Source: a virus (taxonomy: Duplodnaviria; Caudoviricetes). Taken from it: a DNA stretch of 33,189 nt. Both the position numbers and the translations under genes were made by a program. The notes beneath the pieces are model-generated. The model worked only from the letters and a program-made list of their open reading frames with translations, made no database searches and had not been told where the DNA came from. This document shows, in pieces, positions 1 through 33,189 of this stretch. How positions within the stretch are numbered: position 1 is the first letter of the stretch; each line of letters starts with the position of its first letter. The stretch is taken from positions 1-33,189 of IMG/VR virus record IMGVR_UViG_3300032233_001266, one strand, 5' to 3'.

Positions 1-183
1 AACGCCTTCATCCCACCCGACCCCGCCAACACCGACTACGCCGCTTACCTGGAGTGGATCGAAGCTGGCAACATGCCGGACCCAGCCCCAATGGTTGTGC
101 CTCCAGCTCCACTAACGCCTGCTGAAAAGCTAGCAGCCTCTGGGTTGACTGTTGTTGAGCTTAAAGCTCTTCTTGGCCTTTAA
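1..183 (+). CDS. Partial (5'-truncated) tail-fibre assembly chaperone-like protein
   Basis: Frame 1 is open to TAA at 181-183 (NAFIPPDPANTDYAAYLEWIEAGNMPDPAP...LKALLGL). The IP-DP-N-DY--YL-W---GN-P motif is typical of small phage proteins encoded after tail-fibre genes. Not in the ORF track. Confidence 0.65.
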   Translation, partial: NAFIPPDPANTDYAAYLEWIEAGNMPDPAPMVVPPAPLTPAEKLAASGLTVVELKALLGL

Positions 184-208
184 TAACACTTTCTCTTATT
201 AAAAGATA

Positions 209-409
209 ATGCTTACCATCCTTGGAGCCAAGGTGTCTTATGACGCCGCTGGCTGGTTTGTACTGTTTCTTGCTTCTGAGTACCTCGGTACAAACCCCCG
301 TTTCAAATCAAATAGTGTTGTTCAAGCAGTTGTGTCTGCTGTCAACTCCTTCAAATTCATCCGTAAAGAAGACGATCGGATTCGTCGCGTCAAAGATTCT
401 TTCAAATAA
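209..409 (+). CDS. Small membrane protein, possible holin
   Basis: 66 aa with one hydrophobic segment (AAGWFVLFLASEYLG) and a basic C-terminus, directly upstream of the putative endolysin. Confidence 0.5.
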   Translation: MLTILGAKVSYDAAGWFVLFLASEYLGTNPRFKSNSVVQAVVSAVNSFKFIRKEDDRIRRVKDSFK

Positions 410-414
410 AGACA

Positions 415-963
415 ATGGTGCTGCTTCCGGTGAAGCAGTATTACTCCCAAGTTGATAGTGCAACGGGTAACGGATATCGGATGTGCTTTAGCTCTACTTG
501 TGCTATGGCTGTTAAATATCTGAAACCCGAAGCACTTAAAGGTAGTAATGCTGATGATAATTACTTAAAAACCGTACTTAAATACGGTGATACAACTGAA
601 GCTCAAGCTCAAATCAAAGCCTGTGCCCACTACGGTGTCTTTGCAACCTTCTATACCACCGGTAATAAGCAGTCCATCCTTACTGAACTCAATAAGGGTT
701 TCCCTGTAGCAACTGGCATCCTTCACCACGGTACTGCCTCTGCTCCCACTGGTGGAGGCCATTACATGCTGTGTATCGGTGATGAAGGAGCTAATGGTGT
801 CTTCCATGATCCATACGGTGAACTCGATAACGCCAATGGTGGCTATGTCAAAGTTGGATCTGGTGGCATGTCAGTCAGGTATGGCTGGAATAACTGGCTA
901 AAACGTTGGCAAGTTGAAGGCCCAAATAGTGGCTGGTTCATGACCTTTAGGCCAACCAAATAA
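415..963 (+). CDS. Peptidase C39-like protein, probable endolysin
   Basis: Papain-fold motifs YYSQ..., CFSSTCAM (Cys), GHYMLCIG (His), HDPYG (Asp). Late lysis/packaging context. Confidence 0.75.
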   Translation: MVLLPVKQYYSQVDSATGNGYRMCFSSTCAMAVKYLKPEALKGSNADDNYLKTVLKYGDTTEAQAQIKACAHYGVFATFYTTGNKQSILTELNKGFPVATGILHHGTASAPTGGGHYMLCIGDEGANGVFHDPYGELDNANGGYVKVGSGGMSVRYGWNNWLKRWQVEGPNSGWFMTFRPTK

Positions 964-1000
964 TTACCTATTTACATCCATTTCCTAACCATCGATCACT

Positions 1001-1294
1001 ATGTTTATCTCCAGAGTTGAAATTAATGGTCAACCCACAACTGCTCGTCAACTTGCCGCAGGTGCTACATCAGCTAATACTGCCTTGACTGCTAGCACTG
1101 ATCGCATAACAATGCGTGCTGTGACTGCTGACATTCGTTATGCAGTAGGTTCTTCAGCACAGACTGCTACAGCCACAAGCCATTTCATTGCTGCTGGTGA
1201 ACGTCTGACTATTCTTGTGCCTTCTGGTGCAAACATTGCTGTCATTCAAGCCGGTGCAAGTGCTGGCACTCTTGAAGTAACAGAGTTCCAATAA
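1001..1294 (+). CDS. Hypothetical Ala/Thr-rich beta-strand protein, possibly virion-associated
   Basis: Clean 97-aa ORF in the late operon. Function inferred from composition only. Confidence 0.6.
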   Translation: MFISRVEINGQPTTARQLAAGATSANTALTASTDRITMRAVTADIRYAVGSSAQTATATSHFIAAGERLTILVPSGANIAVIQAGASAGTLEVTEFQ

Positions 1295-1308
1295 ATTTGG
1301 GACTGAAA

Positions 1309-1554
1309 ATGATTGAAGCAATCTTAACTGGTGTTGTCTCACTAGTCATTGGTGCTAGTGGTGGTATGGCAGCCATCCATTCACGTACCAATCAAAAAGT
1401 GGCTGAGTTAGACAGACGTATTGACCAAATGGAATTACGTGTTGCTGAAAAGTACGTACCACGTAATGAACTATCCAATGCACTCCAGAAGATGGAAGAT
1501 CACATGATCCGCATTGAAAATAAACTCGATCAAATAGCACTTAGAAATGGCTAA
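1309..1554 (+). CDS. Hypothetical protein with N-terminal TM helix and coiled coil
   Basis: ATG at 1309 preferred to TTG at 1297. Hydrophobic AILTGVVSLVIGASGG is followed by heptads. Overlaps the terS start. Confidence 0.65.
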   Translation: MIEAILTGVVSLVIGASGGMAAIHSRTNQKVAELDRRIDQMELRVAEKYVPRNELSNALQKMEDHMIRIENKLDQIALRNG

Positions 1555-1801
1555 GACCAAAGCATCTGAGGATATGTTCAATGAGTTACATAATATTGTG
1601 ACTCAAGAGCTACTAAATCGGATTAAATCCGGTGATGCCTCCACTGCCGATCTAAAAGCAGCTTGTGATTGGCTTGCAAAAAATGATATTAGCGGTGTGG
1701 CGTATGCGGGCAATCCTCTAGATAAGTTAGCCAGCATCATGCCAAAAGTAGATCCCGAACTTGTACAAAAGAGGTTGTATGGCGCAAGGCAAAACCGCTA
1801 A
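1547..1801 (+). CDS. Terminase small subunit (T7 gp18-like)
   Basis: ELHN...ELL-RIKSG-A-TADL-AA--WL--NDI motif, 84 aa, upstream of terL. Confidence 0.85.
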   Translation: MAKTKASEDMFNELHNIVTQELLNRIKSGDASTADLKAACDWLAKNDISGVAYAGNPLDKLASIMPKVDPELVQKRLYGARQNR

Positions 1802-2039
1802 ATTTTACAAAGAGAATCCTGATGCAGCTGCACAACATCGCCGCTATATGCGGAAGTATAACCAGGATCCACTAAAAATTAAATACCGCTCAGAGCTTAA
1901 TAAGGAGCGCCGTAAACGTGGTATGTACGGCAATGGTGGCAATGATCTTTCTCATGATGCTAATGGGAATGTAAAGCCAGAAAATCCCAAAAAGAACCGT
2001 GCTCGTAATGGGCAAGGGGATAACAAGCGGTATCGATGA
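1779..2039 (+). CDS. Small basic HNH-like protein
   Basis: ATG at 1779 with GAGG at 1771-1774. DLSH...N...KNRARNG is a minimal HNH-like motif. Confidence 0.6.
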   Translation: MAQGKTAKFYKENPDAAAQHRRYMRKYNQDPLKIKYRSELNKERRKRGMYGNGGNDLSHDANGNVKPENPKKNRARNGQGDNKRYR

Positions 2040-2365
2040 CTCCCTTACTACCTAGTCCTGATCACTACCTCCAAAACCTAATAACCATGACCAGTCCCGA
2101 AGCTAAGCGGCTGTGGCGTAGAGCCATAAAGGAACACTTTGACTGCACATGTGTCTACTGCGGAGAAACTTATGAATTACATGAACTTACACTTGATCAC
2201 GTTCGCCCTCGTTGTATGGGTGGCGAAGACCTTACAAGCAATTTGGTCCCATCCTGTCGAAAGTGTAATCAGGACAAAGGTAGTAACAATTGGCTTTCAT
2301 GGATGAGGAATACCTTTGGTAATAATCCCCATAGAGAGCATTTAATTCTTTCACATATCAATTAA
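2036..2365 (+). CDS. HNH endonuclease
   Basis: CVYCG...LTLDHVRPRCMGG...NLVPSCRKCNQDKG is a canonical Zn-binding HNH motif. Confidence 0.92.
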   Translation: MTPLLPSPDHYLQNLITMTSPEAKRLWRRAIKEHFDCTCVYCGETYELHELTLDHVRPRCMGGEDLTSNLVPSCRKCNQDKGSNNWLSWMRNTFGNNPHREHLILSHIN

Positions 2366-3181
2366 ATGGCCAAATACAAAAACGTTAAACGAAATGGTCG
2401 GTGGGTCACCGTAAATGAGCAAGGTAAAGAAGTTAATCCTGGTCAAGGAGCACTTCGTGATATTGCTCGTGCCGTTAAGAAAGTAGCTTCTGATGCTGGT
2501 GATCAAGTTGTCTACTCGGATAAAACTGATGCCAAGGGTAACCCGCTGACTATTGGTCAAGTAAAACAGATTGAAGGGAAGAACTACGGCAGACCAAAAC
2601 CTAAGGCTCCCGCTCTTCCTTCTCCAAAGGTTGCTGAGAAGATGAAGCAGGGTGAGACCTTTAAGAACAATAAAGTTCAACCCAAAGTTGAAGATACAAA
2701 ACCTGCACCACAAGCTGAAGCACCTGCTCCCCAGCGTCGTGCTTCTACGGCTGTTGTACGTAATCCGGCACCACAAGCAAAACCCAGTACCCCTTCTAAG
2801 CCTGTTGAGTCGGGCTACAAGGCTGGTGATAAGTATTACAGGGGTTCTGATACATACAAGAAGGCATTGGCAGATAAGAACGGTGGTTCCTCTTCTGGTA
2901 ACCCACTCCTAGACAAGATGCGTCGGGAGATGGGGCTTGATGCTGCAACTGGAGAGAAGTCTTCAGGTCCCAGCATGGATAAGCAGAAAGCTACCGCTGC
3001 AGGAATCATTGCCAGTGGCAAGGTTGAAGCTTTGAAGCCCACTGAAGGGTCTAAGAACTTCAGCAAGGATTCGGGTGTTAAACCAACAGCTCAATCAAAA
3101 GATGCTAACTACTCAGAATCTTTCAAGAAGAAAGAAGATGAGAAAAAGAAAGCACTCATGATTAAAGGCTACAAGAAATAA
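2366..3181 (+). CDS. Hypothetical low-complexity K/P/A/S-rich protein
   Basis: 271-aa ORF starting right after the HNH stop codon. Looks largely disordered. Confidence 0.7.
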   Translation: MAKYKNVKRNGRWVTVNEQGKEVNPGQGALRDIARAVKKVASDAGDQVVYSDKTDAKGNPLTIGQVKQIEGKNYGRPKPKAPALPSPKVAEKMKQGETFKNNKVQPKVEDTKPAPQAEAPAPQRRASTAVVRNPAPQAKPSTPSKPVESGYKAGDKYYRGSDTYKKALADKNGGSSSGNPLLDKMRREMGLDAATGEKSSGPSMDKQKATAAGIIASGKVEALKPTEGSKNFSKDSGVKPTAQSKDANYSESFKKKEDEKKKALMIKGYKK

Positions 3182-3219
3182 GCATTTAGACAACCTGTCC
3201 ACTTGAGTAGTAACTAATC

Positions 3220-3246
3220 GCCGCTCCGCATGGGGCGGCTTTTTTT
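3220..3246 (+). terminator. Intrinsic terminator
   Basis: GCCGCTCC-GCAT-GGGGCGGC stem-loop followed by T7. Confidence 0.8.
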
Positions 3247-3247
3247 A

Positions 3248-4855
3248 ATGCCTAATCAAAACAAACGCTTGATTGAGCAAGCATTATCAGCAACACTATC
3301 TGACGATAGAGGCGCTAATGTAGTGTTCGAAGATTATAAAAGGCTTGGAAAGCTTCCACAAAAATACAAGACCAAGGAAAGTTTTTTAAGTGCTATTAAG
3401 GAAAGGATGGATAGTGGGAAAACCCTCAAAGAGGCTGCAGATTCCCTAGCTAAATTAGATACCTTAGTCAAATCAAAAAAGATTGGCAAAGCTCTTGAAA
3501 CTATTGACGAAGTTAAATACAAAGGCATTCCACTGAAAGTTAATGGTAAAGGTGAGCCTGTATTTGATAAAAGGAAGTTTCATGAAAAGCCACCAGAACG
3601 CTTAAAAGCATGGGTGGATTTTTTAGAGGAGCAAAACAAACTCCCCAAAGGCTTTTATAATGATTTTGAGAAGTGGGCAAAAAAAGGTTGGAATGCTCAC
3701 CTAGAGAAAAATAAAGGGCTGAAAATAAAGACTGGACAGCAGTTTGATAATGGGCATCTTGTGCCATCTGCAATGGGTGGTCCAAATGTTCCATCAAACG
3801 TACGTGCAGAGCGTGCTTTAGGTCCAGGTGGAAACAGATCAAAAGGTCAAACCCCAAACTTTGCAACGCCACAGATTCCAAATGAGTTAGGAATTCCAGA
3901 AAACTGGACTAGGGCATTTTATGAATATGATTTAGATAGGCAAGGTTTTACTGCAACTGGCTTACCAAAAGATACCAGATTATCTTCTGCTGAGCTTGCT
4001 CGTATTGAGCTAGGTACTGATCATAACAAAGTTATTAGTATCAAACAGCAAAAGATTCAGCAGCAGCTAACTAATGCTGCACTTGAAAGCCAAGATCTAC
4101 CAAAATCTCATCAACAAATTCTTGCCAGACTTCAAAATAATGGCAGAAGCTATCAATCAGCTGTTGCTACTGGACTGACAACTCCAAAAGGTGATATTAT
4201 TAGCCTTAAATCTGCTAAAGGTGCAATAAAGCTTGAGGCTGTTGCACAGAGTGAGATTAATGGTACCTATAAACCATTTAGCAATCCACTCTTATCAGGT
4301 AATTCTGAAGCAGCATTCGGTTTAGGTAGTGCCGGTTCTGCAGAAGTTGTCAGTGCTGCTAAAGCACTAAGGAGACCACTTACAACTGGCTTAAAAGCTG
4401 GTTTGGCTGGTTTGGCTGTAGAAGCAGGAGTATCTTATCTCACTACTGGTGACCCATACCAAGCAACAGCTGGCACTTTAAGCTCTCCAATAGATAGCGG
4501 TCCCACCGCAAATGTTGACAGAGTGGGCAATTTATTTGTTGATAGAACCACTAATCAAGTATTACCTTCCACTAAAGCTGAAGCATCCAAAGGTAAAACT
4601 GGCCTGGCCTATCGCAATGGTAAACCCGTAGCGGTTCCATACGGATCAGTTGCTGGAGAGAAGTCAAACCTTGCTTTGTTGCAGGATGAAATGAAAACTG
4701 CTGTTAAAAATGCAAATGACGTTTGGATTGTTAACGGTAGAAACTCAGCAAAAGCAAGAACAAGAGCTGGGTCGTTTGAAGTTGGCTTGGGTTCAATCAA
4801 ATTCAAGCTACCAGAACTAGGTGTTTCTGAATTCCTAAACCTAAACCAGAAATAA
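3248..4855 (+). CDS. Large modular protein with an internal HNH/beta-beta-alpha-Me nuclease motif
   Basis: FDNGHLVPSAMGGPNVPSNVRAE...NRSKG motif and a Gly/Ala-rich C-terminal half. ATG 3248 chosen because ATG 3230 lies inside the terminator hairpin. Confidence 0.65.
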   Translation: MPNQNKRLIEQALSATLSDDRGANVVFEDYKRLGKLPQKYKTKESFLSAIKERMDSGKTLKEAADSLAKLDTLVKSKKIGKALETIDEVKYKGIPLKVNGKGEPVFDKRKFHEKPPERLKAWVDFLEEQNKLPKGFYNDFEKWAKKGWNAHLEKNKGLKIKTGQQFDNGHLVPSAMGGPNVPSNVRAERALGPGGNRSKGQTPNFATPQIPNELGIPENWTRAFYEYDLDRQGFTATGLPKDTRLSSAELARIELGTDHNKVISIKQQKIQQQLTNAALESQDLPKSHQQILARLQNNGRSYQSAVATGLTTPKGDIISLKSAKGAIKLEAVAQSEINGTYKPFSNPLLSGNSEAAFGLGSAGSAEVVSAAKALRRPLTTGLKAGLAGLAVEAGVSYLTTGDPYQATAGTLSSPIDSGPTANVDRVGNLFVDRTTNQVLPSTKAEASKGKTGLAYRNGKPVAVPYGSVAGEKSNLALLQDEMKTAVKNANDVWIVNGRNSAKARTRAGSFEVGLGSIKFKLPELGVSEFLNLNQK

Positions 4856-4856
4856 C

Positions 4857-4890
4857 CCTCTAAGGCCCCTAGAAGCCCCTACAAGCCCCA
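4857..4890 (+). repeat. Three imperfect 10-bp tandem repeats
   Basis: taaggcccct / agaagcccct / acaagcccca, upstream of terL. Confidence 0.6.
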
Positions 4891-4921
4891 TACATATCCA
4901 CTAAGGTATATCCTAATCTAA

Positions 4922-6685
4922 ATGCCACCAAGACGCCGTATAGCACCTTCTGGAGGGGACTCAGTATTAACTGCCCTCCAGGAGGACTTCAAACTATTTC
5001 TTCAAGCCCTTTGGCAACAACTAGACCTACCTTCACCCACCCGTGCTCAATATGCCATCGCAGACTACATCCAACACGGACCAAAACGCCTTCAAATCCA
5101 AGCGTTCCGTGGTGTTGGTAAGTCTTGGATTACTGGGGCTTTTGTTCTCTGGACTCTTTTTAACAACCCAGAAAAGAAAATCATGATCATCTCAGCTTCT
5201 AAGGAACGAGCTGACAACATGTCTATCTTCCTTCAGAAGCTGATCATTGAAACCCCCTGGTTAGCCCACCTAAGACCCAAGAGTGATGAAGCTCGGTGGT
5301 CTCGTATCTCCTTTGACGTGAACTGCTCCCCTCACCAGGCACCTTCCGTCAAATCAGTCGGTATTACCGGTCAGCTCACCGGTTCACGTGCTGACCTCAT
5401 GATTCTCGATGACATCGAAGTTCCTGGTAACTCCATGACCGAGATGATGCGTGAGAAGCTCCTTCAACTCTGTACTGAGGCTGAATCCATCCTTACCCCC
5501 AAGGAAGACTCTCGCATCATGTACCTCGGTACACCACAGACCACCTTCACTGTCTACCGCAAACTCGCAGAACGTAACTACAGACCCTTTGTGTGGCCTG
5601 CACGTTACCCACGTAAGATCTCTGCCTATGAAGGCCTTATAGCCCCTCAACTCCAAGAAGACTTGGATATGGGTGCTGATAGCTGGGCTGTAACCGACCC
5701 CGATCGCTTCTCTAATGATGACCTAACCGAACGGGAAGCTTCCATGGGTCGTAGCAACTTCATGTTGCAATTCATGCTTGATACCAGTCTTAGTGATGCA
5801 GAGAAGTTCCCCCTTAAATTTCAAGACCTCATCATTACCGCTGTTAACCCGACTCAAGCGCCGGATTCTGTGGTGTGGTGCTCTGATCCTCGTAATGTTC
5901 TCAAAGACCTGCCTACGGTTGGCCTCCCAGGCGATTACTTCTATTCACCAATGCAACTCCAAGGTGAATGGGGTACCTATACCGAAACAATCTGCTCCGT
6001 AGATCCCTCAGGTAGAGGCTCAGACGAAACAGCAGCTACATACATAAGCCAACGTAATGGATTCCTCTATGTCCATGAAATACGCGCTTATAGGGATGGC
6101 TATAGCGATAACACTCTCCTTGATATCCTCCGTGGTTGCAAGAAATATAATGTCTCTAAACTCCTCATCGAAACAAACTTTGGTGATGGCATTGTTGGTG
6201 AACTCTTTAAGAAACACCTCCAACAAACTAAACAAAATATCGGTGTCGAAGAAGTCCGTGCCACAGTCCGTAAAGAAGACCGTATCATTGACTCCCTAGA
6301 ACCTGTCATGAACCAACACCGCCTCATCATTGATCGACAGGTGGTGGAATGGGACTATAACTCCAATAAAGATGAAGCCCCAGAGAAACGTCTTCTCTAC
6401 ATGCTCTTCTATCAAATGTCTCGTATGTGTCGTGAGAAATTTGCCATTAAACACGATGACAGATTAGACTCCCTAGCACAAGCTGTTAAATACTTCACAG
6501 ATGCTATGGGTATCTCAGCTCAAGAAGTCGTTAACCAACGCAAACGTGATGAATGGAATGACATGCTCCAAGGTTTCCTAGATGACCCCCAAGCCTCCGC
6601 TAATCACGTTGTTTTTGGCATGAATATGGAACAAAGACAACAGGCTAGAGGGAAGACAACAAACACTGTCCCCACCTGGGTTTAA
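4922..6685 (+). CDS. Terminase large subunit (T7 gp19-like)
   Basis: Walker A AFRGVGKS, GQLTGSRAD, Walker B ILDDIE, LGTPQ, nuclease DPSGRGSDE and HDDRLD. Confidence 0.97.
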   Translation: MPPRRRIAPSGGDSVLTALQEDFKLFLQALWQQLDLPSPTRAQYAIADYIQHGPKRLQIQAFRGVGKSWITGAFVLWTLFNNPEKKIMIISASKERADNMSIFLQKLIIETPWLAHLRPKSDEARWSRISFDVNCSPHQAPSVKSVGITGQLTGSRADLMILDDIEVPGNSMTEMMREKLLQLCTEAESILTPKEDSRIMYLGTPQTTFTVYRKLAERNYRPFVWPARYPRKISAYEGLIAPQLQEDLDMGADSWAVTDPDRFSNDDLTEREASMGRSNFMLQFMLDTSLSDAEKFPLKFQDLIITAVNPTQAPDSVVWCSDPRNVLKDLPTVGLPGDYFYSPMQLQGEWGTYTETICSVDPSGRGSDETAATYISQRNGFLYVHEIRAYRDGYSDNTLLDILRGCKKYNVSKLLIETNFGDGIVGELFKKHLQQTKQNIGVEEVRATVRKEDRIIDSLEPVMNQHRLIIDRQVVEWDYNSNKDEAPEKRLLYMLFYQMSRMCREKFAIKHDDRLDSLAQAVKYFTDAMGISAQEVVNQRKRDEWNDMLQGFLDDPQASANHVVFGMNMEQRQQARGKTTNTVPTWV

Positions 6686-6689
6686 GGCT

Positions 6690-6713
6690 GGTAACGGGCG
6701 TATACAGGGGGAA
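6690..6713 (+). promoter_or_regulatory. Candidate phage RNAP promoter, copy 1
   Basis: GGTAACGGGCGTATACA|GGGGGAA, identical to 13045-13068. A 17-nt upstream part followed by a G-run matches T7 promoter layout. Confidence 0.65.
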
Positions 6714-6740
6714 GAGAGGGTGGACTCAACTCCCTGTAGG

Positions 6741-6768
6741 GGGGAAGACACAAATCTTCCCCTTTATT
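6741..6768 (+). terminator. Hairpin with short T-tract, possible terminator or pause site
   Basis: GGGGAAGA-CACAAA-TCTTCCCC followed by TTTATT. Confidence 0.45.
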
Positions 6769-6915
6769 AATGTCCCTGGGAATGGACATTCTGTAAGAAC
6801 CGCCAAACCCAAAAGACCAATCTTCCACTCACACCTTAAAGAACTGAATTAAGATCATCCCTGTGAGACCCTTTGAGTCACAAGGGATGATACTGATTCA
6901 GTATTATATATCAGC

Positions 6916-7233
6916 ATGGAGTATAAGTACCCTGATAACACACCTTCAACCTACATCTCCTACTTTAGGAACAGAGAAGGTCCTAATGGTATCCTTGTCT
7001 ATTACAAGAATGTAAGCAGATTTGTTACTACCAGTAAACAACTGAGAGATGTCTTTGGTCCTGCACGGTATACAGATAGTGTAAAGCTGGTATCAAAATG
7101 GTGTGATGAGATGATAGAAAAGTATGACTCGGTATCAGCTGATGTGACCCATGATGAGATTGTTAAAGATGGGTTCGGCCCTGAAGCTCATCTAGAAGAA
7201 GATCCAACAGCTAATACTAAGATGGTGATTTGA
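6916..7233 (+). CDS. Hypothetical protein, last late-side gene
   Basis: 105-aa ORF with ordinary globular composition, after terL. Confidence 0.65.
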   Translation: MEYKYPDNTPSTYISYFRNREGPNGILVYYKNVSRFVTTSKQLRDVFGPARYTDSVKLVSKWCDEMIEKYDSVSADVTHDEIVKDGFGPEAHLEEDPTANTKMVI

Positions 7234-7750
7234 ATTAGTTGGTAACAGCTACCTCACAGCAACTGTTGTCAAGGTGCAGCAAATAACCTGCGAATTTTTG
7301 GCAGAAATTTATTTTCCCTAATAAGCGGTACCGCTGGGCCGCACTACCCCCGTGTGGGGGTGCCGGACTTGGTACTAGATGGTATATCTAGTCCAAGATA
7401 CAGGGGTTCGCGGGTTTCAACTACCGCGCGGGGGTGATGTGCGCCTGTTTTCTACGCGGGAGGGGTTAACTCAACCTCAAGCGATCTGTCCCGATTTCAC
7501 TAAGCTTTGCTTATATATCGTGAGCTGATTGATAAGCAAAGATGATCAGTACTGCACTGCAACAGATCTGCTGCCATTGTCATATTTCGTTACACCAAAC
7601 CAGCTCCAACCTGCTACCTTGAGACCTCCTTTCTTCTTGAAGGTTGAGTATCTCGACTCTCCCTGTTAAGGGGGAGGAGAGTCTCGATCCTTCAACCAGA
7701 AGAAAGAGAGAGACCGACCTACCGACCAGCTGTGCCACTTTGCCAGCTGA
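7234..7750. other. Non-coding region probably containing the genome ends / terminal repeat
   Basis: Lies between terL and the first early promoter, where T7-like genomes end. Dense in palindromes. Exact terminal-repeat limits cannot be seen in a single copy. Confidence 0.6.
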
Positions 7751-7754
7751 CCGC

Positions 7755-7783
7755 TTGACATCCTGTCCACCATGGTATAGGAT
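7755..7783 (+). promoter_or_regulatory. Host sigma70-type early promoter
   Basis: Perfect TTGACA (7755-7760), 17-bp spacer, TAGGAT (7778-7783). Confidence 0.75.
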
Positions 7784-7793
7784 GCATAGCATC

Positions 7794-7812
7794 GAACCTC
7801 GACAACTGAATA
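7794..7812 (+). promoter_or_regulatory. boxA-like antitermination element
   Basis: GAACCTCGACAACTGAATA resembles cyanobacterial rrn boxA (GAACCTTGAAAA core) and lies just after the predicted TSS. Confidence 0.5.
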
Positions 7813-8286
7813 CAGGGCTGGTCACAACACGGAACCAGAGGAGCGAGAGATCCCTCGAAGCAGAGACATGGTTGCAACCCAACCAGCTGCTACCAGCCCG
7901 CCACCTGTCCACTTCAGTATGAAGTGATAGCGCAGAGTCACATGCGCTTTATAAGTCTGCTCATGGCAGGCTGACATCCACCGGGGTGCACACCGTTCGA
8001 GTCGGTGACCAGTCATTTGTTTATATCTCAAGAACGCATTCGTTATGCTTTATCAAATTAACTACGGTCCTTCACTTAGGGACTACACTCACGCTAGTGA
8101 GTACATCCATGCTGACACAATCGATCAAGCATGGGCTGAGGCTAGGCGTCGTTGCCTAGCTCGTGAGGTAGTGCAAGAAGTACTGCCTTGCGTACAATTC
8201 AAGTCAGCGTTCGGCTGATGTCTGCTCTCAGGGACGCACCCTGTCAGCAGCCTTCAAGTGCTGCAATCATTCACTCAATTGTTTAT

Positions 8287-8523
8287 ATGTTCACTGTTCC
8301 TTTTCGTTCGTCTTCTTGCATTGAGAAGCTTGAAGTCAACCCCTTCTTTGGTGTTGTCAAGTGTACCTTCAAGGATGGGTACACGTATGAGTATGACAAC
8401 GTTAGTAAGCGAGCGATCCTCAACCTGTTGTTCAATCCCAACATGAGCCTAGGCTTTTGGGTTAACACGAACCTAGTCAACACATCACGAACTGACTATG
8501 CTTGTGTTGATTTCTCGGTCTGA
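8287..8523 (+). CDS. First early protein, KTSC-like small domain
   Basis: ATG 8287. SSCI--L-V...V---FKDG--YEY-NVS...SLGFWVN resembles the KTSC pattern. Confidence 0.65.
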   Translation: MFTVPFRSSSCIEKLEVNPFFGVVKCTFKDGYTYEYDNVSKRAILNLLFNPNMSLGFWVNTNLVNTSRTDYACVDFSV

Positions 8524-8613
8524 TTAGCTGGTCTGATAGTTACACTTAGGGATGGCTAATCACCATCCTTTTCTGTAGCTTTCAAGCTACGTATCCACTT
8601 ACGTATACTGAAC

Positions 8614-9189
8614 ATGACAACCATGATTATCGAGCGCCTGACTGGTCAATCCCTGATTGACTACATCAAGGACGCTACCGATAAGGGACTTAGTAAGTCC
8701 GACATGTGTCTAGGTGCAGGCTATGTGAAGGAGCTACCGTTTGGTGGCACTGGAGCTAGCTTCACCGCCTTCTATGAAGCTTTGTTGGAGGCTAAGGGTG
8801 TTGATGTTGAGGCTGTTGCAGCCGATCAAGCTGAACACTACGTTGACTACAACAAGATGACTGAAGATGAACAGAACTTCTACGATGAGGTGTCTAACCT
8901 CTTTGGTGAGAAGTGGACACATGCACAACAGATGGAGTTCATGGAAGAACTCGACGACCTTGGGATCAAGACAGTCGAGCAGCTCAACGATGCGTACTAT
9001 GGTTGCAACGATGAGTATAACGCTGAGGCATACTTTGCCGAGGATTTCATGATTGAAACCGGTACAATTAGCGAGGACTCACCGTTGTTCTCGTTTATTG
9101 ATTGGCAGCAAGTGTGGGATCATAGCTTCCGCTATGACTTCAACACGGTTGAGTTTGATGGTGAAACGTACTTCTTCCGTAACTCCTGA
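8614..9189 (+). CDS. Acidic early protein: cyAbrB-like N-terminus plus ArdA-like C-terminus
   Basis: N-terminal LTG--L...SKSD----AGYV...FTAFYEALLEAKG. C-terminal YYG...FAEDF...FIDWQQVW...YDF. Strongly D/E-rich. Confidence 0.7.
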   Translation: MTTMIIERLTGQSLIDYIKDATDKGLSKSDMCLGAGYVKELPFGGTGASFTAFYEALLEAKGVDVEAVAADQAEHYVDYNKMTEDEQNFYDEVSNLFGEKWTHAQQMEFMEELDDLGIKTVEQLNDAYYGCNDEYNAEAYFAEDFMIETGTISEDSPLFSFIDWQQVWDHSFRYDFNTVEFDGETYFFRNS

Positions 9190-9273
9190 CTCTCTCACTC
9201 AGCCCATCTATCCACATGGGTATGTTGGGTTTTCTGAGGGACTCACTCCCTTAAGTAACACTAACAAATCACA

Positions 9274-9546
9274 ATGACAATGGAAATCTTTACATTAGCG
9301 AGTGTCTGCGACTGTAGTGGTGACACCGTAATTATTGGTGTATTTGAAAGCATGGACGCAGTCATTGAAAGGTTGCGTTTCATTGGAGCCTATACAGATC
9401 CTGGGGAAGGGTACAAGATTGAGTGTTTCCAGTTGAGTACATTTGAAGAAGAATCAAAACGTACAAAGGAAATGCTTATTACTCGCGCTGAATACAAAGC
9501 AAAACAAGAACGTGATCAAAAGAAATCAGAATCTAGCGAAGCTTGA
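9274..9546 (+). CDS. Hypothetical early protein
   Basis: 90-aa ORF in the early operon. Confidence 0.65.
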   Translation: MTMEIFTLASVCDCSGDTVIIGVFESMDAVIERLRFIGAYTDPGEGYKIECFQLSTFEEESKRTKEMLITRAEYKAKQERDQKKSESSEA

Positions 9547-9639
9547 AGATACAGCTATCGCCGACTATCACAAGGGGTTGCTTACACGTAAGCAGCTCCT
9601 TTCTATTGTTCATAAATTAGACCGCATTAGTTCCACTAA

Positions 9640-9867
9640 ATGACACAAGAACCTAGCAAAGACTGGTTAATTCTGAATGCTATTGAATGTTGGCTATATT
9701 ACTTTCCTGATAACCCATATGCTGAACGTTATAAAGAATTAAAGGATGCAATCGAGTTACAAATGCAAAACCTCGACACCAGAGAAGTGGAAGAGGAAGG
9801 GGAAAGCAAGGCCGCAGGCCGTGCGCCAATCAAAAGAAAGACTCAAACACCTCAAGCTAAAGTATAA
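9640..9867 (+). CDS. Hypothetical early protein
   Basis: 75-aa ORF, tightly packed with its neighbours. Confidence 0.6.
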   Translation: MTQEPSKDWLILNAIECWLYYFPDNPYAERYKELKDAIELQMQNLDTREVEEEGESKAAGRAPIKRKTQTPQAKV

Positions 9868-9869
9868 GA

Positions 9870-10031
9870 ATGATTCACAATCACAGAATTGATGTGTATG
9901 AGGTCACGCTTAGTTCAGGTACTAGATACATCCTAGCGCCCAATTCCGAGCGAGCAGCATGGAATGCATTGGAATTGTCCCATGAACGCAACGATAAACT
10001 TCTCAACGTTAAACTAAAAGATGAGTGGTAA
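9870..10031 (+). CDS. Small hypothetical early protein (53 aa)
   Basis: MIHNHRIDVYEVTLSSGTRYILAPNSERAAWNALELSHERNDKLLNVKLKDEW. Fills the gap exactly and overlaps the next start. Below the ORF-track cutoff. Confidence 0.6.
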   Translation: MIHNHRIDVYEVTLSSGTRYILAPNSERAAWNALELSHERNDKLLNVKLKDEW

Positions 10032-10344
10032 GAAACGCTATTATCCGAATAATTGGCAAGAATACAAGGACTCAGATGATGACATGTTTGAAACCCACAC
10101 GTTTGAAGAGTTAATGATGTGGAAAGTAGGAGGATGGGAGTTACCGTCTTCTGTTGATTGTATCATCAGGGTTTCAGATGTAGCCACAGGTAAGATAAAG
10201 GAGCATGTTTATCAACGTAATAGTGCAGCCAGAAAGAAGGTTGCAGAGTTAATTAAAACACCTGGCATTGAGTTCACGGTATGTGATCACGATGCAATCC
10301 ACCATTTAACGCAAGAGGAAGCAATTAATGAACTCGACTTTTGA
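10021..10344 (+). CDS. Hypothetical early protein
   Basis: 107 aa, YYPNNW...WELPSSV-CIIR...EHVYQ. Confidence 0.7.
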   Translation: MSGKKRYYPNNWQEYKDSDDDMFETHTFEELMMWKVGGWELPSSVDCIIRVSDVATGKIKEHVYQRNSAARKKVAELIKTPGIEFTVCDHDAIHHLTQEEAINELDF

Positions 10345-10453
10345 GCGCAGGTTAGAGCAACTTATGCAAGAGTTACATAATCATGAGCATAAAGAGGAGC
10401 TGCTAAAGCTAGCGATGGAGCAGCTGTACGACGACATGGACACCATTGAATAG
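10328..10453 (+). CDS. Small helical hypothetical protein (41 aa)
   Basis: MNSTFERRLEQLMQELHNHEHKEELLKLAMEQLYDDMDTIE, with GAGG shortly upstream. Confidence 0.55.
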   Translation: MNSTFERRLEQLMQELHNHEHKEELLKLAMEQLYDDMDTIE

Positions 10454-10573
10454 GTGTGCTGCATATAGCTGCGGCTTGTCGTCGTGTAGCCCTTTGAACA
10501 TAGTTAAGCAATGCTTCGGAGTGCAGACAACTGCTGCACGATCTTTAGTATATGTTTATGCAGTAAAGCATTA

Positions 10574-10774
10574 ATGCGTATCTTCTCTTTCGGACCACTG
10601 TACATCGGTACAGATAAGGAATCCTTTTGGGATTTCTGGATAAATAGTACGGATGTATCTATCCACCTTGGTATAATCCGAGTAGAGTTAGATCGGCCAC
10701 ATTTAAGGAACCATGGACCCCTTCAGAAGGGAGCTCACCAACCCAACAATGGAGAGGCTTCTCAAGGCTATTGA
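10574..10774 (+). CDS. Hypothetical protein
   Basis: ATG 10574 within the 10511 ORF. Overlaps the start of the wHTH gene. Confidence 0.45.
   Translation: MRIFSFGPLYIGTDKESFWDFWINSTDVSIHLGIIRVELDRPHLRNHGPLQKGAHQPNNGEASQGY
10669..10677 (+). promoter_or_regulatory. Extended -10 promoter for the regulator-integrase pair
   Basis: TG-G-TATAAT, 35 nt upstream of ATG 10713, which has an AAGGA Shine-Dalgarno. Confidence 0.6.
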
Positions 10775-11069
10775 GTTGCTTCGGGTCTTAGTGGATCGAG
10801 AGATGCCAGCCCAGGCAGTCTCCTGCTTTTTATATGTTGCATCGCATAGTCGTTGCCATAAAACTGCAATGGAGGAGGACTTGGGGTTCACTACTGCCAG
10901 TGGCAGTCGTAACACCGACTGGTTGTCTCAAACCAACCGGCTAGGTCAGCAAGGACTTGGCCTAATTATCAAGGAGGCAGACCCATCTAACAAACGCCGA
11001 GTCATGCTCACTCTCTCACCCAAGGGAGAAGAGATTAGTAAACAACTCGAACGAATTCTCTATGATTAA
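10713..11069 (+). CDS. MarR-like winged-helix transcription regulator
   Basis: HTH (EEDLGFTTASGSRNTDWL) and wing (GLI-KE-DP-NKRR-ML-LS-KG). Directly upstream of the integrase. Confidence 0.85.
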   Translation: MDPFRRELTNPTMERLLKAIELLRVLVDREMPAQAVSCFLYVASHSRCHKTAMEEDLGFTTASGSRNTDWLSQTNRLGQQGLGLIIKEADPSNKRRVMLTLSPKGEEISKQLERILYD

Positions 11070-11961
11070 ACCGAAAAGCATCACCCGTTTTTCACAAGCG
11101 TTTAAGTTTACGCAAGAGTACAAACCTACATGGAGTTGTGGTAGTGCATTCGCAGGTAACTGCGTAAGCAACTACAACCACATCATGACATATGCAGCTG
11201 TTGATCCCAAGTTAGAGACAATCAGCCACAACTGGTTAAAGTCTATCTTGGAGGAATATGCTGATGATCGTGCATCACAAGGTCAAGAAACTTCTAACGC
11301 CACATTAAATCGCCACCTAGCTACGGTTAGGACAGTGATGAAGGTGATGGCAATTGAGGATTACATTGATCGTGTACCTGTCTTCCAACAATGGGAAGAA
11401 AGTGAGGGACGTACTAACTTCTACCGCAAGGAAGAAGTAGATCAACTTATTCACTACTCACTAGAACGTGATGACATTGCGCTAGCTCATACCATCCAAT
11501 TTGCAGCCTATACAGGTCTGCGTCAAGGTGAATTGAGAAAGCTCAGAGTCAGGGACGTGGACTGGAGAGATGACATTATCCACGTAGGTGGCACGCCTGA
11601 GACGCGCACTAAAGCAAAGAACTACAGGGTTGTTGGTATTGCCGACTCACTGAAATCAATGCTAAAGATGCGTACGCAGGGCCGCGATCGAATGGATTAT
11701 GTGTTCGATGAATGGACCAGTGGTCAGCAATTGTACCGGAAGTTTCTGAAGGTACGCAACCGACTCATCCATGAATCGGATTACATCGACGAATCGTATG
11801 TGTTCCACACGCTACGTCACAGCTATGGGACGTGGCAGATACAAGCGGGTACACCGCTAGTAGAAGTGAAGTACGCCATGGGTCACAAGAATGTGAGCAC
11901 CACTGAGCGGTACATCCATAACACATATGGGTCCAAACGTCAAATGGCCAACGCTATCTAG
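11062..11961 (+). CDS. int: Tyrosine integrase
   Basis: YTGLRQGEL (R), TKAK (K), FHTLRH, MGH, TTERY (Y). All catalytic residues present. Confidence 0.95.
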   Translation: MIKPKSITRFSQAFKFTQEYKPTWSCGSAFAGNCVSNYNHIMTYAAVDPKLETISHNWLKSILEEYADDRASQGQETSNATLNRHLATVRTVMKVMAIEDYIDRVPVFQQWEESEGRTNFYRKEEVDQLIHYSLERDDIALAHTIQFAAYTGLRQGELRKLRVRDVDWRDDIIHVGGTPETRTKAKNYRVVGIADSLKSMLKMRTQGRDRMDYVFDEWTSGQQLYRKFLKVRNRLIHESDYIDESYVFHTLRHSYGTWQIQAGTPLVEVKYAMGHKNVSTTERYIHNTYGSKRQMANAI

Positions 11962-12043
11962 TCAACGTCTAGTAGGTCCTGAAAAAGGGGTCAACGGCAC
12001 GCAACCAGGTAAAGTTCTAGTGATCTCGTCGCTGAGATCCCTT

Positions 12044-12085
12044 GGGAGCGTGGCGGAATTGGTAGACGCATTCGACTCAAAATCG
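12044..12085 (+). mobile_element. Putative attP core: 5' half of tRNA-Leu(CAA)
   Basis: GGGAGCGTGGCGGAATTGGTAGACGCATTCGACTCAAAATCG gives the acceptor 5' strand, D-arm and anticodon loop CTCAAAA, with no T-arm or 3' strand. Located just downstream of int. Confidence 0.85.
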
Positions 12086-12114
12086 CAGCCAAATTCTATG
12101 CAGTTTGGTACACG

Positions 12115-12137
12115 AGGGGGAGAGATCCCCCTTTTTT
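12115..12137 (+). terminator. Intrinsic terminator after attP
   Basis: AGGGGGA-GAGA-TCCCCCT followed by a T-run. Confidence 0.7.
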
Positions 12138-12231
12138 ATTGGTATAGCTAGCTATCCACTTGGGTACGCTTTACACGAAATATCTAGCTGCAAAAACGAA
12201 GGTCAATTAACAATTATTCACAATCACGCCT

Positions 12232-14571
12232 ATGAAAGATCCAGCGCTGCTGGCGGAGCAGGTTGCCTTGGAGCGCGACCAGATCAGGCAAGGGCTTGCC
12301 CGGTTACGTGACAACACCAAGAAGCTGGAGGAAAAGGAGTACGCCTCAGCGTCTGTCTATGGGGTGAGCTCGATCGATGCACTACTGCCAAAGGTGGTAG
12401 AGCAGATCACAAAAACCAGAGCCCGGATCAATAAAGGAAAGACCGGCACATCGTTCAAGGAGATCCAGCACTTTTTGGCAGACCTTGAACCACTGGCTGC
12501 AGCTGCCATTGCCTGCAAGCTCACCTTTGACAAAGTGTTTGGGTTTAAGCAGGGCAGCAATCAGCTGGTTTCCGTCTGCGATGCAATTGGCAGTGCCGTA
12601 GAGGCTGAGTGTCAGATGCGTCACTACGAGGCAAAGGCCCCAGGCCTTCTTAACGTACTAAAACAGAACTATTGGCACAAGGCCATCGGCACCCACCAAA
12701 AGAAGGTGGTGATCCAAACCCTGATGAACCGCTATGACGTGGAGGTTTGGAAAGGATGGGGCCGAGCTAATCGGGTCAAGCTTGGTGGTTGGCTGTTGGA
12801 CTGCATCATGCAGACCTCGGGTTGGTTTGAGAAGGAGATCAGGAGGGAAGGAACACGAACAAACAACTTCGTAGTACCAACAGCAGATTTCATAGCCATC
12901 AAGGATCAGGTGATGGCCGATGCTGAGCTGTTTGCTCCACTGACATGGCCAATGCTCGTTGAACCAAACGATTGGACGAACGACACAGCTGGTGGCTACA
13001 TCCTGAACGAAGTCATGAAGGGCCATGACATGGTGCGTCGGGGAGGTAACGGGCGTATACAGGGGGAAACACCGCTGACCTTTTTGAACAAGATTCAGAA
13101 GGTTGCGTACCGCCTGAACCCATTCACTGTTGAAGTGGCTGAAGTGTTGATGGAAAAGGGGATAGCGATTGGTAAATTTGTACCGATCACGGAGATCCCA
13201 CTACCTCCTAAGCCATACGACATTGCTGAGAATGACGAGGCTCGGATGAGCTATCGACGTGCAGCAGCTGAGGTCATGAACAACAATGCCCAGAGCTTCA
13301 AGCGTTCATGTCGTACAAGGATGACGATGGAGGCTGTTGCTCGCTTCAAGAGTAAGGATGAGTTCTACATCCCTTGGTCTTTTGATTATCGGGGTAGAGT
13401 TTATCCAATACCAGCATTCCTAACACCACAAGACACCGATTTTGGTAAGTCCTTACTTAGGTTTGCTGATGAAACACATATCACAAAAGAAGCTGAGGAT
13501 TGGATCGCATTCAGCGTAGCCACCTGCTACGGGCTAGATAAGGAGCCGATGGATGTGCGTCTTGAATGGGTCTTGGATCACCAGCAGTACATCACACAAG
13601 TAGCAACTGACCCACTAGGGAACATGCACTTGTGGGAAGTAGCTGATGAACCTTGGCAATTCCTAGCGGCGTGTGATGAGTACTACCATGTAGTCATTGC
13701 TCGTGATCGAAAGACAACAGGCTTCATGGTTGCTTGTGATGCAACATGTAGTGGTCTTCAGATCCTTGCTGGGTTAGCCCGTGATGCCTCTACAGCAAGC
13801 CTTGTGAACGTCTTGCCTAGCGATAGACCACAAGATGCTTACAAGGTCATTGCTGAGGCTGCTAGGCCCCACTGTCCAAAATCTATCCAGCCTTATATGG
13901 ATAGAAAAACTGTTAAACGTACGGTAATGACCGTACCTTACAACGCCAAACCTTTTTCAAACCGTGCATACATCAAGGAAGCACTGAAGGAGAAAGGAGT
14001 TGAGATTGAGAAGGATGACTTAACAGCTACTGTCAAAGCCGTACGTGATGCCATGAACCGGGTAGTACCTGGGCCTATGGCTGTCATGAAATGGATCGAA
14101 GATGAAGTCAAGCTGGCGATGAAGCGAGGTGTCAGAGAACTTAAGTGGGTTACACCATCAGGTTTTGTGGTCTACCAAAAGCTTCAGAAGAAGTTAGTTG
14201 AAGTAGTAAGTCTTCAGTTGCTTGGACGCTGTGAAGTGCGGGTAGCAACAGATGATACCGATAAGGTTGATGCAAACCGCCATAAGGCAGCTACTGCTCC
14301 AAATCTGATTCACAGTCTTGATGCAAGCTTGTTACATCTAAGCGCAATACGGTTCAATTCACCGATCGCATTGATCCACGACTCAGTGCTGTGCAGAGCT
14401 ACAGACATGTCGATCCTATCCACTATGGTACGGGAAACATACATGTATCTCTTTGCGGAGCATGACTATCTAAAAGACTTTGCCCGCCAGATCGGGGCAG
14501 AGACAGAACCACCGATCATTGGAAACCTTGAACCCAAGTCGGTAATTAATTCCACGTATTTCTTTTGTTAA
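12232..14571 (+). CDS. Single-subunit DNA-directed RNA polymerase (T7 gp1-like)
   Basis: DYRGRVY, DATCSGLQ (motif A), RKTVKRTVMTVPY (motif B), PNLIHSLDA, IHDS (motif C). Confidence 0.98.
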   Translation: MKDPALLAEQVALERDQIRQGLARLRDNTKKLEEKEYASASVYGVSSIDALLPKVVEQITKTRARINKGKTGTSFKEIQHFLADLEPLAAAAIACKLTFDKVFGFKQGSNQLVSVCDAIGSAVEAECQMRHYEAKAPGLLNVLKQNYWHKAIGTHQKKVVIQTLMNRYDVEVWKGWGRANRVKLGGWLLDCIMQTSGWFEKEIRREGTRTNNFVVPTADFIAIKDQVMADAELFAPLTWPMLVEPNDWTNDTAGGYILNEVMKGHDMVRRGGNGRIQGETPLTFLNKIQKVAYRLNPFTVEVAEVLMEKGIAIGKFVPITEIPLPPKPYDIAENDEARMSYRRAAAEVMNNNAQSFKRSCRTRMTMEAVARFKSKDEFYIPWSFDYRGRVYPIPAFLTPQDTDFGKSLLRFADETHITKEAEDWIAFSVATCYGLDKEPMDVRLEWVLDHQQYITQVATDPLGNMHLWEVADEPWQFLAACDEYYHVVIARDRKTTGFMVACDATCSGLQILAGLARDASTASLVNVLPSDRPQDAYKVIAEAARPHCPKSIQPYMDRKTVKRTVMTVPYNAKPFSNRAYIKEALKEKGVEIEKDDLTATVKAVRDAMNRVVPGPMAVMKWIEDEVKLAMKRGVRELKWVTPSGFVVYQKLQKKLVEVVSLQLLGRCEVRVATDDTDKVDANRHKAATAPNLIHSLDASLLHLSAIRFNSPIALIHDSVLCRATDMSILSTMVRETYMYLFAEHDYLKDFARQIGAETEPPIIGNLEPKSVINSTYFFC
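13045..13068 (+). promoter_or_regulatory. Candidate phage RNAP promoter, copy 2 (inside the RNAP gene)
   Basis: Exact 24-nt match to 6690-6713. Encodes GNGRIQGE. Confidence 0.6.
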
Positions 14572-15140
14572 TGGCACAATCCATCCACATTACCCAACAG
14601 CCTGTAGTCCTTGAAGGCTATCAAGCTGTGATGAAACCGAGTAAGTTTGGCTATTCTCTATCTGCAATTGTAGATGCTACGCTAATCGAAACTCTTGAAG
14701 ATGACCGAGTAGAAACCCTGAAGTGGGCAGAATCAAAGCTGAAGAATCCTAAGCGCAGCGTATTGAAGCCAGAGCCTTGGGAAGAAGTGGCAGAGAATCA
14801 ATACAAAGTTAAGTTTAACTGGAATGAAGAAACACGTCCGCCCGTGGTGGATTCAGAAGGTACAGCAATTACCGATGAATCAACTCCGATTTATAGCGGG
14901 TCTAAAGTCAAGCTTGCGTTTCGGCAAAAGCCTTACATCCTCAAAGACGGTGTCACCTATGGCACGAGCCTTAAGCTTGTTGGAGTACAAGTCGTTGCAC
15001 TTAACGGTGCAGCAGGAGTCGACACTGGTGATCTCGATGAAACCGAAGTGGCAGCCCTGTTTGGCCAAACTAAGGGATATAAGTCCAACGATCCCAATGT
15101 AACTCCAAAGGCTGTCGAAGTAGCTGACGACGACTTCTAA
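14571..15140 (+). CDS. ssDNA-binding protein (gp2.5-like)
   Basis: TAATG coupling to RNAP, IYSGSKVKL, SLKLVGVQV, acidic tail ending DDDF. Confidence 0.9.
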   Translation: MAQSIHITQQPVVLEGYQAVMKPSKFGYSLSAIVDATLIETLEDDRVETLKWAESKLKNPKRSVLKPEPWEEVAENQYKVKFNWNEETRPPVVDSEGTAITDESTPIYSGSKVKLAFRQKPYILKDGVTYGTSLKLVGVQVVALNGAAGVDTGDLDETEVAALFGQTKGYKSNDPNVTPKAVEVADDDF

Positions 15141-15493
15141 TGAAGTTCCGCTCAGGATTGGAAGAGAAGGTTGCTGATCTTCTCTCCAACCTTGGTGTTG
15201 AGTACGAATATGAATCTACAAAAGTTCCTTACGTGTTGCGATGCAATTATACGCCTGACTTTTTACTTCTTAACGGCATTTATCTTGAGACCAAAGGTCT
15301 TTTTGATGCTGAGGATCGTAGAAAGATGCTGGCTGTAAAAGCTGATAACCCAGAGCTAGACATACGATTTGTATTTCAATCGCCCTATAACAAAATCAGC
15401 AAGGGATCCAAGACCACCTACGCCAAGTGGTGTGAGAAAAATGGGTTCAAATGGACCTCATACACGAATATACCTATTGACTGGCTCACATGA
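15140..15493 (+). CDS. Endonuclease I / Holliday junction resolvase (gp3-like)
   Basis: FRSGLE, YTPDF, ETKG, LDIRFVFQ, TTYAKWC. Confidence 0.95.
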   Translation: MKFRSGLEEKVADLLSNLGVEYEYESTKVPYVLRCNYTPDFLLLNGIYLETKGLFDAEDRRKMLAVKADNPELDIRFVFQSPYNKISKGSKTTYAKWCEKNGFKWTSYTNIPIDWLT

Positions 15494-17073
15494 GCGAGAG
15501 CGAATTCGTAAGGCATGAGCCATGCGCTAGCTGTGGATCATCAGATGCAAATAGCTTGTATTCCGATGGCCACAGCTTTTGTTTTGCATGTCTTACATGG
15601 CTCCCGGGAGAGGGAGAAATTGTTCACAATCACAAAAGAATGACCAACAGTGTCTACTTACAAGGCTCAGCCGGACGGCTGCAGAAACGAAACATCAGTG
15701 AAAAAGTCTGTCAAAAATATAAAATCTACAAAGACGGAGACCTTCTACGGTTCTATTATTTCGACGATGCTGGAATCGTTCGGGGTTGCAAAGTAAAGAC
15801 AAAAGAAAAAGACTTTAGCTATGAAGGAGAAGTACCCGGAACCCTCTTTGGGCAACATTTGTTTCCCTCCACTGGAAAACGAGTTGTCATTACAGAGGGG
15901 GAACTCGATGCAGCTTCATGTCAAGAAGCTATGCCGGGGTGGCCGATGGTTTCTTTACCTAGCGGTGCCGCATCGGCAAGAAAGGCGATCCAAAGGGCTA
16001 TCCCATGGCTACAGGGCTATGAAAGCATTGTCTTGTTCTTCGACAACGACGAGGCTGGCCGTAAGGCAACGACGGAAGCGGCTGGGGTCTTACCACCTGG
16101 CAAGGTGTCGATCGCTCAAATTGTTGAGCCATACAAGGATGCAAGCGATGCGCTTCAAGCCAATGACGCTGAAGCAATTAGGAGAGCTATTTGGGATGCC
16201 ACCCCATACAGGCCGGATGGCATCGTTGACGCAAAGACTCTTCTCGAAGTAGTAACAACACCTAGTCCACCACATGATCACGAATACCCCTTCAAAGGGT
16301 TACAAGAAAAGCTCAAAGGTATCCGTTATGGAGAGCTCACCTGCATTACCGCAGGATCTGGAATCGGAAAAAGTTCATTCTGCAGAGAACTTGCAACTCA
16401 CCTACTCAACAACGGGGAACGAGTTGGATACTTGGCTTTGGAGGAAAGTAACAGACGAACAGCCTTAGGGCTGATGTCTGCAGCAGTAGGAAAATCATTA
16501 CACATTGGAGAACATGACCGATCTACCCTCACCGAGGCTTATCAAAAGTCTCTTGCTAATTGGAACTTGTTTCTTTTTGATGGGTTTGGGTCTTATGATC
16601 CAGATCTCATCTACAACAGAATTGAGTACCTGGCAACAGGTCTTGATACGAGGATCATATTTCTAGATCACCTATCCATTCTATTGAGTGGTCTTGATGG
16701 CGATGAACGTCGCATGATCGACACCACAATGACCAAACTTCGCTCATTGGTTGAGCGCACAGGGATTGCCATGTTCTTGGTATCCCACTTACGTCGTACT
16801 ACTAGCACTGATAAAAATCATGAAGAGGGAGCAAGAGTCACCCTTGGACAACTACGTGGTTCTGCAGCAATTGCGCAACTGTCAGATGGAGTTATTGCAC
16901 TTGAACGGGATCAGCAGTCGAATGGAGGCAACTCTAGAACGACTGTACGAGTCCTTAAAAACAGATACAGCGGAGAGACTGGCGTAGCTTGCCATCTTGA
17001 TTACGACCTAGATACATGTAAGTTCAATGAAACAGAACCAGAATCAGAATTCGACGCAAGTAACGATTTCTAA
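15490..17073 (+). CDS. Primase/helicase (gp4-like)
   Basis: Cys4 Zn finger, TOPRIM (EGELD, FDND), Walker A AGSGIGKS, LRGS, KNRYSGETG. Confidence 0.97.
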   Translation: MSESEFVRHEPCASCGSSDANSLYSDGHSFCFACLTWLPGEGEIVHNHKRMTNSVYLQGSAGRLQKRNISEKVCQKYKIYKDGDLLRFYYFDDAGIVRGCKVKTKEKDFSYEGEVPGTLFGQHLFPSTGKRVVITEGELDAASCQEAMPGWPMVSLPSGAASARKAIQRAIPWLQGYESIVLFFDNDEAGRKATTEAAGVLPPGKVSIAQIVEPYKDASDALQANDAEAIRRAIWDATPYRPDGIVDAKTLLEVVTTPSPPHDHEYPFKGLQEKLKGIRYGELTCITAGSGIGKSSFCRELATHLLNNGERVGYLALEESNRRTALGLMSAAVGKSLHIGEHDRSTLTEAYQKSLANWNLFLFDGFGSYDPDLIYNRIEYLATGLDTRIIFLDHLSILLSGLDGDERRMIDTTMTKLRSLVERTGIAMFLVSHLRRTTSTDKNHEEGARVTLGQLRGSAAIAQLSDGVIALERDQQSNGGNSRTTVRVLKNRYSGETGVACHLDYDLDTCKFNETEPESEFDASNDF

Positions 17074-17185
17074 ACCTAAAGCACCAACGCCAGAAGCAAT
17101 TGAAAAAGCAAAGTTCATCGACAAAACCTACAAGGGATGGACCAACACTAATCTTCGATCTGGAAACGAACGGTCTACTAAATGA
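17027..17185 (+). CDS. Small hypothetical ORF (52 aa) overlapping the helicase end and exonuclease start
   Basis: MKQNQNQNSTQVTISKPKAPTPEAIEKAKFIDKTYKGW...; spans the intergenic gap. Confidence 0.4.
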   Translation: MKQNQNQNSTQVTISKPKAPTPEAIEKAKFIDKTYKGWTNTNLRSGNERSTK

Positions 17186-17660
17186 TGTCACCAGCATTCA
17201 CTGTATGGTCATCCATGATGTTGAGGCTGATCAAACTATTACCTACAATGATGAGGGTAGTTGTGAGCCAATTGTCAGGGGTGTTCAACGACTTGAAGAT
17301 GCTGGAATAATTGTTGGCCATAACGTCATAGGGTATGACATACCAGTTGTGAAGAAGCTGTACCCATGGTTTAACCCTAGCGGAGATGTTGTAGATACCT
17401 TGGTTTTATCCAGGCTGTACCACGCAAACATGCTGAGAGTAGATCAAAACAAGGAATGGGACCACATGCCAGTACAGCTCTATGGCAGACACTCTCTGGA
17501 ATCCTATGGATATCGATTAGGTGAGTTCAAAGGGAACTTCTCTAAGACAACCGACTGGAAGAACTGGTCAGAGGAGATGCAGGAGTACTGCATACAAGAC
17601 GTTGTTGTAACTAAAAAACTATGCGAACACTTCCACCCCTACCTGACTGGTGCTCGCTAG
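17100..17660 (+). CDS. DNA polymerase 3'-5' exonuclease domain (N-terminal part of gp5)
   Basis: ExoI FDLETNG, ExoII GHNVIGYD, ExoIII YCIQDV. Start codon uncertain. Confidence 0.9.
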   Translation: MKKQSSSTKPTRDGPTLIFDLETNGLLNDVTSIHCMVIHDVEADQTITYNDEGSCEPIVRGVQRLEDAGIIVGHNVIGYDIPVVKKLYPWFNPSGDVVDTLVLSRLYHANMLRVDQNKEWDHMPVQLYGRHSLESYGYRLGEFKGNFSKTTDWKNWSEEMQEYCIQDVVVTKKLCEHFHPYLTGAR

Positions 17661-18889
17661 AGCATCAAGTTGCACAGATACTTACAGATCAAGAGATATA
17701 TGGATGGTATTTTGATGAACGCTCTGCATGGGAACTTGAATCGACTCTCCGCAGAGAGCTTGAAGAAATTAGTCAAGTACTACGAGACAGGCACCCTCTC
17801 ATCGCGGGTTCGGAATTCACTCCTAAGAGAAATAACAAGACCAGTGGATATGTGGTAGATGCACCACTTACACGTCTGAAGGAATTCAATCCAACTTCAA
17901 GGGACCACATAGCGTGGGTCATGAAGGAACACTATGGATGGCAACCAACTCAATTCACCGATAAAGGAAAGGCAACCATCGATGAGGTTGTGCTGAAGGA
18001 TATCGGCACACCTATAGCCCTGCAGTTCTTCAGGTGCCTTGAGTTAACCAAGCAGCTAGGAATGCTCTCAGAGGGCATCAATGCCTGGCTAAAGCTAGTT
18101 AAGGCTAATCGTATCCATCACCACTGTTCCGTTGCCTGTGCGACCCACAGGATGGCACACAGGAAGCCAAACCTTGGGCAGGTACCAAGTGAATTGGAGT
18201 TCCGAAGCTTATTCAAAGCCACACCTGGAATGGTGATGGTTGGTGCTGACCTATCTGGAATTGAGTTGAGGATGCTTGCGCATTACTTGGCAAGATATGA
18301 CGGTGGGAGGTACGGAGACATTCTTTTGAATGGTGATATCCACCAGGAGAATGCTGATAAGATCGGCATAAGCCGAAGGCTTGTTAAGACTGTCACCTAT
18401 GCATTCCTATATGGAGCTGGTGATGAGAAAATCGGATTGAGTTATGACCAACAGCTACCAAAGGACAAGGCAAGAACAAAGGGCAAGGAAATTAGGCAAG
18501 CCTATATGGATGCTATTCCTGGTCTGGAGAAGCTTGTCAATGCTACTAAACAGGCAGCTGGAAGGGGCTACATCAAAGCTATAGATGGTCGGAAGATCAC
18601 CGTTGATAGCGGCCATAAAGCCTTGAACTATTTGCTGCAATCATCTGCTGGTGTAATTGCCAAGCGATGGATGCAGTTAGCTCATGAAGCGATCCAAGAG
18701 ACTGGAATCAAAGCAAACCAACTTGCATTTATCCATGATGAACTGCAGTTTGAAACCACACCTGAGTATGTAGATGACCTGAAGTTTGGACTTCTGTTGG
18801 CGGCTACTGCTGCAGGTGAATATTACGAATGCCGAGTACCAATCGCAGCGGAAGCAAAGAGCGGTAATAGCTGGGCAGATGTTCACTAA
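17621..18889 (+). CDS. Family A DNA polymerase domain (C-terminal part of gp5)
   Basis: DLSGIELR (A), KTVTYAFLYG (B), IHDE (C), FNPTSRDHI. Confidence 0.95.
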   Translation: MRTLPPLPDWCSLEHQVAQILTDQEIYGWYFDERSAWELESTLRRELEEISQVLRDRHPLIAGSEFTPKRNNKTSGYVVDAPLTRLKEFNPTSRDHIAWVMKEHYGWQPTQFTDKGKATIDEVVLKDIGTPIALQFFRCLELTKQLGMLSEGINAWLKLVKANRIHHHCSVACATHRMAHRKPNLGQVPSELEFRSLFKATPGMVMVGADLSGIELRMLAHYLARYDGGRYGDILLNGDIHQENADKIGISRRLVKTVTYAFLYGAGDEKIGLSYDQQLPKDKARTKGKEIRQAYMDAIPGLEKLVNATKQAAGRGYIKAIDGRKITVDSGHKALNYLLQSSAGVIAKRWMQLAHEAIQETGIKANQLAFIHDELQFETTPEYVDDLKFGLLLAATAAGEYYECRVPIAAEAKSGNSWADVH

Positions 18890-18894
18890 CACTA

Positions 18895-19032
18895 ATGGCC
18901 ACTAAATCAAAAACTAACCAAACCAAGAGAACATTCGAATCCCGTGCCAAGTACAAAACAACTAAGCAAGGCGACGGGTTACGTTCTAAGCCATCCCATG
19001 GCAGGAAGCTTTCACGTGGGCAAGGTAAATGA
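18895..19032 (+). CDS. Small very basic protein (45 aa) ending RGQGK
   Basis: MATKSKTNQTKRTFESRAKYKTTKQGDGLRSKPSHGRKLSRGQGK, with ATGA coupling to the exonuclease. Confidence 0.65.
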   Translation: MATKSKTNQTKRTFESRAKYKTTKQGDGLRSKPSHGRKLSRGQGK

Positions 19033-19799
19033 GCTTACTCATTGATGCTGATTACATTGTCTACAAGTGTTGTGCCGCCAACGAAACAGAAATTGACTGG
19101 GGAAGTGATGTCATCCTTGTCACCAGTAAATTCAGCGAAGCCTACAGCATGGCCGAGCGGGAACTCTTATCAATCTCCAGGAAAATTGGATGGACTGATG
19201 AGTCTATTCTTTTTTTCTCTGATAGTATTAACTTTCGGAAGAGCATTGATCCAAGCTATAAAGGACATCGTAATCGCAAAAAACCGTGTGGTTACAAAAG
19301 AGTTATCAATGCACTCAAGGAAAACTACCAAGTAGTTGTTATGCCTCAACTTGAGGCTGATGACGCTATGGGAATATACGCAACAAAAGAAAGTGGCCAT
19401 ATCATCTGCAGTCCAGACAAGGATATGCGACAGATCCCTGGGAAGTTGTACGACCTATCTAGCAGTGAGTTGTTCACAATCACTAAAGAAGAAGGCGATC
19501 GTTGGCATCTGATCCAAACAATGGCTGGTGATCAGACAGATGGCTATTCCGGTGTGCCAGGCATTGGAATTAAAAGGGCTGCTGCTCTACTAGATCAGAA
19601 CGGTGAATCCTGGCAAACAGTACTAGATGCATTTCTTGAAAAGGAACTTGATGAAGAGGTTGCTCTCATGAATGCTCGCCTCGCAAAGATCCTTCAAGTA
19701 AATGACTACGATTTCAGCCTTCAACAGCCCATCCTTTGGTCCTCCTCCTCCAGTGCTGGAGTTGAAGATGGAACAACAGTTCAAGCTAAAACAGATTGA
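19029..19799 (+). CDS. 5'-3' exonuclease (gp6-like)
   Basis: LLIDAD, YKGHR, LEADD, SPDKD, GDQTDGYSGVPGIG. Confidence 0.95.
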   Translation: MSLLIDADYIVYKCCAANETEIDWGSDVILVTSKFSEAYSMAERELLSISRKIGWTDESILFFSDSINFRKSIDPSYKGHRNRKKPCGYKRVINALKENYQVVVMPQLEADDAMGIYATKESGHIICSPDKDMRQIPGKLYDLSSSELFTITKEEGDRWHLIQTMAGDQTDGYSGVPGIGIKRAAALLDQNGESWQTVLDAFLEKELDEEVALMNARLAKILQVNDYDFSLQQPILWSSSSSAGVEDGTTVQAKTD

Positions 19800-19995
19800 A
19801 GATGCGCTGCGGGATCCTGCATCTTCCAAGGAAGACATCATCACAGTATTCCTAGCACTGCAACGGCAAAGCTTTGTATTAGGCAATAACGTATCAAATC
19901 TAATTAAATCATGGCCATCTCAAGCAATAAAGGTCCAGCTTACTACAAAAGAGGAAACATCCAAGTCTGGGACTTCATCAGAGATCAAGGACTAA
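19702..19995 (+). CDS. nblA: NblA-like phycobilisome degradation protein (overprinted)
   Basis: ELKMEQQFKLKQIE...L-RQ-FV--N---NLIKSW matches the NblA L-LEQQF-L...W helix-loop-helix pattern. Overlaps both neighbours. Confidence 0.65.
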   Translation: MTTISAFNSPSFGPPPPVLELKMEQQFKLKQIEDALRDPASSKEDIITVFLALQRQSFVLGNNVSNLIKSWPSQAIKVQLTTKEETSKSGTSSEIKD

Positions 19996-20210
19996 GTTTC
20001 CATTTAGGTAACGCTATTAAATATATCTGCAGGGCCGGATACAAAGATAGCCGTATCAGTGACCTTCGTAAAGCAATCCACTATCTACAGAATGAACTTG
20101 AAAATGCAATCCTTCATCAGCCAACAAGCCAAGGAATTCAGGAAAAGTTTCCAGGTGAAGAACAGTACAACTCTAGCTTCACGGACTGGTCAGAGGAATT
20201 TGATCGTTGA
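19911..20210 (+). CDS. DUF3310 / T7 gp1.7-like nucleotide kinase
   Basis: P-YY--G-I-V-DFI...GNAIKY-CRAG-K...DL-KA--YL. Confidence 0.85.
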   Translation: MAISSNKGPAYYKRGNIQVWDFIRDQGLSFHLGNAIKYICRAGYKDSRISDLRKAIHYLQNELENAILHQPTSQGIQEKFPGEEQYNSSFTDWSEEFDR

Positions 20211-20481
20211 GGAGTTCAAGGAATTCTTAGAGGCTGATGGTCAACTGCTGATTGATTTCAAACGTAACTCAGAGGAAACACTGAAGGAATTAGCTGATCT
20301 TGTTTATGTGTGCTTTCAGTATGCAGAAAACGTGGGTTGGGATCTAGATGAAGCATTGGACCGTGTACACAAAAGCAATATGACAAAGCTTGGTGAAGAC
20401 GGCCAACCAATCCGAAGAGAAGACGGAAAGGTTCTTAAAGGACCGAACTACCAACCCCCTACCCTTATTGATCTTGTTTGA
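20092..20481 (+). CDS. MazG-like NTP pyrophosphohydrolase
   Basis: LIVEEFKE, KELADLVYV, VHKSNMTK, REDGKVLKGPNY. Start may be 20092 or 20104. Confidence 0.88.
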   Translation: MNLKMQSFISQQAKEFRKSFQVKNSTTLASRTGQRNLIVEEFKEFLEADGQLLIDFKRNSEETLKELADLVYVCFQYAENVGWDLDEALDRVHKSNMTKLGEDGQPIRREDGKVLKGPNYQPPTLIDLV

Positions 20482-21875
20482 TGTCTAAACCACCCAAAGA
20501 ACTTATTGCCCGCACTGGACGAGTGCAATCATGGATTGATGATCCAACGTCACGTCTACCTGTCTCCTGCACCGTATTTACGGTAGAGGATTCTATTAGT
20601 GGACCAGAAGGCATTGAGAGTAGCTGGTTGTTTGCCAGTCATGCTCTGCGTTATGGAGCAGGTTGTGCTATTCACCTATCAAAACTACGTCCCAAAGGCT
20701 CTACTAATGAGGCTGGCCTAGTTGCTAGTGGACCTGTTTCGTTTGCCAAAATTTATTCAACACTAAATGAAATCCTACGTAGGGGTGGCCATTATAAAAA
20801 TGGTGCGATTGTGGCCCACCTGGACCTGTCTCATCCTGACGTATTGGAGTTCATTTCTTGTTCACGATCTGAACTACCCTGGGTTAAACGGTGTGTCAAC
20901 ATCAACCCACACTGGTGGAATACAGCCACTGCAGAGGTTAAGCAAGCATTGATCCAAGGCATTAAGCAAGGTGATATCTGGCTTAATAAGACAAAGGTAG
21001 ATGCCAGGGGTAATAGGATTCGTGGCAATGTATGCCTTGAGGTCTACCTACCTTCTCGTGGCACCTGTCTGCTACAACACGTCAACCTTGGTCAATGTGA
21101 GATAGAGGATCTACCCAATGCATTTGCAACAGGCATGTCTGAACTATGCTCACTACACGCTAAGACAGGTGTAGGTGAGAGTGGTCAGTACCTTGACCCT
21201 GAAGTAGATAGGCAGGTTGGTCTTGGGATGCTTGGCTTGGCTAACTTCCTAAGGAAACACAGCATCACCTATGCAGAGTTTGGTGAAGCACTAGCTGTTA
21301 TCAACTCTGGTAGCTCGAACTACGAACGAACACCTGCATATATCGTCGCCATAGAGCTCCAGAAGGCCGTACAAGGTGCAGCTGAGGTTGCTAAGTACGC
21401 CAGGATGGAAAGAGCATTTGCTATCGCTCCTACAGCCTCCTGCAGCTACCGTTATAAAGACTTGGATGGGTACACAACTTGTCCAGAGATTGCTCCACCC
21501 ATCGCCCGTCAGGTTGACCGTGATAGCGGTACATTTGGCGTCCAAAGCTTTGATTACGGTCCAGTAGAGATCGCATCAGAAGTTGGCTGGGATGCATACA
21601 AGAAAGTTGCCGATGGCATCGTTCAATTGTTGGACAGCACAGGCCTGCTCCACGGTTACAGCTTTAATAGTTGGTCCGATGTGGTCACCTATGACGAAGC
21701 GTTTATTGAAGAATGGTTGGCGTCACCGCAAACCAGTCTTTACTATTCTCTCCAAGTTATGGGTGATACGCAGGATAAATCAGATGCATACGCTGCATTG
21801 AAAGATTCTGATATCGACTCGTACTTGGCTGATCTTTTTGAAGACTCACCACTTACTTGCGATTGCGGCGAATGA
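20481..21875 (+). CDS. nrdA: Ribonucleotide reductase large subunit (compact cyanopodovirus type)
   Basis: PVSC, NVCLE catalytic loop, TCLL, AIAPTASCS, TSLYY, C-terminal CDC redox pair. Followed by a ferritin-like beta subunit. Confidence 0.88.
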   Translation: MSKPPKELIARTGRVQSWIDDPTSRLPVSCTVFTVEDSISGPEGIESSWLFASHALRYGAGCAIHLSKLRPKGSTNEAGLVASGPVSFAKIYSTLNEILRRGGHYKNGAIVAHLDLSHPDVLEFISCSRSELPWVKRCVNINPHWWNTATAEVKQALIQGIKQGDIWLNKTKVDARGNRIRGNVCLEVYLPSRGTCLLQHVNLGQCEIEDLPNAFATGMSELCSLHAKTGVGESGQYLDPEVDRQVGLGMLGLANFLRKHSITYAEFGEALAVINSGSSNYERTPAYIVAIELQKAVQGAAEVAKYARMERAFAIAPTASCSYRYKDLDGYTTCPEIAPPIARQVDRDSGTFGVQSFDYGPVEIASEVGWDAYKKVADGIVQLLDSTGLLHGYSFNSWSDVVTYDEAFIEEWLASPQTSLYYSLQVMGDTQDKSDAYAALKDSDIDSYLADLFEDSPLTCDCGE

Positions 21876-22582
21876 ACCCCTATCAGAAATTACAAAACAG
21901 AAAGCGTACCTGGACACCAGTACAAACAACCGCTGGGAAGCTAGTTGAAGGCTCTGAAGAAACAATCTTCAGGGCTCTTGCTCTCCGGCATATGGAACTC
22001 CCCGTTGGGGATTTTATTAAGGAAGCATTGAATGAAATTCCAGAAGCATCCCACCAACTTCTCCAATCAAACGTGCTTGATGAAGAAAAGCACGACCAGG
22101 CTCTCGGTTACATCGCCAATGCTATTGGCACTAATGAAAAGGCTGAGCAAGAAGCTAAGCGACTCAGAGATGCATGGGTTGCACATCCTGATCACACAGT
22201 ACTCAAAGCAATGGTTGCCGAACGTGCAATTTTCTTTGTGCTCTTACCCTTTTTCAGATTCAACGGTGATGCTGGTCTACGAACGGTATCAGCCGATATC
22301 TCTCGTGATGAACAGGTACACGTAGGTGCAAATTCATTGGTATGTCGCGAGCTTGGTCTTACTGTCTCAACTAGCCTTGATAAACTTAGGCTGGCTACAA
22401 TTAACTGGGTGATGCAACCTTTAGGTAAGTCAACCAATAAATATCTTGATAAAAAATTTTGGCTGGATCAAAGTGATTCGCTGATGTATTCAGGTAAAGC
22501 CGAAGGGTTGCTTGAAACACAACGTGCACGTATGCCAGCATTTTTTGAACATGCAAATCCAAACCTCCCACAGTACGCTTAA
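21872..22582 (+). CDS. nrdB: Ribonucleotide reductase small subunit (ferritin-like)
   Basis: Metal-ligand motifs ELPV, DEEKH, AERAIFF, DEQVH. ATGA coupling to the alpha subunit. Confidence 0.85.
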   Translation: MNPYQKLQNRKRTWTPVQTTAGKLVEGSEETIFRALALRHMELPVGDFIKEALNEIPEASHQLLQSNVLDEEKHDQALGYIANAIGTNEKAEQEAKRLRDAWVAHPDHTVLKAMVAERAIFFVLLPFFRFNGDAGLRTVSADISRDEQVHVGANSLVCRELGLTVSTSLDKLRLATINWVMQPLGKSTNKYLDKKFWLDQSDSLMYSGKAEGLLETQRARMPAFFEHANPNLPQYA

Positions 22583-22742
22583 CATTGGTTTGACTGTGGA
22601 TGCTCTTCTTGAAGAGCTAAATGAAGTATATCCAATTACCAATCCATCACCTGAAAATTCAATTGCACAGCTCATGTATCGAGCTGGTCAACGGAGTGTT
22701 GTGGAATGGATTCAACAACGTATTAACAACGAGGAACTTTAA
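22551..22742 (+). CDS. T7 gp6.5-like small protein
   Basis: L---L-E-YP...MYRAGQRSVVEW motif, located before the portal. Confidence 0.7.
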   Translation: MQIQTSHSTLNIGLTVDALLEELNEVYPITNPSPENSIAQLMYRAGQRSVVEWIQQRINNEEL

Positions 22743-22744
22743 TT

Positions 22745-23062
22745 ATGTGTGGCGGTGGAGCTAAACGTGCAGCCAGAGATGCTGAACGTAGGGCTGCTCA
22801 GCAAGCAGCTATGTATGAGGAACAGCTTAGAGCAGCTGAAGCTCGTAATCAGCAAGTAATCGAGGCACTGACGCCAAAGAACACGCCTTCCTATACACCT
22901 GATCCAATTGATACTGGTGCAGGGCTAAAAGACAATGGTGGCGTACAAAAAAAGAAGTCAAGGAAATCAAGCATCATTGATGCAAACAGAGGTGTTGCCT
23001 CCCTCCGCATTCCATTGAATACCGGTGGAGTTGGTGGAAGCTCTGGTCCCAATATTGGTTAA
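22745..23062 (+). CDS. Small virion-assembly protein (gp6.7/7.3-like)
   Basis: MCGGG start, G--SLRIPL and a Gly-rich end, directly before the portal. Confidence 0.65.
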   Translation: MCGGGAKRAARDAERRAAQQAAMYEEQLRAAEARNQQVIEALTPKNTPSYTPDPIDTGAGLKDNGGVQKKKSRKSSIIDANRGVASLRIPLNTGGVGGSSGPNIG

Positions 23063-23066
23063 TTAA

Positions 23067-24656
23067 ATGACAGCACGTAGTCGGTACGATTATCTAACTA
23101 GCTACCGCTCTCAGTTTCTCAATACAGCAACTCAATGTTCTGCTCTTACACTCCCATATCTTATTCAAGATGACACAGGACGTGTAACTAATAAAACCTT
23201 ACAGCAGCCGTGGCAATCAGTGGGCGCCAAAGCGGTGGTCACATTATCTGCAAAACTCATGTTGAGTTTGCTGCCTCCACAAACCACCTTCTTTAAGCTA
23301 CAAGTAAGGGATGACAAGTTAGGGGCTGAAATCCCTGCACAAGTTAGATCTGAACTTGACCTTAGCTTTGCAAAGATGGAGCGGATGGTGATGGATTCCA
23401 TTGCTGCTTCTAGTGACCGTGTAACCGTGCACCAAGCCCTCAAGCATCTTGTGGTTGGTGGTAATGCATTGGTCTACATGGGTAAGGATGGTCTGAAGCA
23501 TTATCCATTGAATCGGTATGTTGTAGAGAGAGATGGGAACGGTAACGTAATTGAGATCGTTACCAAAGAACTGATTAGCAAAAAACTTCTACCTAAAGAA
23601 TTCCACGATACTGAGTCCATGGTGAATGCACCAATGGATAACAGCACTGCTCTTGGTAATGATGTAGAAGTTTATACGCATGTACGTCTTGATAACAATC
23701 GCTGGATCTGGCATCAAGAAGTATCAGATAAAAAAATTGCAGGTACTGAAGGTAAGTCGCCTAAAGATGCAAGTCCTTGGCTTGTCCTGCGCTTTAACAC
23801 AGTAGATGGTGAGAACTACGGTAGGGGTCGAGTAGAAGAGTTCCTTGGAGATCTCCGGTCTCTTGAAGCTCTTGCTCAAGCTCTAGTCGAAGGATCAGCA
23901 GCAGCTGCAAAAGTGATCTTTATGGTCTCACCTTCTAGTGTGACCAAACCTCAAACTCTTGCACAAGCTGGTAATGGCGCCATTGTTCAAGGCAGGCCTG
24001 AGGACATCGGTGTAATTCAAGTTGGGAAGACTGCAGATTTTGCAACAGCTTCCAACATGATTGCAACACTCGAACGTCGCATCTCTGATGCCTTCCTAGT
24101 TCTTACTGTTAGGCAGAGCGAGCGCACAACTGCGGAAGAAGTCAGGCTTACTCAAATGGAACTGGAATCACAGTTGGGTGGACTATTCTCCCTCCTGACT
24201 GTTGAGTTCCTGATTCCTTACCTGAACCGTAAGTTGCTTGTTCTGCAACGGTCTGGCGAACTACCACGCATTCCAAAAGATCTTGTACGGCCAACCATCG
24301 TTGCTGGTATCAATGCATTGGGTCGTGGGCAAGATCGTGAGTCTTTGACTACGTTCATTGGAACCATTGCTCAGACGCTTGGACCTGAAGCTTTGATGAG
24401 GTTCATCAATGCAGATGAAGCGATTAAACGCCTCGCAGCTGCACAAGGTATTGATGTACTCAACCTTGTTAAGTCCATGGATCAACAGCAAGAAGAGAAG
24501 CAAGCTGCTATGGATCAGCAACAACAAATGATGATGATGCAACAAGCTCCTCAGTTACTGAAGGCTCCAATTGCAGACCCATCTAAGAATCCAAATGCTG
24601 AAGAAGCTATTGCCTCAGTAATGGGTGATGGCATGGAGGCGCAACCACCACAATAA
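23067..24656 (+). CDS. Portal / head-to-tail connector (gp8)
   Basis: WQSVGAK, GENYGRGRVEE, ERTTAEEVR, LGRGQD. Confidence 0.96.
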   Translation: MTARSRYDYLTSYRSQFLNTATQCSALTLPYLIQDDTGRVTNKTLQQPWQSVGAKAVVTLSAKLMLSLLPPQTTFFKLQVRDDKLGAEIPAQVRSELDLSFAKMERMVMDSIAASSDRVTVHQALKHLVVGGNALVYMGKDGLKHYPLNRYVVERDGNGNVIEIVTKELISKKLLPKEFHDTESMVNAPMDNSTALGNDVEVYTHVRLDNNRWIWHQEVSDKKIAGTEGKSPKDASPWLVLRFNTVDGENYGRGRVEEFLGDLRSLEALAQALVEGSAAAAKVIFMVSPSSVTKPQTLAQAGNGAIVQGRPEDIGVIQVGKTADFATASNMIATLERRISDAFLVLTVRQSERTTAEEVRLTQMELESQLGGLFSLLTVEFLIPYLNRKLLVLQRSGELPRIPKDLVRPTIVAGINALGRGQDRESLTTFIGTIAQTLGPEALMRFINADEAIKRLAAAQGIDVLNLVKSMDQQQEEKQAAMDQQQQMMMMQQAPQLLKAPIADPSKNPNAEEAIASVMGDGMEAQPPQ

Positions 24657-24662
24657 CTTTAT

Positions 24663-25454
24663 ATGGCTGAGACATTTACTTACGATCCAACTCCTAGTGC
24701 AGAAGTAGTAGCTTCAATTGAAGCAGATGAATCTGAATCCCTAGCCATTGGTCAGGAACTGGAGAATGGACACGAAGCACTGCTAGCTGGTAAGTACCAA
24801 AATGCAGAAGAGCTTGAACAAGCATATCTTGAACTCCAAAAGAAACTTGGTTCTAATGATGAACCAGAACAGGAAGTAGAGACTGAAGAAGAAGCACCTG
24901 AAGAAGAGACTGAAGAAAGCGAAGATCCATACGTTGACTTCCTATATAATGTCAACGAAGAATTTGCTGAGAATGGGCAGCTAAGTGAAGAGACGTTGGA
25001 GATGTTCTCCGATATGTCTGCACGTGAGTTGGCCGAAGCCTACTTCCGCTATCAGGAACAACAAGGTGATTCAGATGCACCTAGTGTTGTTGAACTATCA
25101 ACAGCTGAAGTAAACCAAATTCAGAATGCTGTTGGTGGTCAAGCTGCCTATCAAAAACTAACTGGTTGGGCGGCTGATAACTTCTCACCACAAGAAGTAC
25201 AGGCCTTTGATCAGGTCATTGAATCCGGAAACATAGGTGCAATTAACCTTGCACTACAAGCTCTTTATTATCGTTACACTGATGCTATGGGATACGAAGG
25301 TGAATTGATTCAGGGTAAGCCTGCAAGATCACAAGATGTCTTCAAGAGCCAGGCAGAAGTCGTACGTGCTTTGAGTGACAAACGATATGATCGTGACCCT
25401 GCTTATCGACAAGAGGTTGCAGACAAGCTTGAACGATCGGATCTGGAATTTTAA
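24663..25454 (+). CDS. Capsid scaffolding protein (gp9)
   Basis: LAGKY...LEQAYLELQKKLG, VGG--AY--L--WA, D-RY--DPAYR. Acidic. Confidence 0.93.
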   Translation: MAETFTYDPTPSAEVVASIEADESESLAIGQELENGHEALLAGKYQNAEELEQAYLELQKKLGSNDEPEQEVETEEEAPEEETEESEDPYVDFLYNVNEEFAENGQLSEETLEMFSDMSARELAEAYFRYQEQQGDSDAPSVVELSTAEVNQIQNAVGGQAAYQKLTGWAADNFSPQEVQAFDQVIESGNIGAINLALQALYYRYTDAMGYEGELIQGKPARSQDVFKSQAEVVRALSDKRYDRDPAYRQEVADKLERSDLEF

Positions 25455-25630
25455 TGAACGACACAAACATCTGGGCTAAAGAACCACCAATTATTATGGC
25501 TGATCATCCTTACGGAGTACCACATAACGAACGTGCAGAACTGCTGAACGGTCGTCTTGCAATGCTTGGCGTTATAGCTGCTATTGGAGCATACATCACT
25601 ACTGGGCAATTGATTCCTGGTATCTTCTAG
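25454..25630 (+). CDS. hli: High-light-inducible protein (58 aa)
   Basis: AELLNGRLAMLG chlorophyll-binding motif and TGQLIPGIF C-terminus. Below the ORF-track cutoff. Confidence 0.95.
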   Translation: MNDTNIWAKEPPIIMADHPYGVPHNERAELLNGRLAMLGVIAAIGAYITTGQLIPGIF

Positions 25631-25712
25631 GTATTGGTAGATCCGTCAATACTGCGAGTGTAGTGGCGGATTTAGAAGCGTGAGCAATATAAAAGTTCTT
25701 TGCTTTTTTATT

Positions 25713-26009
25713 ATGATACCTCTGCTAACTACTCTGTCCGTCATTAGTTCATGGTACGGTCCAGGTTTTAATGGACTACGAACCGCTAATGGTGAACGAT
25801 TTAATCAACACGCTCTTACTGCAGCACACAAGTCACTCCCGTTTGGAACTAAACTAAAAGTTTGCTTTAAACGATGTGCCGTGGTGCGTGTCAATGATCG
25901 GGGACCTTACATTCGTGGGAGGTCATTAGATCTCAGTAAAGGTGCGGCTGAAGCTATCGGTCTCGCTGGCTCTGGAGTTGGCCGAGTTAAATTAACTCGA
26001 CTTACTTAA
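25713..26009 (+). CDS. rlpA: RlpA-like DPBB lytic transglycosylase
   Basis: SWYGPGF-G--TANGE-F...TAAHKSLPFGT...VRVNDRGPY...LDLS--AA. Confidence 0.92.
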   Translation: MIPLLTTLSVISSWYGPGFNGLRTANGERFNQHALTAAHKSLPFGTKLKVCFKRCAVVRVNDRGPYIRGRSLDLSKGAAEAIGLAGSGVGRVKLTRLT

Positions 26010-26015
26010 TTAATT

Positions 26016-27053
26016 ATGACTGCTTCAATTGCAGTAAAACGCTCTCAAGGTAATCCTTGGGAGCTTTTTGGTGACTGGGTAACCAGCACTAACAACCGTC
26101 TTTATGTAGGTTGGTTCGGGGTACTAATGATTCCCTGTCTACTAGCCGCAACTATTTGTTTTCTCCTTGCCTTCATTGCAGCCCCACCAGTGGACATTGA
26201 TGGAATCAGGGAGCCTGTCTCTGGTTCATTGCTCTATGGAAACAACATCATATCGGGAGCCGTCGTACCGAGCAGCAATGCCATCGGACTACACTTCTAC
26301 CCAATTTGGGAAGCTCATTCACTTGACGAATGGTTGTACAACGGTGGACCATTCCAGCTCACCGTCTTCCACTTCCTCATTGGCATCTATGCTTACTTGG
26401 GACGAGAGTGGGAACTTAGCTATCGATTAGGAATGAGGCCTTGGATTTGTGTTGCATACTCGGCCCCGGTGGCGGCTGCTACCGCTGTATTCCTTGTCTA
26501 TCCCTTTGGCCAAGGAAGCTTCTCTGATGCTATGCCTTTGGGTATCTCAGGAACGTTTAACTACATGTTGGTCTTCCAGGCTGAACATAACATCCTTATG
26601 CACCCCTTCCATATGCTTGGAGTGGCGGGTGTGTTTGGTGGGGCATTATTTAGCGCAATGCACGGCAGTTTGGTTACGTCTAGCCTTGTTCGCGAAACAA
26701 CTGAAACTGTATCTCAGAACTATGGGTACAAGTTTGGTCAAGAAGAAGAGACGTATAACATCGTTGCCGCTCATGGATATTTTGGACGTTTGATCTTTCA
26801 ATATGCATCCTTTAACAATAGCCGTAGCCTTCACTTTTTTCTGGCTGCTTGGCCTGTTATTGGCATTTGGTTCGCGGCTCTTGCTGTGTCTACTATGGCT
26901 TTTAATCTTAATGGGCTTAACTTTAACCAGTCCATTTTGGATAACCAGGGGAATGTTTTACCGACTTGGGCTGATGTCCTCAACAAAGCAAACCTGGGAT
27001 TTGAAGTCATGCATGAGCGCAATGCACACAACTTTCCTCTCGATTTAGCTTAA
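26016..27053 (+). CDS. psbA: Photosystem II D1 protein
   Basis: [44 protein letters not shown]. Confidence 0.99.
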
Positions 27054-27227
27054 CAAAGGAAGTCCGTTTAAGCGGCTATGGATGGTGCAATACCATCCTT
27101 TCCTATTGGCTATTGGCCCGTACGCGGATACCCTTTAGCCAGATGACGGTGGGAGAGACCACAAAAAAATAGGCTACAAATTTTCCAAAGCTTTGGAGAG
27201 AATTAACACAACTACTCTCTCTTAAAA

Positions 27228-28355
27228 ATGGCACAACAGAATACTACTTCTGCACAGGCTAACACGACTATGATCGGTGCCGCCCAGTCAACTGGCGACC
27301 GGCGTGCACTGTTCCTGAAACTCTTTTCAGGTGAAATGTTCAAGGGCTTTCAAAACAACACGATTGCCCGTGATTTGATCCAGAAGCGTACCCTTAAGAA
27401 CGGCAAATCTTTGCAGTTCATTTATACTGGTCGCACTCTGGCTGAATATCATACTCCCGGAAACAGCATCCTTGGTAACACCGATGGTGCACCCCCGGTG
27501 GCTGAAAAGACCATCTCTTGTGATGACCTTCTGATCAGCTCTGCCTTTGTCTATCAACTGGACGAAGTGCTTTCTCACTATGATCTGCGTTCTGAAATCA
27601 GCCGCAAGATTGGTTATGCTCTCGCTGAGAAGTATGACCGTCTAATCTTCCGTGCTATCTCACGTGGTGCACGTCAGGTACACCCCATCACCAAGGCTAG
27701 CTTTGTTGAGCCTGGTGGTACTCAGATTCGTGTTGGCTCTTCGCTCAACCAATCTGATGCCTTCAGCGCTTCTGCACTGGTTACCGCTTTCTATGATGCA
27801 GCCGCTGCATTGGATGAAAAGGGTATCAGCCAAGATGGACGTGTGGGTGTTCTTAACCCCCGTCAGTACTACTCCTTGATTCAAGCAGTTGGTACTAACG
27901 GTCTGGTGAACCGTGATGAGCAAGGCGATGCCCTGCAGAACGGTAACGGCATCATTGAGATTGCAGGTATCCGTGTGTACAAGTCGATGAACATTCCGTT
28001 CCTCGGTAAGTACGGTACTGCTTATGCTGGTACTACTGGCGTCACCTCGCCTACTAACACTGGTTCGTTCATTAGCCCTTCCATTGAAGCTGCTACCTCT
28101 AGCGATACCGGTATCAAGAACGAATATGGTGGTGCTGCTGCATTCAACACTTCCTGCGGTCTGATCTTCCAACGTGAAGCTGCAGGTTGCGTGGAAGCTA
28201 TCGGACCCCAGGTCCAGGTTACCAGCGGCGACGTGTCGGTGATCTATCAGGGTGACGTGATCCTTGGCCGTCTGGCCATGGGTGCTGACTACCTGAACCC
28301 TGCTGCAGCTGTTGAGCTGTACGCAGGTAGTGCTTCTGCACCTACTGCATTCTGA
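27228..28355 (+). CDS. Major capsid protein (gp10)
   Basis: ALFLKLFSGE, RTLKNGKSLQF, DDLLIS, HYDLRSE. Confidence 0.96.
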   Translation: MAQQNTTSAQANTTMIGAAQSTGDRRALFLKLFSGEMFKGFQNNTIARDLIQKRTLKNGKSLQFIYTGRTLAEYHTPGNSILGNTDGAPPVAEKTISCDDLLISSAFVYQLDEVLSHYDLRSEISRKIGYALAEKYDRLIFRAISRGARQVHPITKASFVEPGGTQIRVGSSLNQSDAFSASALVTAFYDAAAALDEKGISQDGRVGVLNPRQYYSLIQAVGTNGLVNRDEQGDALQNGNGIIEIAGIRVYKSMNIPFLGKYGTAYAGTTGVTSPTNTGSFISPSIEAATSSDTGIKNEYGGAAAFNTSCGLIFQREAAGCVEAIGPQVQVTSGDVSVIYQGDVILGRLAMGADYLNPAAAVELYAGSASAPTAF

Positions 28356-28375
28356 TCTCAGTTATCAAGTCCTTT

Positions 28376-28402
28376 GGGGATCCTTCGGGGTCCCCTTTTT
28401 TT
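28376..28402 (+). terminator. T-phi-equivalent terminator after the capsid gene
   Basis: GGGGATCC-TTCG-GGGTCCCC (cUUCGg tetraloop) followed by T7. Confidence 0.9.
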
Positions 28403-28416
28403 ATCTAACAAAAGAT

Positions 28417-29034
28417 ATGCCTGCTCCTACTTATGCTGTGTCCACAGAACTGGATGCTGTTAATCAAATATTAAGCTCGGTGGGACAGGCACCTGTCACC
28501 ACACTCGACTTGCAGAACCCTGAAGTTGCCATTGTGCTAACTACTCTTAGGGAAGTCAACAAACAAGTACAGTCTGAGGGTTGGGTGTTCAATACAGAAC
28601 GTAACTATGTATTGACTCCTGATGCAACAACTAAAGAAATAACGTTTCCAACCAATGCTCTAAGCATTGACACGAATGTAGAAGAACATGGATCTGACTA
28701 TGATCCGGTTCGTAGGAACGGGAAACTATATGATCGATACAACCACACGTATGAATGGAACATTGATATTAATGCTGATATCATCTGGTACATAGCATTT
28801 GATGATGTTCCACCAATTGTCCAGAATTACATTGTAGCTAGAGCAGCGAGATTATCTGCCACCAAGATGATTGGGGACAAAGAAATCAATAGCCTGTTAA
28901 CCGAACAAGAGATCCAAACAAGATCTGCTGCACTTGAGTATGAATGCAACCAAGGTGATTACAGCATCTTTGGTTGGAAGGATGGATCAAACTATTACAA
29001 CAGCTATCAACCTTATAACGTTCTTATGCGATGA
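28417..29034 (+). CDS. Tail tubular protein A (gp11)
   Basis: TELDAVNQIL-SVGQAPV, VQSEGW-FN-E. ATG 28417 lies after the terminator. Confidence 0.93.
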   Translation: MPAPTYAVSTELDAVNQILSSVGQAPVTTLDLQNPEVAIVLTTLREVNKQVQSEGWVFNTERNYVLTPDATTKEITFPTNALSIDTNVEEHGSDYDPVRRNGKLYDRYNHTYEWNIDINADIIWYIAFDDVPPIVQNYIVARAARLSATKMIGDKEINSLLTEQEIQTRSAALEYECNQGDYSIFGWKDGSNYYNSYQPYNVLMR

Positions 29035-31976
29035 GCACTGTCACCCAAAGGATACCCAACTTTCTACTTGGAATTTCACAGCAGCCAGATAACCTTAAGT
29101 ATCCTGGTCAGCTTGTTGATTCAATTAATACCTTTCCAGATTACTCACTCGGCCTACTCAAAAGGCCTGGCGGGAAGTATGTTGCTGAGCTATATAATGC
29201 AACACCTACGGGGCGTTGGTTTTCTATCCTGAGGGATGACGCAGAGAAATATGTAGCACAGTATGCAAATAATGCATTCAGGATTTGGAGCATTATTGAT
29301 GGTCTGCCGCGAGCAGTTAACATGGGGTCAAACACAGGTGTCCCTGGTGCCTGTAATATCACCAATGTTAAATCGACTCTAAGTAATTACAATACTGCAA
29401 AGGCACTTACTGCTACACGTCTAGCTGCGCTCAACACTGCTGATGCTAACTACCAGAAGATCCTGGCAGGTCAGGTAACTACAGAGAGTATTGGGTTTGA
29501 TATAGATACCAACTACACAGGTGGAGATCTAGAGCAATCCATAGCAACAGGCATTTATATCAATGCCAATGCAACCACGAATCAGTATGTGATCAAAGAG
29601 AACAACACTGTGGTTGGTAGCTATGCTTCAACTGGGGCATTTCCAAGTGGTTACAGTCTTGGTAACAATAAGTCAGATGAATACCCAATCCTCAGGCAGC
29701 AGGGTTACTACGTCTATGCCCTTGTAAAGACCGTTGCAGCAGCAAACACTGGTGCACAGTTAACGGCTGCTCAGACTGCCCTTACAACGGCACAGAGCAA
29801 CTACTCAGCAGCTGTAACCGATGAAGCTACCAAGAAAGGTCTGTATGACACACAGATCAGTAACTGTGCAATCACTACAGTACCTTCTAATGCTTACCTG
29901 TACGGTGCATCTGCAACTGATATTGAAGTACTAACTCTTAATGACTACACCTTTGTTCTTAACAAGAAGAAGGTAGCAGCAATGAAAGCTACTACGGTGG
30001 CTGCACTGCCTAATCAAGCTTTTGTTGTCATTGGTGTTGTTGCTTATAACGCTCGATATACAGTCACGCTAAATGGTACAGACTACACACATCAAACAGC
30101 TGCTGATGTAGCAGGTGGAGTGACAGACAGCAATACAATTGCTAATGCACTTGTTAGTACTATTAATGCTAGTGGTGCTGGTTACACCGCCACTAAAGTT
30201 GGCCCAGGGTTAAGGATCACAAAGAGTACAGCATTTACCATCACTACATCTGGTTCAGCTAGCGAGGAAGGTCTTTATTGTTTCCAAGATAAAATTGATT
30301 CAATTGGAAGACTTCCCAACCAATGCACCAACGGGTATAAGACACGTGTAGTCAATACAAGTGATGTAGATGCAGATGATATGTGGGTGGTCTTTAACAC
30401 TACTAATAGTGCTGCATCTGGTCCTGGTGTATGGGAAGAAACCAATGCTCCTGGAATTACATACCAACTTGATGAGCTAACCATGCCTCATCAATTGGTA
30501 CGGCAAGCAGATGGATCATTTACGTTTGATCCGATTGTTTGGGATGAGCGGGTAGTAGGTGATGATACAACTAACCCCATACCAAGCTTTATAGGACAAA
30601 CTATTTCAAGTGTATTCTTCTATAGAAATAGGCTTGGGTTCCTGTCTAATGAATCAGTTGTATTAGGTAAAGCTGGTGATTACTTCAACTTCTTCGCTAC
30701 GTCGGCACAGTCCGTCACAGCTGATGATCCGATTGATGTAACCGCTACATCCACCAGACCCGTCACATTGAGCTACGTACAGGCCACCAACGTGGGTCTG
30801 ATGCTCTTTGGACGTAATGAACAATTTCTGTTGTCAACAGACGCTACAGACGTTCTCAGCCCCCAAACAGCAAACATCAGTACATTCTCTAAGTACGAGT
30901 GTGATCCAAACTTAGAAGCTGTGTCACTGGGTTCTTCAGTAACCTTCTTATCAAAGACAGCACTTTACACAAGGTTGTTTGAGCTGACAAGGATTAGGTC
31001 TGACATGCCTCCAAGTGTGGCAAACCTTACTACGACTGTATCTGAATTTATCCCAGCCACTATTGATAACTTCATTGCTTCTCCAGCTCTGTCAATGTTG
31101 TCAATGGGACAGACTGGTAGCAGCACTGTTTATCAGTACAGATTCCTACAGGATGGTGATGAAAGAAGTGTAAACACTTGGTACAAGTGGAGCCTTACTG
31201 GTACCCTGTTGGATCAGTTCTTTGAGAACAGTACTTACTATGCTGTAGTAACAGATGGGACAAAAGTATCAGTCAACTCATTTGACCTTACTCAGGCTAG
31301 TGAACAAGGCTATCTAACACTTCCCAGTGGGGAGAAGACTGATGTATGCCTTGATATGTTTACTATCAACCCATACCGTTCATACAACTCTGGGACAAAT
31401 ATAACAAGAGTGTATCTACCGTATAATAATTATACTGGTAAACAGCTTTCTGTTGTGCTTCTTGGCAGCTATATTGGTATCTCATCAACATCATCAAATC
31501 AATCCGTTGGAGCAATCCTCTACCCCACTGTACAAGGCACGACAGGTGCTTACTACGTAGAACTAGAGGGTGATTACAGAGGAAGGGATCTAATCATTGG
31601 TTACACCTATGAGATGCTGTTAGAGCTACCAAAGCTGTATCTAGGCCAACAGCAAGATAAATCATGGCGAGCTGATACTACTGCCGAACTGATTATCCAT
31701 CGAATTAAGATGTTCACCGGGCTTAGTGGTCCAGTGACATATAAGATTGATATTACTGGAAGAGATGAGTGGGTCAATGTTGTCAACGTGACTCTGCCTT
31801 ATCAATACATCCTAAACAATGTGAACCTCTCAGCAGAGAACACACACGTTGTTCCGATCTATCAACGCAATAAGAATCTAAGGATTCGGGTCGTTGGTGA
31901 TACACCATTCCCTGTAAGCCTGCTTGGTTGTGCGTGGGAGGGACTATACAAACGACGCTTCTACACCCGGAATTGA
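29031..31976 (+). CDS. Tail tubular protein B (gp12) with a large insertion
   Basis: GISQQPD, GLLKRPG, W-ER-VGD--TNP-PSF, FYRNRLGFL, DDPID. Confidence 0.95.
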   Translation: MSTVTQRIPNFLLGISQQPDNLKYPGQLVDSINTFPDYSLGLLKRPGGKYVAELYNATPTGRWFSILRDDAEKYVAQYANNAFRIWSIIDGLPRAVNMGSNTGVPGACNITNVKSTLSNYNTAKALTATRLAALNTADANYQKILAGQVTTESIGFDIDTNYTGGDLEQSIATGIYINANATTNQYVIKENNTVVGSYASTGAFPSGYSLGNNKSDEYPILRQQGYYVYALVKTVAAANTGAQLTAAQTALTTAQSNYSAAVTDEATKKGLYDTQISNCAITTVPSNAYLYGASATDIEVLTLNDYTFVLNKKKVAAMKATTVAALPNQAFVVIGVVAYNARYTVTLNGTDYTHQTAADVAGGVTDSNTIANALVSTINASGAGYTATKVGPGLRITKSTAFTITTSGSASEEGLYCFQDKIDSIGRLPNQCTNGYKTRVVNTSDVDADDMWVVFNTTNSAASGPGVWEETNAPGITYQLDELTMPHQLVRQADGSFTFDPIVWDERVVGDDTTNPIPSFIGQTISSVFFYRNRLGFLSNESVVLGKAGDYFNFFATSAQSVTADDPIDVTATSTRPVTLSYVQATNVGLMLFGRNEQFLLSTDATDVLSPQTANISTFSKYECDPNLEAVSLGSSVTFLSKTALYTRLFELTRIRSDMPPSVANLTTTVSEFIPATIDNFIASPALSMLSMGQTGSSTVYQYRFLQDGDERSVNTWYKWSLTGTLLDQFFENSTYYAVVTDGTKVSVNSFDLTQASEQGYLTLPSGEKTDVCLDMFTINPYRSYNSGTNITRVYLPYNNYTGKQLSVVLLGSYIGISSTSSNQSVGAILYPTVQGTTGAYYVELEGDYRGRDLIIGYTYEMLLELPKLYLGQQQDKSWRADTTAELIIHRIKMFTGLSGPVTYKIDITGRDEWVNVVNVTLPYQYILNNVNLSAENTHVVPIYQRNKNLRIRVVGDTPFPVSLLGCAWEGLYKRRFYTRN

Positions 31977-31977
31977 C

Positions 31978-32433
31978 ATGACAAAAGAGTGCTATCTGGC
32001 AGGTACTATCAGGCCAGCAACATTGAGTGATATACCAATCATTGTAGATAACTTATTGCCAGCTGCACAGCAGGACATCAAAAGAGCTGGGCAACATCCA
32101 GTGCTAATGATGGCTGAAGACATGGAAACCTACAAATCAAGTGTTGTCTTAAGCCCTAATGGTCAACCAATGGCACTCTTTGGAGTCAATGAAGAAGGTA
32201 ATATCTGGATGCATATGACTAATGATGTCTTAAAGTATCCAAAGGCTTTTATGAAGACAGCCAAGCTATGGCTGAGCATTCAACCCTGCAAGTTACTGTA
32301 CAACTACATTGATATCAATAACACAGCCCTACTGAAGATGGTCAAGAGACTTGGCTTCAAATTCCTAAGGGTTGTACCTAAAACAAGAAACAACCTTTAT
32401 TACGTGGAGTTCGTACGTCTATGGATCCCTTAG
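31978..32433 (+). CDS. Internal virion protein A (gp13-like, GNAT-like)
   Basis: Position after gp12, with IWM and LYNYID--N---L--V--LGF-F. Confidence 0.75.
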   Translation: MTKECYLAGTIRPATLSDIPIIVDNLLPAAQQDIKRAGQHPVLMMAEDMETYKSSVVLSPNGQPMALFGVNEEGNIWMHMTNDVLKYPKAFMKTAKLWLSIQPCKLLYNYIDINNTALLKMVKRLGFKFLRVVPKTRNNLYYVEFVRLWIP

Positions 32434-33092
32434 TTGGTGGCCTGATAACTGGTGGATTGTCTGCAATTACCTCAATCTTTGGTGGTAATGCCCAGGCCAA
32501 GGCCCAAGCAGCTGCTCAAGCTTATCAAAACAAGATGGCTGTGGAGCAGAATAGAATCCAGAATGCTTACAAAGATCGAGCATTTGGTAGAGCTGTTAGT
32601 ACTACAAAAGAGCAGATTGGTGAAAACCTAAATGCCTTTACTAGAGCAACAGCACAAGAAAGAGCACGATTCAATGAACAGTTGTATGGTTTCTCCACGC
32701 AACGTCAAAGTGCTATCAAAGATTTAATTCAAACCCAAGGCATGGCCAATGCCTCAGAGAGGTACGGCAGAAGCGCTGCAAGAATGAATGCTGTAGAGAT
32801 CATGGGCAACTACGGTCGTAATCAACAGATGTTCACTGACACGGTGGCTAGTGCTGGAAGGCAGTACAACCGTAATCAGAATAGCTATGCCCAGGCAAGG
32901 TATGAAGCTGATCGGCAGACTGTTGCAAGCTTGGCTAATGCATCTGAAAGTTTCCTCCCGGGTATGGCTCAAACAAGTTATACAGGTAGCACTAACAATA
33001 GTTTCCTGACAATTGCTAATGGGTTGCTATCTGGTGCACAGAGTGGCCTTAATTTGTATACATCAATGGGTGGCAAATTTGGCAAAAACTAA
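32421..33092 (+). CDS. Internal virion protein B (gp14-like)
   Basis: Gly-rich hydrophobic termini and an Ala/Gln-rich helical centre with GRSA-R. Synteny fits. Confidence 0.75.
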   Translation: MDPLVGGLITGGLSAITSIFGGNAQAKAQAAAQAYQNKMAVEQNRIQNAYKDRAFGRAVSTTKEQIGENLNAFTRATAQERARFNEQLYGFSTQRQSAIKDLIQTQGMANASERYGRSAARMNAVEIMGNYGRNQQMFTDTVASAGRQYNRNQNSYAQARYEADRQTVASLANASESFLPGMAQTSYTGSTNNSFLTIANGLLSGAQSGLNLYTSMGGKFGKN

Positions 33093-33110
33093 ATTCCTTA
33101 AGCAGTAACA

Positions 33111-33189
33111 ATGCCACAAATCAAACCTTTAGAGGGGGAGGAGAAGTTCCAAGGTTACACCGAAAGGGCACAATTCAACCCCATCAATG
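33111..33189 (+). CDS. Start of the next internal virion protein (gp15-like), truncated by the window end
   Basis: MPQIKPLEGEEKFQGYTERAQFNPIN..., open to the window end. Synteny fits. Confidence 0.55.
   Translation, partial: MPQIKPLEGEEKFQGYTERAQFNPIN

Follow-up and report, generated by a model that had tools for sequence, protein, structure and literature searches.

Predicted operators of a MarR-like regulator in the early region of a T7-like cyanophage

The window, i.e., the whole stretch of 33,189 nucleotides analyzed here (IMG/VR record IMGVR_UViG_3300032233_001266), comes from a T7-like cyanophage that carries a marR-int-attP module. Its relevant features are collected in Table 1. Some gene labels in the preliminary description were only partly borne out: neither the putative HNH protein (3230-4855) nor the AbrB part of 8614-9189 has a Pfam or PHROG hit, whereas the ArdA-like part of the latter does. 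An ESM Atlas search with 3230-4855 and 8614-9189 gave only sub-threshold leads, an Rfam search of the window gave no match, and ARAGORN found no whole tRNA at the candidate attP. TCTAG repeats flank attP (11957, 11968, 12016, 12183) and are separate candidate arm sites for the integrase.

Table 1. Features of the window, with the nine predicted operators numbered in order of position
Feature	Position	Strand	Remarks
Predicted operator 1, 18-bp dyad	3195..3212	+	14.8 bits; after gene end, just 5′ of terminator-like hairpin 3220-3239 and an ORF
Predicted operator 2	4894..4911	+	23.4 bits; 27 nt 5′ of terL
Terminase large subunit (terL)	4922..6685	+	PHROG 38, PF22530
Predicted phage-RNAP promoter, post-terL copy	6690..6713	+	Exact 24-nt repeat of 13045-13068; distinct from the motif
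Sigma70-type early promoter candidate, TTGACA-17-TAGGAT	7755..7783	+	Top + strand match in a scan of 1-16000
Predicted operator 3	7763..7780	+	20.9 bits; spans early-promoter spacer and first half of −10 hexamer
Predicted operator 4	7905..7922	+	17.7 bits; early leader
Predicted operator 5	8591..8608	+	22.2 bits; 22 nt 5′ of ArdA-like gene 8614-9189
Predicted operator 6	9208..9225	+	20.4 bits; apex of predicted RNA hairpin 9184-9250 (z −3.45)
Small conserved ORF	10574..10774	+	Exclusive to the marR-int module (51/63 vs 0/21); contains operator 7
Predicted operator 7	10659..10676	+	21.4 bits; inside small ORF, 53 nt 5′ of marR
MarR-fold winged-helix regulator, predicted binder	10713..11069	+	PHROG 9665; helix TTASGSRNTD
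Tyrosine integrase (int)	11062..11961	+	PF00589, PHROG 1
Candidate attP	12044..12085	+	tRNA 5′ half-like stretch, common to unrelated contigs; Leu assigned by analogy with the available text of PMC8776855
Terminator-like hairpin	12114..12134	+	Between attP and RNAP gene
Predicted operator 8	12152..12169	+	20.6 bits; between terminator and RNAP, 79 nt 5′ of start codon
T7-like single-subunit RNA polymerase (RNAP)	12232..14571	+	73% identical to S-CBP1
Predicted phage-RNAP promoter, in-gene copy	13045..13068	+	RNAP codon 272, where a Syn5 promoter maps
Predicted operator 9	14416..14433	+	19.7 bits; inside RNAP 3′ end, 148 nt 5′ of SSB

The bipartite motif TRTCCAC-N4-GTA has nine exact matches in the window, at all the starts given earlier (3196, 4895, 7764, 7906, 8592, 9209, 10660, 12153 and 14417) and each on the + strand. 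Zero exact matches lie on the − strand or past 14430, in agreement with the claim of none beyond 14.5 kb; this confinement is valid for the window only, since the contig, at 33 kb as against ~45 kb in relatives, appears to be missing a portion of its late region. The low chance expectation was likewise upheld: shuffling gives 0.11 matches for both strands combined, and nine were reached in 0 of 100 shuffles. A weight matrix trained without the window recovers the same nine sites at 14.8-23.4 bits, and finds no further site of at least 12 bits in the 33 kb. The near match proposed at 7975, by contrast, has two mismatches, scores below 10 bits and falls outside the list of one-mismatch hits, namely 11577 and 21299 on the + strand and 29527 and 26350 on the − strand. 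Seven copies do lie between credible genes, the exceptions being the 10660 copy, within the ORF at 10574-10774, and the 14417 copy, within the gene for RNAP. A scan of both strands in the window and its relatives shows that the copies are overwhelmingly on the + strand, although, because all window genes are on the + strand, this bias cannot tell whether the copies are oriented relative to the genes or to the genome as a whole. In an unguided spaced-word search of each locus, which was noisy from codon bias, the motif ranked top in the window, in L008, L119 and two loci of the S-TIP37 type, and in little else.

The motif proved to form the center of a longer, imperfect palindrome of 18 bp, CTRTCC-N6-GTAYAG. 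The arms of this consensus are complementary in five of six pairs, making it an inverted repeat of the kind that a dimer could bind, and the right-arm positions that were not used for selection mirror the left arm (Y in 58, A in 46 and G in 26 of 64). The dyad is perfect in phages of the S-TIP37 type and near-perfect at the host loci described below. In copies that lie within coding sequence, synonymous codons track the site type, pointing to selection at the DNA level. Counts of the perfect palindrome RTCC-N6-GGAY (86 in 457 kb of MarR-carrying loci versus 9 in 150 kb of loci without MarR) were set aside because they include coding artefacts, e.g., the peptide H-P-H-K-D-E. With regard to promoters, no −35/−10 geometry is common to most of the 64 non-coding sites in the window and its relatives. 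The −10-like hexamers noted at the final TA of the motif are indeed present in four window copies, but TAnnnT occurs in this register in only 18 of the 64, about what chance gives for a fixed TA; two bases downstream the count is 12. Overlap with a promoter is clear only at 7755-7783, where, as had been described, the 7764 copy lies in the spacer; its dyad reaches into the best-scoring sigma70 promoter as far as the first half of the −10 hexamer. RNA contigs came from two metatranscriptome runs, the second holding a small share, and contigs of this kind carry neither start nor strand information.

The protein encoded at 10713-11069 has no match in a Pfam search. Its structural model adopts a MarR fold (pLDDT 90), and the best Foldseek hits are MarR, PcaV, MexR and SlyA. 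It is 53% identical to gp0.7/pMarR of P-SSP7 (PSSP7_011), whose place 5′ of int it shares, and it has retained S, R and G residues matching those that the available text of PMC9692554 describes as needed in pMarR for Ca2+-stimulated binding, DNA binding and dimerization. By analogy with this homologue, the window protein would act as a dimer.

Among cyanophage relatives, the motif follows the marR gene. From 161 loci, 59 near-duplicates were removed, as were 25 whose upstream sequence was too short for classification (with two exact matches among these 25); in 457 kb of 56 MarR-carrying loci there are 92 exact matches on the + strand and 5 on the − strand, the nine of the window included, as compared with 1 in 150 kb of 18 loci without MarR, whose RNAPs are equally close. 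Sites 5′ of RNAP occur in 50 of 63 MarR-carrying relatives versus 0 of 21 without MarR, 37 near-duplicates of 121 loci having been removed first. Thirteen of the 63 thus have no site by strict patterns, and even when the matrix is relaxed hardly any site is found in the group with NKA/GKA helices. Counted as independent pairs on well-supported branches, the association rests on four, none opposed (p = 0.125, paired sign test, underpowered). Operator 9 has a counterpart in 27 of 58 relatives with MarR and 1 of 21 without, and the position of operator 2, 5′ of terL, is also occupied in P-SSP7, P-SSP2 and phages of the S-TIP37 type. In P-SSP7 the held-out matrix finds eight sites, all on the + strand and in the same layout as in the window; P-SSP7 18-mers lie, e.g., at positions 293, 1818, 4487 and 5979. 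The exact motif is absent from the complete genomes of S-SBP1 and S-RIP1; S-CBP4, which has no MarR, has two exact matches that read as coding sequence.

These comparisons bear on whether the motif is instead the promoter of the phage RNAP itself, with T7-like geometry, in which CAC would occupy −7 to −5 and the G would be +1. The single-strand orientation, the copy 5′ of SSB and the CAC-N4-G spacing, which recalls the T7-type promoter as printed in the accessible parts of PMC10134795 and PMC6834552, would fit such a promoter. Nonetheless, the motif is missing from MarR-less phages with equally close RNAPs and the same LQLLGRC loop, no copy stands 5′ of structural genes, and, as detailed below, sites differ between phages with 92% identical RNAPs and a close dyad exists at host genes. 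Moreover, the places of the Syn5 promoters are taken by a separate two-copy element in 44 of 46 loci, whether or not these carry MarR. We therefore regard this reading as extremely unlikely. The earlier suggestion of a distinct promoter class, phage-RNAP promoters included, is thus not sustained, the Syn5 promoter positions being held by the other element and the −10 register being close to chance. The two-copy element also yields a predicted RNAP promoter for every clade-B cyanophage, different from the published guesses for P-SSP7 and S-CBP1; in the window, the alignment with Syn5 predicts that transcription would begin near 13059.

The sequence of the site varies together with the recognition helix of MarR, and three helix/site classes were found. 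Besides that of the window, the helix TSN[CS]SRAAD pairs with the site CTGTGC-N6-GCACAG (the S-TIP37 type, the predicted binder in S-TIP37 being gp10) at corresponding positions, and the helix SNAAGSRNTD pairs with a TATACAC variant in P-SSP2, which has six + strand sites. The loci L049 and L013 have RNAPs that are 92% identical and MarRs that are 43% identical, and their sites differ. The early regions of S-SRP01, S-TIP28, S-CBP2 and HTVC019P, whose helices differ, contain neither a site cluster nor a clear dyad of their own.

A related dyad is found in the host. Of 35 host matches, 30 Prochlorococcus chromosomal loci with marR homologues were fetched, with no integrase or RNAP hit within ~1.5 kb. 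TCC-N6-GGA lies 41-57 bp 5′ of the aligned start in 26 of the 30, which are mutual relatives and not independent events; the background is 5 in 96 kb, and the flanks of six sampled pairs of host loci are only 46-62% alike. Two of the remaining four have variant sites 138-225 bp upstream, one has a variant dyad and one has none. Thus, the site adjoins the regulator's own gene in these 26 loci as it does in the window.

Because MarR and the integrase travel together in clade-B phages, they can be told apart only by the host loci and by where the sites lie. Integrase arm-type sites are asymmetric, as is the motif; the integrases too differ between the site types (43% identity), and both the integrase and the small protein 10574-10774 co-occur with MarR, so that arm-type sites of the former, or sites of the latter traveling with the module, have to be weighed. 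The copies, however, are spread over 11 kb and stand at promoters, not around attP, and the host loci hold the dyad with no integrase hit nearby. In Syn5, moreover, which has a distant integrase, neither a MarR hit nor a cluster of sites was found. Either assignment thus seems very unlikely. We give slightly less credence still to a motif that acts as RNA (a short hairpin or processing site) or that is bound by a host protein, e.g., DnaA or an alternative sigma factor. The left half resembles a DnaA box, the 9209 copy tops a stable hairpin and some other copies fold weakly; yet folding is weak at 4895, 7906 and 12153, and the 7764 copy would go untranscribed, being upstream of the predicted start. 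Nor would a host factor explain why the site varies with the phage MarR helix or vanishes with the marR gene.

Taken together, the co-occurrence, the helix covariation and the dyad at host genes lend good support to the earlier proposal that the MarR-like protein beside int is an operator-binding regulator, and from these sequence relationships we consider it highly probable that the 10713-11069 protein binds the 18-bp sites. The nine copies are, then, likely operators of a MarR dimer, likely repressing transcription of the early region, marR-int and the RNAP gene by the host polymerase. On entry, the early promoter would fire, and MarR, synthesized from the last part of the early operon, would occupy the spacer of the early promoter together with the site that follows the attP terminator. 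This occupancy would damp the early genes and gate the RNAP, on which the two-promoter late program would depend. Integration at attP would put the RNAP site at the edge of the prophage. A lysis/lysogeny switch run by these predicted operators is possible.

Provided that the sites are bound, we lean toward repression as the main effect, over activation or mixed action. The opposite sign, with the same link between site and protein, is a less probable alternative: MarR would mainly activate, recruiting host RNAP via its alpha subunit to weak promoters (RNAP, SSB, terL) as an early-to-middle timing switch, and repress at most the early promoter. In the accessible sections of PMC9692554, pMarR increased the output of a reporter, and both pull-down and two-hybrid assays showed it to bind RNAP alpha. 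A terminator-like hairpin stands between int and RNAP, most sites are missing a good −35, and an asymmetric, oriented site would fit contact with the polymerase. S-TIP37, moreover, integrates but forms no stable lysogens (PMC8776855, available portion). Against activation, several sites are merely 22-28 nt 5′ of start codons, too close for an upstream activator position to be plausible, one site occupies a canonical 17-bp spacer, and in MarR-less relatives the early genes run directly into RNAP and need no such factor.

A bolder extension, which we consider improbable, is that MarR is the very repressor that T7-like cyanophages were reported to lack, that the helix variants are immunity groups, and that the chromosomal MarR homologue, present in many Prochlorococcus genomes, recognizes a near-identical operator. 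A genetic study found no repressor in these phages, and marR is absent from the table of genes deleted in S-TIP37 (PMC8776855, as far as available). If the operator were shared, a host with no prophage could still silence the early and RNAP promoters of an incoming phage; the variant sites of S-TIP37 and P-SSP2 would then represent types for escape or exclusion.

The near-identical host operator raises phage-host cross-regulation. MarR, the single recognizable transcription factor of T7-like cyanophages, has been examined for its action on a host gene, with no consensus site given (PMC9692554). The predicted operator, its positions mapped in P-SSP7, S-CBP1, P-SSP2 and S-TIP37, and the helix-to-site code make a role of MarR on the phage genome testable. 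Purified protein (P-SSP7) and genetics (S-TIP37) offer suitable systems, and how integrating yet lytic cyanophages hold genes in check becomes a question for experiment.

In lambda CI-type immunity regulons, the repressor is linked to the integrase and its operators lie over early promoters. The window is alike in both respects, and its site variants are possibly immunity groups, but its regulator has the MarR fold and not that of CI, there is no divergent promoter pair, and attempts on T7-like cyanophages did not yield stable lysogeny (PMC8776855). Operators of the MarR/SlyA family likewise combine a dimeric winged-helix fold with a palindrome beside the regulator's own gene, and repression is the usual outcome in that family (introduction of PMC9692554, as available); the window sites differ in being asymmetric, oriented and many in one direction, and not at a divergent promoter. 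Syn5 has two RNAP promoters per genome, one inside RNAP and one after the terminase (PMC3950665, PMC6834552). The 6690/13045 pair lies at the same two places and is a different element from the motif, which has neither position nor distribution in common with the Syn5 promoters.

P-SSP7 pMarR is reported as an activator of a host rne promoter, with multiple footprints and no consensus site; results on phage DNA were not found in the accessible text of that report (Lambrecht et al. 2022, PMC9692554). In a matrix scan, no site turned up in the rne Pi+ fragment of the host, the single in vitro target published for pMarR, where the top score was 0.6 bits (L176). The high-affinity host fragment described there (320 nM with Ca2+), unlike the predicted phage operators, thus does not contain the window motif. 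Our literature searches found no cyanophage operator sequence. The closest parallel is the MarR module of temperate T7-like phages (Boeckman et al. 2022, as cited in the available text of PMC10134795; LUZ100), in which a marR-int operon also stands 5′ of the RNAP gene and MarR is hypothesized to repress RNAP via sites flanking the RNAP promoter. As far as the citing paper conveys it, that proposal covers the RNAP promoter region only, whereas the window has nine sites that extend from 5′ of terL into RNAP, and these sites have variants specific to the helix as well as a counterpart in the host. Control sites for MarR in temperate T7-like phages have thus already been hypothesized; what is added here is a predicted operator sequence for cyanophages, with mapped positions.

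A pattern scan of the window recovered nine exact copies of TRTCCAC-N4-GTA, all on the + strand and starting, as the preliminary description had it, at 3196, 4895, 7764, 7906, 8592, 9209, 10660, 12153 and 14417. Shuffled sequence gives an expectation of 0.11 on both strands together and a maximum of 2; the motif is a real feature. A scoring matrix trained without the window and without P-SSP7 returned these nine sites and no others, and the near match proposed at 7975, which has two mismatches, was supported by neither the mismatch nor the matrix scan. Seven copies are indeed intergenic, and the other two lie in ORFs (10660 in 10574-10774, 14417 in RNAP). The 3196 and 4895 copies stand ahead of an ORF and of terL, respectively. 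The 7764 copy occupies a candidate early promoter, as described, filling the spacer and half of the -10 of TTGACA-17-TAGGAT; it is the only one of the nine that clearly overlaps a canonical promoter. The -10-like hexamer suggested at the motif end is not in a special register, TAnnnT being present in 18 of 64 non-coding sites from the window and its relatives.

With its flanks, the motif forms an 18-bp dyad, CTRTCC-N6-GTAYAG. Across the same 64 non-coding sites, the positions beyond the original pattern mirror the left arm (pyrimidine in 58, A in 46, G in 26). The two halves are nevertheless not equivalent: at position five of the two arms, C/T was counted 91 times on the + strand and 13 times on the - strand, and AC directly follows TRTCC in 90 of 115 cases.

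Judged by its genes, all on the + strand (terminase, early genes, regulator, integrase, RNAP, replication genes, hli, psbA, capsid and tail), the window, which spans the entire contig, is a T7-like cyanophage, with an RNAP 73% identical to that of S-CBP1. The protein encoded at 10713-11069, upstream of int, shares 53-58% identity with the gp0.7/MarR proteins of P-SSP7, S-TIP37, S-CBP1 and S-CBP3, and its predicted structure (pLDDT 90) resembles MarR structures. The attP sites of T7-like cyanophages are reported to match tRNA-Leu (PMC8776855). Four TCTAG words surround the candidate attP (11957, 11968, 12016 and 12183) and are possibly integrase arm sites; a TCTAGCG-like word behind the RNAP-proximal site is kept in relatives. 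The small ORF of the module, with the pattern ..LYIG.D..SF....IHLG..R.E.., is not annotated in S-CBP1 or S-TIP37. Its type occurs in 51 of 63 loci with marR vs 0 of 21 without; a role as recombination directionality factor or as anti-repressor is conceivable.

Features of the marR-int-RNAP region (window coordinates)
Feature	Position	Location	Remark
Small ORF	10574-10774	marR-int module only	carries the 10660 motif copy
tRNA-like half, candidate attP	12044-12085	between int and RNAP	
Terminator-like hairpin	12114-12134	between int and RNAP	

Elsewhere in the window, the DNA polymerase (17100-18889) is encoded by a pair of overlapping ORFs, one for the exonuclease and one for the polymerase, an annotation shared by P-SSP7, S-TIP37 and S-SBP1. 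Within 3220-3260, the first ATG of ORF 3230-4855 lies inside the loop of a terminator-like hairpin (3220-3239), and 3251 is the more likely start; neither Pfam nor PHROG gave a match for the protein, and HNH-like leads are weak. A long predicted RNA hairpin at 9184-9250 (z -3.45), has a motif copy at its apex and flanks alike in relatives; it may serve for processing by an enzyme of the RNase III type. The early leader at 7955-8010 forms small hairpins with the loop GTTCGAGTC, which have no Rfam match; the P-SSP7 leader has similar loops.

Related loci were collected by RNAP and by MarR, together with named genomes; removal of near-duplicates left 102 of 161, and 25 of these could not be classified. 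In the 56 loci with marR (457 kb, window included), the exact motif was counted 92 times on the + strand and 5 times on the - strand; the 18 loci without it (150 kb) have a single occurrence. An RNAP tree from which the internal site was left out covered 84 of 121 rows; on it, sites lie upstream of RNAP in 50 of 63 loci with marR vs 0 of 21 without. The trait changes seven times; the four independent pairs on well-supported branches include none that is discordant (p = 0.125), so that the paired test is not significant by itself. The RNAP-internal site is present in 27 of 58 loci with marR, 1 of 21 without, and 0 of 4 in a third set. The matrix trained without P-SSP7 gives eight sites in that phage, all on the + strand; they precede terL, marR and RNAP or lie in the early region and within RNAP. 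The whole genomes of MarR-less S-SBP1 and S-RIP1 contain no exact motif, and that of S-CBP4, also without MarR, contains two, apparently coding. No site cluster was found in the early regions of four distant MarR phages. Strict sites upstream of RNAP are lacking in 13 of the 63 marR loci, and phages with an NKA/GKA recognition helix (L155, L159, L162) have almost no site of this family there even with a relaxed matrix; in these the regulon may have been lost, or a different sequence may serve.

The site also varies with the recognition helix, TTASGSRNTD in the window. In phages with helix TSN[CS]SRAAD (S-TIP37 type) the motif is absent, and CTGTGC-N6-GCACAG stands at matching positions; in P-SSP2, whose helix is SNAAGSRNTD, six matching places hold a TATACAC variant. 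Synonymous codons in the coding copies track site type: GTG and GGC are used in 5 of 5 S-TIP37-type loci, and of the 49 others, 39 have ATC/GTC and 33 have GGT. Two related loci, L049 and L013, have RNAPs 92% identical, MarRs 43% identical, and different sites; because their integrases differ as much as their MarRs, this pair excludes RNAP, not integrase, as the determinant of the site.

A MarR profile matched 34 of 161 Prochlorococcus-genus genomes, from which 30 chromosomal loci were retrieved. TCC-N6-GGA stands 41-57 bp before the aligned marR start in 26 of these, with 5 occurrences in the remaining 96 kb, and no integrase or RNAP match lies within about 1.5 kb of any. Similarity between the flanks in six sampled pairs is only 46-62%. 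The host loci are related to one another, but they link the dyad with the MarR gene where no phage machinery is close by. Cross-talk between chromosomal MarR homologues and phage operators is possible.

Co-occurrence, helix covariation and the host dyad favour the proposed operator of the MarR-like protein; the 13 loci without strict sites speak against it. On this comparative evidence the nine copies most likely constitute the operators of a regulon under the cyanophage MarR protein, and a MarR dimer very probably binds them. P-SSP7 pMarR is described as a DNA-binding dimer with key residues S66, R67 and G106 (PMC9692554), which are invariant columns in our alignment. Its authors report ladder-like shifts and multiple footprints, and two P-SSP7 EMSA fragments appear in their supplementary primer table. 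The host rne fragment best bound by pMarR, read from L176, contains no site (best matrix score 0.6 bits) and counts against the operator reading, unless non-cognate DNA was bound there. If MarR binds, repression would be modestly favoured over activation, since the 7764 site fills a canonical spacer, several predicted operators lie 22-28 nt ahead of start codons, and the host sites are in an autoregulatory position. Activation is a serious rival, as the pMarR paper reports both activation and contact with RNAP alpha (PMC9692554). For temperate T7-like phages, repression of RNAP by MarR through sites near the RNAP promoter has been hypothesized (Boeckman 2022, as cited in PMC10134795); Shitrit et al. 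(PMC8776855) report that repressor homologues were not found and that integration was only transient. Our literature search, with subscription papers largely outside its coverage, returned no paper giving this operator sequence.

The preliminary description had alternatively considered a distinct promoter class. Two identical 24-nt copies occur, one directly downstream of terL (6690-6713) and one inside RNAP (13045-13068). Forty-six loci include both regions; in 44 of them (28 with MarR, 16 without) the RNAP-internal 24-mer has its best match within 110 nt after terL, the exceptions being L010, where it lies further downstream, and L099. The 24-mer varies between phages and is common to both copies within each. 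Syn5 is reported to have two promoters per genome, one within the RNAP gene (PMC3950665, PMC6834552); they map to Syn5 4929 and 44797, the second 6 nt past the terminase gene. Window RNAP codon 272 corresponds to Syn5 4924, and the 6690/13045 pair maps to the two Syn5 promoter positions. This separate element makes it very unlikely that the motif is the promoter of the phage RNAP. As a predictor of the RNAP promoter in clade-B cyanophages, the 24-nt pair differs in sequence from the promoters proposed in print for P-SSP7 and S-CBP1.

Follow-up and report, generated by a model that had tools for sequence, protein, structure and literature searches.

Two exact copies of a 24-nt sequence (GGTAACGGGCGTATACAGGGGGAA) in the genome of a T7-like cyanopodophage are, judged by sequence comparison, very probably both promoters of the phage's own RNA polymerase (RNAP). 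They follow the layout of phage Syn5, with a predicted promoter of 15 nt and a predicted transcription start (+1) at A13059 within the RNAP gene and, shortly downstream of terL, at A6704. The stretch of DNA analysed here, which we refer to as the window, is 33,189 nt long, compared with 43–48 kb for complete records of relatives, so that part of the genome is probably absent and the statement that there are only two copies holds for the window only. A promoter inside the RNAP gene is not new, as this layout has been published for Syn5 and the window phage is a further case. Given that precedent, the layout itself is of low surprise; the family-wide recognition code described below is a useful addition.

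The repeat and its genomic setting

The gene for the terminase large subunit (terL; 4922..6685, plus strand, 587 aa) matches PHROG 38 (E 1e-117). The first copy of the repeat (6690–6713, plus strand) lies between genes and starts 5 nt past the terL stop codon. The second (13045–13068, plus strand) lies in frame within the gene for a T7-like single-subunit RNAP (12232..14571, plus strand, 779 aa; PHROG 414, E 1.7e-222; alignment to T7 RNAP, E 5e-67), where it forms codons 272–279 (GNGRIQGE). An earlier note on this DNA had described this exact repeat after terL and inside the RNAP gene, with no other full copy. Both statements were borne out, and no third match with at most 3 mismatches was found on either strand of the window. 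Two matches occurred in none of 100 shuffled windows. The exact direct repeat next in length in the window measures 15 nt, and the longest repeat in order-4 Markov simulations (n = 100) was 18 nt. No further promoter copy matching at least 13/15 bases was found in the 33-kb window, which probably lacks about a quarter of the genome, nor in 21/24 complete relatives, while 3/24 have a third copy.

The best tblastn matches of the RNAP are cyanophage RNAPs, with that of S-CBP1 at the top (73%); the RNAP of S-SBP1 has reportedly been characterised. Upstream of the RNAP gene are an intrinsic-terminator-like hairpin (12114..12133, plus strand; terminator scan), a gene for a MarR-like regulator and an integrase gene. 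A host sigma-70 promoter at the repeat was rejected, as none of the nine consensus hits in 6500–13500 overlaps either copy. The repeat was likewise rejected as attP; a tRNA-like attachment candidate sits elsewhere, near 12046–12085. In the only RNA run found, a freshwater metatranscriptome available as contigs only, 29 of 30 bins were covered, at flat depth, and the data may contain DNA, which makes the run uninformative on start sites.

Positional homology to Syn5

Syn5 RNAP uses two 15-nt promoters, one of them inside the RNAP gene, according to the account of Zhu et al. (2013, J Biol Chem 288:3545) in PMC3950665. By homology to the Syn5 in-gene promoter, the predicted in-gene promoter of the window phage (−15 to −1) spans 13044..13058 on the plus strand (AGGTAACGGGCGTAT). 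The predicted post-terL promoter spans 6689..6703, also on the plus strand (TGGTAACGGGCGTAT), with its register taken from Syn5 and from a co-varying block at −15 to −3. The in-gene promoters occupy homologous codons: residue 272 of the window RNAP maps to Syn5 position 4924, 5 nt before the start of the repeat in that phage. A13059 is the third base of an Ile codon preceding a Gln codon, and in Syn5, too, +1 is the base preceding the Gln codon. In both phages the second copy lies just past terL on the same strand, at distances from stop codon to predicted +1 of 19 nt (window) and 21 nt (Syn5), and in both the post-terL transcript would open with a hairpin. The sequences themselves differ. The two RNAPs are 36% identical, the promoters are identical at 6/15 bases, the predicted +1 is A in the window phage and G in Syn5, and the hairpin loop is AGGGTGGA in the former and AGTGGTGC in the latter. 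The window phage, unlike Syn5, also carries psbA, the mark of cluster MPP-B. The earlier note had placed +1 near 6707 and 13062; the predicted starts lie three bases further upstream, and the promoter is the 15 nt that precede them.

The two copies change together in relatives

The earlier note had suggested comparing the post-terL sequence with the RNAP codons in relatives, and this comparison revealed that the two copies co-vary: the in-gene 15-mer matched the post-terL copy of its own genome at 12/15 bases or more in 76 of 78 genomes or contigs. Counts were made after removal of L032 (a copy of S-B28), L125 (a copy of L123), and L256 and L259 (no anchor). In the first set (53 loci), the mean match to the own post-terL region was 14.08/15, compared with 9.47 across genomes, and this own-genome mean was reached in 0 of 20,000 permutations. 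At least 12/15 bases matched at 51 of the 53 loci and only 11/15 at the remaining two; the replication set reached at least 12/15 in 25/25. Control 15-mers from elsewhere in or around the RNAP gene averaged 9.2/15. Among independent pairs (n = 26), 106 of 121 differences were mirrored in both copies; for the flanking sequence the figure was 7 of 152. The excess of own over cross matches is concentrated at −15 to −3, and it rises sharply at −15 (0.96 vs. 0.30, compared with 0.47 vs. 0.35 at −16), in line with a promoter of 15 bp. Whereas the repeat, where it lies, how it is conserved and how its copies co-vary were observed directly, initiation by the phage RNAP, the start base and all functional roles are inferred.

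The predicted +1 falls 10–75 nt past the terL stop codon in 52 of 53 loci, and both positions are kept in the two cyanopodophage clusters, even where RNAP identity is as low as 36%. The sequence is diverse, with 137 distinct in-gene 15-mers among 206 RNAPs. Third codon positions within the site vary less than those elsewhere in the RNAP gene in all three distance bins (e.g., 0.09 vs. 0.155). Among the outgroups Pasto, HTVC011P and HTVC019P (T7-like pelagiphages and a Rhizobium phage), 0/3 have an in-gene copy; when a wide region after terL was compared, the best matches were 11–12/15. A post-terL motif occurs four times in Pasto, but not within its RNAP gene. A family-wide description of the promoter pair was not found in our literature searches, whose reach mostly excluded subscription journals.

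Promoter bases vary with specific RNAP residues

The predicted promoter-reading residues of the window RNAP are K68, K70, R178, R205, T210, S660, R666 and E668, mapped onto structure by sequence alignment to T7 RNAP. In an unbiased scan, promoter bases were linked to the equivalents of T7 N748, R756, Q758 and R96, as well as to residues 210 and 178 of the hairpin region. The base-by-residue scan (9,750 pairs, 206 RNAPs; L035 was excluded from alignment A1 for an internal stop) placed its top eight pairs on residues 668, 210, 178, 660, 205, 68 and 666, and the same eight base–residue pairs came out on top when the non-coding terL copy was used (63 loci). T7 promoter-contact positions rank 1 to 3 of 750 columns in base co-variation. 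Residue 660 co-varies with −11/−10, residue 666 with −9 and residue 668 with −8. In non-overlapping pairs (n = 93), residue 668 differs in 28/28 pairs with a changed −8 base and in 4/65 with an unchanged one. This co-variation indicates that bases −11 to −8 are probably read by the specificity loop, through the equivalents of N748, R756 and Q758: residues 660, 666 and 668 would read −11/−10, −9 and −8, respectively. Residues 68 and 70 would read −15 to −12, and residues 210, 205 and 178 would read −5/−4. At −11, D or E goes with C, and N or K with G, in agreement with the T7-family code of 748D with C and 748N/K with G given in PMC11880802.

Base −7 was not strongly linked to residue 658, which corresponds to T7 R746 (z 2.3). 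The window RNAP has V658 at this position and base −7 is variable, so that the pairing of a conserved R746 with C at −7 does not apply. The residues of the window RNAP agree with common combinations at −9, −8, −5 and −4. Few RNAPs in the set have Ser at 660, which leaves the code thin for the −11/−10 bases of the window phage. Divergence at the eight reading residues outpaces the background ~2.5- to 4-fold. Positional homology to Syn5, co-variation of the copies and co-variation with promoter-reading residues together lend strong support to the earlier proposal of two phage RNAP promoters, one within the RNAP gene.

A conserved hairpin after terL

From the predicted +1, the post-terL sequence is predicted to form a hairpin (6704..6737, plus strand) with the conserved loop AGGGTGGA at 6717–6724; the fold of 6704–6770 has an energy of −31.5 kcal/mol (z −3.7). 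A second predicted hairpin (6738..6765, plus strand), followed by a short T-rich tail, looks terminator-like by eye and is missing from the terminator-scan list. The loop sequence is conserved in 58 of 61 relatives, and the pairs that close the loop, which are of several types, are preserved in 57, 56 and 57 of the 58 distinct sequences. The second hairpin, defined by a loose pattern (stem end plus T3), matches in 50/61 relatives. By folding energy alone, the post-terL RNA (median z −2.0) differs little from the sequence that follows the in-gene copy (−1.6). We rejected the hairpins as a known Rfam family: there were 0 hits in the window, and the six weak hits, at E 1.3 or worse, were far under gathering scores.

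In T7, the promoter phiOR lies just after the terminase gene and has a role in concatemer processing, packaging or replication. The post-terL copy would correspond to phiOR, yielding a short RNA that opens with the conserved hairpin, with some read-through to right-end genes. Because of the role of phiOR, we infer a likely function of this RNA in genome-end processing or packaging.

Alternative explanations

Both copies could instead be binding sites of another phage protein, such as the MarR-like regulator, the terminase small subunit or a replication factor. Regulator and integrase genes do lie upstream of the RNAP gene and one copy is close to the likely packaging end, but the site lacks a palindrome, the homologous Syn5 sequence is an RNAP promoter in use, and the bases co-vary with RNAP residues at T7 promoter-contact positions, which makes such a role highly improbable. 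The probability is close to negligible that a functionless neutral duplication or gene conversion placed 24 nt of RNAP coding sequence beside terL. This would account for the identity of the window copies over 24 nt, past the 15-nt core, but not for the retention of two positions in both clusters, the sharp end of the match at −15 or the reduced variability of third codon positions in the site.

Alternatively, both copies may be RNAP promoters, with the post-terL copy merely expressing right-end genes (thyX or talC in relatives, a 105-aa ORF here), the hairpin acting as a 5' stabiliser and end processing playing no part; we consider this a real but minority prospect. T7-type leaders often start with a hairpin, which fits this explanation. 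Many relatives have thyX or talC after terL (in part from PMC4646655). However, S-TIP28 has no annotated gene after terL and yet keeps the promoter and hairpin, ~160 nt short of the end of its record. Conservation also extends to the sequence of the loop, and a terminator-like second hairpin follows within ~60 nt in the window.

Comparison with other phages and published predictions

The window phage resembles T7 in its homologous RNAP, in the links of the N748, R756 and Q758 equivalents to −11/−10, −9 and −8 with an equal residue–base code at −11, and in having a promoter close to the right end that directly follows the terminase gene, as phiOR does. Unlike in the window phage, the T7 promoters lie outside the RNAP gene, and there are 18 of them compared with two copies in the window. 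Moreover, the co-varying block of the window family begins at −15, the specificity hairpin of the window RNAP is two residues shorter, residue 658 is no conserved Arg, and −5/−4 vary jointly with residues 210, 205 and 178.

The temperate T7-like phage LUZ100 also has a MarR-like gene and an integrase gene before its RNAP and a phage promoter tied to RNAP expression. However, its description (PMC10134795) gives eight phage promoters and suggests that transcription of the RNAP gene from one of them creates positive feedback. On a linear genome, an in-gene promoter cannot provide such feedback on the RNAP gene. In the 'Syn5-like' set of PhageProm (PMC11880802, Supplementary Dataset S1, 18 rows), the four Syn5 rows agree with the sites described here, whereas the 14 rows for S-CBP1, S-B28 and P-SSP7 are sequences other than the homologous pair. 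The P-SSP7 and S-CBP42 promoters in Table 1 of Curry et al. (2024; PMC11475235) also differ from the homologous pair; the text of that paper names 6 of 8 active enzymes, R1 and R2 not among them.

Implications for cyanopodophage transcription

Host RNAP would make the phage RNAP message, after which the phage RNAP would initiate within its own gene and transcribe the genes for replication, structure and packaging in a single long unit. The linkage of polymerase and promoter suggested in the earlier note could be no more than partial, since the post-terL copy is not linked to the polymerase and has to change as well. Avoidance of positive feedback on full-length RNAP, the other benefit suggested there, is hypothetical. 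That enzyme and promoter form an orthogonal pair is plausible, with 6/15 bases in common with the Syn5 promoter. More tentatively, all RNAP-bearing marine and freshwater T7-like cyanopodophages might have a fast-diversifying, self-encoded promoter, with near relatives mutually orthogonal. Their code might extend that of T7 by base-specific reading of −5/−4 through the intercalating hairpin region, and the post-terL copy might give rise to a small, structured and conserved RNA with an invariant loop that brings in the machinery for packaging or end processing.

The discovery of new single-subunit RNA polymerases is described in PMC11475235 as limited by promoter prediction. If the rule described here holds, the promoter of any such enzyme could be read from ~codons 271–276 of the gene that encodes it, with the post-terL copy as a check. 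In model cyanophages such as P-SSP7 and S-TIP37, where our literature searches found no mapped phage promoters, the rule would supply candidates, and across the family it would yield more than 100 natural enzyme–promoter pairs together with a testable residue–base code.

An exact repeat after terL and inside the RNA polymerase gene

The exact 24-nt repeat claimed in the earlier note was confirmed at 6690–6713, starting 5 nt 3' of the terL stop, and at 13045–13068 (+), covering codons 272–279 of the RNA polymerase (RNAP) gene. No third match with up to three mismatches occurs in the window, and shuffled sequences predict none; no third copy at 13/15 or better of the predicted 15-nt promoter was found within the 33,189 nt. 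The next longest exact repeat in the window is 15 nt, and the maximum over 100 simulated windows was 18 nt.

The window encodes terL, a regulator, an integrase, a T7-like RNAP, replication genes, psbA, which marks cluster MPP-B (PMC4646655, in part), and T7-like structural genes, ordered as late genes, terL and early genes. Part of the genome is probably missing, as related records measure 43–48 kb. S-CBP1 has the nearest RNAP among the named matches listed (73% identity), and the RNAP of Syn5 is 36% identical. The DNA polymerase (17100–18889) is split over two overlapping frames, with exonuclease and polymerase parts, and is annotated likewise in P-SSP7 and S-TIP37. Directly 3' of the integrase gene lies a tRNA-like 5' fragment (~12046–12085) that by eye resembles tRNA-Leu and is probably attP; ARAGORN predicted no whole tRNA there, and contigs of a freshwater metatranscriptome (X1) have loose ends at 12051, 12084 and 12085.

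The Syn5 precedent and the predicted start site

Syn5 RNAP uses just two promoters, one of them within the RNAP gene, and more than 37 kb is transcribed from a single promoter (PMC3950665, in part); the available part of the PMC11880802 supplement lists the sites at 4922 and 44790. We compared 24 named cyanophage records, one per distinct phage, picked from 60 listed RNAP-match rows. Among exact repeats that overlap the RNAP gene of Syn5, the longest is the known promoter; its in-gene copy starts 5 nt from the codon aligned with window residue 272, and its second copy starts 5 nt 3' of the terL stop. As the Syn5 promoter is numbered with A at −8 and C at −6 (PMC6395800, in part), +1 comes right after the 15-mer. 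This is the base preceding the Gln codon, and the same register in the window predicts +1 at A6704 and A13059, three bases upstream of the earlier estimates (6707 and 13062). The window repeat is real and very likely functional, as a member of a Syn5-type two-promoter system.

The two copies co-vary

For the first comparison, 53 loci were used: the 24 records, the window itself and those IMG/VR loci in which both sites were present (30, or 28 once the duplicates L032 and L125 had been removed). On average, the in-gene 15-mer agreed with the post-terL region of its own genome at 14.08/15 bases, which 0 of 20,000 permutations reached, and with those of other genomes at 9.47; control 15-mers from elsewhere in or around the RNAP gene (n = 3402) averaged 9.2. 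The own match was at least 12/15 in 51/53 loci; no other genome did better in 50 loci, and in 43 of these none did as well. The excess identity falls mainly within −15 to −3, and the predicted +1 lies 17–21 nt past the terL stop in 33/53 loci. Residues encoded by the promoter were left out of a tree from which 26 independent pairs were taken; in these pairs the terL copy mirrored 106 of 121 differences at the site, versus 7 of 152 in the flanks. Three further scans gave a second set, in which 25/25 loci scored 12/15 or better; at least one of them (L207) probably represents a cultured phage closely similar to a named record.

A stretch of 18 nt from the window repeat occurs twice, in the same layout, in one other IMG/VR contig, the near-identical L030. 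In this contig and an X1 contig, the end of terL has an additional 23 bases (window 6675), placing the promoter at +42 from the stop. Two RNAPs (L256 and L259) have no Gln-Gly-Glu anchor at the promoter position. Third copies were found in three of 24 complete records: 7B11-B and S-B28 (L004 and L011) have a promoter-like copy (14/15) after thyX, 1330 nt past the terL stop, and S-CBP2 (L019) has one (13/15) near 16404, within a ribonucleotide reductase gene. The in-gene copy was absent from three non-cyanobacterial T7-like phages examined. Rhizobium phage Pasto (L344) carries a 17-nt motif four times (11882, 21998, 25073 and 42180), including once after RNAP and once after terL; this is probably a T7-style promoter.

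Polymerase residues that track promoter bases

We scanned 206 RNAPs with 137 distinct 15-mers (13 promoter positions by 750 alignment columns, leaving out residues 262–284). The top eight of 9750 base/residue pairs were −8/668, −5/210, −4/178, −10/660, −5/205, −11/660, −15/68 and −9/666; no strong link joined −7 to residue 658, which counts against the pattern. With the non-coding terL copy in place of the in-gene one (63 loci), the same eight came out on top; other stretches of the gene, 18 in all, gave 0.19–0.52 bits versus 1.01. Co-change across 93 nearest pairs that do not overlap put every named residue at rank 1 to 3 of 750; residue 668 changed in 28/28 pairs with a change at −8 and in 4/65 without one. 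When prediction was restricted to relatives at a distance above 20%, the residue gave the correct base in 188/201 cases at −8 (majority base 78) and 191/200 at −5 (majority base 72). The window fits this code, with E668, T210, R178 and R666 alongside G−8, C−5, G−4 and C−9; L174, at only 72% identity, shares six of the eight predicted reading residues and bases −10 to −1.

In the T7 alignment, residue 660 corresponds to N748, 68 and 70 to R96 and K98, and 178 to K206, while 205–210 fall inside T7 233–243. Residues 666 and 668 would correspond to R756 and Q758 if a two-residue gap is set at the hairpin tip. The regions of the remaining linked residues are known as the "AT-rich loop" and "intercalating hairpin". 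Promoter contacts in the T7 family are R746, N748, R756 and Q758, and the code at −11 pairs 748D with C, 748N with G and 748K with G (PMC11880802, section 15); the same residue–base combinations appear in the cyanophage RNAP table.

Across 77 pairs of close relatives, bases −3 to +6 are nearly unchanged (0 to 0.03), third codon positions change less in the site than elsewhere, and differences at the eight reading residues exceed the background 2.5- to 4-fold. This pattern is consistent with fast turnover of specificity.

The predicted post-terL transcript

The predicted fold of 6704–6770 has two hairpins, the first beginning at the predicted +1 (z −3.7). The loop is of type AGGGTGGA or AGTGGTGC in 58 of 61 distinct post-terL sequences, and pairing begins at +1 to +3 in 58/61. 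The three loop-closing pairs, as G-C, A-U or U-A, are kept in 57/58, 56/58 and 57/58, a count in which loops of either 8 or 9 nt were accepted, a choice that favours pairing. By folding z alone, the post-terL region is only weakly above the in-gene control (−2.0 versus −1.6), and Rfam has no family match for the hairpins. A sub-group (L014, L144 and L149) has a longer insert in place of the 8-nt loop, and a third small hairpin (6771–6790) follows the second, terminator-like hairpin, with similar sequence in several relatives. T7 phiOR has a role in end processing or packaging. By analogy, the post-terL copy may have a similar role; the available part of PMC9860248 describes the T7 pac signals, not the promoter's role.

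Feedback, linkage and novelty

The earlier note proposed that the in-gene promoter avoids positive feedback and keeps polymerase and promoter linked. Because the promoter lies at codons 271–276, transcription of a linear genome from it cannot produce full-length RNAP mRNA, and on joined genomes hairpins at 6738–6765, 9572–9601 and 12114–12133 separate the terL copy from the RNAP gene. These positions agree with an absence of positive feedback; that its absence was selected for does not follow. The in-gene copy sits between the reading residues, at most ~1.2 kb from each, and linkage is only partial because any change must also be made in the terL copy, which is unlinked.

We found no family-wide description of this architecture in the literature searched, mostly outside subscription journals. 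In the parts available, 14 of 18 rows listed in the PhageProm promoter set (PMC11880802) and the P-SSP7 and S-CBP42 promoters predicted by Curry (PMC11475235) differ from the sites found here. The two-promoter architecture itself is already published for Syn5. The layout is therefore little surprise, and the more interesting part is the family-wide rule together with the recognition code.
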